64,000 nucleotides of DNA from Longimicrobiales bacterium (GCA_965202805.1 OZ241869.1:192001-256000); one strand, 5' to 3'. Positions 1-64,000 are shown, counted from the stretch's first letter. The notes: a model not told the origin generated them from the sequence alone. Made by a program: numbers and translations.

Positions 1-591
1 GGCGGTGAGGACGACGTCGTCGCGGTCGTGCAGGATGCTGTAGTCGTACCCGAACTGGAAGTAGTCCAGATCGACGCACTTGCGCTCTCCCTCCTCGGTG
101 AGAATCTCCGCGGATTCCACGACCTCCTCGAGGAAGACCGTCCGGTCCCGCTCCGGGGCCAGGAAGTGCAGGTTCTGCCACATGGCCCCGCCGATGGTGC
201 TTGGGATGCCGACGAAGTGATGGAGCCCCCCGAGTCCGCGCCGGACGGTCGCCTGGATGAGGTCCGGGAAGCTGTCCACTCCGGCGCCGGCGCGCACGCG
301 TACGTCGTCGAGAAAATCGATGCCGCCCACCTCCGAGCGGATCACCAGCCCGCGGAAGCCGCCGTCCCCGACGAGAATGTTCGCGCCCCGTCCCAGCAGA
401 AAGTGCGGAATCCCGAGTTCCCGCGCCGCCATCATGGCGTCCGCGAGCTCGTCGGCGGTGCGCGCACGCACGAACAGGTCCGCGGGCCCGCCGATCCTGA
501 AGGTCGTCATGGGACCGAGCGGCACGTCGCGCTCGATCCGGCCCGGCCCGAGGCGCCGCTCCAGCTCGCGGCAGAATTCCGCCGTATCCAC
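1..591 (-). CDS. murB: UDP-N-acetylenolpyruvoylglucosamine reductase (3' end runs off the window)
   Basis: Hand translation from GTG at 591 (GGAGA upstream) gives MDTAEF...TTFRIGGPADLF...LGRGANILVGDGGFRGLVI...GIPSTIGGAMWQN, typical MurB FAD-binding motifs. Absent from the ORF track because its stop is outside the window. Confidence 0.9.
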   Translation of the reverse strand, partial: MDTAEFCRELERRLGPGRIERDVPLGPMTTFRIGGPADLFVRARTADELADAMMAARELGIPHFLLGRGANILVGDGGFRGLVIRSEVGGIDFLDDVRVRAGAGVDSFPDLIQATVRRGLGGLHHFVGIPSTIGGAMWQNLHFLAPERDRTVFLEEVVESAEILTEEGERKCVDLDYFQFGYDYSILHDRDDVVLTA

Positions 592-703
592 GCTTCTCCA
601 TGGGGACGTGGGGGATGCGCTCCGGCGCAAAGATAGCGAATCGAGCCCGACGGTGGCCGTTTCTGTCACTGTTTCGCCCGTTGCGGTAGGTTCTCGAGAA
701 GTT

Positions 704-2506
704 CTACCCGCATCCCCGAGGCATATGATCCCGCGCGCGTCCGCCGGTTATACGGTCATCTACGACGGCGACTGCGCCGTATGCCTGCGCTTCGTCGACT
801 ACCTGCGGCGCCGCGACCCGGCGGGCACCATCGAGATCGTCGCCTGGCAGGAAGACGGAGTGCCGGCTCGCTTCCCCTGGATCGATCCCGCGCGCTTCGA
901 GGAGGCGCTCCAACTGGTGGGGCCGGGCGCAGCCTCCCGCGACACCTGGGAAGGCGCACGGGCCATCGAGCAACTCCTGCGGGTACTCCCACGCGGTCCA
1001 AGGCTGGGCTGGGTCTTCCGGCTCCCCCTGGCACGTCCCCTGTTCGCGTGGGGATACCGCAACTTCGCGCGCAACCGCCGCCGCTTCGGGTGCGGGGAGC
1101 ACTGTTCGCTGGAGACTGCTCGCGACTGAGCCGGGTTCCACACCCGGGACGAGCGAACCCCTTGCCTCGTAGGGAGACATGTCCAGGTCCTGCTCCTCGA
1201 AATACGCGAGGCGGTTCGGGATCGTCGTCAGGACGGTCCACCGGTCCTCCCGCGTCAGGCTTCCGGGCTGATACCGCACCGCGAAGTAAATGACCGCGCT
1301 CTCGGCGACATCCTCCCGGTTCGGATGTTGTCGGGCATACTCCGAGATGAACACGCCGTCGGCCTCCTGCGCGGCGCGCCAGCCGGCGGCGTCCGCGTGC
1401 TCCGGATCCAGTGAGACATGGGCAGCCTCGTGCAGGTATAGTTCCTCGAGCAAGCCATGGTGAAGGCTTTGCAGGGCGTTCTGGCTCTGCGAGTGAATCA
1501 GGATGCTCTGGTCGAACGAACTGCCCCCTGCGAGTCCGTCGCCGGGAATGATCGCCAATGCGCGCACATTCGACAGGAAGGCAGCGGGCAGTTGCGCCAG
1601 TGCGGGGGCAAACCGGTTTACCACCTCCGTGGCCGCCGGCAGGCTGTCATATTCCGGATGGAGCCGGAATTCCACTACCTGTTCGGCGATCGGCGCCTCG
1701 AACACGAACGCCTTGACGGGGATCCAGTTACTCAGCCGCCGGTCATAGAGCGTCCGCATCGCGCGGCCGAGGTAGGTTATGCTCGGCAGCGGCGTGCCGC
1801 TGGGTCCGAGGATGCGCGACGAGCGCCACGTCGTGTTGCTGAACGGGGTCACGCCGCTGTGTTCCATCGCGAAATCCCGCGTCACGTCGGCGTCCATGTT
1901 CAGTTCCACCGTCCGGCTCACATAGCTCAACTCGGCCTCGACGGTCACCTTCAGGGTCCCGCCCAGGTTCGGGAAGCGATACCGCCCATCGGCGTCGGTG
2001 ATCGTGGTGGTCCGCTTCCAGCCCTCCAGGCGCACGAGAACCCCGGGCAAGACCAGGCTTGGCCTCCGGCTGTCGGTCACCGTGCCGGACAGGGTGAACG
2101 ACGGTGCATCGACCCTGATGACCACCGAGTCCGATGCCTCGCGGATCTCGCCGACGACGATGGTCGTGCCGGTGCCGACGGCCATTACCCGTCCCGCCGA
2201 CGTGACCTCCGCAACCGTGGAGTTCCGGGTGAGCCAGGTAACATGGGCACCCGGCATCACACGCCCGTCCTGGTCGCTGACTTCGGCGGTGAGCCGGGCC
2301 GTGTCCCCGAGCGTTGTGAACGTCACGGTGTCGGGCGCGACGGCCACCGTCGTGGGACGGGGAGGATCGACGGGTGTGGGCTCGGTGCCTCCGTCGCCGC
2401 ACGCGCTGGCCCAGATGGCTGCCACCAGGGAGGCGGCCGCGAGGCTCCGTGTGCGGCGACCGCGTGCACTACCCGTGTTCAGAGCCAACGTGCACGTCCT
2501 GCTCAA
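704..2506 (-). CDS. Lipoprotein: Big_2 Ig domain, carboxypeptidase-regulatory-like domain and HEXXH zinc-peptidase-like tip; 3' end reads through the DCC1 gene
   Basis: Signal with ASAC lipobox, linker GDGGTEPTPVDPP, Ig repeat, LSGTVTD...DADGRYRF, and ELYLHEAAH...REDVAES. Plausible protein ends near 1130-1180 but the stop is at 704. Confidence 0.75.
   Translation of the reverse strand: MSRTCTLALNTGSARGRRTRSLAAASLVAAIWASACGDGGTEPTPVDPPRPTTVAVAPDTVTFTTLGDTARLTAEVSDQDGRVMPGAHVTWLTRNSTVAEVTSAGRVMAVGTGTTIVVGEIREASDSVVIRVDAPSFTLSGTVTDSRRPSLVLPGVLVRLEGWKRTTTITDADGRYRFPNLGGTLKVTVEAELSYVSRTVELNMDADVTRDFAMEHSGVTPFSNTTWRSSRILGPSGTPLPSITYLGRAMRTLYDRRLSNWIPVKAFVFEAPIAEQVVEFRLHPEYDSLPAATEVVNRFAPALAQLPAAFLSNVRALAIIPGDGLAGGSSFDQSILIHSQSQNALQSLHHGLLEELYLHEAAHVSLDPEHADAAGWRAAQEADGVFISEYARQHPNREDVAESAVIYFAVRYQPGSLTREDRWTVLTTIPNRLAYFEEQDLDMSPYEARGSLVPGVEPGSVASSLQRTVLPAPEAAAVAREVAVSPREQGTCQGEPEDPAQPWTAWEYPQELLDGPCAFPGVAGGCARPHQLERLLEARGIDPGEASRHSVFLPGDDLDGARRVAAPQVVDEAQAYGAVAVVDDRITGGRARDHMPRGCG
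725..1129 (+). CDS. DCC1-like thiol-disulfide oxidoreductase (DUF393 family)
   Basis: VIYDGDCAVC (DxxCxxC) N-terminal motif and C-terminal YRNFARNR; ATG at 725 within ORF 257..1129. Confidence 0.85.
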   Translation: MIPRASAGYTVIYDGDCAVCLRFVDYLRRRDPAGTIEIVAWQEDGVPARFPWIDPARFEEALQLVGPGAASRDTWEGARAIEQLLRVLPRGPRLGWVFRLPLARPLFAWGYRNFARNRRRFGCGEHCSLETARD

Positions 2507-2725
2507 CGGCTGGATCTCCTGATCTTCGGGCTCGGGTCCGGCCTGCTTGTCGGGCTCGGCTTCCCCTGAGCTGCGGCCATGAGCCCGGAAGCCGCCGTCT
2601 CGCGATTCCGGGTTGCCGGAGGTGTGGTAACATCCCCCGTCACAAGCCTACATTGGCTGCAGGTTCCGGTCCACGCGACCCGAACGTCCGCGCCCGCCAG
2701 GTATGTGCCCTTCCGGAGACCTTCC

Positions 2726-4702
2726 ATGCGACGACCCGCCGCAAACACGCTCAGAATCGTCCCGCTCCTGCTCTGCGTGGTCCTGACATCCTCGACCCGG
2801 CTGGCGCCGTCTCCGGCCCAGGACGCATCCGGTCCGCTTGCGGTGGAGACGCTGCTGTCGCTCTCCTCCACGGTCGGCGGCGAGATCCCGCGCTGGGCTC
2901 CCGGCGGTGACTGGATCCTCCTGGGCGGTTCGAACCTGCGGTTGATCCGACCCGAAGGCGGCGCGATCAGCGAACTTCCGGTGTCGACGGGCGGCAGCGG
3001 TCATTTCCTCGCCTCGGCCGAACCCCGCTGGTCGCCGGACGGCCGCTGGATCTCCTACGTGTCCGACAAGAGCGGCACGCCCGAGATCCGGCTCTGGTCT
3101 CCCGGGGACGGAGAGGAGATCCGCGTCACAGCCAACGGCGGCCGGCTCATCAAGGGCTACTCCTGGTCCCCGGACGGCACGCGCATCGCGTTCTCGGGGA
3201 ATCGCCACGGACAATACGACGTGTGGACCGTGGAAGTCCCCTCGGGGGAAGCGCGCCGGTTGACCGATGGCCCGGAGCTGGAAGTCTATCCCGCCTGGAG
3301 CCCTGATTCCCGGTCCGTCCTCTTCGTGAGACTCGATGGCGCATGGATGGACCACGCCATCGTGGAAATTTCTGCCGACGGGGGTGAAGAGCGGGTGATT
3401 GTCGAGGACGAGGACTTCTTCGACTATGGAGAGGGAGGCACATTCGGCTATCCGCTGGTCTCGCCGGATGGCTCCGCGGTGGTATTCCCGTCCTACCGCT
3501 CCGGGTGGATCAACTACTGGAGCGTCGCGCGTTCCGGAGGCGAGCCGCGGCCGCTTGCTCCGGCGGAGGCCGACCAGACGGGCGGGGCGTGGTCGCCCGA
3601 CGGCACCTCGTTCGCGTACATCGAGAATCACGGCGGGACCTACCAGCTCCGGACCGCGCCCGCGCACGGCGGCCAGCCCCGCGTCGTCGCCCGGCCGGAA
3701 TCCGGGGTCATCGGCGCGCCACAATGGTCCCCGGACGCCAGCCGCATCTCCTACACCCTCGAGACACCGACTCGCCCCGGCGACCTGATCGTCCACGAGC
3801 TGGATTCGGGGAAGGAATCCTGGCTGACCGATTCGATGCCGATGGAGGGCATCGAGAACCGACTGGTCACGCCCTTCAAGGTCGAGTTCCAGAGCAGCGA
3901 TGGCCTGACGATCCCCTCGTACCTATACCGCCCGCCCGAGGGCTCGGGCGACGCCGATGGCCGCCACCCCGCGATCGTGTGGACACACGGCGGACCCACG
4001 TCCCAGTGGGAAGACACCTTCGAGCCCGCCATCCAGTACTTCGCGCAGCGCGGCTATGTCGTCCTGCTGCCCAATGTGCGCGGCAGCTCCGGCTACGGAC
4101 GCGATTTCGAGGAGGCCAACGACGGCTGCTGGGGCAAGTGCGACTTCGCGGACGCGGTGGCCGCCGCCCGGTATCTCCGAAGCCTGCCCTACGTCCATCC
4201 GGAGCGCATAGGCACCACGGGGACCAGCTACGGCGGGTTCATGTCGTGCGCGGCGGTGAGCTTCGGCGGCGAGACCTTCCAGGCCGTGATCGCGGCATCC
4301 GGCTACTGCGACCGGGTCACCTTCTTCGAAGACGGCGAATTCCGCCATCTGCAGCAGCTGCGCAAGGAGATGGGGCGGCTCGAGGAGCACAGGGACCGCT
4401 ATCTGGCGAACTCCCCCTACTATCACATCGCCGATGCCCAGGTACCCGTATTCGTGATCCACGGAGAGGGCCGCTATCCCGGCTCACCCCAGATGACCGA
4501 GTTCTTCCGGGAGCTGCAGCGCCTCTACAAGCCCGCCCGCTACAAGGCCTATCCCGGCGAGAACTTCTACGTCCGCGGCTTCGACAACACGCGGGAGATG
4601 CTGGCCGACATGCAGGCCTTCTTCGACTTCTACCTGCTCGGCAAGGACACCCGGCTGCCCGGCGTCGGCTATCTGGAGGAGCTGGAAGGGGTGAGTCACT
4701 GA
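2726..4702 (+). CDS. S9 (prolyl oligopeptidase-like) secreted hydrolase with PD40/WD40-like propeller
   Basis: Signal peptide, repeated WSPDG motifs, HGGP, PNVRGSSGYG, GTSYGG nucleophile elbow. Confidence 0.85.
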   Translation: MRRPAANTLRIVPLLLCVVLTSSTRLAPSPAQDASGPLAVETLLSLSSTVGGEIPRWAPGGDWILLGGSNLRLIRPEGGAISELPVSTGGSGHFLASAEPRWSPDGRWISYVSDKSGTPEIRLWSPGDGEEIRVTANGGRLIKGYSWSPDGTRIAFSGNRHGQYDVWTVEVPSGEARRLTDGPELEVYPAWSPDSRSVLFVRLDGAWMDHAIVEISADGGEERVIVEDEDFFDYGEGGTFGYPLVSPDGSAVVFPSYRSGWINYWSVARSGGEPRPLAPAEADQTGGAWSPDGTSFAYIENHGGTYQLRTAPAHGGQPRVVARPESGVIGAPQWSPDASRISYTLETPTRPGDLIVHELDSGKESWLTDSMPMEGIENRLVTPFKVEFQSSDGLTIPSYLYRPPEGSGDADGRHPAIVWTHGGPTSQWEDTFEPAIQYFAQRGYVVLLPNVRGSSGYGRDFEEANDGCWGKCDFADAVAAARYLRSLPYVHPERIGTTGTSYGGFMSCAAVSFGGETFQAVIAASGYCDRVTFFEDGEFRHLQQLRKEMGRLEEHRDRYLANSPYYHIADAQVPVFVIHGEGRYPGSPQMTEFFRELQRLYKPARYKAYPGENFYVRGFDNTREMLADMQAFFDFYLLGKDTRLPGVGYLEELEGVSH

Positions 4703-4943
4703 GAGACCGCAAACGGAAACCCCGAACCCACCCCACCCGTAAACCGGGGAGTTCGTCCGGCGGTCCCGAGCGTTGAATCCGGGGCGCGCCGCGTCAGATT
4801 GACACCGGTTTGACCCTTGGCGAGCTTACATAGCTACCCATCCCGCTCGCGGGAAGGAGCCTCGAGGGTTCAGAGGAGGTCCCCCCGGGCGGTACGCGAG
4901 CCGGATCACACGCGCGAAACCTCCCGGAGCCAGCGGTGGCACC

Positions 4944-6632
4944 ATGCTGAAGTCTCTTCGTGGCCGGATCATCTTCATCGCCGTGATCCTCGGGATCTGC
5001 GGCTACTACATCTACGCCGACGGCCTGAAACTGGGTCTCGACCTGCAGGGCGGCATGCACCTGGTGGTCGAGATCGACGACCCGGACGGCACGCTCACCG
5101 ACGAGGCGCGCGCCGACGCCATCGACCGCGCCGAAACGGTTCTCCGCACCCGCATCGACGAACTCGGGGTCGAGGAACCGCTTATCCAGAAGGTGGGCAG
5201 CGACCGCATCATCGTCGAGCTGGCTGGCATCAGCGACGAGAATCAGGCCAAGGAGGTCATCCGGCGCGCCGCCTTCCTCGAGTTCAAGCTGGTGCGCTCG
5301 TGGTCTGACTTCGCCCCCGATTTGCCACGCATCGACCGCGTGATCGTCGCAACGCTGGGAGCCGATTCGCTGAGCAGCCTGGGCCGCGACGTGCAGGCCC
5401 CGACATCCTCGATCGAAGAACTGCTTTTCGGGGCCGGCGCATCGGGAGAGGGAGATTCCGCGGCGGTTGAGGAAGGCGAAGCCGAGGCCGAGGTGGGCGC
5501 GGAAGTGGACGCCGAGGATGCCGGAGTCGAGCAGGTTGCCCAGGAGGAGGCTGCCGAAACCGAGGCGGAGGACGAAGCCGTCCTCAGCCCGTTTACCGCG
5601 CTCCTGAACCAGGGCAGTGACGACGGCGTCTACCTCGTGTCCGAGGAGGATGTGGAGGCTGCGGAGCTGTTCCTGGGCATCCCCGAGGTCCAGCGCGCCA
5701 TGCCGCGCGACATCGCCCTCCAGTGGGGCATGGATCCCGTCGCGCTCACCGGAAGGATCTACCGTCAGCTGTATGTTCTGGACGAGGACGCCTTCATCAA
5801 CGGACAGATGCTGGAGAACGCCGTATCCGCCCGTGACCCCCAGTTCAACACGCCGCAGGTGCAGTTCGAGCTGTCCCGCCGGGGGGGCCGGCGCTTCGCG
5901 GAGGTGACCGGACAGAACGTCGGCGAGTTCCTCGCCATCGTGCTCGACGGCGAGGTGGTGAGCGCGCCCGTCATCCGGGACCGCATCGGCGCCCGTGGCC
6001 AGATCGAGCTCGGCGGCTCCACACTGCAGGAGGCGAGCGACCTCGCGCTGGTGCTGCGCGCCGGCGCCCTTCCCGCCCCGCTGCGCATCATGGAGGAGCG
6101 CACGGTCGGGCCCTCGCTCGGGCAGGATTCGGTGGACCAGGGCCGCATCGCCGGAATGATCGGCATCGTCCTGGTGATCGTGATCATGTGCGCCTACTAC
6201 CGCGTCGCGGGCATGCTCTCGATACTGGCGCTGGGTGTATACGTGGTCCTGGTGCTGGGCGGACTGGCCATGTTCGGGGCGACGCTGACCGTGCCGGGCA
6301 TCGCGGGGCTCATCCTCTCGGTCGGCATGGCGGTGGATGCCAACGTGCTCATCTTCGAGCGCATCCGGGAGGAACTGGATGCCGGCAGAGCCGTGCGCAC
6401 CGCGGTCGAGGACGGCTTTGGGAACGCCCTGTCGGCGATCGTCGACGCCAACCTCACGACCCTGATCACGGCGCTGATCCTCTTCCAGTTCGGCACCGGG
6501 CCCGTGCGCGGCTTTGCCGTCACCCTCTCGATCGGGATCCTGGCTTCGTTCTTCACTGCGCTCTACGTGACGCGCAGCTTCTTCTTCATGTACCTGTCCC
6601 GGAAGAGGGCCACGGACCCCATCAGCATCTGA
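4944..6632 (+). CDS. secD: Protein translocase subunit SecD
   Basis: LKLGLDLQGG, RIDELGVEEP, LRAGALPAP, GMAVDANVLIFERIREEL. Confidence 0.97.
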   Translation: MLKSLRGRIIFIAVILGICGYYIYADGLKLGLDLQGGMHLVVEIDDPDGTLTDEARADAIDRAETVLRTRIDELGVEEPLIQKVGSDRIIVELAGISDENQAKEVIRRAAFLEFKLVRSWSDFAPDLPRIDRVIVATLGADSLSSLGRDVQAPTSSIEELLFGAGASGEGDSAAVEEGEAEAEVGAEVDAEDAGVEQVAQEEAAETEAEDEAVLSPFTALLNQGSDDGVYLVSEEDVEAAELFLGIPEVQRAMPRDIALQWGMDPVALTGRIYRQLYVLDEDAFINGQMLENAVSARDPQFNTPQVQFELSRRGGRRFAEVTGQNVGEFLAIVLDGEVVSAPVIRDRIGARGQIELGGSTLQEASDLALVLRAGALPAPLRIMEERTVGPSLGQDSVDQGRIAGMIGIVLVIVIMCAYYRVAGMLSILALGVYVVLVLGGLAMFGATLTVPGIAGLILSVGMAVDANVLIFERIREELDAGRAVRTAVEDGFGNALSAIVDANLTTLITALILFQFGTGPVRGFAVTLSIGILASFFTALYVTRSFFFMYLSRKRATDPISI

Positions 6633-6652
6633 ATCGCGAGACCATCTGAATC

Positions 6653-7690
6653 ATGAGACTCTTCGGAAACGCGCGATATCGCTTCATCGAAGCGCGCAGG
6701 AAGGCCTACGTCTTCTCGGCCGCGGTGCTCGCCATCGCGGTGGTGTCGATGGTGGCGAACATCGTGCGCATCGGCAGCTGGCAGAACTACGGCGTGGACT
6801 TCACCGGCGGTTCGCTGGTGCAGGTGCGCTTCGAGGAGGCGATGGAGGCGGCAGAGCTGCGAACCGCGCTGGGCGGCGCCGATGCCCCTCCCATCACCAG
6901 CATGGGCGACGAAGGAAACGAGTTCGTGATCCGCGCGCCGCTGGCCGAGGACCGCGAGGTCGAGGCGGTGGCGCAGGAGATCCGGGGTCAGATCCAGGGC
7001 GCCTTCCCGGGCCGTGACTTCGAGGTGATGCGCACCGAGCTGGTGGGCCCCAAGATCGGCGCGGAGCTGCAGCAGAAGGCGGCGCTCGCGATCCTGTTCT
7101 CGTTCGCGCTGACCCTCATCTATCTGGCCATCCGCTTCGAGTTCCGCTTCGGCGTGGCGGCCGTCATCGCGACCGTCCACGACAGCATCATCACCCTCGG
7201 TTTCCTGGCTCTCTTCCAGGTCGAGATCGCGCTTCCGACGGTGGCGGCCATCCTGACCATCATCGGGTATTCGCTGAACGACACCATCGTCGTATTCGAC
7301 CGGGTGCGCGAGAACCTGAACGCGAAGGGCGGTCGTCGGAAGGACCCGGTGGCACTCGTCAATCAATCGATCAACGAGACGCTGCCGAGAACGGTGCTCA
7401 CCTCCGGCACGACGCTCGGCGTGCTGCTGGCCCTGCTCATTTTCGGGGGCGCGGTGATCCGCGACTTCACCACCGTGTTGATCCTGGGGGTCCTGGTGGG
7501 GACCTACTCGTCGATCTTCGTCGCGTCGCCGGCGCTGCTCGAGATCCAGAAGCGCTGGGGTGCGAAGGATCTGGTCGAAGCCCAGCGCGCAGCCCCGGGG
7601 CGTCCCGCGCCCCGGAAGCCGTCGGGCCGGCCGAAGAAGAGGAAGAAGAGGGGCAGGAAGAGACGGCGGACCGCGGGCGCATCCGCCTGA
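6653..7690 (+). CDS. secF: Protein translocase subunit SecF
   Basis: YGVDFTGG, GYSLNDTIVVFDRVREN, GTYSSIFVASP; follows secD. Confidence 0.97.
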   Translation: MRLFGNARYRFIEARRKAYVFSAAVLAIAVVSMVANIVRIGSWQNYGVDFTGGSLVQVRFEEAMEAAELRTALGGADAPPITSMGDEGNEFVIRAPLAEDREVEAVAQEIRGQIQGAFPGRDFEVMRTELVGPKIGAELQQKAALAILFSFALTLIYLAIRFEFRFGVAAVIATVHDSIITLGFLALFQVEIALPTVAAILTIIGYSLNDTIVVFDRVRENLNAKGGRRKDPVALVNQSINETLPRTVLTSGTTLGVLLALLIFGGAVIRDFTTVLILGVLVGTYSSIFVASPALLEIQKRWGAKDLVEAQRAAPGRPAPRKPSGRPKKRKKRGRKRRRTAGASA

Positions 7691-7787
7691 CCCTGCCTGG
7701 CCGGGCCGCCTGATGTTTCCGGCCGCGAGATCCCGGGTTTCCCGTCGTGCCTGAGCCGTTGCCGGGTCCGCCGGGTCCACGACCGCC

Positions 7788-8597
7788 ATGCTGTTCGAAT
7801 CCCACTGCCACCTGACCGACCGGCGCTTCGACGCGGACCGGGCGGAGACCATCGAACGGGCGCACGCCGCCGGCGTGGGGGCGCTGATCTCCATCGCGTC
7901 GTCGTTGGCGGACGCCGAGCAGGTGGCGGCGCTCACCCGGGCGCATCGGGGCGTGTGGGGCACGGCGGGCGTCCATCCCCATGAGGCCGGACGGGCCGGG
8001 GAGAACGACGTGCAGCGGGTACGCGAACTGCTCGAGGCTGAGCCGCGCCTGGTCGCCGTCGGCGAGACCGGCCTCGACTACCACTACGACTTCGGTCCGC
8101 GCGACCGGCAGCGCGAGCTGTTCCGCGCCCATGCCCGCCTGGCCGCCGAGACCGGGCTCCCGCTGGTGGTGCACTCCCGTTCCGCGGACGACGACACTCG
8201 TGCGGTGATCGCGGAGTTCAGGGGCCTGGCGCGCGGCGTGCTCCACTGCTTCACCGGCGGGATGAGGTTGCTCGAGGAAGCGCTCGACGCCGGCTGGCAC
8301 ATCTCGTTCACGGGGCTCGTGACCTTCAGGAACTTCGACGGGCAGGAAGCGCTGCGGGCGGTGCCGCCCGACCGTCTCATGATCGAGACCGACTCGCCCT
8401 ATCTGGCGCCGGTGCCGCACCGGGGCCGGCGCAACGAGCCCGCATACGTGGCGCGCGTGCGGGACGGGGTGGCGGCCGTGCGCGGCGAGAGCGCGGAGGA
8501 GGTGGAGCGTTACACGGCCCGCAACGCCTTCCGCTTCTTCGGCCTCGAGGCGGAGGAGGCGGGGAGCTGCACCGGACCCTCGTCGGCCGCGCAGTGA
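7788..8597 (+). CDS. tatD: TatD family DNase
   Basis: SHCHL, GVHPH, VGETGLDY, VVHSR, LHCFTG, ETDSPYL, RNEP. Confidence 0.93.
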   Translation: MLFESHCHLTDRRFDADRAETIERAHAAGVGALISIASSLADAEQVAALTRAHRGVWGTAGVHPHEAGRAGENDVQRVRELLEAEPRLVAVGETGLDYHYDFGPRDRQRELFRAHARLAAETGLPLVVHSRSADDDTRAVIAEFRGLARGVLHCFTGGMRLLEEALDAGWHISFTGLVTFRNFDGQEALRAVPPDRLMIETDSPYLAPVPHRGRRNEPAYVARVRDGVAAVRGESAEEVERYTARNAFRFFGLEAEEAGSCTGPSSAAQ

Positions 8598-10444
8598 CCC
8601 CGCCCGCCCGCCCCATCCAGGTGCTGCCGGACTCGGTGGCCAACCAGATCGCCGCCGGCGAGGTGGTCGAGCGCCCGGCGTCGGTCGTAAAGGAGCTGGT
8701 GGAGAACGCCCTGGACGCCGGTGCCGCGCACATCCGGGTCGAGGTGGAGCGGGGCGGGAGGCAGCGCATCCGGGTGATCGACGACGGGGTCGGGATGGGG
8801 CGCCAGGATGCGATCATGTGCCTCGAGCGCCACGCCACCAGCAAGATCACGAACGCCCGGGAGCTGCGCGGGGTCGCGAGCTTCGGCTTCCGCGGGGAGG
8901 CACTGCCCTCGATCGCGGCCGTATCGCGCCTGACCCTCGAGACCTGCGACGAGTCGGGCGCGGGCACCCGCATTCGGGCGACCGGCGGGACGATTGTCAG
9001 CGTGGACGATCACGCGCGCGCCCGCGGAACCACCCTTGAGGCGGCGAACCTCTTCTTCAATGCACCCGCCCGGCGGAGCTTCCTCAAGAGCGCATCCACG
9101 GAGACCCGGGTGGTGGCCGCCGAGCTCACCTCGCTCGCCCTGGCCCACCCCGGGGTCGCGTTCACCCTGGCCTCCGATGGACGCGCGCTCATCGACCTGC
9201 CCGCCGACCCCGGCCCCGCCCGGCGGGTCGGCCGGCTGTGGGGCGCCGACGCCCGGACCTCCATGTTCTCGTTTGCGGGGGAGGGCAGGATCGGGCGGGT
9301 GAGCGGCCTCCTGCAACGCCCCGACCAGGCGCGTCCCGGCCCGCGCCGCACCTACCTCTTCGTGGCTGGCCGGCCGTTCCGGGACAAGGGCCTGAGGGAA
9401 GCCGTGCGCCGGGCCTACCGCACCACCATTCGCGAGGCCGAGCGTCCGTGGTTCTTCCTCTACCTCGACCTGCCCGGCGGCCAGGTCGATGTGAACGTGC
9501 ACCCCGCCAAGCTGGAGGTGCGCTTCCGCGACCGGACCGCGGTGGAGGGCTTCATCGAGGAAGAGGTCCGGCGTGCGCTCGCCGGGGAGGAGAGCGCCGC
9601 CACGCTGGACTCCGCGACTGCCGGGGACACGGGTGCGGCATCGAGGACCGGGGACCGTGCACCCGGATCGTTCCCCGGGCCGACCAATGGCGAAGGCGCA
9701 CCGGCCGACCGGGTGCGCGAGTCGGCGCAATACGCGCCCGGGACGGCGGGCCGGTCCTCCGATTCATCCTCCGATCCCGGCAAGGCGCAGATCGCGCTCT
9801 TCGCGAGTGGAGCGCCGGCGGCTGCCGATGCAGCCGTACCCGTCACGGCGGCCGAGGAAGTCCCCGTCGAACCGGCGCGCCTCTGGCAGCTGCACGGGAC
9901 CTACATCCTCGCCGAGGTGCGCGGGGGGATGATGATGATCGACCAGCACTCGGCCCACGAGCGCATCCTCTTCCAGGAGCTGATGGAAGCGTTCGGCAAG
10001 GGTGGACAGCCCGGCCAGCGGCTGCTCTTCCCGATCACGATGACGCTGCCGCCCGCCGAGTATCAGCACATCGAGCCGCTGTTCGGCATGCTCCGCCGGG
10101 CGGGCTTCGAAGTCGACGGTTTCGGGGGCAACGCGATCATCGTGCACGCGGTTCCCAACCCGCATCCGTACTTCGACGCCGAGCGCTGTCTGCGCGAGAT
10201 GATCGGCGAGCTGACCCACGGATCGGAGCTGTTGCGCGCCGCCCGCAACCAGCACGAGCGCATCGCCATGACCTTCGCCTGCAAGGGTGCCATCAAGGCG
10301 GGCCGGCAGTTGTCGCAGGAGGAGATGCGGGAGCTGATCGACCGCCTCTTCGCCACCGATCTCCCGCACCACGACGTGCACGGCCGTCCGACCGCCGTGC
10401 GCCTGTCCCTGTCGGAGCTGGAGCGCCGCTTTGGCCGCACCTGA
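8594..10444 (+). CDS. mutL: DNA mismatch repair endonuclease MutL
   Basis: NQIAAGEVVERPASVVKELVENALDA, GFRGEAL, DVNVHPAK, DQHSAHER, ACKGAIK, HGRP. Confidence 0.97.
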   Translation: MTPPARPIQVLPDSVANQIAAGEVVERPASVVKELVENALDAGAAHIRVEVERGGRQRIRVIDDGVGMGRQDAIMCLERHATSKITNARELRGVASFGFRGEALPSIAAVSRLTLETCDESGAGTRIRATGGTIVSVDDHARARGTTLEAANLFFNAPARRSFLKSASTETRVVAAELTSLALAHPGVAFTLASDGRALIDLPADPGPARRVGRLWGADARTSMFSFAGEGRIGRVSGLLQRPDQARPGPRRTYLFVAGRPFRDKGLREAVRRAYRTTIREAERPWFFLYLDLPGGQVDVNVHPAKLEVRFRDRTAVEGFIEEEVRRALAGEESAATLDSATAGDTGAASRTGDRAPGSFPGPTNGEGAPADRVRESAQYAPGTAGRSSDSSSDPGKAQIALFASGAPAAADAAVPVTAAEEVPVEPARLWQLHGTYILAEVRGGMMMIDQHSAHERILFQELMEAFGKGGQPGQRLLFPITMTLPPAEYQHIEPLFGMLRRAGFEVDGFGGNAIIVHAVPNPHPYFDAERCLREMIGELTHGSELLRAARNQHERIAMTFACKGAIKAGRQLSQEEMRELIDRLFATDLPHHDVHGRPTAVRLSLSELERRFGRT

Positions 10445-11492
10445 CTTCCTCGCCATCACGGGCGCCACCGCCACGGGCAAGACCGCGCTCTCGCTCGCGG
10501 TGGCCGAAGCGCTGGACGGCGAGGTCATCTCCATGGACTCGCGTCAGATCTACCGCAGCATGGATATCGGCACCGACAAGGTCGCCGCGGGCATCCGCGC
10601 CCGGGTCCCGCATCACGGCATCGACATCCGGGATCCGGACGAGTCCTACAGCGCCGGCGAGTTCGCTCGCGACGCCGCCCGCTGGATGAGCGGGATCCGG
10701 GCGCGCGGCCGTGTGCCGGTACTGGCGGGCGGCACCGGCTTCTTTCTGAAGGCGCTGGTGGAACCTCTGTTCGAGGAGCCGCCGCTGGATCCCGGACGGG
10801 TGGAGCGCCTGCGCCGGTATCTGGGGCAACGCGGGATGGAAGAGCTTGAGCGCTGGGTACGGGTCCTGGATCCGGAGCGAGCCCGCCTCGCGGTCGCGGG
10901 CGGGATGCAGCGCATCGAGCGCACCCTCGAAGTGACCCTGCTCACGGGCCGTCCGCTGTCCTGGTGGCACCAGACGGGGCAGAGGAAGGCTCCCGCCGCG
11001 GAGGCGATGGTCGTGGTGCTGGAGGTGCCGCGCGAGGAGCTCTACCGCCGCATCAACGCGCGGGTGGGCACCATGGCCGAGCGGGGACTGATCGAGGAGG
11101 TCCGCGTCCTCGCCGCTCGAGGCTACGGCCGGGGCGATCCCGGGATGACCGGCACCGGCTATCGCGAGATCCTCGAGTACCTGGAGGGACGCCTGAGCCT
11201 CGAGGACGCCCTGGACGCGACCCGGCGCGCCACCCGGCGCTACGCGCGCCGCCAGCTCACCTGGTTCCGCAACCAGCTGCCCCCCGATTCCATCAGGATC
11301 GACGGCATGCAGCCACCTGAAGCTCAGTGTGGCGAGGTGCTGGAAGCGTGGCGGGCGCGCGGCCGCGATGATGTGCCGCCGGACGAAGCGCACCGTGGGG
11401 TGTCAGGACGAGACGAGGCGCACGGTGGGGTGTCAGGACGAGACGAGGGCGGAAGCATGAAGATCGGGGTCGGGGAGCCGGCGGCCTCGTGA
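10431..11492 (+). CDS. miaA: tRNA dimethylallyltransferase
   Basis: GATATGKT, DSRQIY, DIGTDK, GGTGFF, TRRYARRQLTWFR; C-terminal repeat extension. Confidence 0.95.
   Translation: MAAPDFLAITGATATGKTALSLAVAEALDGEVISMDSRQIYRSMDIGTDKVAAGIRARVPHHGIDIRDPDESYSAGEFARDAARWMSGIRARGRVPVLAGGTGFFLKALVEPLFEEPPLDPGRVERLRRYLGQRGMEELERWVRVLDPERARLAVAGGMQRIERTLEVTLLTGRPLSWWHQTGQRKAPAAEAMVVVLEVPREELYRRINARVGTMAERGLIEEVRVLAARGYGRGDPGMTGTGYREILEYLEGRLSLEDALDATRRATRRYARRQLTWFRNQLPPDSIRIDGMQPPEAQCGEVLEAWRARGRDDVPPDEAHRGVSGRDEAHGGVSGRDEGGSMKIGVGEPAAS
11382..11448 (+). repeat. 30-bp tandem repeat (about 2.2 copies) in the miaA 3' end
   Basis: gacgaagcgcaccgtggggtgtcaggacga / gacgaggcgcacggtggggtgtcaggacga / gacgagg, encoding DEAHRGVSGR DEAHGGVSGR DE. 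Confidence 0.9.
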
Positions 11493-12307
11493 CCACCTGG
11501 GAAGCCCTGGTACTGGGCGTGGTTCAGGGTTTCACCGAATTCCTCCCGGTCTCGAGCTCCGGGCACCTGGTCGCAGGCCAGGCCTTGCTCGGGATCGAGC
11601 TTCCAGGCGTGGCATTCGAGGTTGCGGTCCACTTTGCGACGCTGGTGTCGGTGCTGGTCGCATACCGGAGGCGCGTGGGCGCGCTGATGCACGGATCGGT
11701 CCGGCTGGATCCCGGCACCTGGCGCTATCTCGGGCTGATCGCGCTCGCCAACGTCCCGGCGGCAGCGACCTACTTCGTCCTGGGGGATGTCGTGGAAGCG
11801 GCGTTCGAGACGCCGGCCGCGGCGGGCGTGGCTTTTCTGGTGACCGGCGGCGTGCTGTGGAGTGCGCGTGCGGCGGTGCGCCGGGGGGTGCCGCGGAAGG
11901 AGCCGGACGCGCCCGGGCCGTTTCCGGGCGTTCGCGGACCGGGCGTTGCGATGCTCATCGGGGTCGCCCAGGCGCTTGCCCTCTTCCCCGGCATCTCGCG
12001 CTCTGGCTCTACCGTGGTGACGGCGCTCTGGCTGGGCGTCGAGTCCGACGACGCGGCCGAGTTCTCCTTCCTGATGTCGGTGCCCGCCATCCTCGGAGCC
12101 ACCCTTCTCCAGCTCGTGGACGCCGGCACCGCGGCCTTCGTCCCCGGCGCGGCGCCGCTCGTCTTCGGGGCGGTGGCGGCCGCTGCGACGGGCCTGCTCG
12201 CGATCAGGATCTTCCTGACCGTGCTGCGCGCCCGCTCGTTCCACCGATTCGCCCTGTATCCGTGGATGCTGGGGCTGCTCTTCCTGGGGTACCTGTGGAT
12301 CGCGTAG
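11489..12307 (+). CDS. uppP: Undecaprenyl-diphosphate phosphatase
   Basis: LGVVQGFTEFLPVSSSGHL, PGISRSGST, AAEFSFLMSVPAILGA. Confidence 0.95.
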   Translation: MTTWEALVLGVVQGFTEFLPVSSSGHLVAGQALLGIELPGVAFEVAVHFATLVSVLVAYRRRVGALMHGSVRLDPGTWRYLGLIALANVPAAATYFVLGDVVEAAFETPAAAGVAFLVTGGVLWSARAAVRRGVPRKEPDAPGPFPGVRGPGVAMLIGVAQALALFPGISRSGSTVVTALWLGVESDDAAEFSFLMSVPAILGATLLQLVDAGTAAFVPGAAPLVFGAVAAAATGLLAIRIFLTVLRARSFHRFALYPWMLGLLFLGYLWIA

Positions 12308-12369
12308 GGGAGCGGTCGGGCGCGCAACCCGCCGCCGGCCGCTCGGCGTCACGCACGGACGACCGCGGC

Positions 12370-13233
12370 ATGCCGGTTGCGCACACCGGCGGCTCCGGCT
12401 CCCGGGGCTGGGAGGGCGAGCCGGTCGCCCGCTGGGCCGCGCGGTGGGGTGTTCCACTCCTCGAGGCGCACGCTCGCCTCGGCTCCACCAACGACCGTGC
12501 CCGCAGCCTCGCCCGCGCGGGCGCGCCCTCCTTCTCGGTGGTCATCGCGGACGAACAGACCCGCGGGCGGGGCAGGGAAGGGCGGCGGTGGCTTTCCCCG
12601 CCCGGCTGCGGGCTCTGGATGACCGTGGTGCTCGCCGGGCGCCCATCCGGGCATGCCACCGTCCCGCTCCTGACCGGCATCGCGGCCGCACGCGCCATCG
12701 AGGACGTCTGCCCGGATTTGCGGGCGGAGATCGAGTGGCCCAACGATCTTGTCGTCGCGGGGCGCAAGGTCGGCGGCATCCTGTGCGAATCCTGGGACGG
12801 CGGCGCCGGGAGCCGGGGCATGGCGATCGGAACGGGCATCAACATCTCGCAGCGGGCGGCGGACTTCCCGCCGGAACTCCGCGACCGCGCCGCGTCCCTG
12901 CTCGCAATGGGGGCACCCCCGGTGTCGAGGCCTGCCCTGGCAGGGGCGCTGCTCGCCCGGATGCGGGACTTGCTCATCCCGGGACCGGCCCCGCTGGAGG
13001 GCGCGCTGCACCGGGAACTGACCCGGCGCGACGCCCTCATGGACCGCGCCGTAGTGCTCGGGAGCGGCGCGACCGGAACGGCCCGCGGAATCAACTCCGA
13101 AGGCGCGCTCCTGTTCGAGGAACCCGGAGGCGGAATGCGCGAGATTCGTTCAGGCAGCGTCCGCCCGCTACCGTGTCCGCGATCCCATCCGGCCCCCGGC
13201 CGCCGGGAAGCGGCCCGTTCGTCCACGGCCTGA
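12370..13233 (+). CDS. birA: Biotin--[acetyl-CoA-carboxylase] ligase (no N-terminal HTH; start uncertain)
   Basis: GSTND, ADEQTRGRGREGRRW, EWPNDL, RKVGGILCE, GTGIN. Confidence 0.9.
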   Translation: MPVAHTGGSGSRGWEGEPVARWAARWGVPLLEAHARLGSTNDRARSLARAGAPSFSVVIADEQTRGRGREGRRWLSPPGCGLWMTVVLAGRPSGHATVPLLTGIAAARAIEDVCPDLRAEIEWPNDLVVAGRKVGGILCESWDGGAGSRGMAIGTGINISQRAADFPPELRDRAASLLAMGAPPVSRPALAGALLARMRDLLIPGPAPLEGALHRELTRRDALMDRAVVLGSGATGTARGINSEGALLFEEPGGGMREIRSGSVRPLPCPRSHPAPGRREAARSSTA

Positions 13234-13312
13234 CACCGACATCACCAACCCGGGAAGCACCGTTCTCCGCTCCCGGACGTGCATCGCCAGAAACCACCCG
13301 AGGAACCACGAC

Positions 13313-14104
13313 ATGCATCTGGTACTGGATGTGGGCAACACCGAAACCGTTCTCGCCCTCTTCGCCCCCGGGCAGGAAGGGGTCGCGGGTCGCTGGCGGG
13401 TGAGCACCCATGTGCCGCGCACCCCCGACGAGTATGTGCTGCTGCTCGGCGCGCTGCTCCGCTCGGCCGGACACGATCCCGACGCCCTCAGACGCGTGGT
13501 GCTGGGCTCGGTGGTTCCTTCCGCCTCCGATGTCCTGAGAGAAGCCGCGGCCCGGCTGGGCTCCGCGGAGCTCGTGGTCATCGACGCGTCGACTCCGCTG
13601 CCGATCGTCCTGGACGTGGAGGAACCGCGCACGGTGGGCGCCGACCGAATCGCCAATACCATGGCGGCCTCCCGCCTCTTCGGGTGCGACTGCATCGTCG
13701 TCGATCTGGGCACCGCCACTACCTACGACTGCATCACCGCCGACGGGCGCTTCCAGGGCGGCGTCATCGCCCCGGGGCTCATGTCCGGCAAGGAGTGGCT
13801 CGCGGCCCGGACCGCCAAGCTTCCGCCCGTCGAGTTCATCCCCCCGCGACAGGTCATCGGCAAACGAACCGAAACCTGCATCCACTCCGGCATCTTCTTC
13901 ACCACCATGGACGCAATCGCGGGGATGATCGAGCGGGTGCGAACGGAATGGGACGTTCCCGACCCCATGGTCGTGGGCACCGGCGGCTTCTCTCCCCTGG
14001 TCGCGGAGCACGTGCCCGCCTTCGACCACGTGGACCCGCTGCTGACGCTGATCGGGCTGGAGTTGGCAGGGGCGTACGTGGCGGAACATTCGGGGCAGCG
14101 CTGA
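13313..14104 (+). CDS. coaX: Type III pantothenate kinase
   Basis: LDVGNT, VGADR, VDLGTATT, GGVIAPG, GTGG. Confidence 0.95.
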   Translation: MHLVLDVGNTETVLALFAPGQEGVAGRWRVSTHVPRTPDEYVLLLGALLRSAGHDPDALRRVVLGSVVPSASDVLREAAARLGSAELVVIDASTPLPIVLDVEEPRTVGADRIANTMAASRLFGCDCIVVDLGTATTYDCITADGRFQGGVIAPGLMSGKEWLAARTAKLPPVEFIPPRQVIGKRTETCIHSGIFFTTMDAIAGMIERVRTEWDVPDPMVVGTGGFSPLVAEHVPAFDHVDPLLTLIGLELAGAYVAEHSGQR

Positions 14105-14167
14105 ACGCACCGGGCATCCGTGTCGCTTCAAAAGCCATGGCGCGCACGTTCGAACTCCCTCCCGCCC

Positions 14168-14215
14168 CCCTCTTTTGTCCGCCACTATTATCATTTTCTG
14201 GCAAACAAAAGAGGG
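14168..14215. promoter_or_regulatory. AT-rich inverted repeat upstream of the Fic gene (candidate operator)
   Basis: ccctcttttgtccgcca-N14-tggcaaacaaaagaggg: 17-bp arms with 2 mismatches around an AT-rich spacer. Confidence 0.6.
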
Positions 14216-14297
14216 TTTCGCAGGGAACGCAACTCAGCCCGCGAACCGGAGACGCCCAACACCGTCGCGACGCCCACCGCTGGAGGTGCTCGAACCC

Positions 14298-15425
14298 ATG
14301 TCCCCCGTCCACTACCGGAGCGAAGGCTTCCCGCCCGAAGGCCGCCTCGACTGGCGCCGACTGGCACCGCTGATCGGGCCGGCGGCGGCTGCCATCGCCA
14401 GATACGACTGCGTGCTCGCCCGGATCCCGAATCCGCGCGCACTGCTGGCCGGCCTCCACGTCCGCGAAGCCGTATGGTCGTCGCGCGTCGAAAACATCTT
14501 TACGAGCGTGACCGATGTGCTCGAGATGCGCGCCGGGCTGGTCCCGACGAACCCGTATGCCAGCGACGACGCTCACGAAGTCGTCTGCCATCTCGCGGCC
14601 GAGCGGCAGGTAAGGGAGATGGTCGACGAGCTGCCGCTCTCGCTTCGCGTCATCCGCAAGGCGCATGCCCTGCTCCTCGCAGGTGCCCGTGGCTGGAACA
14701 AATCCCCTGGTACGTTCCGACGCGCGCCCGTCTGGATCGGCGCACCGGGTTCGACTCAGGAGACCGCCACCTTCGTCCCGGCACCTGCGAGCCAGGTTCC
14801 CGACGCGATGAGCGCGTGGGAGCGCTACATCCACGCCGACGCCCGCGACAGGCTCGTCCAGATCGCCGTCCAGCACGCCGAGTTCGAGGCGATCCATCCC
14901 TTCCTGGATGGCAATGGGCGGATGGGGCGCATGCTGATCCCCGTTCTCATGCACCAATACGGCCTCATCAGCACTCCGGTCTTCGGACTGAGCGTCCGCA
15001 TCGCCGCGCGCCGCAGCTTCTACTACGACGGGCTCCTCGGCGTCTCCCGCGACGATGACTGGACGGGTTGGTGCCTGTATGCGCTCGACGCGATGCGGAA
15101 TCAGGCGCGGGAGGGGGTGACGGTCGTCGAGGCGATCCTGGCTTTGAGGACCGAGGTAGAGGCTGCGCTGACGAACCGGGCCCGCGCCCACCATCTCGCG
15201 CCGGCATTGGACCGGCTCTTCGCGTACCCCGTCTTCCGGGTCAGCGACTTCGTGTCCGTCGGCGATATCCCGCCGCGCACCGCACGCCGGCTGCTGTGGC
15301 AGCTGCGCTACGCGGGGGTGCTGGAGGAGGCCGCCCCCGCCAGCGGCAGTCGTTCCGCCGTGCTCGGATTCCCGCGGCTGCTCGAGATTCTGGAGGCCGG
15401 TGAACAATTCCCGACCGCGCGATAG
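14298..15425 (+). CDS. Fic family protein with N-terminal inhibitory helix and C-terminal HTH-like region
   Basis: HPFLDGNGRMGR Fic motif; SSRVEN fits the (S/T)xxxE(G/N) inhibitory motif; GGAGG upstream of the ATG. Confidence 0.9.
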   Translation: MSPVHYRSEGFPPEGRLDWRRLAPLIGPAAAAIARYDCVLARIPNPRALLAGLHVREAVWSSRVENIFTSVTDVLEMRAGLVPTNPYASDDAHEVVCHLAAERQVREMVDELPLSLRVIRKAHALLLAGARGWNKSPGTFRRAPVWIGAPGSTQETATFVPAPASQVPDAMSAWERYIHADARDRLVQIAVQHAEFEAIHPFLDGNGRMGRMLIPVLMHQYGLISTPVFGLSVRIAARRSFYYDGLLGVSRDDDWTGWCLYALDAMRNQAREGVTVVEAILALRTEVEAALTNRARAHHLAPALDRLFAYPVFRVSDFVSVGDIPPRTARRLLWQLRYAGVLEEAAPASGSRSAVLGFPRLLEILEAGEQFPTAR

Positions 15426-15560
15426 CGCCGGCTGTCGCATGATCCTCGGGATCTTCGAGCCCAGCCGGCAGCCGGAGCCGCACCAGGGCCGACTTGCGGG
15501 GTAATGCCCATGGAGCGTGACCTGTTACCCCAAGCCAACTCTTGACCAGGGGAGAGGGCC

Positions 15561-16766
15561 ATGAGGAGACCTGAGCCGTGGCGGGCCGGACCCGCCTGCA
15601 CCGTAGCGGTGCCCATTGTGGCGTTGGTTGTGACTTTCGCCTGTGGCGGCGATGACGAGACGGTGCCCACCGAGCCTCCGGAGCCGCCCGTCGCCACAAA
15701 CATCAGCATTTCGCCGGCTTCCGCGGACTTCTCGTCGTTCGGCGAGACGCTCCAGCTGACCGCGGCGGTTCTCGACCAGAACGGCCAGTCGATGGCGGGC
15801 GCGTCCGTCGGCTGGGCCATCAGCGACAATTCGGTCGCGACCGTGAGCGGAAACGGACTGGTCACCGCCGTCCGGAACGGAAGCACCACCGTCACGGCCA
15901 CATCGGGCTCCGCGGCCGGGACCGCCTCCGTCACCGTCGCCCAGCGGACCGCCCGCGTGGACGTATCCCCGGATGCCCACACCCTCTCCGCCATCGGCGA
16001 CTCCGTTCAGCTCGCCGCCGCGCCCTTCGACGCCAACGACAATGCCGTCGAAGACGCAACCATCACGTGGTCCTCGGAAGACGACGCCGTCGCGACCGTC
16101 GACGACAACGGCCTGGTCACCGCGGCCGGAAACGGCACTGCGAACATCACCGCTCAAGCGGACGCAGCCGCCGGCGCCGCGGCGGTCACGGTCTCGCAGG
16201 TGATCGTCGAGATGGACGTGGTGCCGTCCGCGACGACGCTCTTCTCGCTGGGCGATACCCTCCGGCTGGTTGCGACCGGTGTCGACGCCAACGGCCACCA
16301 CGGCTCGGCCCTGGCGGTCACCTGGATGTCCGAACACGCCGCCGTCGCGACCGTCGATTCGACGGGACTGGTCACGGCCGTGCGTACCGGCAGCACGGAC
16401 GTGTTCGCGACCACCGGCGAACTGCGCGATTCCGCGGGCGTGACGGTCGCGCAGCTTGCAACGGAGGTGCGCGTGACCCCGGCAGTCGACACCCTCGTGG
16501 TCGGCGGCACCGTGCGCCTGAGCGCCGTCGCCCTCGACGCGAACGGACACGAGGTCGAGGACACCGACTACGTCTGGTCCACGCTCAGCTCGTCGGTGGT
16601 GACGGTCGACGACAGCGGCCTGGTCACCGCCGCCGGGCCGGGAACGGGAGCGATCCAGGTCAAGGCGACGCGCGCCGGTGCGAACTACGTCGGCACGGCC
16701 ACGATTACGGTGCTTGCATCAGCGGGCGCGGGACGTGCCGCCGCCCCGGGAAGCCGTGACCCTTGA
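15561..16766 (+). CDS. Lipoprotein with four Big_2 Ig-like domains and no catalytic tip
   Basis: FAC lipobox, PTEPPEPP linker, four ~85-aa repeats (W...VATV...GLVTA...G...T). Confidence 0.85.
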   Translation: MRRPEPWRAGPACTVAVPIVALVVTFACGGDDETVPTEPPEPPVATNISISPASADFSSFGETLQLTAAVLDQNGQSMAGASVGWAISDNSVATVSGNGLVTAVRNGSTTVTATSGSAAGTASVTVAQRTARVDVSPDAHTLSAIGDSVQLAAAPFDANDNAVEDATITWSSEDDAVATVDDNGLVTAAGNGTANITAQADAAAGAAAVTVSQVIVEMDVVPSATTLFSLGDTLRLVATGVDANGHHGSALAVTWMSEHAAVATVDSTGLVTAVRTGSTDVFATTGELRDSAGVTVAQLATEVRVTPAVDTLVVGGTVRLSAVALDANGHEVEDTDYVWSTLSSSVVTVDDSGLVTAAGPGTGAIQVKATRAGANYVGTATITVLASAGAGRAAAPGSRDP

Positions 16767-16806
16767 CAAGGCCGTCCGCGGGGACAAGCCCTTAGCGATG
16801 GCCATC

Positions 16807-16875
16807 ATGATACAAGTCAACATACAGGACGTGATGTCCCGGCCGGCGTGCCCGGGGCTGCCGGCTTCCCGTTGA
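16807..16875 (+). pseudogene. 22-aa ORF, possible Phd/YefM antitoxin N-terminal remnant, coupled to the next gene
   Basis: MIQVNIQDVMSR resembles the MxxVNIHEAK start of Phd/YefM antitoxins; its TGA overlaps the TTG at 16872; upstream TTGACA and palindrome GATGGCCATC. Confidence 0.35.
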
Positions 16876-18449
16876 CCCACCAGGAGCTCCTCGACCTGAT
16901 CGCCGAAGGCGAGGGTCCCGGGATCGAGTTCCAGCGCTCGCTCGGCCGAGACCTCGGGCGGGAGCTGTGCGCGTTCGCGAACGGAGATGGCGGGACGGTT
17001 CTGCTCGGCGTGTCCAAGTCCGGGGAAGTGGTCGGCGTCGGGAACCATCGCCGGACCCGCGTCAAGGTGCTTACCGTTGCCCGGTCGTCAGATCCGCCGA
17101 TCGTGGTGGAACTCCATAGCGTGGGCGAGGTGATGTGCGTGACCGTCCCGGCCCAGAAGTACAAGCCCTATTCCATCGGATGGCGCGCCTTCGTGCGCGA
17201 GGGAAGCGGCAGTCGGCGACTGACCAAAGCGGAGATCAAGGATCTCTACTACGCCGTCGGGCGCGCGCACTTCGACAAGGAGCCCTGCGAGGCCTTCTCG
17301 ATGAAGACCCATCTCGAGGCCGACCTCTGGGAGCGGTTCATCGGCCGGGCGAGGATTCCGGAAGCCATGCAGACGATCCTGGCGCTGCGCAACCTCGGCC
17401 TGGTCGACAACGAAGACCGGATGACCTACGCCGGCGCGTGGCTGCTCGCCCGGGACATCCGTCAATTCACGGAGGGCGCGTACGTATCCTGCGCTCTTTT
17501 TCGGGGAATCGAGGAGGCGGGAAGCCTCGAGCGGCAGGACTTCCACGCCTCGCTCCCGGAGATCGCGGACGAAGTGCTGACGTGGGTCCTGCGCAGAATC
17601 AACACCCAGTTCACGATCTGGGGTGAAGACGCCGAAGGGCGGCCCGAATTACCCGGGGAGGCCTTGCGCGAAGCGCTTGCGAACGCGATTGCCCACCGTG
17701 ACTACCGTTCCCGCAGCCAGGTGCAGGTACACGTCTTCAAGGACCGCGTCGAGATCACCAGCCCGGGTGGCCTGCCCGAGGGCATGAACGAGGCCGATCT
17801 GGGGACCAAGAGCGTTCCCCGCAATCCGCTGCTCTACGGCATGCTCGCCCGCATGGGCCTGGTGACAGGAATCGGTTCCGGCATGCGGCGCATGAAGTCG
17901 CTTTGCCGGGAGTACGGCGTCGAGGAACCCCGGATAGAGGTTTCCGGAAACCGGGTGACCACCAGCTTCAGGCGTCCCCCCGCCATCCGGCTTCAGCCGC
18001 CGACGATTGGCGACGAGCAACTCTCTACCATACAGGACAGCCTGTTTGCCATGCAGGATTCCGGGAAGATGGCTCCGGAGGGACCCGTCGATGAGGTGGA
18101 CCATGCAGGGCCGCAGACTGAAGGGCCCGGGTATCGTGCAGGATTCATGCAAGACTGGGAGGGGAACACCACGGTTCAGGTCCGGGAGCTGGTAAGGGTG
18201 CTGGATCGCGATCGATCCCGCGTGCAGATTCTCGAAGCTCTTGGCCTCAGAAACCGGAGCAACCTGGTGGTCAACTACCTGCGTCCGGCACTGGACGACG
18301 GCCTCGTCGAGATGACGATCCCGGACAAGCCCACGAGCGGCAGGCAGAGGTATCGGCTCACTCCCATGGGGCTTGAATTGCGGGCGGCGCTGGAAGAGGA
18401 TGCGCGCGCCCGGCGGGCCGGCGTTCTCGCGCCGCATGGCGCCGGGTGA
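16872..18449 (+). CDS. Schlafen/AlbA_2 domain plus RecG-C-terminal-like (HATPase_c_4) domain and winged HTH
   Basis: GEGPGIEF...LCAFANGDGGTVLLGV; REALANAIAHRDY; EITSPGGL; SVPRNP; GSGMRRM; GLVEMTIPDKPTSGRQRYRLT. Confidence 0.85.
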   Translation: MTHQELLDLIAEGEGPGIEFQRSLGRDLGRELCAFANGDGGTVLLGVSKSGEVVGVGNHRRTRVKVLTVARSSDPPIVVELHSVGEVMCVTVPAQKYKPYSIGWRAFVREGSGSRRLTKAEIKDLYYAVGRAHFDKEPCEAFSMKTHLEADLWERFIGRARIPEAMQTILALRNLGLVDNEDRMTYAGAWLLARDIRQFTEGAYVSCALFRGIEEAGSLERQDFHASLPEIADEVLTWVLRRINTQFTIWGEDAEGRPELPGEALREALANAIAHRDYRSRSQVQVHVFKDRVEITSPGGLPEGMNEADLGTKSVPRNPLLYGMLARMGLVTGIGSGMRRMKSLCREYGVEEPRIEVSGNRVTTSFRRPPAIRLQPPTIGDEQLSTIQDSLFAMQDSGKMAPEGPVDEVDHAGPQTEGPGYRAGFMQDWEGNTTVQVRELVRVLDRDRSRVQILEALGLRNRSNLVVNYLRPALDDGLVEMTIPDKPTSGRQRYRLTPMGLELRAALEEDARARRAGVLAPHGAG

Positions 18450-18476
18450 CGAGAAGCCCGGACGACACTCACCATC

Positions 18477-19658
18477 ATGCTCATCGCCGCCGCCGTCACG
18501 CTGGTCGTCTGGGTGGCGATGGCTCTCATCACCCTCTACAGCTACCGGCACGTCTTCCGCCTCGAAGAGATCGGGGAACCCCGCGAAGGCGATCCGCCGC
18601 TGCCCCGGCTGTCGGTGGTGGTGGCGGCCCGGAACGAGGAGCTCGGGGTGCAGCGGACGCTGGCATCGCTGCTCGACCTGGACTACCCGGACTACGAAGT
18701 GATCTTCGTCAACGATCGCTCCGACGACCGCACCGGCGACATCGCGAATCGCCTGGGCGCGGGGAACGACCGGCTGAGGGTGATTCACGTCGAGGAGTTG
18801 CCGGCGGGATGGTTCGGGAAGAACCACGCGTCCTGGCTCGGTGCGATGGCGGCACGCGGGGACGTGTTGCTCTTCACCGACGGGGACGTGGTGTTCGGGC
18901 GCGAGGCAGTGATGCGCGGCGTGCGCCACCTCCTCAGGAACAGGCTGGACCATCTCGCCGTTCTGCCCGCGCTGGTGATGCGGAGTCCGATGCTGCAGGC
19001 CTGCGTGATCGTGTTCCACTGGGGGGCGCACGTCACGGCGAGGCTGTGGCAGGTCCGCGACCCCGGGAGTGCGGCATCCTTCGGGGTCGGCGCCTACAAC
19101 CTGTTCCGGGCGGATTCCTACCGCGCCATCGGGGGACACAGGCAGGTGGCCCTGCGTCCCGACGAGGACTACCAGCTGGGGCGACTGGTGAAGTTGACCG
19201 GCCACCGCTCGGACCTGGTCCGGGCCCGGTCCAGTGTGCGTTGCGAGTGGTATCGGTCGGTCCGGAGCCTGGTCCGCGGGATGGAAAAGAACCTCTTCGC
19301 CTTCCGCGACTATCGGATTTCGGCCGTCCTGATCCAGACGGTCGGATTGCTGTGGACCGGGATCGCGCCATTCGTGCTGGGCGTCGCGCTGGCCCCGGTG
19401 GACGCTGCGTCCGCCGCGTTGTTCGCGGCTTCCGCAACGCTTGCCTGGGCGTTTGCCATATGCATCGCCAGGGCTTCCCGCTTCCGCTGGTGGACGGGAC
19501 TGTTGCTTCCGGTGGCCAGTGCGGTCATCGCCTGGAGTTGGTGGCGCTCCATGGTCGTCACACTCCGGGGACGACTGGCCTGGGGAGGTCCTGCGGTTCC
19601 GCTGTCGGAGTTGCGCGCGGCCCGGGTGCGGCCGTTGGACGATCGCCGGAGCGCGTGA
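18477..19658 (+). CDS. Membrane glycosyltransferase family 2 (HpnB/CrtQ-like lipid glycosyltransferase)
   Basis: VVVAARNEE, NDRSDDRT, LPAGWFGKNHA, LFTDGD, N- and C-terminal TM helices. Confidence 0.85.
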   Translation: MLIAAAVTLVVWVAMALITLYSYRHVFRLEEIGEPREGDPPLPRLSVVVAARNEELGVQRTLASLLDLDYPDYEVIFVNDRSDDRTGDIANRLGAGNDRLRVIHVEELPAGWFGKNHASWLGAMAARGDVLLFTDGDVVFGREAVMRGVRHLLRNRLDHLAVLPALVMRSPMLQACVIVFHWGAHVTARLWQVRDPGSAASFGVGAYNLFRADSYRAIGGHRQVALRPDEDYQLGRLVKLTGHRSDLVRARSSVRCEWYRSVRSLVRGMEKNLFAFRDYRISAVLIQTVGLLWTGIAPFVLGVALAPVDAASAALFAASATLAWAFAICIARASRFRWWTGLLLPVASAVIAWSWWRSMVVTLRGRLAWGGPAVPLSELRAARVRPLDDRRSA

Positions 19659-19725
19659 CTATTGTCGAGTCGTTGGCTGGAGGAGACCAGGGACGACAGA
19701 TAATGATCAGCACGGAGAGAATACA

Positions 19726-22700
19726 GTGTCGAAATACGCCACCGTCGTAGTCGCGATCGGTCTCGCCTCCGGGGGATTCCCCGTCCCGGCAGGCGCTCAG
19801 GCACCGTCCCCGGGCGAGCCCGAGGGGACGATCCAGGTCAGGATCAGCGAGGGCACCAACGTGGCCGTTGCGCTCTCGCCGGACGAGGGCACGCTCGCGC
19901 TCGATCTGCTGGGCCGCATCTGGGTGATGCCCGCGGGCGGAGGAGCCGCCGCGCCGCTCACGGATCCGGTGGGCGATGCACGCCAGCCCGCCTGGTCGCC
20001 GGACGGGAGCCGCATCGCGTTCCAGGCGTACTGGGACGGCAACTACCACATCTGGAGCGTGGGCGCGGACGGGACGGGGTTGCGCCAGCACACGCGCGGC
20101 CGGTTCGACCATCGTGAACCCCATTGGTCACCGGACGGGGCCCGCCTTGCGTTTTCCTCGGACCGGGGCGGGAGCTACGACGTATGGGTGATGGGAGTGG
20201 ACGAGGGGGATCCCGAACGGCTGACGGACTGGCCGGGCAACGAGTACGGGCCCGCGTTTTCTCCGGATGGCCGGGAGGTCGCCTTTGCGGCGGATGGCGG
20301 CCGGCCCGGGATCTGGCTGACCGGGAGCGCCGGGCTTCCGGTTCTTCCCGGGGATTCTCAGCCGCGGAGGGTTGCGGAAGGGGATGGGGGCGAGCTGAAC
20401 GCGCCTTCGTGGAGCGCGGATGGAGCCACGCTCTCCTTCAACTCCGTGGGAGACGGGCGCTCGCGCCTGTACGCGGTGGCCGTGAGCGGAGGAGAGCCGC
20501 GTGCGGTCACCGGAGAGGAGGAGGACGTCTTTCCTTCCGTGCGTCCTGGACGGCCGCCGGCGACCTGTTCCATACGGGCGACGGACGGGTGCGGTGGCGT
20601 CGGGGCGACGGAAGCGGCCGGCGGGACGTGGCGTTCTCGGCGACGGTCGCGCTCGATCGGGCCGACTACCGGCGGCGGCCGCGTGACCTGCGGGCGCCCG
20701 GCCCGTTCCCGGTGCGCGGCATCGTCTCGCCGGCGGTCTCGCCCGACGGAACGCGGGTGGCGTTCTCGGCGCTGGGCGACCTCTGGCTGCACACCATCGG
20801 CGGGGATGCGGAGCGCCTCACCGACGACCCGTGGATCGAGGCCGACCCGGCCTGGTCGCCCGCCGGCGGCCGCCTTGCGTTCGCTTCCGACCGCGACGGG
20901 TCGCTCGACCTGCACGTGCACGACCTGGCTGCGGGGACCGCCCGCCGGGTGACCGGAGGGGCCGCCGCCACCCTGCCTTCGTGGTCGCCGGACGGGAGCC
21001 GCATCGCCTTCGTGGGTTCGGCGGCCGGGACGGCGGTGCAGGTGGTCGACCTGGCGACCGGCGCGGTGGAGACCCTGCGCGCCGGGCTGAACGGGGCGGG
21101 GCGGCCTTCCTGGTCGCCCGACGGCACATCCGTGCTGGTCTCCGCCCTCTCGCCCTATTCGGGGCGCTTCCGGGAGGGCGTGAACCGCGCGCTGGTGGTA
21201 TCCGCCCGCCCTCTGCGCACCGCCGATGCGGCCGGGGTGGGCGGATGGCGCGCGCTTCCCCCTCCGCCTGTGGAATCGCGCCCGGCCGCCGACGCGCGCG
21301 GTACCGCGGCGAATGACCGGCGCCCGACCGCCGAGCGCGGGTGGCCCCCGCCGCCCCCAACGCCCGCCCGCCCCGTCCACCGCGGCCACGGCCACACCCA
21401 CGACCTGCCCGCCTGGGCGGGCGGGCACCCGGCGCCGGTCGCCCTGTTCACCACCAACTTCCAGGCCGCCGACCGCTACCTCGACCTGCCCCTGCACGGG
21501 TCGGTCGGCAGCCGCGCCAACGACGGCCCGGCGTGGTCGCCGGACGGCCGCCAGGTGGCCTACATCTCCGACGGCGTGCTGTGGACGGTCGCCATGACCC
21601 CCGAGGGCGAGACCGCCGACCTCCCCCGCCGCCTCACCAACCAGGCCGCCGACGACCCCACCTGGACGGGCGACTCGCGCTTCATCGTCTACCTGAGCGA
21701 CGACCGCCTGCGCCGCGTCGACGCGCTCACCGGCGCCGCCGAGGACATCACGCCCGCCCTCGACTGGACGCGGGCGGCGCCTCCCGCATCGGTGCTGGTG
21801 CGCGCCGGCGCCCTCTTCGACGGCCGCTCCGAAACGCTCCGCCGCAACGTGGACATCGTCATCGAGGACGGCGTGATCACCGAGGTGGCCGACCGCGACC
21901 CCGCGCGCACCGCCGACCGGGTCGTCGACGCCGCCGGCCAGGTGGTCATGCCCGGCCTGATCGAGATGCACACCCACGGCGGCCTGGCCGACGGGGAGGC
22001 CAAGGGCCGGCTCTGGCTCTCCTGGGGGGTGACCGCGACCCGCTGCCCCGCCTGCGACGGCTACGAGCTCACCGAAGCCAAGGAGGCCGGCGAGTCCGGC
22101 CGGCGCATCGCGCCGCGCATCTTCGGGACCGGCGGCACCATCGACGGCAGCCGCATCTACTACCCGAACGCGCCCGCCCTGGGCGCGAGCGCGCAGGTGG
22201 GGCTGCAGATGGGACGCGCCGCCACCCTCGGCCACGACATGATCAAGACCTACGTGCGCCTCTCGGACCCGATGCAGCGCCGGGCGATCGCCGAGGCGCA
22301 CGCCCTCGGGATTCCGGTCAGTTCGCACGAGCTCTATCCGGCGGTCGCCTACGGCGGCGACGGGGTGGAGCATGTGCGCGGCACCAGCCGGCGCGGCTAC
22401 TCCACCAAGGTCTCCGAGACCAACGGCATCTACGCCGACGCGGTCGATCTGCTGGCAGCCTCGGGCATGACCCTCACGCCCACGGTCGGCATCTACGGCG
22501 GCTACGGCCTTCTCGCCGGCGAGACACCCGGGTTCTTCGACGACCCGCGCGTGGACGCCTTCTCTCCGGATGCCGCTGCCAGCGCGCCCGTCCCTCCGGA
22601 CCTGGAACTGGCGCGCCGCATGGTCGAACGCATGTCCTCCCTCCCGCGCCGCGTGCTCGAGGGCGGGGGCCGGGTCATCATGGGCACCGACTCGCCCATC

Positions 22701-22976
22701 ATCCCGCGCGGCCTCAGCCTGCACGCGGAGATGGAGATCCTGGTCCGCTACGGGCGCATGCGTCCCGTCGACGTCCTGCGCGCCACCACCTCGGAGTCGG
22801 GCGATGCCCTAGGGTACGAGAACCGCCTCGGCGTGGTCGCTCCCGGCGCATTCGCCGACCTGATCGTCCTCGACGAGAATCCCCTGCGCGACATCGCCGC
22901 GACCCGCTCGGTGCGCACGGTCATCCTGGGCGGAGCCGTGCATACCGTGGAGGAACTGCTTCAGCGGCCAGAATAG
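19726..22976 (+). pseudogene. Secreted PD40-propeller plus amidohydrolase fusion, split by a 1-nt frameshift near 20534
   Basis: First frame gives a signal peptide and WSPDG repeats up to EEEDVFP; a second frame continues FRASW through more repeats to MPGLIEMHTH, IKTY, GTDSP, GAFADLIVLDENPL. Confidence 0.8.
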
Positions 22977-22992
22977 CGTGAGCCTCCGTAAC

Positions 22993-23026
22993 CTTGCAAA
23001 TCAAAATGATATTTTTATTTTGCAAG
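22993..23026. promoter_or_regulatory. AT-rich inverted repeat or promoter upstream of the AAA ATPase gene
   Basis: cttgcaaa-tcaaaatgatatttttat-tttgcaag; contains TTGCAA-N16-TATTTT. Confidence 0.6.
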
Positions 23027-23164
23027 ATTGCGACCCGGAGGCAGGCATCAAGGATAACACCTCCGGGGACGTGGGGTGACCGATCGCGAAGCGCAGGGTA
23101 CGGTGCCCGGAGCCCGGGATGCTCTCTCGCGGAGCTTGGAAATGAGTCGCTGGGGAGCGTCGGA

Positions 23165-24346
23165 ATGATCGCTCGAAGAGCACTGGCGGACGTGCAAACC
23201 GCGCTTTCGCGCCAGGCGGCCGTCGCGCTGCTCGGTCCCCGACAGGTGGGCAAGACGACGCTGGCGCTCGAAGTGGCGCGGGCGCATCGGGCGCTCTACC
23301 TGGATCTGCAATCGCGCGAAGACCGGGAGAAGCTCCGTCATCCCCGCGTTTTTCTGCGAAGGTACGAGGATCGCCTGGTGATCCTGGATGAGATCCACCG
23401 GACGCCCGAGCTGTTTTCCGACCTCCGGGGCCTCATCGACGAAGGCCGGCGCCACGGTCGTCGCACAGGGCGATTCCTCATTCTCGGGTCCGCCTCCATG
23501 GAGCTGCTCCGGCAGGCGGGCGAGACCCTTGCCGGCAGGATCGAGTTCGTGTCCCTGCATCCGCTGGATGTGCTGGAGGTGTCCGCTGCCGACGACACCA
23601 GGGACTCGCTCTGGCTTCGAGGGGGCTTTCCCGATGCGTTCCTCGCGGGGAGTGACGGGGACAGCCTGGTTTTTCGCCAGAACTTCATCCGAACGTACCT
23701 GGAACGGGACCTGGCCGAGTTCGTCCAGGCCCGCATTCCGGCGGAAACCCTCCTGCGGCTGTGGACCATGCTGGCCCACGGGCAGGGCGGGCTGCTGTCC
23801 TCCGCCTCTCTGGCGAAGGGCCTCTCCGTCAGCGCCCCAACCGTGACGCGCTACGTAGACACGTTGTCCGGCCTCTTCCTGATTCGCCGACTGCCGCCCT
23901 TTGCGGCCAACGTGCGCAAGCGGCTCGTCAAGTCGCCCAAGGTCTATATCCGTGACAGCGGCGTCGTGCACGCGCTGCTGGGGATCGGCAACTTCGAGGC
24001 GCTCGCCGGGCATCCGATCGTCGGCACCAGTTGGGAGGGGTTCGTCATCGAGAACCTGCTCGCGGCAGCCCCTCCTCTGACCCGCGCCAGCTTCTACAGG
24101 ACGGCGGCTGGCGCCGAAATGGACCTCGTGCTGGAACTGCCCGGCTACCGCCGCCCCTGGGCGGTCGAGGTCAAGCGCAGCATGGCGACGAGCCTCGGCA
24201 GGGGCTTCCACAACGCCATGGGCGACCTCGGGCCCGAGCGAACATTCGTCGTCTGTGCCGATCAGGGCCGCTACGAGATCGCGGTCGGGACCGAGGTGAT
24301 CGGCCTTCGGGAGATGACGGCCCTGCTGACCGGTCTCGCCATGTGA
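23165..24346 (+). CDS. AAA_14-type ATPase with DUF4143 C-terminal domain
   Basis: GPRQVGKTT, ILDEIH, ILGSAS, ETLAGR, RGGFP, KRLVKSPKVYIRDSG, EMDLV...AVEVK. Confidence 0.9.
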   Translation: MIARRALADVQTALSRQAAVALLGPRQVGKTTLALEVARAHRALYLDLQSREDREKLRHPRVFLRRYEDRLVILDEIHRTPELFSDLRGLIDEGRRHGRRTGRFLILGSASMELLRQAGETLAGRIEFVSLHPLDVLEVSAADDTRDSLWLRGGFPDAFLAGSDGDSLVFRQNFIRTYLERDLAEFVQARIPAETLLRLWTMLAHGQGGLLSSASLAKGLSVSAPTVTRYVDTLSGLFLIRRLPPFAANVRKRLVKSPKVYIRDSGVVHALLGIGNFEALAGHPIVGTSWEGFVIENLLAAAPPLTRASFYRTAAGAEMDLVLELPGYRRPWAVEVKRSMATSLGRGFHNAMGDLGPERTFVVCADQGRYEIAVGTEVIGLREMTALLTGLAM

Positions 24347-24399
24347 ACCAACCGGCGCGGGCTCGCCATCCGCGGGCTGTCTGGCGCTCTCCGGAAGGG

Positions 24400-24427
24400 T
24401 TGACATCCGTTATCGCCGGGATACCTT
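24400..24427 (+). promoter_or_regulatory. Sigma70-type promoter of groESL
   Basis: TTGACA (24400-24405), 16-bp spacer, TACCTT, directly upstream of CIRCE. Confidence 0.65.
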
Positions 24428-24436
24428 TCTTGGCTG

Positions 24437-24463
24437 TTAGCACTCCTCGGAGTCGAGTGCTAA
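24437..24463. promoter_or_regulatory. CIRCE element (HrcA operator)
   Basis: Exact TTAGCACTC-N9-GAGTGCTAA upstream of groES. Confidence 0.97.
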
Positions 24464-24535
24464 CAACCGCTCGCGCCGGAGATCCGGCCCGGAAGCCAAC
24501 TGTATTCGGACCACCATTCACAGGAGAACCCACGC

Positions 24536-24847
24536 ATGGCAACGAGTGCAGCGAACAGAATCAAGCCGCTCGCCGACCGGGTCGTCGTCCAGGCGGCCGA
24601 GGAGACGGAGCAGACCCGCGGCGGCCTCTACATCCCGGACACGGCCCAGAAGGAGAAGCCCCAGCAGGGCACCGTGCTTGCGGTCGGCCCCGGGAAGCAG
24701 TCCGACGACGGCACGCGCATCGACCCCGACGTGTCCGTCGGCGACACCGTCCTGTACGGCAAGTACAGCGGCACCGAGGTCACGGTGGACGACGAGGAAC
24801 TGCTGATCCTCCGCGAGTCGGACATCCTCGCCATCATCACCGACTAG
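24536..24847 (+). CDS. groES: Co-chaperonin GroES
   Basis: [40 protein letters not shown]. Confidence 0.98.
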
Positions 24848-24939
24848 CACCTCCACCCCCAAGAAGCCGCACGGCAACAACGACGAGCAGGTGAGCGGCC
24901 GGGCGCCGCTCGCGGCTCTAAACAGAGGAGAAAGAAAGC

Positions 24940-26583
<1,644 letters not shown>

Positions 26584-26649
26584 CCCGCGTGGCATGCGAC
26601 AGTCCTGAACTCGTCAGGCCGGAGGTCGCTCCGGCCCGTGCGAGACATT

Positions 26650-26685
26650 CGAGGAGCCCGGGCGCCGAGTCGTCCGGGCTCCTCG
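26650..26685 (+). terminator. Strong hairpin after groEL (probable terminator)
   Basis: cgaggagcccgggcg-ccgagt-cgtccgggctcctcg: 15-bp stem with one G-U pair; weak U tract. Confidence 0.6.
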
Positions 26686-26805
26686 CCGTTGGGGGCCGAC
26701 CCTGCCGCGAGCCCATCGCCGGCGCGCCGACACAATCCGGGCCCGACCGTGTATGTTCCGCGTCCCCTGTCCCGCGAAACCTGAACCCCGCAACCCCGAA
26801 GATCG

Positions 26806-28728
26806 ATGGCTGACGAATCCATGCAGGTGCGGCTCCCCGACGGCAGCTCGGTCGAGACGCCCCTCGGCAGCAGCGCCGCCGACATCGCGGCCGGCATCGG
26901 CCCCGGACTGGCCCGCGCCGCCCTGGCGGCCGTGGTCGACGACGAGGTGGTCGATCTGGCCCGGCCGGTATCGGCGGGCGCCGAAGTACGCATCCTCACC
27001 AGCAGGGACGCCGACGCGCTCCCCGTGCTGCGCCACTCGGCCGCGCACGTCCTGGCCACCGCGGTACGCGAGCTGCATCCGACCGCGGGCATCGGCTTCG
27101 GCCCCGCGATCGACGACGGCTTCTACTACGACTTCGAGGTCGATGAGCCGTTCACCCCCGAGGACCTGGAGGCCTTCGAGGCGCGCATGCGCGACATCGT
27201 GGCCGCCGACTATCCCTTCGAGCGGCGCCGCGTCAGCAAGGAGGAGGCCCGGGAACTGTTCGCCGACGATCCGCTCAAGCTTGAGCGGCTGGAGGAGTTC
27301 GAGGACGACGAGGTGATCACCGTCTACCGGGACGGCCCCTTTCTCGATCTGTGCCGCGGGCCGCACGTGCCCTCCACCGGCGGCGTGAAGCACTTCAAGC
27401 TGCTCTCCGCCGCGGGCGCCTACTGGAGGGGGGACGAGAAGCGGCAGATGCTGCAGCGCATCTACGGCACCGCGTTCTTCAGCCGGAAGGCGCTGGAGGC
27501 CCATCTGGAGCGGCTGGCGGAGGCGCGGCGGCGCGATCACCGCGTGCTCGGCAGGGAACTGGACCTGTTCAGCATCCAGGAGGAGGTCGGGTCCGGGTTC
27601 ATCCTCTGGCATCCGAACGGCGGCCTGGTGCGCCATACGGTGGAGGAGTTCCTGAAGACGACGCTGCTCGAGCACGGCTACGAGCTGGTCTACACCCCGC
27701 ACGTCGCGCGCGAGGAGCTGTACCGCATATCCGGGCACCTGGAGGTCTTCAGCGAAGACATGTTCCCCCCGATCGCGGACGAGGGGCACCGCTTCCGCAT
27801 GAAGCCGATGAACTGCCCGCATCACTTCATGATCTACCGTTCGCAGAGCCGCTCCTACCGGGATCTGCCGCTGCGCTACGCGGAACTCGGCACCTGCTAC
27901 CGCTACGAGCGCACGGGCACGCTGCACGGGATGCTGCGCGTGCGGGCGTTCACGCAGGACGACGCCCACATCTTCGTGCGCGAGGACCAGATCAGCGATG
28001 AGTACCATCGCCTGCTGGATCTGGTGGCGTACCTGCTGGAGGTGTTCGGCTACGAGTTCGAGGTGGCTCTCTCGACGCGTCCCGAGAAGGCGATCGGCGA
28101 CCCCGCGGTCTACGACGCCGCGGTGGGCACGCTCGCAGCCGTGCTCGAGGAACGCGGGCAGGAGTACGAGATCGACGAGGGCGGAGGCGCGTTCTATGGC
28201 CCCAAGGTGGACATTCTGCTCGTGGATGCGCTGGGGCGGAAGTGGCAGGGCCCAACCTTCCAGCTCGATTTTCTGATGCCCGAGCGCTTCGGCCTCGACT
28301 ACGTGGGGTCCGACAACCAGCGGCACAACGTGGTGGTCATCCACCGCACCATGCTGGGGTCGATGGAGCGATTCATCGGCGGGCTGGTGGAGCACTACGC
28401 GGGCGCCTTCCCGGTGTGGCTGGCCCCGGAGCAGGTGCGCGTCCTCCCGGTCTCGGAGGTGTGGAGCGAGAGCGCCCGCGAGCTGGTGGACCTCCTGTGC
28501 GCGAAGGGGGTGCGCGCCCGCCTGGACGACCAGGACACCCTCGGCTACCGCATCCGCGAGGCGGAGGTGAAGAAGGTGCCCTACATGGGCGTGGTGGGGA
28601 AGCGCGAAGCCGAGGCGGGGACCGTGGCGGTGCGCAGGCGCGGCGCGGGCAGGAAGCAGGTGGTCATGGAGCGGGAGGCGTTCGCCGGGCAGGTCGCGGA
28701 GGACATCCGCAGCCGGGCGCGCTGGTAG
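26806..28728 (+). CDS. thrS: Threonine--tRNA ligase
   Basis: TGS domain, RHSAAH, DLCRGPH, KPMNCPHH, RVRAFTQDDAHIF, AFYGPKVD, IHR...GSMERF. Confidence 0.98.
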   Translation: MADESMQVRLPDGSSVETPLGSSAADIAAGIGPGLARAALAAVVDDEVVDLARPVSAGAEVRILTSRDADALPVLRHSAAHVLATAVRELHPTAGIGFGPAIDDGFYYDFEVDEPFTPEDLEAFEARMRDIVAADYPFERRRVSKEEARELFADDPLKLERLEEFEDDEVITVYRDGPFLDLCRGPHVPSTGGVKHFKLLSAAGAYWRGDEKRQMLQRIYGTAFFSRKALEAHLERLAEARRRDHRVLGRELDLFSIQEEVGSGFILWHPNGGLVRHTVEEFLKTTLLEHGYELVYTPHVAREELYRISGHLEVFSEDMFPPIADEGHRFRMKPMNCPHHFMIYRSQSRSYRDLPLRYAELGTCYRYERTGTLHGMLRVRAFTQDDAHIFVREDQISDEYHRLLDLVAYLLEVFGYEFEVALSTRPEKAIGDPAVYDAAVGTLAAVLEERGQEYEIDEGGGAFYGPKVDILLVDALGRKWQGPTFQLDFLMPERFGLDYVGSDNQRHNVVVIHRTMLGSMERFIGGLVEHYAGAFPVWLAPEQVRVLPVSEVWSESARELVDLLCAKGVRARLDDQDTLGYRIREAEVKKVPYMGVVGKREAEAGTVAVRRRGAGRKQVVMEREAFAGQVAEDIRSRARW

Positions 28729-28729
28729 A

Positions 28730-29134
28730 ATGGCGGCCCGGTGGATCGGCGCGGTGGCGCTCGCGGGGTCGCTCTGGCTGGCTGGCTGTGTGACCGGAGG
28801 TCGCGAAGGTGGCAGGCCTTCCACGGGCGGCGGGACGGCCGACATCACGAGGGAGGAGCTCGACAGGGACACCTTTGGTAACGCCTACCAGGCCATCCAG
28901 AGGCTCCGGCGCACCTGGCTGCGCCAGGGTGCGCGGACCGAGTATCACTCCAACAACCGGCCCGTGGTCTACGTGAACGGGGTCCGCATGGAGTTCAGGG
29001 AGCTTTCCGCAATCAGCGACGATCACGTTGAGCGGATCTCGCTGCTCTCGCCCATCGACGCTACGACGCGGTTCGGCACGGATCACGCGTCGGGGGCCAT
29101 CATGGTCGTGACCCGGCGCGCACCTCCGGGCTAG
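28730..29134 (+). CDS. Small lipoprotein consisting of a TonB-receptor plug-like domain only
   Basis: LAGC lipobox; ITREEL...PVVYVNGVR...VERISLL...DATTRFGT...GAIMVVTR aligns by eye with the plug of the SusC at 30878. Confidence 0.7.
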   Translation: MAARWIGAVALAGSLWLAGCVTGGREGGRPSTGGGTADITREELDRDTFGNAYQAIQRLRRTWLRQGARTEYHSNNRPVVYVNGVRMEFRELSAISDDHVERISLLSPIDATTRFGTDHASGAIMVVTRRAPPG

Positions 29135-29176
29135 CAGCCCGCCCAGCTCCCTCCAGGGCCGGGCCGCCATCGGTCC

Positions 29177-29210
29177 GAGGCCGGACTCCGGGTTGGGAGT
29201 CTCCGGCCTC
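29177..29210. terminator. Hairpin between convergent plug-only genes
   Basis: gaggccgga...tccggcctc stem with an inner ctcc/ggag helix. Confidence 0.45.
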
Positions 29211-29222
29211 CGCCATCTTCCG

Positions 29223-29687
29223 TCACCCGCCGGGGCGGCGGGAAACCACCACGATCGCACCCCACATGTGGCCGGTACCGTACACCGTGGTCGCGTCCCT
29301 GGCGGAAAGGAACCGGATGAGCTCCACGTCCTGCGCGGGAATGGTGCGCAGATCTTCCAGCGAAAGAAGCTTGGCCTGGTCGATGTATACGGCCGGCTCC
29401 GGGTTCGCGTTCACCAGCGTGGGCGTGCGCCGGTAGAACAGCCAGGAGGGCCGGAGCTGCTCGACGGCCTCGTAGGCGGTCTCGGAAAGGACCTGCTCCA
29501 GCTCGGGGCGCGTGATGTCGCCCTGGGAGCTTCCGCCGCGGGACGGTCCCACGTTGCCGACGACGCAGGCGGAGCCGAGCGCCACCAGCAGCAGCGGGGC
29601 TTGGTACCGCCAGAATCGAATGTTCTTCCCGTTGCCTGCGGCCACGGCCCGCGCGACGGATCCGGCTCCTTCGTGAAGGAATCGCAC
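29223..29687 (-). CDS. Second plug-only lipoprotein (paralog of 28730..29134; start uncertain)
   Basis: GSAC lipobox; ITRPEL...AYEAVEQLRPSWL...PAVYID...VELIRFL...DATTVYGT...GAIVVVSRR. Confidence 0.7.
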   Translation of the reverse strand: MRFLHEGAGSVARAVAAGNGKNIRFWRYQAPLLLVALGSACVVGNVGPSRGGSSQGDITRPELEQVLSETAYEAVEQLRPSWLFYRRTPTLVNANPEPAVYIDQAKLLSLEDLRTIPAQDVELIRFLSARDATTVYGTGHMWGAIVVVSRRPGG

Positions 29688-29692
29688 TGCAA

Positions 29693-30511
29693 TTATCCTC
29701 CTCCGTGCTCCACCGTCGCCCTCAGGAGGCGGTCGAGCATCGGGAACTCGCGGTCGAGATAGTCGTTGCCACCCGCCACGATCGCGCGCTGGTCGCCGCG
29801 CCGCAGCCCGCCCCCGGAGTTCTCGCCGTACCCCGGGTAGATGCGGTCCACCACCTCCATCCCCTCAACCACCCGGCCGAAGGGCGGAAAGCCCTGTGCG
29901 TCCAGGCGGCTGTTGTCCACAAGGTTGATGTACACCTGTGTGGTGCGCGTGTGCGGTTCGGTAAAGGCGAACGCGATGGTCCCGCGCACGTTGCTGGCCA
30001 CCACCGCCTCGTCGTCCGGGATGGTCTCGCCGATCCAGGCGGCGGTCACCTCCGGGTCTCCGGCCAGCCCCCACTGCACGATGAAGTCCGGAACGGTGCG
30101 GTGGAAGCGCGAATCGTCGTAGTAGCCGTGCCGGACCAGGTTGTAGAACCGGTCCGCCCCGATGGGCGCCCAGGCCCGCACCACCTCGATGACGAAATTA
30201 CCCGCGCTGGTCTCGAAGCGGGCCAGGAAGGTGTCGGGGGCGGCCTCGCTCCACACCGGCAAGGCGGGGTCGAGCAGGATCTCGCGGGAGAAGGACGCCG
30301 ATCGGCTGTCCGGTGCCGCGGAGGCGTCCCCGGCTACGGTGGATCCGTCCGAACCCTGCTCGCCTCCGGGCGCGTCCCCCGGCACGCAGACGACGGCCAG
30401 AAGCCCGGCCAGAGCGGTCACCCGCCCGCCCCGGCCCGGTCTGCGTCCAATCCCTGCAGCCACCGGCCACCTCCCGGGTCGGCATGAACCGCCATGGCCT
30501 GCTTCCGCCAT
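29693..30511 (-). CDS. Cyclophilin-type peptidyl-prolyl cis-trans isomerase, probably exported (start uncertain)
   Basis: FETSAGNF, WAPIGADRFYNLV, FHRTVPDFIVQWG, SNVRGTIAFA, FGRVVEGMEVVD. Confidence 0.9.
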   Translation of the reverse strand: MAEAGHGGSCRPGRWPVAAGIGRRPGRGGRVTALAGLLAVVCVPGDAPGGEQGSDGSTVAGDASAAPDSRSASFSREILLDPALPVWSEAAPDTFLARFETSAGNFVIEVVRAWAPIGADRFYNLVRHGYYDDSRFHRTVPDFIVQWGLAGDPEVTAAWIGETIPDDEAVVASNVRGTIAFAFTEPHTRTTQVYINLVDNSRLDAQGFPPFGRVVEGMEVVDRIYPGYGENSGGGLRRGDQRAIVAGGNDYLDREFPMLDRLLRATVEHGGG

Positions 30512-30877
30512 CGCCTGTCTGATACTGCCGCGGGTGGATGGCCGTGTCCAATCGGTGGGAGCGGGTGGCGGCGTCTCCGGCTGCCGCCCAATGCCGTGCG
30601 ACGACCGCCTCGCTTGGATCGGTTGCGTGCCCTGCCTCAAGGCTGGCCTGACGGGCCGCCTCGCCGTGGCTGCCCGGGCGACCGGATGCGCGACAACGAT
30701 CCGCCCGGCTGGAGGGTGCCTGCTGGCCGCCGGCCAACCCGGATCGTAGAATCACGGTGGAGGCGCGCAGGTCTTTCTACGTACCCCCGCCGGGCAGCTG
30801 TTCCTCGCGATCCGTCTCTCCGACGGGTCCACCTCCCGGCGGATCATCGAGCAGTACGCGCCTCCAGAGGAGTACGC

Positions 30878-33800
30878 ATGGGTAAGTTTCGTCCGTCCGC
30901 ACGGGCGCTTGCCTGCCTGGCCGGAGCATTGGCTGTCGTCTTTGCCTCCGGCACGCCCGCCGCCGCCCAGACGGGCAACCTCGTCGGCCAGGTAGTCAAC
31001 GCCGCAACCCTTCAGCCCCTTGCCGGAGTTCAGGTCTACATCCCGGGCCTCGACCTGGGCACCGCCACCAGCCAGAACGGGCGCTACATCCTGAGCGTTC
31101 CCGCCGGAAGCCACGAGGTCGTCTTCGAAAGCCTCGGCTACGGCACCGAGACCCGCACCGTGACCATCACCGCCGACCAGGCGACCGAGAGCGACGTTGC
31201 CCTGCGCGAGGAGGCGCTCGCGCTCGACGAGATCGTGGTCACCGGCACGGCGGGAGGCACACAGCGCCGGGCCATCGGCAACGTGGTGGAGACGGTGGAC
31301 GCGGCGGCCATCCTGGAGGTGTCCCCGGTGACCAGCGTCCAGACCCTCCTGGCCCAGCGCACCGCCGGCATGATCATGCTGCCGTCCGCCGGCCAGGTCG
31401 GCACCGGGTCGCCGATACGCATCCGCGGCACCACCAGCATGTCGCTCGGCAACGACCCCATCGTCTACATCGACGGCATCCGCATGGACTCCAACCCGCG
31501 CGGCGGACCGGGCGTGCGCGGCGGGGCCCGGGTCAGCCGTCTCAACGACCTGAGCCCGGAGGACATCGAGAGCATCGAGATCATCAAGGGCCCGTCCGCG
31601 GCCACCCTCTACGGCACCGAGGCCTCCAACGGGGTGATCCAGATCATCACCAGGCGCGGAGCGGTGGGTGCGCCCCAGTTCGACATCAGCGTGCGCAGCG
31701 GGGCCAACTGGCTCCAGAACCCGGAGGCGCGCGCGGGCGGAGACCCGAACTCCTGCTACCACAACCCGGCGTCGCTGGATGCCCTGGCATGCGCGAACGG
31801 TCTCCAGTGGCGCAGAAACGCGAACACCGGTCAGCTTGAAGGGTTCAACCTCGTCCGCCAGGAAATCGACGCGGGCCGCCCGCCCATCTTCCGCACCGGC
31901 CTCCAGCAGGGCTACAACCTGGGCCTGAGGGGAGGCACCGAGGACGTGCGCTACTACACGTCGCTCTCCTGGGACGACGACGAAGGCATCGTCGGCTACG
32001 ACTACGCCACCCGTCTCAACGCCCGGGTCAACCTGGATCTGGTGCTTTCCGACGATGTCTCGCTGAAGACCAGCACCGGCTACCTGCAGAACCGGGTCCG
32101 GCTCGCGCAGAACCGCGGCGGCTTCGGCGCGGAGCCCTTCAGCGGCATCATCTGGGGATTCCCGAGCACCATAGAGACGCCCCAGCGCGGGTTCATGGTG
32201 GCGCCGCCCGAGGAGTGGTCGAAGCACACCACCCGGGCCGACAACGACCGCATCACCACGAGCCTGGAGCTGGGATACAATCCGGCGGACTGGACCACGC
32301 ACCGCCTCTCGGTCGGGATGGACCGGGGCGAGGCCGTCGACTGGGTGCTGATCCCGCGCCAGCCCGAGGGCCGTGCCCACTTCTGGGGACGACGCGGTCT
32401 GGGCGTAAAGGATGTGGCGCGCATCGCCAACCGCTTCACCACTCTGGACTACAGCGGATCGGCCTTCCTGGATGTGCGTCCCGGGCTCCGGCTCACGAGT
32501 TCGGTGGGTGTGCAGTACTACCAGCGCCAGACCTCGATCATCGAGGCCGAGGGATCGGAGTTCCCGGCCGTGCCCATCACGACCGTGAGCGGCGGCGCCG
32601 ACCGGGACAGCGGCGAGAACTTCACCGAGAACATCACTCTGGGCGCCTACGTCCAGCAGCAGGTGGACTGGAACAACCGCGTCTTCCTGACGGCGGCCGT
32701 GCGCGGCGACGACAACAGCGCCTTCGGGGCCGACTTCGACGCCGCCGTCTACCCCAAGTTCAGCGCCACCTGGGTCGTGAGCGAAGAGGACTTCTTCGAC
32801 CTGGGATGGATCGAACAGCTGCGGCTGCGCTCGGCCTGGGGCGCCGCCGGACAGCAGCCCGGAACCTTCGACGCGGCGCGCCTTTACGTCCCGGGCGTGG
32901 GCTTCAAAGATCAGCCCGGCCTCCTCCCCGGCTCCTTCGGCAACCCGCAGCTCAAGCCCGAACGGGGCGAGGAGCTGGAATACGGCTTCGACCTGAGCCT
33001 GCTGGGCGGACGGCTGGAACTCATCTTCAGCCGGTACGACCGCACCATCAAGGACGCCATCGTCCAGCGCCCGGTCCCCACCTCCACGGGCTTCTCCGGG
33101 AGCCAGATCGTGAACCTGGCGGAGGTCAAGGCCTGGGGGAACGAACTCGGCATCGACTTCCGAGCCGTCGAAGGCCCGGTCTTCAACTGGGACATCAGCG
33201 GCCAGTTCGCCACCATGAACAACGAGATCCAGGATCTCGGCGGGCTGTCCTTCGTGCCGGCCGGGGGCCAGCAGTCACACTACGAGGGCTACTCCATCGG
33301 CGCGTTCTTCGCCAAGCGCGTGCTCTCCGCCCAGATCGACGCCGGAGGCTTCGTCACCTCCGCGACGTGCGACGGCGGAACCGGCGTCGGGGGCATCGAC
33401 TCCGGCGGCACGGGGGTGGACTGCGCCGGCGCGCCCGACGTGCACTGGGCCCCGTCCACGCCCACCTGGCAGGTCGGCATCACCAACAGCATCAGCATCA
33501 ACAACCTGCGCCTGTACGCGCGCGTCGAGGGCAACGGGGGCCACTGGAACTTCAATTCGGAGCTCCGGGCGGCGCACAACATCGGCGTAACCGAGGCCGT
33601 CATCTGCCGCTGCATTCCCGAGGTGCAGGCGAGGCGCCAGTACGAGAACAACACCATGGGCTTCCACGAGGGCGGATTCCTGCGCCTGCGGGAAGTCGGC
33701 GCGAGCCACGCCATCCCCGGGAACCTGCTCACCCACATCGGAGCTTCCCGCGGCGTCATCAGCGTGTCCGCGCGCAACATGGCCATGCTCTGGACCAAGG

Positions 33801-33970
33801 CCCACGGATGGGGCACCTGGCGCGACGGCCGCGTCATGCCCCCAGGGGGATTCGGGGGGAGATGGTCCTGGGATGCGGAGTTGCGCAGCACCGGCAACAT
33901 CCGCGCGGATCAGCAGACCGTCATGCCGCCGTTCGCCAGCTTCACGGCGAACGTGCGCCTGAGCTTCTGA
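30878..33970 (+). CDS. SusC/RagA-family TonB-dependent receptor
   Basis: Signal peptide, carboxypeptidase-regulatory-like N-domain, LDEIVVTG, DIESIEIIKGPSAATLYGTEASNGVIQIIT, GNPQLKPE, terminal F. Confidence 0.92.
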   Translation: MGKFRPSARALACLAGALAVVFASGTPAAAQTGNLVGQVVNAATLQPLAGVQVYIPGLDLGTATSQNGRYILSVPAGSHEVVFESLGYGTETRTVTITADQATESDVALREEALALDEIVVTGTAGGTQRRAIGNVVETVDAAAILEVSPVTSVQTLLAQRTAGMIMLPSAGQVGTGSPIRIRGTTSMSLGNDPIVYIDGIRMDSNPRGGPGVRGGARVSRLNDLSPEDIESIEIIKGPSAATLYGTEASNGVIQIITRRGAVGAPQFDISVRSGANWLQNPEARAGGDPNSCYHNPASLDALACANGLQWRRNANTGQLEGFNLVRQEIDAGRPPIFRTGLQQGYNLGLRGGTEDVRYYTSLSWDDDEGIVGYDYATRLNARVNLDLVLSDDVSLKTSTGYLQNRVRLAQNRGGFGAEPFSGIIWGFPSTIETPQRGFMVAPPEEWSKHTTRADNDRITTSLELGYNPADWTTHRLSVGMDRGEAVDWVLIPRQPEGRAHFWGRRGLGVKDVARIANRFTTLDYSGSAFLDVRPGLRLTSSVGVQYYQRQTSIIEAEGSEFPAVPITTVSGGADRDSGENFTENITLGAYVQQQVDWNNRVFLTAAVRGDDNSAFGADFDAAVYPKFSATWVVSEEDFFDLGWIEQLRLRSAWGAAGQQPGTFDAARLYVPGVGFKDQPGLLPGSFGNPQLKPERGEELEYGFDLSLLGGRLELIFSRYDRTIKDAIVQRPVPTSTGFSGSQIVNLAEVKAWGNELGIDFRAVEGPVFNWDISGQFATMNNEIQDLGGLSFVPAGGQQSHYEGYSIGAFFAKRVLSAQIDAGGFVTSATCDGGTGVGGIDSGGTGVDCAGAPDVHWAPSTPTWQVGITNSISINNLRLYARVEGNGGHWNFNSELRAAHNIGVTEAVICRCIPEVQARRQYENNTMGFHEGGFLRLREVGASHAIPGNLLTHIGASRGVISVSARNMAMLWTKAHGWGTWRDGRVMPPGGFGGRWSWDAELRSTGNIRADQQTVMPPFASFTANVRLSF

Positions 33971-33983
33971 GGGAGGTGGAACG

Positions 33984-35321
33984 ATGATCGACCTTCGAAG
34001 CAGCGAATCGATTCCGCAGGGGCGCGAGGTGACGACAATGAGACGGTACGGCGAATACATCGGACGGCGGCCGGGCGGCCGCAGGCGGGAAAGAGGTTCC
34101 CGGGCGCTTGCAATCCTGAGCGGCATTCTGCTCGCGGGAACGCTGGCCTGCGAATCCCTTCTGGAAGTGGAGATCCCCGGGCAGGTCGAGGATGCGGCGC
34201 TCGACGATCCCGCCCTGGCCGGGACCATGGTGATCAGCGCCCTCGGCGAGTTCGAGTGCGCCCTCAACACCCTCGTCCCCACCAACGCGTTTCTCACGGG
34301 CGAGTTCATCGCCTCCAACTTCTTCCTGAGCTCCAATGTCTGGGGCTGGCGCGGCGAGACCGAAATCCGGGCCACATCGGGAGCATGCTCCACCTCCCGG
34401 GCGGCCACCAACTACGGCTACTACACGCCGTTCCAGAGGGCCCGCTTCCTGGCCGAGGACGCCGTGCGCCGGATCACCGAATTCAGCGACGCGGACGTTC
34501 CCGACAAGTCCAACGTCCTCGGCACGCTGAACGCGTACGCGGGCTACAGCCTGGTGCACCTGGGCGAAAACTACTGCGAGATGGCGCTCGACAACGGGCC
34601 CTTGATGCAGCCCCGCGAGGTGCTGGAGCTCGCGGCGGAGCGCTTCACCACCGCGATCAGCCAGGCGTCGGATCAATCCATCGTCAACATGGCCCGGGTC
34701 GGGCGGGCGCGGGTGAACCTGGACCTGGGGAATCTGTCCGAAGCCGCCGCGGACGCGGAGCAGGTACCGGAGGGGTTCGTGCGCAACGCGGAATATTCCA
34801 CCGCTCAGATCCGCCGCGAGAATTCGACCTACAACCGCACCGAGACCGACTACCTGTCGGTGGGCTTCGCCTGGCGCGATCTGGAAGTCGCCGGAATGCC
34901 GGACCCGAGGGTGCCCGTGGTCAACACGGGGCGCAAGGGCCAGGACGGCGAAACCGACCAGTGGGACCAGCTCAAGTACACGGCACGCGACGACCCCATT
35001 CCCATCGCTTCATGGCGGGAGGCGCAATTCATCATCGCCGAGGCGCGCATGGGACAGGCCGCCCTCGACGCGCTGAACCGGGTGCGGGACGTGTACGGCA
35101 TTCCGCACCTGCGGATGAGCGAGGTCGGTGACATGCTGGGGACCATCCTGGAGGAGCGGAAGCGCACCTTCTTCCTGGAGGGCCACTGGCACAGCGACAT
35201 GATCCGCCACAACATCCAGTTCCCCCAGGGGGTGAACCACAAGGGCAACAGCTTCCAGCCCTACAGCTGCATGCCGCTGCCCGACATCGAGGTGAACAAC
35301 AACGTCAACATCTCGGGCTGA
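33984..35321 (+). CDS. RagB/SusD-family lipoprotein (start may be 34038)
   Basis: LAC lipobox, EAQFIIAEA, ALNRVR, ILEERKRTFFLEGH, PLPDIE; directly follows susC. Confidence 0.88.
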   Translation: MIDLRSSESIPQGREVTTMRRYGEYIGRRPGGRRRERGSRALAILSGILLAGTLACESLLEVEIPGQVEDAALDDPALAGTMVISALGEFECALNTLVPTNAFLTGEFIASNFFLSSNVWGWRGETEIRATSGACSTSRAATNYGYYTPFQRARFLAEDAVRRITEFSDADVPDKSNVLGTLNAYAGYSLVHLGENYCEMALDNGPLMQPREVLELAAERFTTAISQASDQSIVNMARVGRARVNLDLGNLSEAAADAEQVPEGFVRNAEYSTAQIRRENSTYNRTETDYLSVGFAWRDLEVAGMPDPRVPVVNTGRKGQDGETDQWDQLKYTARDDPIPIASWREAQFIIAEARMGQAALDALNRVRDVYGIPHLRMSEVGDMLGTILEERKRTFFLEGHWHSDMIRHNIQFPQGVNHKGNSFQPYSCMPLPDIEVNNNVNISG

Positions 35322-35330
35322 GCGCCGGGT

Positions 35331-35370
35331 TCCCGGGCCGAGGGCTGGATCATCCGACCACGGCCCGGGA
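35331..35370 (+). other. Hairpin between susD and the amidohydrolase
   Basis: tcccgggccg-N20-cggcccggga, perfect 10-bp arms. Confidence 0.5.
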
Positions 35371-35433
35371 TTGCGAGCACCCTCAATCCCTGAGCGAACC
35401 AACATTTCGGACCAGTCTTCAGGAGCACGCATC

Positions 35434-36918
35434 ATGATCGGGTTCAGAGCATTCGGAATCGCCGCGGGGCGCGCGGCGCTGGTCTGCGCCTTTCTCGCGC
35501 TCGTCGCCGCGGCATGCTTGCCCGCGGGGGAGGAGGCGCCCGCAGCGTCGGATGTGACGGTTGTCTGGGGCGGCGGCCTCTTCGACGGGACCGGGAACGA
35601 CGTCGTGCCCAACCCGGGGATCGTGGTCGCGGACGGGCGCTTCCAGGCGGTGGACGCCGTGGCTGCGTCGGAGGCGGTCGCGGCAGGGGCCACCGTAGTG
35701 GAGGTCGGGGACGGAGAGGTGATCCTCCCCGGCATGCTCGACCTGCACGCCCACTTCCACCTCGACCTGCTGGGGGAGGGCCGCGTCGACGAAACGACCG
35801 TCTATCCCGCGCTCTTCCTGGCCAACGGGGTCACCAGCACCTTCCCGAACGGGGAAGCGAGCCCGGACAGGATGCGGGCCCTCCAGGAGCGCCTGCGGTC
35901 GGGCGAGCAGGTGGGCGCGCGGCTGCTCCGGTCCGGGCCCTACTTCGGCTCGTCGCGGGTGGGGTGGGATCCCTTTTTCACGGACGAGGAGGTACACCGC
36001 CAGGTGGACGCGCTCGTCGAGGAGGGGGTGGCGGGCTTCAAGGCCAAGACCATCCGGGCCCCGCAGCTGGAGGCGTTGATCGAGCGGGCCCACTACCACG
36101 GCCTCAGCGTGACCGGCCACCTGGGCTCGGGCTTCCTGGGCTCGGTCAACCCGCTCGACGCCATCCACATGGGGATCGACCGCATCGAGCACTTCATGGG
36201 CGGGGACGCCATGCCGGCGGAGCGCTCCGCCTACGACTCCTTCGAGGAGATGACCCCGGACATGCCCGAGTTCGAGCGCGTCGTCCAGCTCTACCTCGAC
36301 GAGGGCGTCAACTACAACGCGACGATGAGCGCGTACGGATACTCGGGCGGGCGCGACCCCGACATCTTCGAGCCCTTCGCGGACGAGATGAGCTACCTGA
36401 CCCCGTACGCCCGCGACCTCGTCGAAGAGCGCCTGGCCGCGGAGCCCCGGCGCGTGAGCGAGCAGTTCGAGCGCATCTACAACGTCAAGCAGCGGCTCGT
36501 CAAGCGCTTCTACGACATGGGGGGCGGGCACCTGATCACGATGGGAACCGACCACCCGTCCACCGGCGAGTTCTTCTCTCCCTTCTCGGTGCACCGGGAG
36601 CTGGCGCTGTTCGTGAAGTCGGGCATCCCCGAGGCCGCGGTGCTCCGGTTTGCGACCATCAACGCGGCGCGGGCCCTGCGGGTGGACGGCGACCTGGGCA
36701 CCATCGAAGCCGGCAAGATCGCCGACCTGGTCATCCTCGAAGGGAATCCGCTGGACGACATCCGCAACACCCGCAACGTGCGCATGGTGTTCAAGGACGG
36801 GGTGGCGTACGACCCGGCCGAGTTGCTGGCGTCCTCGAAGGGGAAGATCGGTCCCCGCGGGCCGGAGGATCTGCCGGACTTCGCCGCGGTCGATGTGCCG
36901 CCGCCGGGAGGGGAGTGA
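35434..36918 (+). CDS. Amidohydrolase family lipoprotein
   Basis: AAC lipobox, LPGMLDLHAH, GFKAK, VTGH, IEH, GTDHP, GTIEAGKIADLVILEGNPL. Confidence 0.9.
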   Translation: MIGFRAFGIAAGRAALVCAFLALVAAACLPAGEEAPAASDVTVVWGGGLFDGTGNDVVPNPGIVVADGRFQAVDAVAASEAVAAGATVVEVGDGEVILPGMLDLHAHFHLDLLGEGRVDETTVYPALFLANGVTSTFPNGEASPDRMRALQERLRSGEQVGARLLRSGPYFGSSRVGWDPFFTDEEVHRQVDALVEEGVAGFKAKTIRAPQLEALIERAHYHGLSVTGHLGSGFLGSVNPLDAIHMGIDRIEHFMGGDAMPAERSAYDSFEEMTPDMPEFERVVQLYLDEGVNYNATMSAYGYSGGRDPDIFEPFADEMSYLTPYARDLVEERLAAEPRRVSEQFERIYNVKQRLVKRFYDMGGGHLITMGTDHPSTGEFFSPFSVHRELALFVKSGIPEAAVLRFATINAARALRVDGDLGTIEAGKIADLVILEGNPLDDIRNTRNVRMVFKDGVAYDPAELLASSKGKIGPRGPEDLPDFAAVDVPPPGGE

Positions 36919-36986
36919 GGGGAGGAGGTCCGCCTCACCGATTCCCCCGCCGATCTCGCCGGGGTCGAACGGGCCATCAGAAGCAA

Positions 36987-37027
36987 ACCCACTACCGGTA
37001 GTAGGCTACCCCCTACCGGTAGTGGGT
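36987..37027. repeat. Perfect 15-bp inverted repeat whose arms each contain the palindrome CTACCGGTAG
   Basis: acccactaccggtag-taggctacccc-ctaccggtagtgggt, between convergent genes. Confidence 0.85.
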
Positions 37028-37097
37028 CCGTGTCAGCGGCTCGGGCTATGCTCGCCGCGCGGTCTTTCCCCTGCGCGAGGTCGGGATCCGGCTCCCG

Positions 37098-38177
37098 TTA
37101 CCGGTGGGGATGGTCGTGCGGCGCCTCGTGATTGTGGTGCGGGGCCTGCTCGTAGTGCGCCCGCAGCACGTCCCCGCCGAAGTCGTCCCTCAAGTCGCGC
37201 CACACCGAGTGCACGTGGTTGGCGTTGCCCTGGGTGTTGTCGTACTCGATGAGGAAGTCCGGCGAATGGACGCGGTAGTAGTGGCCCTCGCCCGCTTCGG
37301 TGGCGCCCGCCCAGGCAAAGTAGAGTTCGTCGTCGGAGCCGGCGGCGATGCGCTCCATCCAGCGGCTCGCGGACTCGTCGTCCATGTTGTGCACGTACTC
37401 GCCGATGAGCCGGTCGAGCTGCGCCCGCTGGGCGTCGTTCAGCGCGGAGGCCCGGATTCCCTCGTATGCGAGATCCACGTTGCGCTCGGCACCGGTGATG
37501 ATGTCGTCGTAGGCCTCGCTGGCGATGACCGCCGACCCGCGCTGACTCGAAGAGAGCATCGTCACGAGCGAGCGCGCGAGGTCCTCCTCGTTGCCGAGCA
37601 CGCGCAGCCCGGCCTTGGGACCGGAGGCGACCGTGTGCGGGTTGCTTCCCAGGAAGGAGGGGCCCATGACCAGGGTTTCATCTCCCAGGGACGAGAAGCT
37701 CATCGAGAGATGATGTCCCTCGAAGCGCCAGGCCCAGGGCTCGTCGGCCGAGGGGGACCCGTAGATGGTGAAGTAGTAGTCCTCCGGATCGCGGAACTCC
37801 TCGCGTTCCTCGATGACGCCGAGAACCCGTTCGAGTTCGATGATGCTGTTGGCCTTGAGATACCCCTGGGTGCTCAGCGCCGACTTGAGCAGCTGATGGG
37901 CGGCCGTGCGCTGCGCGAGCGTCATCGCCTTCAGCGGGAGCCCGTTGCGCTCTCTCGGGACGAAATGCCAGTTGAACTGCTCCGCGTCCCCGAGGGGGTA
38001 CATGGCCCGGTCGCGGCGCTCGGAGTCCAGGGTGGCGACGAAGCTGGAGGCGGCGCTCGCCACCTCGTCAGCCGTCCTGGCGACCCCGGCGAGCACGACG
38101 CCGCCCAGCGCCGACGTCGCCGCGAGGATCAGGACCGGAAGCGCGATCGCGCGCCAGGATATGGTCGGATTCTTCAT
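37098..38177 (-). CDS. DUF3500 family secreted protein with a His-rich tail
   Basis: NWHFVPRERNGL, LSTQGYLKA, WAWRFEGHHLS, FAWAG...HYYRVH...IEYDNTQGNANHVHSVWRD. Confidence 0.85.
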   Translation of the reverse strand: MKNPTISWRAIALPVLILAATSALGGVVLAGVARTADEVASAASSFVATLDSERRDRAMYPLGDAEQFNWHFVPRERNGLPLKAMTLAQRTAAHQLLKSALSTQGYLKANSIIELERVLGVIEEREEFRDPEDYYFTIYGSPSADEPWAWRFEGHHLSMSFSSLGDETLVMGPSFLGSNPHTVASGPKAGLRVLGNEEDLARSLVTMLSSSQRGSAVIASEAYDDIITGAERNVDLAYEGIRASALNDAQRAQLDRLIGEYVHNMDDESASRWMERIAAGSDDELYFAWAGATEAGEGHYYRVHSPDFLIEYDNTQGNANHVHSVWRDLRDDFGGDVLRAHYEQAPHHNHEAPHDHPHR

Positions 38178-38390
38178 GGTGAGGCTCCTTTCTGGGGACT
38201 GCGGGTCCGGATCGTACCTGTCAACTTGCCCGGGTTTTCCGGCGTCCCGCAAGTACGGAGCCGCCGACGCGTGCCGACCCCCGTTGGGAGGCCCCCGGCG
38301 CCGGAACCGGCGCCGGCGGAGAGGCCCGGGCGCCCACCCGGTCGCGTCCGACTGCTTGACCGTCCCCGCCGGGGTGGATGACCTTACGCC

Positions 38391-39239
38391 ATGATCGTTC
38401 CGCGCCGCCGCATCGCACGTCTCAGGGTCACGCGCCTGCGCGAGGGAAGCCCGAACACGCGCCAGGATGTCGTGGCCGTCGAGGAACCCCTCGAGATCCG
38501 GGTGCGCTTCGCCGATGGGGACGAGTGGCGGACGAGGAGCGTGTCGGTCACCATGCGCACGCCCGGGGACGATTTCGAGCTCGCGGCCGGGTTCCTCTTT
38601 GCCGAGGGGCTGGTCGCCGATCGGCGCGACATCCAGGAGATCAGCTACTGCTCCGGGGACGAGCAGCAGGAGTACAACCTGCTCGAGGTGCGGCTGGCTC
38701 CCGGCGCGTCCTTCGATGCCGGTCTCCTGAACCGCAATTTCTACATGACCTCCAGCTGCGGCGTGTGCGGGAAGGCGTCGCTCGAGGCCATCGAGGTGCA
38801 GGGCTGCGCCCCCATCGCCGACGGTACGATGTCGGTGCGCGCCGACGTACTGACGGGGCTGCCCGATACGCTGCGGGTTGCCCAGCCCGTGTTCGAGAAG
38901 ACCGGGGGCATCCACGCGAGCGCGCTGTTCGACGTGGAGGGGCGACTGCTCGCGCTGCGCGAGGATGTGGGCCGGCACAACGCGCTGGACAAGCTGATCG
39001 GGCGGGAATTTCTGTCCGGGCGGCTCCCGCTCGCGGATCGCATCGTGCTGGTGAGCGGGCGGACTTCCTTCGAGCTCCTGCAGAAGGCGACGATGGCCGG
39101 GGTGCCGGTGGTGGTGGCGGTGGGCGCGCCCTCGTCGCTCGCGGTGGAGCTGGCGCGCCGCTTCAACGTCACCCTGGTGGGGTTCACGCGCGCGACCGGG
39201 TTCAACGTGTACGCGGGACGCGCGCGGGTGCGCACCTGA
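38391..39239 (+). CDS. fdhD: Formate dehydrogenase accessory sulfurtransferase
   Basis: VEEPLEI, TMRTPGDDFELAAGFLFAEG, SSCGVCG, TGGIHA, REDVGRHNALDKLIG, APSSLAV. Confidence 0.95.
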   Translation: MIVPRRRIARLRVTRLREGSPNTRQDVVAVEEPLEIRVRFADGDEWRTRSVSVTMRTPGDDFELAAGFLFAEGLVADRRDIQEISYCSGDEQQEYNLLEVRLAPGASFDAGLLNRNFYMTSSCGVCGKASLEAIEVQGCAPIADGTMSVRADVLTGLPDTLRVAQPVFEKTGGIHASALFDVEGRLLALREDVGRHNALDKLIGREFLSGRLPLADRIVLVSGRTSFELLQKATMAGVPVVVAVGAPSSLAVELARRFNVTLVGFTRATGFNVYAGRARVRT

Positions 39240-39348
39240 GCGGGGGTGGACGCCGGCAGGCCGGTACGGACCGTCCCGGACGCGAACGCCCTTGCCGCGG
39301 CGCGGATCTGATTTTCGACGTGGCCGCCGGTCGTTCGCGGGTGACGCG

Positions 39349-40002
39349 GTGAGCGGCGGGGATCGGCCCTGCTCCCGTCTGTTCGGGGTGGTGCTTGCGG
39401 GGGGGCGGAGCCGCCGCTACGGCAGCCCCAAGCCGCGGGCGCGACTGGCCGGGTTGACATTGCTGGAGCGCGCGCTGGCCATCCTGCAGGCCGCCGGCCT
39501 GGAGACCGGGGTGATCGCCAATCGGGTTGAGGACCTGCCGACCGACCATCCCTTCTCGGCCGTGCCCGTCCGCCCCGACCTCACACCCGCTGCCGGCCCG
39601 CTCGGCGGGCTGCACGCGGCCCTGTCGTGGGCGCGGGAGCGGGGGGATGCGGGGGTCTTCCTGCTCGGGTGCGACCTGCCCCTGGTGCCGCCCGCCCTGG
39701 TGGCGCGCCTTGCCACGGAGTTCCACGCCGCGCGCCCGACCGTGCCCGCCAGCCCCGGCCCGCTCGGCATCGAGCCGCTCTGCGCGTGCTATCCGGTCGG
39801 CCTGGTCCGGGCCGCGGAGGAATGGCTGGCGGCGGGCCGTTTCGGGATGGGGGAGTTCGTGCGCGCGCACGACCCGGTGGTGGTGGCCCGCGGCCGGCTC
39901 GCGTCCGTCGCAGGCGCGGAGCACGCCTTCGTCAACGTGAACGCTCCCCCCGACCTGGAGCGGGCGGCCAGACTTCTGAGCTTGTCACCCAAACCCGACT
40001 GA
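39349..40002 (+). CDS. mobA: Molybdenum cofactor guanylyltransferase (start uncertain)
   Basis: VLAGGRSRRYG, GPLGGL, GCDLP, EPLCACY, FVNVNAPPDL. Confidence 0.88.
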   Translation: MSGGDRPCSRLFGVVLAGGRSRRYGSPKPRARLAGLTLLERALAILQAAGLETGVIANRVEDLPTDHPFSAVPVRPDLTPAAGPLGGLHAALSWARERGDAGVFLLGCDLPLVPPALVARLATEFHAARPTVPASPGPLGIEPLCACYPVGLVRAAEEWLAAGRFGMGEFVRAHDPVVVARGRLASVAGAEHAFVNVNAPPDLERAARLLSLSPKPD

Positions 40003-40038
40003 CCTCGCCGGTGCCATCGCCGGCGCGCCGCCCCGCAG

Positions 40039-41430
40039 TCAGAAGCCGCCCCCGGTCGAGAACCCGCCGCCCCCGAAACCACCGCCGGTCGAAAAACCGC
40101 CGCCTCCGAAGCCACCCGCGCCGAAGCTGCCCACGCTTGAGCCGTGGACGGGGAGGAAATGCTGGTTGTGTCCCAGCATCCGATGCACGTGCCGGGACGA
40201 GTGGTGCCCCGCGACGAAGCCCAGGAGCAGGGCGTTGATGTCGAGACCGTCGTCAAAGCGGGACCGCCCCCCGTCCCAGTCGTCGGCCTCGAAGCGGTCG
40301 CGGATCTCCTCCAGGCCCGCCAGGCGCTCGGCGAGACGCGTGCGCTCCTTCCGGCGCGTTGCGAGCTCCCCGCGCAGCCGGGTGAGCCGGCCGTCGATCT
40401 CGAGCAGCTGCGCCACCAGGGCGTCGTCTCGCGGATCGCGGGTGGCCCGCGCCATCGCGACCAGCTCTTCGAGTGTGCGGCCCTCCAGAAACGCCTCCAG
40501 GCCGTCGATCGCCGACTCGTAGTAGGATCCGCGCTCGTCGTGGAGGGCGGCCAGTTCGTCGGTGAGTTCGCGCAGGGCGGCTTCGGCCTCGCGCACGGTC
40601 TTCCGCGCCACCTCGCGCTCCGCGTAGAGCTTCTCGCCGCGCGCGAGCACCGGTGTGAGCCCGTTGCGGTCCATGACCTCCTCCTCCAGCCGGTTGAGGG
40701 GAGGCAGCGCAGTGGCGAGGGCCGCGCGATCCTCCTCGAGCACGGCGGCGGCGTGACCGGGCAGCGCGTTCAGGAAGTCGTACCTGGCGCGGGCGTCCTC
40801 GTACTGCGTCACCTCAGCCACCCAGCCGTCCAGGCGGCGGGTGAGGACGTTGCCGGTAGCTCTGGCCGTCGCGTAGCCCCGGCGCGCGAGGTAGGAGAAG
40901 AGGGCGTCTTCCTCATACGCGGGCACCCTTTCCGCCTGTTCGCGCTCGGCGGCCTCGTGGCGCTCCTCGGAAGCGGCGACCCGGGCCTCCAGCAGGCGCG
41001 CCCGTTCGAAGAGGCGCTGCCACCGGGGCATGGCCTGGAGTTCCTCGAACACCAGGCGCGCCAGCCGGGCCCGCTCTTCGCCGGTCTCGTTCAGCGCTTC
41101 GGTCACCGATGCCAGCGCGGCCTCGGCCGCCGCGACCTCCTCGCGCTGCTCCGGAATACGCTTCTCGACCTCACGCAGGCGGTCCTTCTTCTCGTCGAAG
41201 ATGGCGCGCACGCCGGACTCCATCCCGGCGAGGGTGGCCGCCACGGCGTCCTCCCTCATCGCCGGAAGATGGAACTCGGCCAGCGAGCGAATGGCGGCGC
41301 ACCTGCGTTCGCCCGTCTCGCCCAGCGCCGACTGCAGCCCGTCGATGCTTCGCTCCCGCTCGTCCAGCTCACGCCGGACCCGGCGGATGCGCCGGACGAT
41401 CCCGCGGTGGATGTCTCTGCCGGTCTGCAT
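40039..41430 (-). CDS. Long coiled-coil protein with a Gly/Phe-rich C-terminal tail
   Basis: Heptad-rich E/R/A/L sequence, YEEDALFSYLARRGY, tail GGFGGGGFSTGGGFGGGGFSTGGGF. Confidence 0.8.
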   Translation of the reverse strand: MQTGRDIHRGIVRRIRRVRRELDERERSIDGLQSALGETGERRCAAIRSLAEFHLPAMREDAVAATLAGMESGVRAIFDEKKDRLREVEKRIPEQREEVAAAEAALASVTEALNETGEERARLARLVFEELQAMPRWQRLFERARLLEARVAASEERHEAAEREQAERVPAYEEDALFSYLARRGYATARATGNVLTRRLDGWVAEVTQYEDARARYDFLNALPGHAAAVLEEDRAALATALPPLNRLEEEVMDRNGLTPVLARGEKLYAEREVARKTVREAEAALRELTDELAALHDERGSYYESAIDGLEAFLEGRTLEELVAMARATRDPRDDALVAQLLEIDGRLTRLRGELATRRKERTRLAERLAGLEEIRDRFEADDWDGGRSRFDDGLDINALLLGFVAGHHSSRHVHRMLGHNQHFLPVHGSSVGSFGAGGFGGGGFSTGGGFGGGGFSTGGGF

Positions 41431-41432
41431 GG

Positions 41433-42668
41433 CTACCACTCCGTGATCTGGCCGATATCGGCGTAACGGCGTTCGGCGGTGACGAACCCTCTGGCCTTGA
41501 AGCCGAACTCCTCATCGTCGATGATGCCGTTGTCCGCCCTGTCGGCGGCGACGCGATCGTACACCTCCTGCGGAACCCGCTCTCCCCATTGCCGGACGCG
41601 TCTCGTCTCGCCGTTCTCCTCGCTGCGGATGGTCACCGGCACCGGCTCCCCATCGGTCCCCAGCGCCTGTACCAGCAGGTAGTGGTTGCGGACGTCGCGC
41701 GCGTTGCCCGGATAGCGCCACACACCCCCCGTGACGACGATGCGGTACTCCGTGGAGACCGCGTCGAGCAGGTCGCGATAGCGCCGTGCGGCGTCGTCGA
41801 GACCGGTGACGTCGCGGGCGGCGACGCGGGACTCGGCCTCTCGGGCGAGCTCGCCTGCACGCTCCCGCACCAGGTCCTCCGCGGCTTCAGCGAGCACGGC
41901 GGCGTGGACACGGGCGACTTCGCCCGCGAGGGCGCCAAGGCGGGTGTGACGCTCGAGCGCCGCGTCCGCCCGGTCGATCCCGGCCCGAGCGAGCTCCAGG
42001 TCCCCTGCCACGGCCCCGGTCCTCTCGCGGAGCCGGTCGAGATCAGGGCGCGCAAGGTCTTCCCGGGCGGCCTCCCGGGCGATGGGGCCGATGGCCTCCC
42101 CGACCGCCGACAGCCGGACGCCGGCGGCCGCCAGGCTGGCCGCGAACTCATCGGCCTCGGCGGCGGGAAGGTCGGGCGGCGTGCCTTGCGACCGCAGAGC
42201 ATCGAGCTCTGCGAGTTCGGCGGTCTGCGCCGCGCCGATGTCGGCCAGTTCCCCTCTGAGACGCTGCACGTCGCGCGCGAAGGCTCGCTCGGAAATCATC
42301 CCCGCGCCCGCAATGCTCCCCCAGATGAGGGCCGCGCCCGCCGCAGCCGGCAGCAGAATGCGCCGGGCGACCAGACCGCGGCGGACGTAGAGAAGCGCCA
42401 GGCTCCTTGCGACGCCGGGCGGCGCCGGGGTGAAGGCGTAGCGCCGGGAAAGGTAGTCGTCGAGCGCCTTCTCGATCGTCTCGCTGTCCACGAGGTCGCC
42501 CAGCTCCTCGTACATGCGCTGTATGTCGCGGATGGCGGCCTCGCGGTCGAAGGCCTCGTGCTCCTCCAGCGCCTGCCGTCGCCTGTGGATGACCTGCGCG
42601 GCATCCATCACGCGCAGCACTTCGTGGGGAGCCAGCGGTGTCCTGCCTTTGTGGTTCATTCCGGTCAC
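41433..42668 (-). CDS. DUF6384-like single-TM coiled-coil protein
   Basis: VLRVMD...RMYEELG...RYAFTPAPPGVARSLALLYVRR, one TM helix, C-terminal RNHYLLVQA...SEENG...WGERV...DRADNGII...ITEW. Confidence 0.75.
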   Translation of the reverse strand: MTGMNHKGRTPLAPHEVLRVMDAAQVIHRRRQALEEHEAFDREAAIRDIQRMYEELGDLVDSETIEKALDDYLSRRYAFTPAPPGVARSLALLYVRRGLVARRILLPAAAGAALIWGSIAGAGMISERAFARDVQRLRGELADIGAAQTAELAELDALRSQGTPPDLPAAEADEFAASLAAAGVRLSAVGEAIGPIAREAAREDLARPDLDRLRERTGAVAGDLELARAGIDRADAALERHTRLGALAGEVARVHAAVLAEAAEDLVRERAGELAREAESRVAARDVTGLDDAARRYRDLLDAVSTEYRIVVTGGVWRYPGNARDVRNHYLLVQALGTDGEPVPVTIRSEENGETRRVRQWGERVPQEVYDRVAADRADNGIIDDEEFGFKARGFVTAERRYADIGQITEW

Positions 42669-43354
42669 CTCAGCCGATAGCGGAGGCCGACGTTGATGAT
42701 GGGCCAGTAGTTGAGGAAAGCGCCGGCGTCGTCTTCGGCGTCCCGTCTCTCCGTCTCGAGGTCGGCACGGAACCCGGGCGAGCCCAGCACTGCCGGATCC
42801 CCCGTGGCGGACATCTCGAAGCCCGCGTCCAGCGGAAACGCGGCGCCGAGATCCACAAGAAGGGCGATCCGGCGCGACAGATCGGGCGCGAAACCGAGGA
42901 GTGCGTAGGGCGCGATCGACCCGGATACGAGTGTCGTGGTGAGCGTGCTGACCTCCGGCTCCCTGTAGTAGCCCCCGCCTATGTCGATGGACGCGCCGCT
43001 GCCGTAGGTGATCTCGTAGGCCGGATCACCGGATCTCATCAGCAGACCCGCCTCCGCCGTGAGGACGCCGAACGATAGCGCGGCGCCGACCGCATAGAGG
43101 GCGCCCGGCAGGGACAGCTCCGCCGTACGGTCGCCGGCGAGGTTGGATCTTTCCGTTACATCAACCGAGAATCCGAGAAAACCGATTCCGCCGCGCATCT
43201 CCACGCCCTCGCTCAATGCTACCGCAACCTCGGCTCCGACGCCGAGCGTCCCGACGCGGCCGCCGACGGAAATGTTTCCCTGCAGCGCAAGGGCCGGTCG
43301 GGCGCTCGCCGGGAGCGACATGAGCAGGATCACGAACACGACGGACCGCGTCAT
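42665..43354 (-). CDS. Outer-membrane beta-barrel protein
   Basis: Signal peptide, alternating strands (VGTLGVGAEV, APYALLGF), terminal strand WPIINVGLRYRL. Confidence 0.7.
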   Translation of the reverse strand: MTRSVVFVILLMSLPASARPALALQGNISVGGRVGTLGVGAEVAVALSEGVEMRGGIGFLGFSVDVTERSNLAGDRTAELSLPGALYAVGAALSFGVLTAEAGLLMRSGDPAYEITYGSGASIDIGGGYYREPEVSTLTTTLVSGSIAPYALLGFAPDLSRRIALLVDLGAAFPLDAGFEMSATGDPAVLGSPGFRADLETERRDAEDDAGAFLNYWPIINVGLRYRLR

Positions 43355-43559
43355 CGGCAACTCCACGAAAGGAACCCCATCGGAACATCGAACAATCGAT
43401 GACGAGCCGCCACGGACCAGCGAGGCATCGGCCCCGCCACGTGGGTTCCGGGTGGATGCGGGGTCGATCGAGTGCAGTTGCGAGGTTGATCGCCTGCGGG
43501 CGAAAGCCGAGTATGAAGCTCGTTACGGCATCGCTCTTCCCCATTGACCGGATTCTTCG

Positions 43560-46500
43560 ATGACCAACCGGACCTCTTCGACCAGCTTCACGCACCGGCT
43601 CCACCGCCGGCTCCTGGCCTGCATTCTCACGGCGGTCCTCACGACCGGCGTCACCCCGGCTCAGGCCCAGGTTGCAACCGGCCAGCTGGACGCCCTCCGC
43701 CCCCGAAACATCGGCCCCGCCGTCATGAGCGGCAGGATCGTCGATCTCGCGGTGGCGGAGTCCGACCCCATCAAGTTCTACGTCGCGTCCGCGACCGGGG
43801 GCGTCTACAAGACCGGCGACAACGGCATCACCCTCGACCCGGTGTTCGAGAGCGAAGGCACCCACTCGGTGGGGGCGATCGCGCTGCACCAGCGGGACAC
43901 CTCGATCGTGTGGGTCGGCACCGGCGAGCGGGCGAACCGGCAGAGTTCGTCGTGGGGCGACGGCGTGTACAGGAGCACCGACGGCGGCGCGTCGTGGACC
44001 AACATGGGACTGCGCGACAGCAAGCACATCGGCCGCATCGCGCTCCACCCCGAGGACACGGACCTCGTCTACGTAGCTGCGATGGGCCACCTCTGGGGCC
44101 CCAACGACGAGCGCGGCCTCTACCGGAGCGGCGACGGGGGCGCGACCTGGCAGCGCATCCTCCACGTCGACGAGGACACCGGCGTCGTGGATGTGGCGCT
44201 GGACCCGGAGGATCCGGGCATCGTGTACGCGGCCACCTACCAGCGGCGGCGCCGTCCCTGGGGATTCCACGGCGGCGGCCCCGGCAGCGCGCTCTACCGC
44301 AGCGTGGACGGTGGCGACACCTGGGACAGACTCTCGGGTCCGGGGATCGCCCGCGGGCTCCCGGATGGGATCCTGGGACGCATCGGCATCTCCATCTACA
44401 GGAGCGACCCGCGCATCGTCTACGCGAGCGTCGAGCAGGGCTACCGCTACAACGCCTCCACCGCCTACACCGAGCGGCGCGCCGGCATCTACCGCTCCGA
44501 TGACCGGGGCGAGACCTGGGAGCTCATGAGCGACTGGAATCCCCGGCCCATGTACGCGAGCCAGATCCTGGTCGACCCGAGCGACGATCAGCGCATCTAC
44601 ATGGTGAACAGCTACTCCTTCTCCGACGACGGGGGCCGCACCTTCACCGTTCCGCCCCAGAGCCTGCACGGCGACGACCGCCTGGTCTGGGTCAACCCCG
44701 ACGACTCGCGCCACGTGATGAAGGCCGACGACGGCGGGCTCGGGATCTCGTACGACCGCGGCCTGAACTGGCTCTATATTTCCGACCTGCCGGTGAGCCA
44801 GTACTACCGGGTCCAGGTGGACATGGCGGAACCCTACAACGTCTATGGAGGGCTGCAGGACAACGGCTCGTGGATGGGGCCCAGCGAGACGTACCGGACT
44901 GAGGGGATCGTCAACAGCGACTGGCGCCGACTGGGCGGCGGCGACGGCTTTGTGAATATACCGGATACGACCAACAACTATATCATATATACGGAATCAC
45001 AATATCTGGGACTATCACGGGTTGATATTCGAAGCGGGCAGCGAACCAGCATCCGGCCCGGCAATCCCGAGGGCAACATCGCGGGCCGCCGCAACTGGGA
45101 GACCTGGAGAGAGGTGGGCACCTTCGAGGAACAGCGCCTCGGCAACGCCATGGAGCCCGCGAACTGGGACGGTCCCTTCATCATCTCTCCGCACGACGGG
45201 TCCACCCTGTACGCGGGGACCCGGAACATGTGGAAGACCACCGACCAGGGCGACTCGTGGCAGGCGCTGGGCGACCTCACCACCGGCGTGGACCGGCGCA
45301 CGCTGCCGGTCATGGGGCAGATGCCGAACGACCTCACGCCTTCCCTGGACGACGGCGTTCCCTACTATCCCACCATCTCGGCCGTCGCGGAGAGCCCGCT
45401 CAGGCAGGGGCTCATCTACGCCGGCACCGCCGACGGGCGCCTGCACGTCTCGCGCGACGGCGGCGAGCGCTGGACCGATGTGGCCGCCCGCGACGTGTCC
45501 GACTCCGACGAGCCCGCCGCGCTGCCCGACTTCCCCGGTCTTCCTCCCGGGGCGTGGGTAAACGGCGTCGAGCCCTCCCGGCACGAGGAGGGCCGCGTCT
45601 ACGCGGTCTGGAACAACTACCGCAATGACGACTACGCGAACTACCTCTACCGCTCCGACGACTACGGCGAGACCTGGGTCTCCATCACCGGCGATCTGCC
45701 CGCCGAACGCGTGCTGCGGACGGTGCGCGAGGACCCGCGCAATCCCTCGGTGCTCTTCCTTGGCGCCGAGATCGGGCTCTTCTACACGATGGACGGCGGC
45801 GCGCACTGGACCGAGCTGCGGGGCGGAATGCCGACGCTCCCGTTCAACGACCTCGTGATCCACCCGCGCGACAACGACCTGGTCGTCGGGACCCACGGGC
45901 GCGGAATCTGGATCCTCGACCAGATCAACGCGCTGCAGGAGCTGACGCCGGAGGTCATGGCCGCCCCGGCCCACCTGTTCACCATCGAGCCCGCCAGCCA
46001 GATCCGGCGGGCAGGCGGAGCCGCCCACGCCGGCGACGTGCACTACCAGGGCGAGAATCCGCCCAACGGCGCCATCCTCGACTACTGGCTCGCCGAGGAG
46101 GCGGCGGAGGGGACGGTGAGCGTCGCCATCGAGGACGAAGGCGGCGCCCGCGTGGCCACCGTGGAGGGAACCACGGGGCAGGGGATGAACCGGGTCGTGT
46201 GGGACATGCGCCACGAGGTGGATGCCGGTCGGGGCCCGCTGGCCGTGCCCGGCGCCTACACCGCGCGCCTGCAGGCTGCGGGCGTGGAGTCCGCGCAACG
46301 TTTTTTGTTGCGTGAAGACCCGCGAATCGATGCGCCTGCCGACGTAAGAGCAGCCTGGACAGACACTTTGCTGGAGCTGGCCGAGGCGAGAGCCCGGGTC
46401 GCCTCCGAAGGGTCGCGCATCGAGGAGACGCTGGAGGGGATCGCCGAGGACGACGTCGGTCCCCGCGCCGCCAGGCTGCGCGACCTGCGCCGCGAATTCG

Positions 46501-46643
46501 GCGAGCTGGCCAGCCGCCTCGCCCGCCTTTCGGGCGCGGTGGAGGGCGTGGTCGCACCGCTGACGCAGGACCAGCAGGCGCAGCGCGCGTTCTACATGGA
46601 GATGCTGGAGACGCTGACGACGGAGGCGGCGGAGGTGCGGTAG
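43560..46643 (+). CDS. VPS10/BNR-repeat beta-propeller protein (glycosyl hydrolase-like), secreted
   Basis: RNIGPAVMSGRI, many SxDGGxxW Asp-boxes, GGLQDNGSW, GTHGRGIWILD, GENPPNGA. Confidence 0.88.
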   Translation: MTNRTSSTSFTHRLHRRLLACILTAVLTTGVTPAQAQVATGQLDALRPRNIGPAVMSGRIVDLAVAESDPIKFYVASATGGVYKTGDNGITLDPVFESEGTHSVGAIALHQRDTSIVWVGTGERANRQSSSWGDGVYRSTDGGASWTNMGLRDSKHIGRIALHPEDTDLVYVAAMGHLWGPNDERGLYRSGDGGATWQRILHVDEDTGVVDVALDPEDPGIVYAATYQRRRRPWGFHGGGPGSALYRSVDGGDTWDRLSGPGIARGLPDGILGRIGISIYRSDPRIVYASVEQGYRYNASTAYTERRAGIYRSDDRGETWELMSDWNPRPMYASQILVDPSDDQRIYMVNSYSFSDDGGRTFTVPPQSLHGDDRLVWVNPDDSRHVMKADDGGLGISYDRGLNWLYISDLPVSQYYRVQVDMAEPYNVYGGLQDNGSWMGPSETYRTEGIVNSDWRRLGGGDGFVNIPDTTNNYIIYTESQYLGLSRVDIRSGQRTSIRPGNPEGNIAGRRNWETWREVGTFEEQRLGNAMEPANWDGPFIISPHDGSTLYAGTRNMWKTTDQGDSWQALGDLTTGVDRRTLPVMGQMPNDLTPSLDDGVPYYPTISAVAESPLRQGLIYAGTADGRLHVSRDGGERWTDVAARDVSDSDEPAALPDFPGLPPGAWVNGVEPSRHEEGRVYAVWNNYRNDDYANYLYRSDDYGETWVSITGDLPAERVLRTVREDPRNPSVLFLGAEIGLFYTMDGGAHWTELRGGMPTLPFNDLVIHPRDNDLVVGTHGRGIWILDQINALQELTPEVMAAPAHLFTIEPASQIRRAGGAAHAGDVHYQGENPPNGAILDYWLAEEAAEGTVSVAIEDEGGARVATVEGTTGQGMNRVVWDMRHEVDAGRGPLAVPGAYTARLQAAGVESAQRFLLREDPRIDAPADVRAAWTDTLLELAEARARVASEGSRIEETLEGIAEDDVGPRAARLRDLRREFGELASRLARLSGAVEGVVAPLTQDQQAQRAFYMEMLETLTTEAAEVR

Positions 46644-46659
46644 ACCGGGCAGAGCCGCA

Positions 46660-46890
46660 TCAGGCCAGGTACCGCTCCATCAACACCTTCCGGTGATGGC
46701 GCGAGTGCCCGGCGATGATCCAGGCCAGGCTTCGGACGGTGAACTCGTTGCCGCTGGCCACGCCGCGCCGATTCCATGCGTCCTCCGGGAAGCTGCGCAG
46801 CAGCAGGAGGGTTGCCGTCCGGACGGCCGACAGCTCCTCGGAGAGATCGGCAGGGGTGCGCTGGTCGGCCCCGGATTCGGCCGCGTAGGC
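46660..46890 (-). pseudogene. 3' half of a DinB-family metalloprotein gene (5' half missing)
   Basis: Hand translation AYAAESGADQRTPADLSEELSAVRTATLLLLRSFPEDAWNRRGVASGNEFTVRSLAWIIAGHSRHHRKVLMERYLA*; no start codon and an in-frame TAG at 46927-46929 upstream. Confidence 0.75.
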
Positions 46891-47447
46891 AGATCGGCTG
46901 AGGCCAGAATCCCGGCAGGATATCTTCTAAAGTCTTACAGGACTGCACGATCTGCGTTTCCTGCCGTTGTACTGGACCCTGCTGGACCGTGCCGCGAAAG
47001 CGGGAAAAACGGAGTTGAATGGCGGGACTCCCGCACCGGTGCTGACTCTTCGCCGATGGTCCCGGAAGCCCGCTTTCGGCCACCCCTTTGGGAAAGCAGA
47101 GTCCTCTCCAGGCGTTTCGGCCATCGGACCTGCCGGAGCGCCGCCCGGTCTCCGGGCGTGGGCCGCGCCGCTTCCGGCATTGAGATTCCGGTGATCCCGG
47201 GTTGCGAGGCCAAGTCATCCGAATCATCGGCGAATTCTCGTCGAAGCGGAGCGATTTCTCGGCCACAACTCGGACGCCAAGTGCTATCCTTAACGGTCAT
47301 GCGCGTAGTAGGCGCTCAGGCGACCCGAGCCTTCGCGACATCCTCGAACCTCCCCGAACGGGCGGCGAGACGGTGGACTCCGACTACTCCCATCGTAAAG
47401 ACCGGCGACCCATCGCTAATCTAAGAGCCGATCCGATCCGTATCGGC

Positions 47448-50400
47448 ATGATGCGCGCCCGCCCATTTCATCTTCCTCCCCTCGCCCTCCTGACCGCGCT
47501 GCTGGCGGCGACGTTCTTCTTGGCTTGCCTGGACGGCGACGCCCCGACGGAGCCGCCTCCGCCCGAACCCCTCCGGGCGACGACGATCACCGTGAGCCCG
47601 GCCACGGTCGATCTGGCCGCACTGGGTGCGACGGTTCAGTTGTCCGCGCAAGTTCAGGACCAGAACGGTCAGGGGATGGCGGGCGCAGCCGTGACCTGGG
47701 CGAGCGCCGCGGCCGCCGTGGCGGCGGTAAGCACGTCCGGGCTGGTCACGGCGGTGGCCAACGGAAGCGCCACGATCACGGCGACCTCGGGATCGGCCTC
47801 GGGAAGCGCTGCGGTGACTGTGGCCCAGACGGTCAGTTCGGTGGCGGTGACACCGGATACGGCCAGCCTTGTGGCTCTTGGCGACACGGTGCGGCTGTCC
47901 GCCGAGGCGTTCGACGCGGACGGGAGCGCAGTGGCGGGCGCCGAGTTCTCGTGGGAGTCCAGCGACGAGTCCGTGGTGGCAGTGGACGCTTCAGGGCTGG
48001 CAACGGCGATGGCGAACGGGACGGCCACGATCACGGCGACCTCGGGATCGGCCTCGGGAAGCGCTGCGGTGACCGTGGCTCAGGCGGTCAGTTCGGTGGC
48101 GGTGACGCCGGATACGGCCAGCCTTGGGGCTCTTGGCGACACGGTACGGCTGTCCGCCGAGGCGTTCGACGCGAACGGGCATGCCGTGGCGGGCGCGGAG
48201 TTCTCGTGGGAGTCGAGTGACGAAGGGGTGGCGACGGTGGACGGCTCGGGTCTGGTGACGGCGGTGGGCAACGGGCAGGCGACCATCACGGCAGCGGTTG
48301 GTGATGCGCTTGGGCAATCCGCGATCACGGTCGCAGCGAACCGCGCCCCGATGGCGGTCGATTCGATCCCGCCCCATGTGGTGGTTCCCCGTGGCGAGGC
48401 ATCGGTGGACGTGACGCCGTACTTCAGCGACCCGGACGGCGACGCCCTGAGCTACGCGGCGGCCTCGTCCGCGCCGGAGGTGGCGGCCGCGGCGGTGTCG
48501 GGCGCCGAGGTGACCGTCACGGGCGTCTCGGCGGGGACCGCGACCATCACCGTGACCGCGAGCGATCCGGACGGGCTTTCGGCGCAGCAGGCCTTCCAGG
48601 CGACGGTAAGGCAAGCGGGATTCTCGATAACGGCGGTGGAACCGACCGTGCTGATCGAGGGTGACGAAGCGACGATCACCGGGTCCGGGTTCTCGTCCAC
48701 GATCACCAACAACCTGGTCACCATCGACGGGTTGCCCGCCAGAGTGGTGTCTGCGAGCCGGACGAATCTGGTGATCGGCGTCCCCGTCGCCGACTGTCGA
48801 CCGCCTCGCAGGGCGGAACTGAGGGTCTCGGTCGGAAGCCGGAGTGATTCTCTCACTGTTGGCGTTGCGCCGCTTGCCCAAGAGGACATGGCACTGCCGC
48901 AGTACTCCTACATTCACACGCGCGCCGGAGACGGCTGTGTCCATCTCCCCGGCAGCGCCAGCGGCGGCGAGTATCTGATCGGCGTGGTGTCCACGTCCGA
49001 GCGACCGGCATCCTTGACCTCCGTCACATTGAACGGCACTCCGGGAGATCTCACCGTCGCGGGGACGGCGGCAACAGCGTCGGCGTCGGCCAGGGCGGAG
49101 CTCCGGCGCATGCCGGCGCGACCCTTGGCGGACAACCCTTCGCAACCCGCCGCGCCCGCGCCCCGAGTGCCCGATTCGCCGGTTCTCGTGAGGGACGATT
49201 CCCTCCGCGTGCGCCGCGCGAGCGCCAACAACGAGGTCATGGCCAGGAACGCAGCATGGTTGCGCGAACTGGGACGCGCGTCGCCACCGGCCCCGGGCGC
49301 GGATGGGCAGCATCGCGGCCTTGAGGCGGGAGACACGACATCGGTATACGAACCCTCCTCAAACAACTGGGGGTGTTCGGCAGGAGGGCGCAGGATCGAT
49401 GCCGTGGTCCGCCTCGTGGGGAGCCACACGATCTGGCTGGAGGATCTCGACAACCCCAGCGGAACCTTCTCGAACTCCGAACTCGTGGATCTGGACGCCC
49501 TCTATGCGGCGCACATCGCCAGCGTTCTCGACGACTATTTCGGAGGCCTCTCCGACGTGGACGGCAATGGACGCATCCTGATTCTCATGACCCAGGAGGT
49601 CAATCGCTCGCAGGGCGCGGGAGGCTACGTCTTTCTTCCGGATCTTTGGCCGACCGACAGATGCGCAGCCAGCAACCGGGCCGAGATCCTCTACGGATGG
49701 GTGCCGGATCCGGACGGCGTCGTCGGCCCCGCCACGAGCAAGGAACGGGTGTTCGCCGACTACCCTTCGCTGATCGCTCACGAGGCGGCGCACATCGCGC
49801 AACACCGCGCTCGGGCCTTGGGCAACGCGGGAGAAAAGAAGTCGTGGGAACTGGAGGGCGGTGCGGTGTTGGCGGAACAACTGGTGGCCTATCGCCTGTT
49901 CGGGCACGCATCCGGCCAGAACCTGGGATACGCGGAGTTCTCGGCCGGAGCGCACTGGCAGTCGGGATGGTTTTGGGACATGGCCCGGTTCTTCGGATGG
50001 GATCCGGACAAGAGCGGCGGCCGGGTTCCGCACGCGCCTGAGCAGTGCACCTGGATCGGTCGGCCGAGAGAGGGGAACAGCGGTCCTTGCAGGCATCCGC
50101 AAACTGCGGTCTACGGAGTCCCCTCGATGGTCTTTCGCTACGCCCTGGATCGATGGGGCGGAGCATACCCGGGCGGGGAGGAGGCGCTGATGAGACGCCT
50201 CACGCAGTCGCCGACCCAGGGGTTTGCCTCCCTGCGCGATGTCAGTGCATGGCGCACCGAGGCGATACTTGCCGACTTCTACATCACCCTCTGGCTGGAC
50301 TTGCAGCCGGGTCTTCACGCACGAGGCATGACCTCCTGGAACCTCCACGACATCTTCGACCGGTTTCCCGAGACCACATGGCTGCAACCCCGTCCGTCCA

Positions 50401-50564
50401 CCTCAAGGACGCCGACGGCGAGCGCCAGGGTCCGGGCTGGCTCATCCCTGTACGTCCACTGGACGCCAGGCGGCTCGCTCGATCCGACGAGCATAAAGGT
50501 CACGGCGGGCGGGGGTGGCCCTGTCCCCGGCCACATTTCGGTCTGGGCTCTACGGATTCGGTAA
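47448..50564 (+). CDS. Lipoprotein: 3 Big_2, cadherin-like and IPT/TIG-like domains, plus an M30-like zinc-peptidase tip
   Basis: LAC lipobox, DGDAPTEPPPP, 85-aa repeats, NRAP...FSDPDGDALSY, ITGSGFS, DVDGNGRILIL, LIAHEAAH...WELEGGA. Confidence 0.82.
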   Translation: MMRARPFHLPPLALLTALLAATFFLACLDGDAPTEPPPPEPLRATTITVSPATVDLAALGATVQLSAQVQDQNGQGMAGAAVTWASAAAAVAAVSTSGLVTAVANGSATITATSGSASGSAAVTVAQTVSSVAVTPDTASLVALGDTVRLSAEAFDADGSAVAGAEFSWESSDESVVAVDASGLATAMANGTATITATSGSASGSAAVTVAQAVSSVAVTPDTASLGALGDTVRLSAEAFDANGHAVAGAEFSWESSDEGVATVDGSGLVTAVGNGQATITAAVGDALGQSAITVAANRAPMAVDSIPPHVVVPRGEASVDVTPYFSDPDGDALSYAAASSAPEVAAAAVSGAEVTVTGVSAGTATITVTASDPDGLSAQQAFQATVRQAGFSITAVEPTVLIEGDEATITGSGFSSTITNNLVTIDGLPARVVSASRTNLVIGVPVADCRPPRRAELRVSVGSRSDSLTVGVAPLAQEDMALPQYSYIHTRAGDGCVHLPGSASGGEYLIGVVSTSERPASLTSVTLNGTPGDLTVAGTAATASASARAELRRMPARPLADNPSQPAAPAPRVPDSPVLVRDDSLRVRRASANNEVMARNAAWLRELGRASPPAPGADGQHRGLEAGDTTSVYEPSSNNWGCSAGGRRIDAVVRLVGSHTIWLEDLDNPSGTFSNSELVDLDALYAAHIASVLDDYFGGLSDVDGNGRILILMTQEVNRSQGAGGYVFLPDLWPTDRCAASNRAEILYGWVPDPDGVVGPATSKERVFADYPSLIAHEAAHIAQHRARALGNAGEKKSWELEGGAVLAEQLVAYRLFGHASGQNLGYAEFSAGAHWQSGWFWDMARFFGWDPDKSGGRVPHAPEQCTWIGRPREGNSGPCRHPQTAVYGVPSMVFRYALDRWGGAYPGGEEALMRRLTQSPTQGFASLRDVSAWRTEAILADFYITLWLDLQPGLHARGMTSWNLHDIFDRFPETTWLQPRPSTSRTPTASARVRAGSSLYVHWTPGGSLDPTSIKVTAGGGGPVPGHISVWALRIR
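47531..48291 (+). repeat. Stalk repeat copy 1 (near-identical to 53576..54336; internal 255-bp period)
   Basis: Long exact runs shared at offset 6045; unit starts at 47820 and 48075. Confidence 0.9.
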
Positions 50565-50683
50565 GCGTGAGACGGCATCGCGAGCATCACACTTGTCCAG
50601 TCCCGGCGGGCAAGGCGTCGGGAACCGGCCTCGACGTGTTGTTCAGCCGAGGAATCGCAGATACGGAGGCATGGAGCAGATGA
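50565..50683 (+). pseudogene. Decayed C-terminal remnant of a paralog of the 50680..53466 gene
   Basis: Reads A*DGIASITL (cf. AWEGNLASITL) then GTGLDVLFSRGIADTEAWSR* (cf. GTGLDVLFSRGIPDTEAWRR*); the stop overlaps the next ATG. Confidence 0.75.
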
Positions 50684-50825
50684 CTCGGCAGACCGGGCGG
50701 AGGGAACGACATCGACCGAGGCGACCCGGACACCGGACCCTCGTCCGGCTCGGAGCCTTCCTCGCGGCCGTGGCCCTGGTCAAGGGGTGCGGGGACGGCG
50801 ACGCCCCGACAGGGCCGCCGCCCGA
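50606..50825 (+). repeat. Junction repeat copy 1 (similar to 53389..53608)
   Basis: Gene end, ATGA overlap and signal peptide repeated at offset 2783. Confidence 0.88.
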
Positions 50826-53466
50826 ACCCGAACCCGCCCATCCCACGGCGGTCGCCGTCAGCCCCGCCACCGCCGTGCTGGCCACCCTGGGCGCGACCGT
50901 GCAGCTCGAGGCCGAGGTGCGCGACCAGAACGGAAACGTGATGACGGGAGCCCAGGTCGTCTGGTCGAGCAGCGATACGCTGGTGGCGACCGTTGGCTCG
51001 TCCGGTCTGGTGACCGGGGCCGCCGAAGGCACCGCCACGGTCGCCGCGACCGCGGGCAGCGTACGAGGAACCGCGGAGATCACGGTCGTGGATTCGGCCA
51101 GGGACCCGGACCGGGCAGCACTGGTGGTGCTCTACCACGCGACCGGCGGGCCGGACTGGGTGGAGAACGACTACTGGCTGACGAACAGCCCGCTCGGTGA
51201 CTGGTTCGGAGTTGACACGGACGCCGATGGGCGAGTCGTCGATCTGGAACTGTGGAGCAATGACCTTAGCGGTTCGATTCCGCCCGAACTGGGCAGCCTC
51301 GACCGCCTTCGGTCCTTGAACCTTTACAACAACTACCTGGCGGGTCCGATCCCGCCGGAACTCGGCAACCTCGCCAGCCTTGAGGACCTGCGCCTCGACG
51401 ACACCAGGGTGTCCGGCCCGATCCCCCCGGAGCTCGGCAACCTCTCCGCCCTGCGGTCGCTATCCCTTGATGACAACAACCTGACGGGGCCGATCCCGTC
51501 CGAACTGGGCAAGCTCGGCAGCCTGAGACGGCTGGACCTCGCCGAGAACGAGCTGACCGGCCCGATCCCCCCGGAACTGAGCGAACTCGAACACCTGTGG
51601 GGGCTGTTCCTCCGGGGCAACCAGCTGACGGGGCCGATCCCGGCGTGGCTGGGTGACCTCCCCGACCTGTACTATTTGGCGCTTTCCGGCAACGTGCTGA
51701 CGGGCACGATCCCTCCCGAACTCGGAAACCTCTCCGAGTTGTCCCTCCTGGGGTTGGCCTCCAACCGTCTGTCAGGTCCGGTGCCCGATGAGTTCGGAGG
51801 AATGACGAAACTGCGGCGGCTCTACCTGACGAACAACCCCTGGCTGTCGGGGGCACTGCCGCCGAGCCTGACGGATCTCCGCCTGGAGGAATTGATGGCT
51901 GGGGGCACGGGCCTGTGCGCGCCGGAGGAGTCGGGCTTCCGAGCGTGGCTGCTGACGGTCCGCTTTTCGCGGATCCGCTCCTGTGAAGGCGGGTCCGCGA
52001 TGGCCTACCTTACCCAGGCCGTGCAGTCGCGCGAATACCCGGTCCCGCTGGTCGCGGGCGAAGAGGCCCTGCTGCGGGTGTTCGTCACGGCCACGCGTTC
52101 CACGACGGTCGGCATCCCTCCCGTCCGGGCGCGTTTCTACGTGAACGGGACCCTGCGCCATGTGGTGGACATCCCGAGGAAGACATCGTCGATCCCCACC
52201 CAGGTTGTCGAAGGGAATCTGTCCGGGTCCGCGAACGCAGTGATCCCCGGCGAGGTCGTGCAGCCCGGTCTTGAGATGGAGATCGAGGTCGATCCGGACG
52301 GGACGGTGGACGCCGGTCTCCTGATGGCGAGGCGGATCCCGGAGACCGGGCGCGTGGCCGTGGAGGTGCACGAGATGCCGGCGTTCTCCTTCACGCTGAT
52401 CCCGTTCGTCTGGCGCGCCAACCCCGACTCGGCGGTCATCGGAATGACGCAGGGCATGGCGGCAGACCCTCAGGGCCATGAACTGCTCTGGCATACACGC
52501 ACCCTGCTTCCGATCGACTCTCTCGAAATCACGCTCCATCCGCCTGTGGTGACCTCGACCAACAATACCGGGCTGCTGGCGGACGAGATGTCGGCAATAC
52601 GGGCTCTGGAGGGCGAGGACGCCTACTATGTGGGCACGATGAGCGGCACTATCAGCGGTTCCGCCTACGCGGGCTGGGCGGTCGCGTTTGTGTGGTTGGA
52701 CGGGGGGGTTATCGCTCACGAGTTGGGCCACACCCTGGACCTCTTGCATGCGCCTTGCGGCAACCCGAGCCTGGTCGACGAGGCGTACCCCTATCCGGAC
52801 GGATCCATCGGTGTCTGGGGGTACGACTTCCGCCAAGGCGGGAGTCTGGTGTCCCCGAACGCGCGGGACATAATGGGCTACTGCGGGCACGATTGGGTCA
52901 GCGACTACCACTTCACCAGGGCGCTCCGCTACCGCCTCTTCAACCCACGCGCGCCGGTGTCCGCCGATTTTGGCGCCGCGGCCGGTGCGAGCGCCGAGTC
53001 TCTGCTCCTTTGGGGCGGGACCAGCGCGGACGGCAAGCCCTACCTCAACCCCGCTTTTGTGGTCGACGCCCCGCGAACGCTGCCGGACCACACGGGAGAG
53101 CACCGCATCGTCGGCCGCACGGCTGGCGGGCGTGAGCTCTTTTCCCTCAGCTTCACGATGCCCGAGATCGCCGACGGCGACGGGAACTCGTCGTTCGCTT
53201 TCGTTGTGCCGACGCGGCCCGCCTGGGAAGGCAACCTGGCCAGCATCACGCTCACCGGCCCAAGCGGCTCGGTCACCCTGGACGGCGACAGCGATATTCC
53301 GATGGCCATCCTGCGCGATCCACGGACCGGGCAGGTGCGGGGGATCCTGCGCGACCCGCCACCCGCCACGCAGGCCGCCGCGGACGTAGCGGGACAGGGC
53401 GTCGGAACCGGCCTCGATGTCTTGTTCAGCCGCGGGATTCCGGATACGGAGGCGTGGCGCAGATGA
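50680..53466 (+). CDS. Lipoprotein: Big_2, ~9 plant-type LRRs and an M66-like zinc-metalloprotease domain
   Basis: VKGC lipobox-like, LxGxIPxELGxLxxL 24-aa repeats, YLTQAVQ...LVAGEEALLRVF, IAHELGHTLDLLHAPCG, DIMGYC. Confidence 0.85.
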   Translation: MTRQTGRRERHRPRRPGHRTLVRLGAFLAAVALVKGCGDGDAPTGPPPEPEPAHPTAVAVSPATAVLATLGATVQLEAEVRDQNGNVMTGAQVVWSSSDTLVATVGSSGLVTGAAEGTATVAATAGSVRGTAEITVVDSARDPDRAALVVLYHATGGPDWVENDYWLTNSPLGDWFGVDTDADGRVVDLELWSNDLSGSIPPELGSLDRLRSLNLYNNYLAGPIPPELGNLASLEDLRLDDTRVSGPIPPELGNLSALRSLSLDDNNLTGPIPSELGKLGSLRRLDLAENELTGPIPPELSELEHLWGLFLRGNQLTGPIPAWLGDLPDLYYLALSGNVLTGTIPPELGNLSELSLLGLASNRLSGPVPDEFGGMTKLRRLYLTNNPWLSGALPPSLTDLRLEELMAGGTGLCAPEESGFRAWLLTVRFSRIRSCEGGSAMAYLTQAVQSREYPVPLVAGEEALLRVFVTATRSTTVGIPPVRARFYVNGTLRHVVDIPRKTSSIPTQVVEGNLSGSANAVIPGEVVQPGLEMEIEVDPDGTVDAGLLMARRIPETGRVAVEVHEMPAFSFTLIPFVWRANPDSAVIGMTQGMAADPQGHELLWHTRTLLPIDSLEITLHPPVVTSTNNTGLLADEMSAIRALEGEDAYYVGTMSGTISGSAYAGWAVAFVWLDGGVIAHELGHTLDLLHAPCGNPSLVDEAYPYPDGSIGVWGYDFRQGGSLVSPNARDIMGYCGHDWVSDYHFTRALRYRLFNPRAPVSADFGAAAGASAESLLLWGGTSADGKPYLNPAFVVDAPRTLPDHTGEHRIVGRTAGGRELFSLSFTMPEIADGDGNSSFAFVVPTRPAWEGNLASITLTGPSGSVTLDGDSDIPMAILRDPRTGQVRGILRDPPPATQAAADVAGQGVGTGLDVLFSRGIPDTEAWRR

Positions 53467-53608
53467 CTTGGCGGGCCTGTGGGAAGGAACAACATCGGCC
53501 GAGGCGACCCGGCCACCGGACCCTCGTCCGGCTCGCAGCCTTGCTCGCGGCCGTGGCCTTGGCCAAGGGGTGCGGGGACGGCGACGCCCCGACAGAGCCG
53601 CCTCCGCC
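53389..53608 (+). repeat. Junction repeat copy 2
   Basis: Matches 50606..50825. Confidence 0.88.
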
Positions 53609-55832
53609 CGATCTACCCCGGGCGACGACGATCACCGTGAGCCCGGCCACGGCCGATCTGGCCGCACTTGGTGCGACGGTTCAGTTGTCCGCGCAAGTTC
53701 AGGACCAGAACGGTCAGGCGATGGCGGGCGCAGCGGTGACCTGGGCCAGCAGCGCGGCCGCCGTGGCGGCGGTAAGCACGTCCGGGCTGGTCACGGCGGT
53801 GGCCAACGGAAGCGCCACGATCACGGCGACCTCGGGATCGGCCTCCGGAAGCGCGACAGTGACCGTGGCCCAGTCAGTCAGTTTGGTGGCGGTGACGTCG
53901 GATACGGCAAGCTTTGGGGCTCTTGGCGACACGGTGCGGCTGTCCGCCGAGGCGTTCGACGCGAACGGGAGCGCAGTGGCGGGCGCCGAGTTCTCGTGGG
54001 AATCGAGCGACGAGTCGGTGGCGACAGTGGACGCGTCCGGGCTGGTGACGGCGGTGGCCAACGGGAGCGCCACGATCACGGCGACCTCGGGATCGGCCTC
54101 GGGAAGCGCGGCGGTAACCGTGGCTCAGGCGGTCAGTTCGGTGGCGGTGACACCGGATGCGGCCAGACTTGGGGCTCTTGGCGATACGGTGCGGCTGTCC
54201 GCCGGGGCGTTCGACGCGAACGGGCATGCCATGGCGGGGACGGAGTTCTCGTGGGAGTCGAGCGACGAAGCGGTGGCGGCGGTGGACGGCTCGGGTCTGG
54301 TGACGGCGGCGGGCAACGGGACGGCGACCATCACGGCGACCTCGGATTCGGCCTCGGGGAGCGCAACGGTGACGGTGGCGCAGGACGTGAGCGCGGTCAC
54401 CGTGACGCCAGCGACCGATACGGTGGTGGCGGGCGACACGCTTCGACTGGTCGCGGAGGCCACCGACGCGAGCGGCCATCCGGTGGCGGGGGCCGAGCTC
54501 TCGTGGGCGTCCGGCGACACGACGGTCGCGACCGTGGACCCGTCGGGGCTGGTCACCGGAGTCGCGGCCGGGGAGGTCGAAATCGCCGCCACTTCGTCCG
54601 GGGTGACGGGCCGCGCGGCACTCGCGGTCGCGGACCCGGTGCCCGCGGCGGTGGTGGTGACTCCCGACACGGTGTTGCTGAGCGCGCTCGGACAGACCGC
54701 GCAGTTGGCTGCGGAGGTGCGCGACCAGATCGGGCGCATCATGGAGGGCAGCCTGGTTGTCTGGTCGAGTGCGGACACCAACGTCGCGGCGGTCGATACG
54801 GCCGGACTGGTGACGGCAATCGGCGGAGGCGCGACCACGATCACCGCCACCGCTGGCGAGGTCTCCGTCACGGCGGTAGTGACGGTCACGCAGTCGGCCC
54901 GTTCGGTCGTCGTGTCGCCAGCCGCGGACACGGTCGCGCCCGGCGACACGCTGCGGCTCGCCGCGGAGGCGTTCGACGCCAACGGCCATGCAATCACGGG
55001 CGCGGTCTTCGAGTGGTCGTCGCCCGACACGGCTGTGGCTGTGGTGGACGCAGTTGGTCTGGTTACGGGGGTTGGGGCGGGAGAGGTTGAGATTACGGCC
55101 ACTGCGGGCGGGGGAGGCGTGTCCGGAAACGCGGCGGTGCGCGTGATGAAGTCGGCTCAAGCCTGTGCCGTCACGAGGTCCCTGGCGCTACGCCATGACG
55201 CTCAGTTTGGAAACCACGGAGTGGTCCGTGAGTGGGACGGAACCCCGTTCCGGGTGGACATGGTACGCAACTTTCCCGAGTTCGTCACCGACGCCGATCT
55301 CCAGCGGTTGCTCGATCCGGTCGGTCGGCTTGCAGATCAGATCGAGACGCAACTCGGGTACCGGATTGTGGAGATGGGAGGACTCGTCGAAGTTCCGTCG
55401 GGCGCCGCGGTCGGCTGGGATCAGAGATTCGATCAGTATTTCCAGTCCCATCGCCTTCGGGAGCGTGGCCAGATTCTTGTGTTCTACATGAATGACGACA
55501 ACCCGCAGGATTGGGACGGCCGGGGTGGGGCACCGATGAGTGCACACCCCTGCTGCGGGACGATTACCTATAACAAACGGACCATGGGGCCTTGGTGGAC
55601 GGATGACGATCCTTGCTGCAAGGGCAACGCCAACGGACGCAACGGAGAGACCCTCGTCCACGAGTTGTTTCATCTCCTGGGTTTCAAGCATGCCTTCAAT
55701 CAGCCCGAGCTTGTCGGAGTCAAGATGTCGCGCGATGGGCTCGACAGTCCGTGGACGACCGGATCTCGGATCTTCTACGCCACACGGAGCGATGTGGACA
55801 ACCTCCGGTGCATCTTTCCCGAAGGGGGATGA
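53463..55832 (+). CDS. Lipoprotein: 6 Big_2 domains plus a metzincin-like tip
   Basis: AKGC lipobox-like, six ~85-aa repeats, HELFHLLGFKH followed by a Met-turn-like KMS; ATG overlaps the previous stop (ATGA). Confidence 0.85.
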   Translation: MTWRACGKEQHRPRRPGHRTLVRLAALLAAVALAKGCGDGDAPTEPPPPDLPRATTITVSPATADLAALGATVQLSAQVQDQNGQAMAGAAVTWASSAAAVAAVSTSGLVTAVANGSATITATSGSASGSATVTVAQSVSLVAVTSDTASFGALGDTVRLSAEAFDANGSAVAGAEFSWESSDESVATVDASGLVTAVANGSATITATSGSASGSAAVTVAQAVSSVAVTPDAARLGALGDTVRLSAGAFDANGHAMAGTEFSWESSDEAVAAVDGSGLVTAAGNGTATITATSDSASGSATVTVAQDVSAVTVTPATDTVVAGDTLRLVAEATDASGHPVAGAELSWASGDTTVATVDPSGLVTGVAAGEVEIAATSSGVTGRAALAVADPVPAAVVVTPDTVLLSALGQTAQLAAEVRDQIGRIMEGSLVVWSSADTNVAAVDTAGLVTAIGGGATTITATAGEVSVTAVVTVTQSARSVVVSPAADTVAPGDTLRLAAEAFDANGHAITGAVFEWSSPDTAVAVVDAVGLVTGVGAGEVEITATAGGGGVSGNAAVRVMKSAQACAVTRSLALRHDAQFGNHGVVREWDGTPFRVDMVRNFPEFVTDADLQRLLDPVGRLADQIETQLGYRIVEMGGLVEVPSGAAVGWDQRFDQYFQSHRLRERGQILVFYMNDDNPQDWDGRGGAPMSAHPCCGTITYNKRTMGPWWTDDDPCCKGNANGRNGETLVHELFHLLGFKHAFNQPELVGVKMSRDGLDSPWTTGSRIFYATRSDVDNLRCIFPEGG
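53576..54336 (+). repeat. Stalk repeat copy 2
   Basis: Matches 47531..48291; unit starts at 53865, 54120 and 54375. Confidence 0.9.
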
Positions 55833-55867
55833 GATCGAGAGCCCCCGGCGCTCCCGCCGTTCTCGGC

Positions 55868-56596
55868 TTAGCCGACCGGAACTCCCAGGCCCGCCCGAAT
55901 CGTCAGCGCCCGGTGCTTCACCGATCCGCCAGGATCATCGCTGACGTTGGAGAGTCCCAGAGTATAGAGCAAGCCCAGATGGGCATTGATCGAGTCGGTC
56001 AACCCGATCTCGATTCCGGCGCCCCCGGCGAGGCCGACATCGACCGTCCGAAAACCGAGCTCGGCTTCGTCGCAGTCGACGCTGCCGGTGACTGCGGGCT
56101 CGTCGAGGCCGCTGAGGCGGACAACTGCTTCGCATGAATGCCGCAGGCCCAGCGCCGGGCCCGCGAGCAGGTGTCCGGAAACGCGGTCGCCCGACAGCGG
56201 AAACCCGACTCTGGCCAGGGCCGTGAGCTCGACATAGTCCATCTCGTAGTCGGCGTCGAAAATCGCGCCCGGCGGCATCTCCTCGAGCCCGCCCAACATG
56301 TCACCCATCCTCTCCAGGACCCCGAGCACGTCCAGGCGTGCTCCCTTCTGAGCGTAGCGTCCTCCCAGCTGGAGCCCGAACCGGTCCGAGACCGGAAGGG
56401 TGGCCGCCATGCCGACCGACATCCTCGTCAGGGATTCGAACCCGGGAGAAAGTGTCCCGTCGCCATCGGTGTCCAGGGAGGTGATGTTCACGCCACCGGT
56501 AAGCGACAGCGTCGTCTGCGCGCGAACAGGCGCTCCCGGCGTGAGGAAGGCGGCGGTCAGGAGTGTGGACAGCAGGAGTATGGGAAGCCGCTTCAT
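55868..56596 (-). CDS. Outer-membrane beta-barrel (porin/PorT-like) protein
   Basis: Signal peptide ending VRA-Q, GGVN, YAQKG, DYVEL, LAGP, YTLGLSNV, terminal beta strand. Confidence 0.78.
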   Translation of the reverse strand: MKRLPILLLSTLLTAAFLTPGAPVRAQTTLSLTGGVNITSLDTDGDGTLSPGFESLTRMSVGMAATLPVSDRFGLQLGGRYAQKGARLDVLGVLERMGDMLGGLEEMPPGAIFDADYEMDYVELTALARVGFPLSGDRVSGHLLAGPALGLRHSCEAVVRLSGLDEPAVTGSVDCDEAELGFRTVDVGLAGGAGIEIGLTDSINAHLGLLYTLGLSNVSDDPGGSVKHRALTIRAGLGVPVG

Positions 56597-56728
56597 GAGG
56601 ACCCCGCTGGTGGATGGTGGAGAAGGACCTCCGAGCCGGCCCGGACGGCAAGCTGGCCGGACAGGCAGAGCTCGAGCAATATTCGGACCAGGAGACGTTC
56701 TGGCGACCTGTCCCCCGGGAGGATATTC

Positions 56729-57943
56729 ATGAACCTCGGCTCGTCCGGACCACTCCCGCTCGCCCTTCCCGTCCTGGCGCTCCTCGCGGGGATCGCTGCG
56801 GCCTGCGGCCCGGAAACCACCCCCTCCGGCGACCTCACGATCACGACCGACACCACAGGCGGCATCGTGCGCGTGACCAGCACCGGAACCGCGCCCGCCT
56901 GGCAGCTCACCCCGGTCGTCTCCATCGGGCCCAGGTCCCTGTCGGAGACGGGCGCGCCGGAGGAGTTCGGCAGCGTCAACAGCGCCGCGCTCGGCCCGGA
57001 CGAGGCCGTGTTCGTGGCCGACGGCCGCAACCACGAAGTCCGGGTCTTCGGCCTGGACGGGGTCCATCGGCGCACCTTCGGCCGGAACGGCGAAGGCCCG
57101 GGCGAGTTTCGAAGTCTGTATTCGGTTGCATGGATGGGCGACCGTCTCCTGACCCTGGATACCAGTCTGGGTCGCATCGGAGCGTTCTCGGCCGACGGCG
57201 AGTGGCTGGGGCAGCAGCGGGTCGAGGGGAGCTACAGCGGCTCCCCGGCCGGCATCCGCCTCATGCCCGTCGGCCCGGACGAGTTCTATCGACTCGGGCT
57301 TCTCAGGCATGCGACCGGAGTCACCTCCGTGCTCGTCGGCCACGACAGCCGCGGAGAGACCGGCGACACGCTGTCGTGGCTCCAGCGGCCTCCGGGTCCG
57401 GCTGGCAGCATCATCTGCCAATACGGTGGAACGATCACCTTATTTTCCATCCCGTTCGGTCCGGGGCTGGCTCAGCACCCCGGGCCCGGCGCAGTGATGT
57501 ATTCATCGATGACGGATTCGTATCGAATTGCGGTGACCGCGCGGAACGGCGATACCCTGCGCGTGATCGAGCGTCCCCTTCCGCCCGAGCCCATTTCGGA
57601 TGAGGAATGGGCAGCGGGCAATCGGGACTTCGAGGAACTCCTTGCCGAGAGGTCGGATGCCGAGTGCGATCCCCGGCGACCCAGTCGGCCGGAGACGAAG
57701 TCCTTCATCCAGAGCATCTTCATCGCTCCCGACGGCAAGCTCTGGGTGGAGGTAATCCGCACCGCCGGGAACAGGTGGGAGCTATTCGACCCGGAAGGGC
57801 GACTGCTCGGCACCGTTCCCGCACCCCAGCGAAAGGAACGCGCCGCCCCCGCCTTCGGTCCCGATCACCTCATCACGATCCGGCAGGACAGCCTCGACCT
57901 GGACCACGTCGACGTCTGGAGAATCGAGCGCGCGGGGAGCTAG
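56729..57943 (+). CDS. 6-bladed beta-propeller (NHL-like) lipoprotein
   Basis: AAAC lipobox, VFVADGRNHEVRVFGLDG...FGRNGEGPGEF, DSLDLDHV near the C-terminus. Confidence 0.78.
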   Translation: MNLGSSGPLPLALPVLALLAGIAAACGPETTPSGDLTITTDTTGGIVRVTSTGTAPAWQLTPVVSIGPRSLSETGAPEEFGSVNSAALGPDEAVFVADGRNHEVRVFGLDGVHRRTFGRNGEGPGEFRSLYSVAWMGDRLLTLDTSLGRIGAFSADGEWLGQQRVEGSYSGSPAGIRLMPVGPDEFYRLGLLRHATGVTSVLVGHDSRGETGDTLSWLQRPPGPAGSIICQYGGTITLFSIPFGPGLAQHPGPGAVMYSSMTDSYRIAVTARNGDTLRVIERPLPPEPISDEEWAAGNRDFEELLAERSDAECDPRRPSRPETKSFIQSIFIAPDGKLWVEVIRTAGNRWELFDPEGRLLGTVPAPQRKERAAPAFGPDHLITIRQDSLDLDHVDVWRIERAGS

Positions 57944-57959
57944 ACTAGCCCGACCCGGC

Positions 57960-58328
57960 CTACTCCTCCTCCGGTCTCCGCCGCAACCGCTTCACCCGGC
58001 CGCGCCTGCGCTTCGCCTCCAGCCGCTTGCGCTTCTGGGCCTCGGGCACGCGCGTGGGAATCCGCTTCGGCTTCCGCGCCAGGCGCTTCTCGAGGCGCCG
58101 GCGAAGCCTGGCCAGGGCGACCTGCCGATTGCGGTGCTGGCTGCGGCGCTCCCGGGCCAGCACCACGATGCCGGTGGGGCGATGCGTGAGGCGGACCGCG
58201 CTGTCGGTTACGTTCTGATGCTGCCCGCCCTTGCCTCCGGCGCGCAGAGTGTCGACCCTGCATTCACGCAGGAGCTCCTCGTCGGACGCCGGGAGGGCGC
58301 AGGGCCCGGATGCTCCGGCCTCACTCAC
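57960..58328 (-). CDS. ArfB-like (RF-1 domain) peptidyl-tRNA hydrolase, ribosome rescue
   Basis: [26 protein letters not shown], basic tail [15 protein letters not shown]. Confidence 0.85.
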
Positions 58329-58341
58329 GGGAAGATCACGA

Positions 58342-59403
58342 ATGCTGGAACGACAGGAAGACAAGCGAGGGGCGCGGGTACTGGGCGTCCTCGCGTCGGT
58401 CGTGGTCGTCGTCGCCGGCCTGAAGCTGGCGGGCAGCATTCTCTCGCTCTTCTTTCTCGCACTGGTCCTCGCGATCCTGACCCTGCCTGTGATGATGTGG
58501 CTGCGCCGTCACGGCGTCCCCTCCCCGATCGCCATCCTGATTTCGGTGCTGCTGGTGGCGGCCGTGGTGGGCGGCCTGCTGCTCCTGGCGAGTCAGGCGT
58601 TTGCCGAGTTCCAGGCCCGGTATCCGGCATATGAGATCCGCCTGCTCCTGCTCTGGGGAATTTGGGAGGCCGCGCTGGCCGAGGTCGAGCTTCCCGTCGT
58701 AGGGAACGTCTTCGCGGCATTGACCGACCTGTTCTCGTTCGAGGCGGCACTCGATTTCGCCACCGGCACCATCCAGCGGGTCCTGGCGCTGGTGACCGAC
58801 ACCTTCCTGGTCCTGTTGATCATGGTCTTCATTCTGGCAGAGGCGGCCGTCTTCCCCCGCAAGCTGCGCATGGCGCTGGGAGAAGGCGGCGACGACTCGA
58901 TCAGGCTTACCAAGATCGTCCGCGAAGTCCAGACCTACCTGACCATCAAGACCCTGGTCTCCCTGGCCACCGGGATCACCATCGGCCTCTTCGCGGCGGC
59001 CATCGGCCTCGACTTTCCGGTGTTGCTCGGGCTCATCGGCTTCGTCCTCAACTACATTCCCACCATCGGTTCGGTGATCGCCTCCGTGCCCGCGGTACTG
59101 CTGGCGCTCATCCAGTTCGGCCTGGGGTCGGCGCTGGGCGTGGGTGTCGTGTACCTGGGCATCAACACCGTCTTCGGAAACATCATCGAACCCAACCTGA
59201 TGGGACGCCGGCTCGGCCTTTCAACCCTGGTTGTCGTCCTCTCCCTCATCTTCTGGGGATGGGTCTGGGGCCCGCTGGGGATGTTCCTGTCGATTCCGCT
59301 GACCATGATTCTCAAGATCCTGCTCGAGAACACCCCCGATCTCCGCTGGATGGCGGTCCTGCTCGGAAAGGGTGTCGGCGATTCCCTCGCACGTGAGGAC
59401 TAA
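58342..59403 (+). CDS. AI-2E family transporter
   Basis: Multiple TM helices, [41 protein letters not shown]. Confidence 0.92.
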
Positions 59404-59916
59404 GTGAAAACGACCGGGCAATCCGATTCCGTCTTCGAGCGCCTGCCCGATCAGGCGCGGCTGTGGGTGTTCGGGAGCGAGCATCCCCTCTCCGGGCCGG
59501 CACGCGCCGCGCTGCTCGCGCGCGTGGACGGCTTTCTGTCCCGATGGAAGGCCCATGGTGCTCCCCTGGCCGCCGGGCGGGCATGGCTCCATGACCGGTT
59601 CCTGGCGGTTGCCGTGGACGAGAGCGTGACGCCTCCCTCGGGCTGCTCGATCGACGCCCTGGTGCGCATGCTGAAGGAACTGGAAGCCGAGATCGGGTCC
59701 CGGCTGGTGGACAACACGCCGGTGTACTACCGGTCGCCGCGCGGCGTCGAGCGGGTGAGCCGGGGAGGGTTCAGGAAGCTGGCGGACGCGGGAGAGGTAA
59801 CGCTGGACACCCCCGTGTTCAACAACACCATCACACGGCTGGAGGAGTTCAGGGAAGGGAAATGGGAAGGCCCGGCCCGCCACAGCTGGCAGGGCCGAGC
59901 CTTCTTCCGGGTCTGA
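59404..59916 (+). CDS. Conserved hypothetical protein
   Basis: LPDQARLWVF, WKAHG, AVDE...SGCSID, TPVFNN, SW motifs of a widespread uncharacterised family; host-like codon usage. Confidence 0.7.
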   Translation: MKTTGQSDSVFERLPDQARLWVFGSEHPLSGPARAALLARVDGFLSRWKAHGAPLAAGRAWLHDRFLAVAVDESVTPPSGCSIDALVRMLKELEAEIGSRLVDNTPVYYRSPRGVERVSRGGFRKLADAGEVTLDTPVFNNTITRLEEFREGKWEGPARHSWQGRAFFRV

Positions 59917-59993
59917 GCCGCGGCTCACGGGCAGAAGCCCGGAGCCCGCGGCTGCCTTGTGGGAGAGAGCGCCGGAGCGCTTCCCCCTGTTGG

Positions 59994-60206
59994 TCAGGAC
60001 TCCAGCCGGATCACGTTCTCCGCCGCGGGGCCCTTGGGGCCGTCAACGATGTCGAACTCGACGCGCTCGCCCTCGGTCAGGGAGCGGAAACCGTCTCCCG
60101 AGATGGCCGAGTAGTGGACGAAGCAGTCCTGGTTCCCCCCTTCGGGATCCAGGAATCCATACCCCTTGGCGTCGTTGAACCATTTCACGGTTCCAGTCGT
60201 TCTCAT
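59994..60206 (-). CDS. Cold-shock protein (CspA family)
   Basis: [14 protein letters not shown] (RNP1), CFVHYSAI (RNP2), [10 protein letters not shown]. Confidence 0.96.
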
Positions 60207-60427
60207 GCTACTTCTTCCTCCTGATGACGCGGGACCGGCAGAGGGCGAGAAATTGCCGCAAGCGGCGCGATCCCGACGGTGGTGAGACTAGTGCAAAGGC
60301 CTGTGCGGCGATTGGTTACGGCGGATGATGCGTACGGCAGATGAATCTGAAGCTGCGGATCCGGACACCGGGTCGTGAGTCCCCGGCGAAGCAAACGCGC
60401 GAACGCTACAAGGAGAGGGGCAACTCG

Positions 60428-61480
60428 TCAAGGGACATGATCGGTTGCGGGCGCGACACCGGGGCAGTTGGGGCAGGCGTGGTCAGCTTCTCGCGCGAAA
60501 TGGTGGACCAGGAAGCGGACGGCTTCTCCGTCGGCGTGGATGGATGCACGCCAGGGAACCGGGCCTTCGACGAAGCCGACGTGGCCGCCACCCGGCGCGA
60601 ACGCCGCCACCAGGTGCGGGTTGGCCGCCACCTGCTCATCGGGGATTGCGTCGGGGCTCGCAATGGGATCGTCGCGGCTCTGGATGAGCAACACCGGCAC
60701 CCGGATGCGCGGGAGGAACGGGCGGGCGTCCGACCTGGCGTAGTAGTCGGCGGCGTCGGCGAAGCCGTGCAGCGGAGCCGTGACGGCGTCATCGAACTCG
60801 CGCAGGGTGCGGGCGTGGAGGGCGCGCCCGGTGTCGATGATCCCGTCGAGCATCGTCCGTTTGGCTTCCACCTTCCTCCGCAGCGAACGCAGGAAGTAGT
60901 GGGTGTAGAGACCACCCATGAAGCCGCGGCTGACCCGGTCGCAGGATGCGGCCAGATCGAAGGGTACGCAGATGGTCGCGGCGGCGGTGATCGGGCTGTC
61001 CGCCCCTCTCTCGCCCAGGTACTTGATGATGACGCTTCCCCCCAGGCTGAAGCCGATCGCGCCGATGGGCCGGCCGGGGTAGCGGCGCCGGAGGTGCTCG
61101 GTGACGAAGGCCAGATCGCCCGTCTCCCCGGCGTGGTAGAAGCGTGCCGTCCGGTTCGGTTCTCCCCCGCAGCCGCGGAAGTTCAGGCCCACGCCCCGTA
61201 CGCCGCGGTCGAACAGGCGGCTGAGCACGCCCGCCGCGTAGGGGCGGCGGATGTAGCCTTCCAGGCCGTGAAGCACGAGCGCGATGGGGGCGTCCGGGCC
61301 CGGGTCGGGCGTGAGGTCGAGGTCCACGAAGTCGCCGTCCGGGGTGTCCAGCCGGCGGCGTTCGAGCGGGATCCAGCCGGGAGGGCGGAAGAAAACCCCC
61401 GCAAAGGTCTGGGCGTGCGGGGCCCTCAGCCACCACGGGGGCCGGAACGCGCGCGGCCGGAAGCGCGAGTGGAAGTTCAG
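60428..61480 (-). CDS. YheT-family alpha/beta hydrolase (start uncertain, possibly CTG)
   Basis: FRPPWWL...HAQT, TPDGDFVDL, LHGLEG, FRGC, GFSLGG, FDDAVTAPLHGF, DDP, GGHVGF. Confidence 0.88.
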   Translation of the reverse strand: MNFHSRFRPRAFRPPWWLRAPHAQTFAGVFFRPPGWIPLERRRLDTPDGDFVDLDLTPDPGPDAPIALVLHGLEGYIRRPYAAGVLSRLFDRGVRGVGLNFRGCGGEPNRTARFYHAGETGDLAFVTEHLRRRYPGRPIGAIGFSLGGSVIIKYLGERGADSPITAAATICVPFDLAASCDRVSRGFMGGLYTHYFLRSLRRKVEAKRTMLDGIIDTGRALHARTLREFDDAVTAPLHGFADAADYYARSDARPFLPRIRVPVLLIQSRDDPIASPDAIPDEQVAANPHLVAAFAPGGGHVGFVEGPVPWRASIHADGEAVRFLVHHFAREADHACPNCPGVAPATDHVP

Positions 61481-63912
61481 CGCCCGTTCCCCGGATCCAG
61501 AATCGCCTCGATGCGCACCAGCACGTCGTCGTAGTGGAGCCGGGTCGCCCGGTCGCGGGTGCGCCCGGCGCCCGCGCGCACCTCCCCGGCCAGCGTCGCA
61601 AGCTGTCCGCGCACCGCCGGCACGATGTCCGTGGCAAGGGCGTCCTCGTCCTCCATCAGTTCCGCGAAGCGCTCGAGATGCGCGCGCTGCAGATTGCGCC
61701 TGTAGGTATCCGTGGCCTCGCCGCTCGCAGTCTCCCGCCACACCGCGCCGCGCAGGTCGTCGAGCATCTCGTTGAGCCCGTAAGCCTCCGCGCCGCCGAA
61801 CGCCTCCTGCTCGATCAGGCGCTTCATGCGGTTCACGTCGAGGAGGCGGTTGAGGGCCGAGGCCTGCCAGCCCCCCAGCAGGTCCGGCGCGCCCGATCCC
61901 TGCACGCGGTCGAGGATGTCCGGATCGATCAGCCATGACGGAGTGCGGAAGACCTGCTCGTCCAGATAGGCCATCGCCCGTTCCTGGGCCTCACGCTCGA
62001 CCCGCTCGTAGGGGTAGCCCTCCTGGTCCTGGCTCTTCCGGTTCCAGCGCACCCCGCCGACGTTGGTCAGCACATGGCCCGAGTAGCGGTTCCACTGCGC
62101 GCCGATCTGCTGGTGCAACTCGCGCAATTGCGCGTAGTCCTCGCCCTCCTCGTAGGTCCAGTCGCGCAACGACGAGGCGATGCGCTTCAGGTTGGCGATG
62201 CCCAGTTCCGACGCGCGCATGGCATCGTCGCCGATGGCCTCGGTGAGCGACTCGGGGTCGGCCTGGCTGGGGTCGCCGAAGCGGTACACGGGGTCGTCGC
62301 CCGTGTCCAGGATCCACTTGTGCAGCGTCGGCCGCTCGTCGTCCGGCGAGGCCGCGTCCGGGATGGGCCGGTAGCCCCAGCGGACCGAGTAGATGTCGTA
62401 CGGGCCCACGCGAGGCAGCACGCAGGCGTCGTCTCCGGGCTGCGCCACGTAGTTGAAGCGCGCATAGTCCATGATCGAGGCCGCCGTTCCCATCGAGCAG
62501 GTGAAACTCGTGCGCAGGGAGTCGACCGGGTACGCGGCCGACGACTTCATGTTGTGCGGCAGCCCGATGGTGTGTCCCACCTCGTGCGCGGAGACGAAGC
62601 GGATCAGCTCGCCCATCACCTCGTCCTCGAACTTCACCCCGCGCGCGTTGTCCTCCCTGGCCGCCGTCTGCACCAGGTACCAGTTGCGCAGCAGGTTCAT
62701 CACGTTGTGGTACCACTGGATGTCGCTCTCGAGGATCTCCCCTGTCCGCGGATCGTGGACATGAGGTCCAGACGCGTTCTGGACCGATGAGGCCAGGTAG
62801 CGGATGACCGAATAGCGCGCGTCCTCGGGGCTCCAGTCGGGGTCCTCCTCCGGCGAAGGGGGCTCCCGCCCCTCGATGGCGTTGCTGAATCCCGCGGCCT
62901 CGAACGCCACCTGCCAGTCGTTCACGCCCTGGATGATGTACGGGCGCCACTTCTCCGGCGTGGCCGGGTCCACGTAGTAGACGATGGGCTTCACCGGGTC
63001 GACCAGCTCGCCGCGCGCCCACGCTTCCGGATCGGAGGGCTCGAGGCGCCAGCGGGTGATGAAGCGCTCCTGCTCGGCGCGCTGCTCGTCCAGCGCGTAG
63101 TTGGTGCGGGTCACCGAGAAGTAGCCGACCCGCTCGTCCCACAGGCGCGGCTGCATGGGCTCGTCGGGGAGCAGCAGCATCGAGTGGTTCATCTCGAGCG
63201 AGAGGGTGTTCGACTCGGTGTCCGAAGGAGCCTCGGTGGCCTGGTAGGTCACCACCCGCCGCACCTCGAGGTTGCGCGGAAAGCTGCGCACCGACTCGAT
63301 GAAGGTGCGGTCGCCGTCGAGGTTGCGAACCTCGTAGGCCTCTCGCCGCTGCGGACGAATGCCGAGGAGCGGCACGTCGCTCTCGAACAGGTCGTTGACC
63401 TGGATGACGACCGCCGACGAGTCCTCGGACAGCGTCTCGATGTCGAAGACGTGGATGACCGGCTCGAAGTTGGAGTTGAGCACCGACGGATAGATGGTGC
63501 TCTCCGGGTCCGCGTAGTTCTCGTGGCTCACCTGGCGGAGCAGCACCTGATCGCCGCGCCGCTGCCAGCGCACCACCGCGGTCCCCTCCTTGGCGCCGCC
63601 CCAGCCCACGTTCTCCGCGGTGCGGGAGATGCGCGAAACCACCAGCATTTCCCGCCCCAACTGTTCGACGGGGATCTCGTAGAAGAAGTCGGTATCCAGC
63701 TGGTGGACGGCGAACAGGCCGTCGTCGCTGGCGGCCTCGGCGGTGATGACCTCGGCGTACGGCGGCATGGCGTCGTCGTCCCGGTCGGGCTGCGCCGGCG
63801 AGGGAGCGGGGCCGGGATCCGCGCGCCCGCCGGCGCAGGCGGCCAGGACGAGCGGAGCGAGCAGGAGGGAGAGGCGGCGAGCCGGATGAACGGGTGTGTC
63901 AGAGCGTTTCAT
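61477..63912 (-). CDS. Zinc-dependent metalloprotease lipoprotein (DUF5117/DUF4953, EcxA-like)
   Basis: LAAC lipobox, LLPDEPMQPR...RVGYF, KPIVYY, DPRTGEI, HEVGHTIGLPHN, SIMDY, YDIYSVRWGY. Confidence 0.9.
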   Translation of the reverse strand: MKRSDTPVHPARRLSLLLAPLVLAACAGGRADPGPAPSPAQPDRDDDAMPPYAEVITAEAASDDGLFAVHQLDTDFFYEIPVEQLGREMLVVSRISRTAENVGWGGAKEGTAVVRWQRRGDQVLLRQVSHENYADPESTIYPSVLNSNFEPVIHVFDIETLSEDSSAVVIQVNDLFESDVPLLGIRPQRREAYEVRNLDGDRTFIESVRSFPRNLEVRRVVTYQATEAPSDTESNTLSLEMNHSMLLLPDEPMQPRLWDERVGYFSVTRTNYALDEQRAEQERFITRWRLEPSDPEAWARGELVDPVKPIVYYVDPATPEKWRPYIIQGVNDWQVAFEAAGFSNAIEGREPPSPEEDPDWSPEDARYSVIRYLASSVQNASGPHVHDPRTGEILESDIQWYHNVMNLLRNWYLVQTAAREDNARGVKFEDEVMGELIRFVSAHEVGHTIGLPHNMKSSAAYPVDSLRTSFTCSMGTAASIMDYARFNYVAQPGDDACVLPRVGPYDIYSVRWGYRPIPDAASPDDERPTLHKWILDTGDDPVYRFGDPSQADPESLTEAIGDDAMRASELGIANLKRIASSLRDWTYEEGEDYAQLRELHQQIGAQWNRYSGHVLTNVGGVRWNRKSQDQEGYPYERVEREAQERAMAYLDEQVFRTPSWLIDPDILDRVQGSGAPDLLGGWQASALNRLLDVNRMKRLIEQEAFGGAEAYGLNEMLDDLRGAVWRETASGEATDTYRRNLQRAHLERFAELMEDEDALATDIVPAVRGQLATLAGEVRAGAGRTRDRATRLHYDDVLVRIEAILDPGNGR

Positions 63913-64000
63913 GGGACATCTCCCGCAGCAAATTCTGGGTGACGGGGGTCTACCAGCGTGGCGGGGCTTCTTTCTGTTGCCACCAGCCCGCCCGGAAGGT

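Follow-up and report, generated by a model that had tools for sequence, protein, structure and literature searches.

We identified a three-gene array encoding predicted lipid-anchored proteins with immunoglobulin (Ig)-like stalks and zinc-protease tips in a 64,000-nucleotide window (the whole stretch of DNA analyzed) of a Longimicrobiales genome. The genes lie in tandem within an insertion and end in mutually unrelated tips, and recombinant forms of their proteins occur in other assemblies, probably as products of ordinary crossing over, through homology or microhomology, between the repeats of leader and Ig unit. Because relatives hold such reshuffled forms, the displayed protease and its reach are likely varied by recombination. 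The array is a new variant among recombining surface-lipoprotein arrays and not a polymorphic toxin system. Sponge metagenome was the label of 9 of the 19 runs listed, the named relatives are MAGs of Longimicrobiales, Ca. Palauibacter, and Gemmatimonadetes, and the bacterium is likely a sponge symbiont.

Table. Features of the array, its insertion site, and the solitary family members (positions counted from the first nucleotide of the window)
Feature	Position	Strand	Remarks
Gene 4, solitary	704..2506	-	Big_2, CarboxypepD_reg, candidate zincin tip (M90/ATLF/Mx1-like, lead only)
Gene 5, solitary tip-less lipoprotein	15561..16766	+	Big_2 x4
dinB-family gene, 3' remnant	46660..46890	-	5' part (about 330 bp) gone, array island in its place
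Dispersed repeat, about 140 bp, genus-wide	46892..47035	+	Left island edge
Gene 1	47448..50564	+	Leader A, 3 Big_2, 1 Big_9, IPT/TIG, M30/lugdulysin-like gluzincin tip
Stalk block common to genes 1 and 3	47531..48292	+	Copy in gene 3 at 53576-54337; 92.7% identity; begins at DGDAPT crossover block
Putative crossover zone in Big_9 (FSDPDGD) of gene 1	48420..48445	+	Closer to G008 gene B on the 5' side and to G008 gene C on the 3' side
Tip 1	48864..50561	+	HEAAH at about 49779-49793; invariant E331 and E338 (tip numbering) downstream
Relic 3' end of M66-type gene	50606..50683	+	62/78 nt identical to actual gene 2 tail
Gene 2	50680..53466	+	Leader B, 1 Big_2, LRR block, M66/reprolysin-like metzincin tip
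Gene 2 LRR block	51097-51996	+	Between Big_2 stalk and tip
Tip 2	51997-53463	+	HELGHTLDLLH at about 52717-52749; Met-turn candidate M293 (tip numbering)
Gene 2 tail, leader B, and DGDAPT block	53389..53605	+	Duplicate at 50606-50822, 85% identity
Gene 3	53463..55832	+	Leader B, 6 Big_2, matrixin-fold metzincin tip
Gene 3 Big_2 x6 stalk	53616-55151	+	
Tip 3	55152-55829	+	HELFHLLGFKH at about 55659-55691; GC3 0.71

ORF and domain calls bear out the preliminary description of 3 tandem genes, all in the same orientation, with a C-x-DGDAPT-x-PPP start and stalks of 3, 1, and 6 Big_2 units, and the stalk units repeat every 255 bp (252 in one instance). The 3 HEXXH tips are as dissimilar as had been claimed, with no significant mutual BLASTP similarity (best E 0.13). 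The Big_9 and IPT/TIG domains of gene 1 and the 300-aa LRR block preceding the tip of gene 2 had gone unmentioned. The intervals 3' of the tips measure 115 bp (with the relic tail), a 4-bp ATGA overlap, and 38 bp, and the first 2 of these leave no space for immunity genes, in agreement with the absence of interspersed immunity-like ORFs noted earlier. Promoter and terminator scans gave no signal above chance. The gene 1 leader passes a relaxed lipobox pattern, as do 29 of the 37 Cys-bearing family leaders; those of genes 2 and 3, with Lys at -2, fail it, so lipidation of their products is presumed rather than read from the pattern.

Tip 1 appears to be a peptidase of the M30 type, with an HEXXH motif, a downstream Glu as putative zinc ligand, and matches to lugdulysin (M30; PDB 7bb8) in both profile (E 1.2e-23, about 200 positions) and fold (Foldseek, E 3.5e-13). 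Residues H306, E307, H310, E331, and E338 are invariant across 26 sequences. The DxDxNG segment, HEXXH, and downstream Glu are common to tip 1 and lugdulysin, whereas tip 1 is joined to an IPT/TIG domain and an Ig stalk, and the structural alignment of the two is only 14% identical. A Pfam scan of 26 tip 1 members at E 0.05 returned no M30 family among its matches.

An HEXXHXXGXXH-type motif and a candidate Met-turn point to tip 2 being a metzincin, with H241, E242, H245, and H251 invariant and M293 nearly so in 16 sequences. In the window, this tip has Asp at a motif position that is usually Gly. By PF10462, matched in 15 of the 16 members (best E 8e-9), and reprolysin models, matched in 10 of 16, the tip can be called M66-like, and the case for membership of M66 (StcE/TagA) proper is inconclusive: a PDB profile search gave weak reprolysin matches, with StcE not among the best 60 of 70, and a single-sequence PDB search gave none. 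M66-like tips were identified in all 19 genus genomes, with 4-31 matches each.

The predicted model of tip 3 (pLDDT 94) matches MMPs (Foldseek, E 4e-4), and metzincins account for all of its best structural matches (154-170 aligned at an rmsd of about 4.2, Z up to 8.4). Together with the nearly invariant HEXXHXXGXXH motif and M197 as Met-turn, this fold suggests a matrixin-like metzincin. No Pfam match at E 0.01 (M10 included) and no NCBIfam match was obtained for tip 3, and its language-model neighbors are clusters bearing M10 (score 0.95). It represents an uncatalogued metzincin family with 144 representatives at 50% identity. Homologues that are 70-78% identical have Big_12 repeats or other N-termini, likewise unrelated, ahead of them, and FN3-bearing carriers have homologues at 41-58% identity; a search of JGI metagenomes with a tip-3 pattern gave no match. 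The less GC-biased codon usage first attributed to the tips by eye was found by domain-wise GC3 in tip 3 (161/226 vs 434/512, p 3e-5) and not in gene 1 (p 0.26) or gene 2 (p 0.41), and low GC3 as a property of all tips was rejected. Tip 3 would likely derive from another lineage.

Genes 1 and 3 do share a block close to the 760 bp first reported, 762 bp long; given a fourfold-site divergence of 19/166 (11%), its identity is high and not "near-identical" as stated. The abrupt divergence beyond it was confirmed, with identity dropping to background within about 30 bp of the block end. Genes 2 and 3 share a junction and signal block of 217 bp, first reported as about 220 bp, and the relic M66-type tail upstream of gene 2 still closes with ATGA overlapping the gene 2 start. 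Repeats of 762, 255, and 217 bp could mislead an assembler, and no aligned contig spans the whole array. Contigs from other studies nevertheless span the unique junctions: 48156-50760 runs from the stalk through Big_9 and tip 1 into the leader of gene 2, 50982-53593 connects gene 2 with the leader of gene 3, 54175-55260 links the stalk with tip 3, and 55809-56403 takes tip 3 into the flank. A 41,916-bp contig has proteins of all 3 genes, and the repeat copies differ by 7-15%. We therefore consider mis-assembly of the window unlikely, and an array made of mis-assembled repeats hardly credible.

Crossovers would fall where each repeat is most conserved: at DGDAPT following the Cys, at SGLVT in Big_2, and at FSDPDGD in Big_9. 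A DGDAPT crossover would alter the mature protein placed behind the first leader of the array, and a crossover within an Ig unit would give the stalk a new tip or a new length. A single DGDAPT crossover could also add or remove a loop the size of a gene, made up of M66 tail, leader B, stalk, Big_9, TIG, and M30 tip, a model that the relic M66 tail and the doubled leader B fit. Such shuffling would run between strains and not as rapid phase variation.

We compared 14 other members of the 90%-identity clusters of the 3 genes, known as proteins only and not as DNA, of which 6 were recombinant, 4 had the form seen in the window, and 4 were uninformative fragments. The recombinants comprised swapped signal peptides, a gene 2 head on the gene 3 stalk and tip, and a stalk shorter by 1 unit, with 4 of the 6 having exchanged the signal peptide only. 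P0083 has a gene-1-type leader (22/27 identical to gene 1, 7/27 to gene 2) on a gene 2 body (879/891). P0252 joins a B-type leader to the gene 1 body (tip 565/566), which is the donor form expected by the loop model, set down beforehand, and P0374 and P0375 begin with residues from a B-type leader end before continuing as the gene 1 body. The one true head-tip swap at strain level is P0076, found on 2 contigs of up to 4.5 Mb, in which a gene-2-type head (75/77 to gene 2, 52/76 to gene 3) continues as gene-3-type stalk and tip 3 (224/226). P0078 equals gene 3 less one 85-aa unit (703/704) and is explicable by repeat collapse; P0083 and P0078 are each known from one 5.9-kb contig. Co-residence of proteins on contigs was deduced from contigs being equal in size.

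Switching within samples was not seen in the contigs of 7 runs, which held no well-supported swapped joint, rare variants dropping out of contigs; among the 15 of 137 joints listed in the contig comparison, most were short-sided with unknown middles. This absence of joints bears on a shufflon-like programmed system, in which a site-specific recombinase would act at a short core, the codons for D-G-D-A, and switch tips within populations. Such a system might account for one 12-mer that occurs 4 times in the window, always in the array at the inferred crossover zones, and 10 times genome-wide. However, the 12-mer is absent from SGLVT, where P0076 has its crossover, the partner unit in congener G008 differs in sequence there, the crossovers occupy 3 different motifs, and no cassette is inverted, all genes being co-oriented. 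Fourfold sites in the block shared by genes 1 and 3 have diverged as given above, and the nearest tyrosine recombinase, the class covered by the search, is more than 600 kb distant. We judge programmed switching improbable and retain ordinary crossovers between repeats as the preferred reading.

Exchange was also evident between species. In G008, tip 1 (86% at the nucleotide level) is carried on 6 Big_9 units, and the affinity of gene 1 shifts from G008 gene B to G008 gene C at about 48420. AU tests on quick trees, built from 52 of the 56 rows after 4 long branches had been removed, rejected a grouping of N-termini by tip, whether a single clade was imposed on the 32 bearing M66 tips (p 9e-11) or on the 2 bearing tipB (p 0.003). 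One clade (support 96) mixes M66, GH113, M30, matrixin-like, and one further tip. Counting how often the tip changes along the tree gave 18 changes for 16 states, which was uninformative and was dropped. The AU tests and the sequences of other strains and species support the proposal that shared blocks recombine, exchanging parts and altering reach. In the large arrays of congeners, most genes have an M66-like tip, and few recent partial-gene identities (88% or more) were identified.

The array is an insertion that truncates dinB, which is intact in congeners (with a DinB_2 domain on the G006 copy), and 13 of 18 congeners have no array at that site. At the island edge, no tRNA or Rfam RNA was identified. 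The 140-bp repeat found there has 5 copies in this genome and 0-41 per congener, lacks an Rfam match, has an identical insertion base in G005 and G013, and is likely a mobile-element terminus. A link between this repeat and M66-like genes had a mixed outcome, with 5 of 21 within 600 bp in G002 (p 0.0005) vs 1 of 23 in G006 (p 0.38). Beyond 55838, the sequence differs in 3 runs, and this alternative sequence was not found in the 19 genus genomes.

A broken dinB and a relic gene end inside the array would also be expected if the rearrangements were neutral churn, a by-product of the repeats that a mobile island and a big paralogue family contain, with tip variety unselected and some products decaying. 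To these can be added the gene 1 of one strain (P0375), frameshifted soon after HEXXH, the M66-type gene fragments in congeners, and a family of 9 tandem PQQ lipoproteins, which are not proteases and are likewise mosaic, with pairwise segments 85-92% alike. On the other side, crossovers leave frames open, with full-length proteins and intact zinc motifs, and the tips are conserved over many genomes, the M66-like tip throughout the genus. We hold neutral churn to be a real possibility that falls short of probable.

Big_2 repeat lipoproteins are known from the Lig proteins of Leptospira, and Mycoplasma and Borrelia have arrays of tandem lipoprotein genes with leaders in common that are varied by recombination. 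These systems vary adhesins or antigens and are not known to vary unrelated catalytic domains, and some have dedicated recombinases. Polymorphic toxin systems (Zhang et al. 2012, PMC3482391) pair a conserved N-terminal presentation region with variable C-terminal enzymes, zincins among them, and are driven by recombination; the array resembles them in its constant N-terminus, variable tips including zincins, stalk-like repeats, and recombination. In contrast, it has neither immunity genes nor orphan toxin-immunity cassettes, its 3 units are full genes with their own leaders whose products are predicted to be membrane-anchored and not delivered, and leaders and stalk length recombine too. Further, none of the 36 ORFs scanned encodes a secretion system, and the wider stalk family bears glycoside hydrolases and binding domains, with GH12, GH113, spondin, and PQQ on the same stalks elsewhere in the genome, and CARDB also on such stalks. 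The analogy drawn in the preliminary description is thus loose, and we think it very improbable that the tips are warheads for interbacterial attack. Tip-only entries, such as P0079, may be gene calls at contig edges.

The KLIKK peptidases of Tannerella forsythia (PMC9890683) are soluble, share a C-terminal T9SS domain, and are each accompanied by a lipoprotein inhibitor gene. Like the array, they are clustered peptidases of disparate families, thermolysin-type and metzincin-type, in a host-associated bacterium; the array differs in its N-terminal Cys leader and Ig stalk, its lack of inhibitor genes, and its strain recombinants. LRR and adhesion-type repeats also link the array to the eukaryote-like repeat and adhesion proteins of sponge symbionts; such repeats are enriched in these symbionts and pass laterally between them (Robbins et al. 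2021, PMC8163846). That survey of about 1200 sponge MAGs reports finding no collagenases, and its main text contains neither "peptidase" nor "protease" and does not describe protease-tipped arrays. Nor were such arrays described in the literature searched (mostly without subscription papers, supplements excluded). Two of the 3 tips have no Pfam match and the third barely passes, and surveys of sponge MAGs would therefore miss them.

The strain-level recombinants matter because they show an exchange of unrelated peptidase clans on a single predicted surface scaffold in a likely sponge symbiont. The proteases would cut cell-surface proteins or glycoproteins, most likely in the sponge matrix, serving food or niche. 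A tentative and rather unlikely conjecture is that sponge-associated Gemmatimonadota engage in a selected cross-phylum "tool-head exchange", in which zinc proteases that are unrelated and for the most part uncatalogued, along with some glycosidases, would be traded between symbionts and recombined onto lipid-anchored Ig/LRR stalks in mobile arrays, giving each strain its own matrix-cutting set at a set reach, and these would be the collagenases and mucinases that surveys missed. Because the tips are compact, expressible domains, sponge-matrix processing by symbionts is directly testable.

A further tip and a tip-less copy had been noted elsewhere in the window. Both genes (4 and 5) exist, and neither has the DGDAPT block; as stable singletons, they were rejected as members of the shuffling array. 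The 14 other gene 4 members listed, of 19, are 571-600 aa long and 92-99% identical, and gene 5 is 401 aa in all 13 cluster members.

The tandem array was found as first described: three genes with a common C-x-DGDAPT start and Big_2 stalks of 3, 1 and 6 units spaced at 255 bp, with genes 1 and 3 sharing a 762-bp block (92.7% identity) and genes 2 and 3 a 217-bp junction and signal block (85% identity). No sequence relationship was identified among their C-terminal HEXXH domains (tips 1 to 3), in keeping with the preliminary description, whose impression of less GC-biased tip codon usage held for tip 3 (low GC3) and failed for tips 1 and 2. Overlooked at first were the Big_9 and IPT/TIG domains of gene 1, an LRR block (300 aa) within gene 2, and the nature of the duplicated junction: its initial 78 bp are what remains of the 3' end of an M66-type gene, a relic that still closes with the ATGA overlap. 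The array is genuine and recombining, and its function is putative. In contrast to the array genes, the solitary genes 4 and 5 had an unchanged architecture in the cluster members read.

Coordinates of the features discussed (G000:C1, contig of the source genome; G008 and G011, congeners)
Feature	Location	Strand	Remark
Gene 1	window 47448-50564	+	array
Gene 2	window 50680-53466	+	array
Gene 3	window 53463-55832	+	array
Gene 4	window 704-2506	-	solitary
Gene 5	window 15561-16766	+	tip-less Big_2 gene
Fic, AlbA_2/Fic-like, AAA_14/DUF4143 genes	window 14175-15425, 16848-18449, 22994-24346		around gene 5
Further Met-zincin (DUF4953/DUF5117/DUF5118)	window 61477-63912	-	without Ig stalk
140-bp repeat	window 46892-47035
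140-bp repeat, other copies	G000:C1 about 504220, 1014850, 2001306, 3313005
tRNA call (ARAGORN), anticodon TTA	G000:C1:502084-502165		inside an island; possibly spurious
Big_2 + PQQ-propeller lipoprotein arrays	G000:C1:2869579-2883101, 3313723-3320401		6 and 3 genes
L001	G008:C20:1-12000		related array
L096-L097	G011:C1:111700-140200		Big_2-LRR genes

Strains were compared using protein sequences alone, with 14 proteins besides the window's drawn from the 90%-identity clusters of genes 1, 2 and 3; 6 were recombinant, 4 had the window form, and 4 were fragments. Three recombinants (P0252, P0374, and P0375) carry the gene 1 body under a B-type leader (the signal peptide of genes 2 and 3), and P0083 carries the gene 2 body under a gene-1-type leader, whereas P0076 follows the gene 2 head to SSGLVT and then has a five-unit gene-3-type stalk and tip 3, and P0078 is gene 3 short by one stalk unit. 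Exchange was thus confined to the leader in 4 of the 6, leaving the mature protein unaltered; it alters gene order and probably the expression slot. P0375, a strain copy of gene 1 (contig of 25,464 bp), is frameshifted shortly past HEXXH.

Between species, the congener G008 has an M66 gene followed by gene B (2 Big_2, Big_9, and another tip) and gene C (6 Big_9, TIG, and tip 1). Gene 1 resembles gene B up to about 48420 (18-25/30 per comparison window) and gene C beyond it (mostly 22-29/30), the crossover falling in FSDPDGD. Fourfold-site divergence of 0.114 in the gene 1/gene 3 block, against 0.19-0.24 between the source genome and G008, indicates that the sharing postdates their split, without ongoing homogenisation. 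A tree built by a quick method from the leader and first Big_2 of 56 rows placed genes 1 and 3 as sisters (support 100) within a clade mixing five tip types, and AU tests rejected grouping by tip (four long branches dropped). Congener arrays consist mainly of Big_2-LRR-M66 repeats, with other tips occasionally on the same leader types. L096-L097 comprises at least 5 consecutive co-oriented genes with closely similar leaders, most with an M66-like tip, one with another HEXXH tip, and one tip-less. The L001 array adjoins what we take, by appearance, to be AlpA-, TrbC/VirB3-, and VirB4-like ORFs, and these neighbors suggest that it lies within an integrative conjugative element.

The simplest account is that co-oriented repeats recombine by crossover at their most conserved motifs. 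Gain or loss at DGDAPT of a loop of M66 tail, leader B, stalk, Big_9, TIG, and M30 would turn the P0083 form into the window form and would explain the relic M66-type 3' end; P0252 is of the donor type that this model predicts. There is a small chance that recombination is instead site-specific, at a 12-mer common to four crossover zones, but no tyrosine recombinase was found near the array. Each unique array junction is bridged, with few differences, by contigs from other studies; no single one of these covers the entire array, and no well-supported swapped joint was found among them.

The array locus is an insertion; 13 of 18 congeners have closed flanks and lack the array, 2 (G005 and G013) carry the same 140-bp repeat at the identical base, and 3 were uninformative. 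The G005 cargo is a restriction-type gene, and the G013 repeat lies at a contig end. The window's dinB has lost its 5' half. The repeat occurs in 5 copies in the source genome and up to 41 in congeners, with an invariant core and a moderate hairpin (z -2.3); a GCG-type target usually precedes it. Copies mark the borders of islands, and one of them lies behind a tRNA-Ile 5' half. Its association with M66-like genes was significant in congener G002 and non-significant in G006. In three runs, which come from two studies, tip 3 is also followed past 55838 by other DNA, so the island's right end differs between strains. A loose end at 55843, present in one run, is similar to the empty dinB site.

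Tip 1 is M30-like, its profile (26 sequences) matching lugdulysin (E 1.2e-23) and its structure model 7bb8 (E 3.5e-13); 57 of 61 family-wide genomes contain matches to it. Tip 2, a metzincin placed between M66 and reprolysin, has 4-31 matches per genome in 19/19 genus genomes and 0-3 in most other phylum members sampled. Tip 3 had no Pfam or NCBIfam match, and its modeled fold is that of a metzincin; it is patchy, with strong matches in only 2 of 18 congeners, and was likely acquired by lateral transfer, since its closest homologues (70-78%) have Big_12 repeats or other unrelated N-termini in front of them.

The source genome is a single contig (4.02 Mb, 68% GC), of which the window covers G000:C1:192001-256000. 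The 19 array-holding runs listed are labeled sponge metagenome (9), marine metagenome (4), or with coded organism names (6), and named tip 2 carriers are Longimicrobiales, Ca. Palauibacter, Gemmatimonadetes, and one Latescibacterota MAG; from these we infer a sponge-associated Gemmatimonadota. Repeat proteins of sponge symbionts and their lateral transfer are already known, and collagenases are reported as not identified, according to the portion of PMC8163846 available. As far as the available text of PMC3482391 describes polymorphic systems, the array works similarly but lacks their immunity genes and orphan cassettes; the nearest protease analogues, judging from part of PMC9890683, are the KLIKK peptidases. 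Our literature search found no account of such arrays, which we read as a variation on already known recombining systems, with a predicted function.

Searches of the source genome found 49 Big_2/Big_9 ORFs, part of them non-lipoprotein, and 16 contain HEXXH; others terminate in GH12, GH113, spondin, CARDB, FGase-like, or PQQ domains. Given these other end domains, the scaffold is predicted to be a general surface-display chassis, of which the protease array is the most dynamic portion seen here. The genes around gene 5 suggest another flexible region. In the PQQ-propeller arrays, pairwise segments of 85-92% are patchy.
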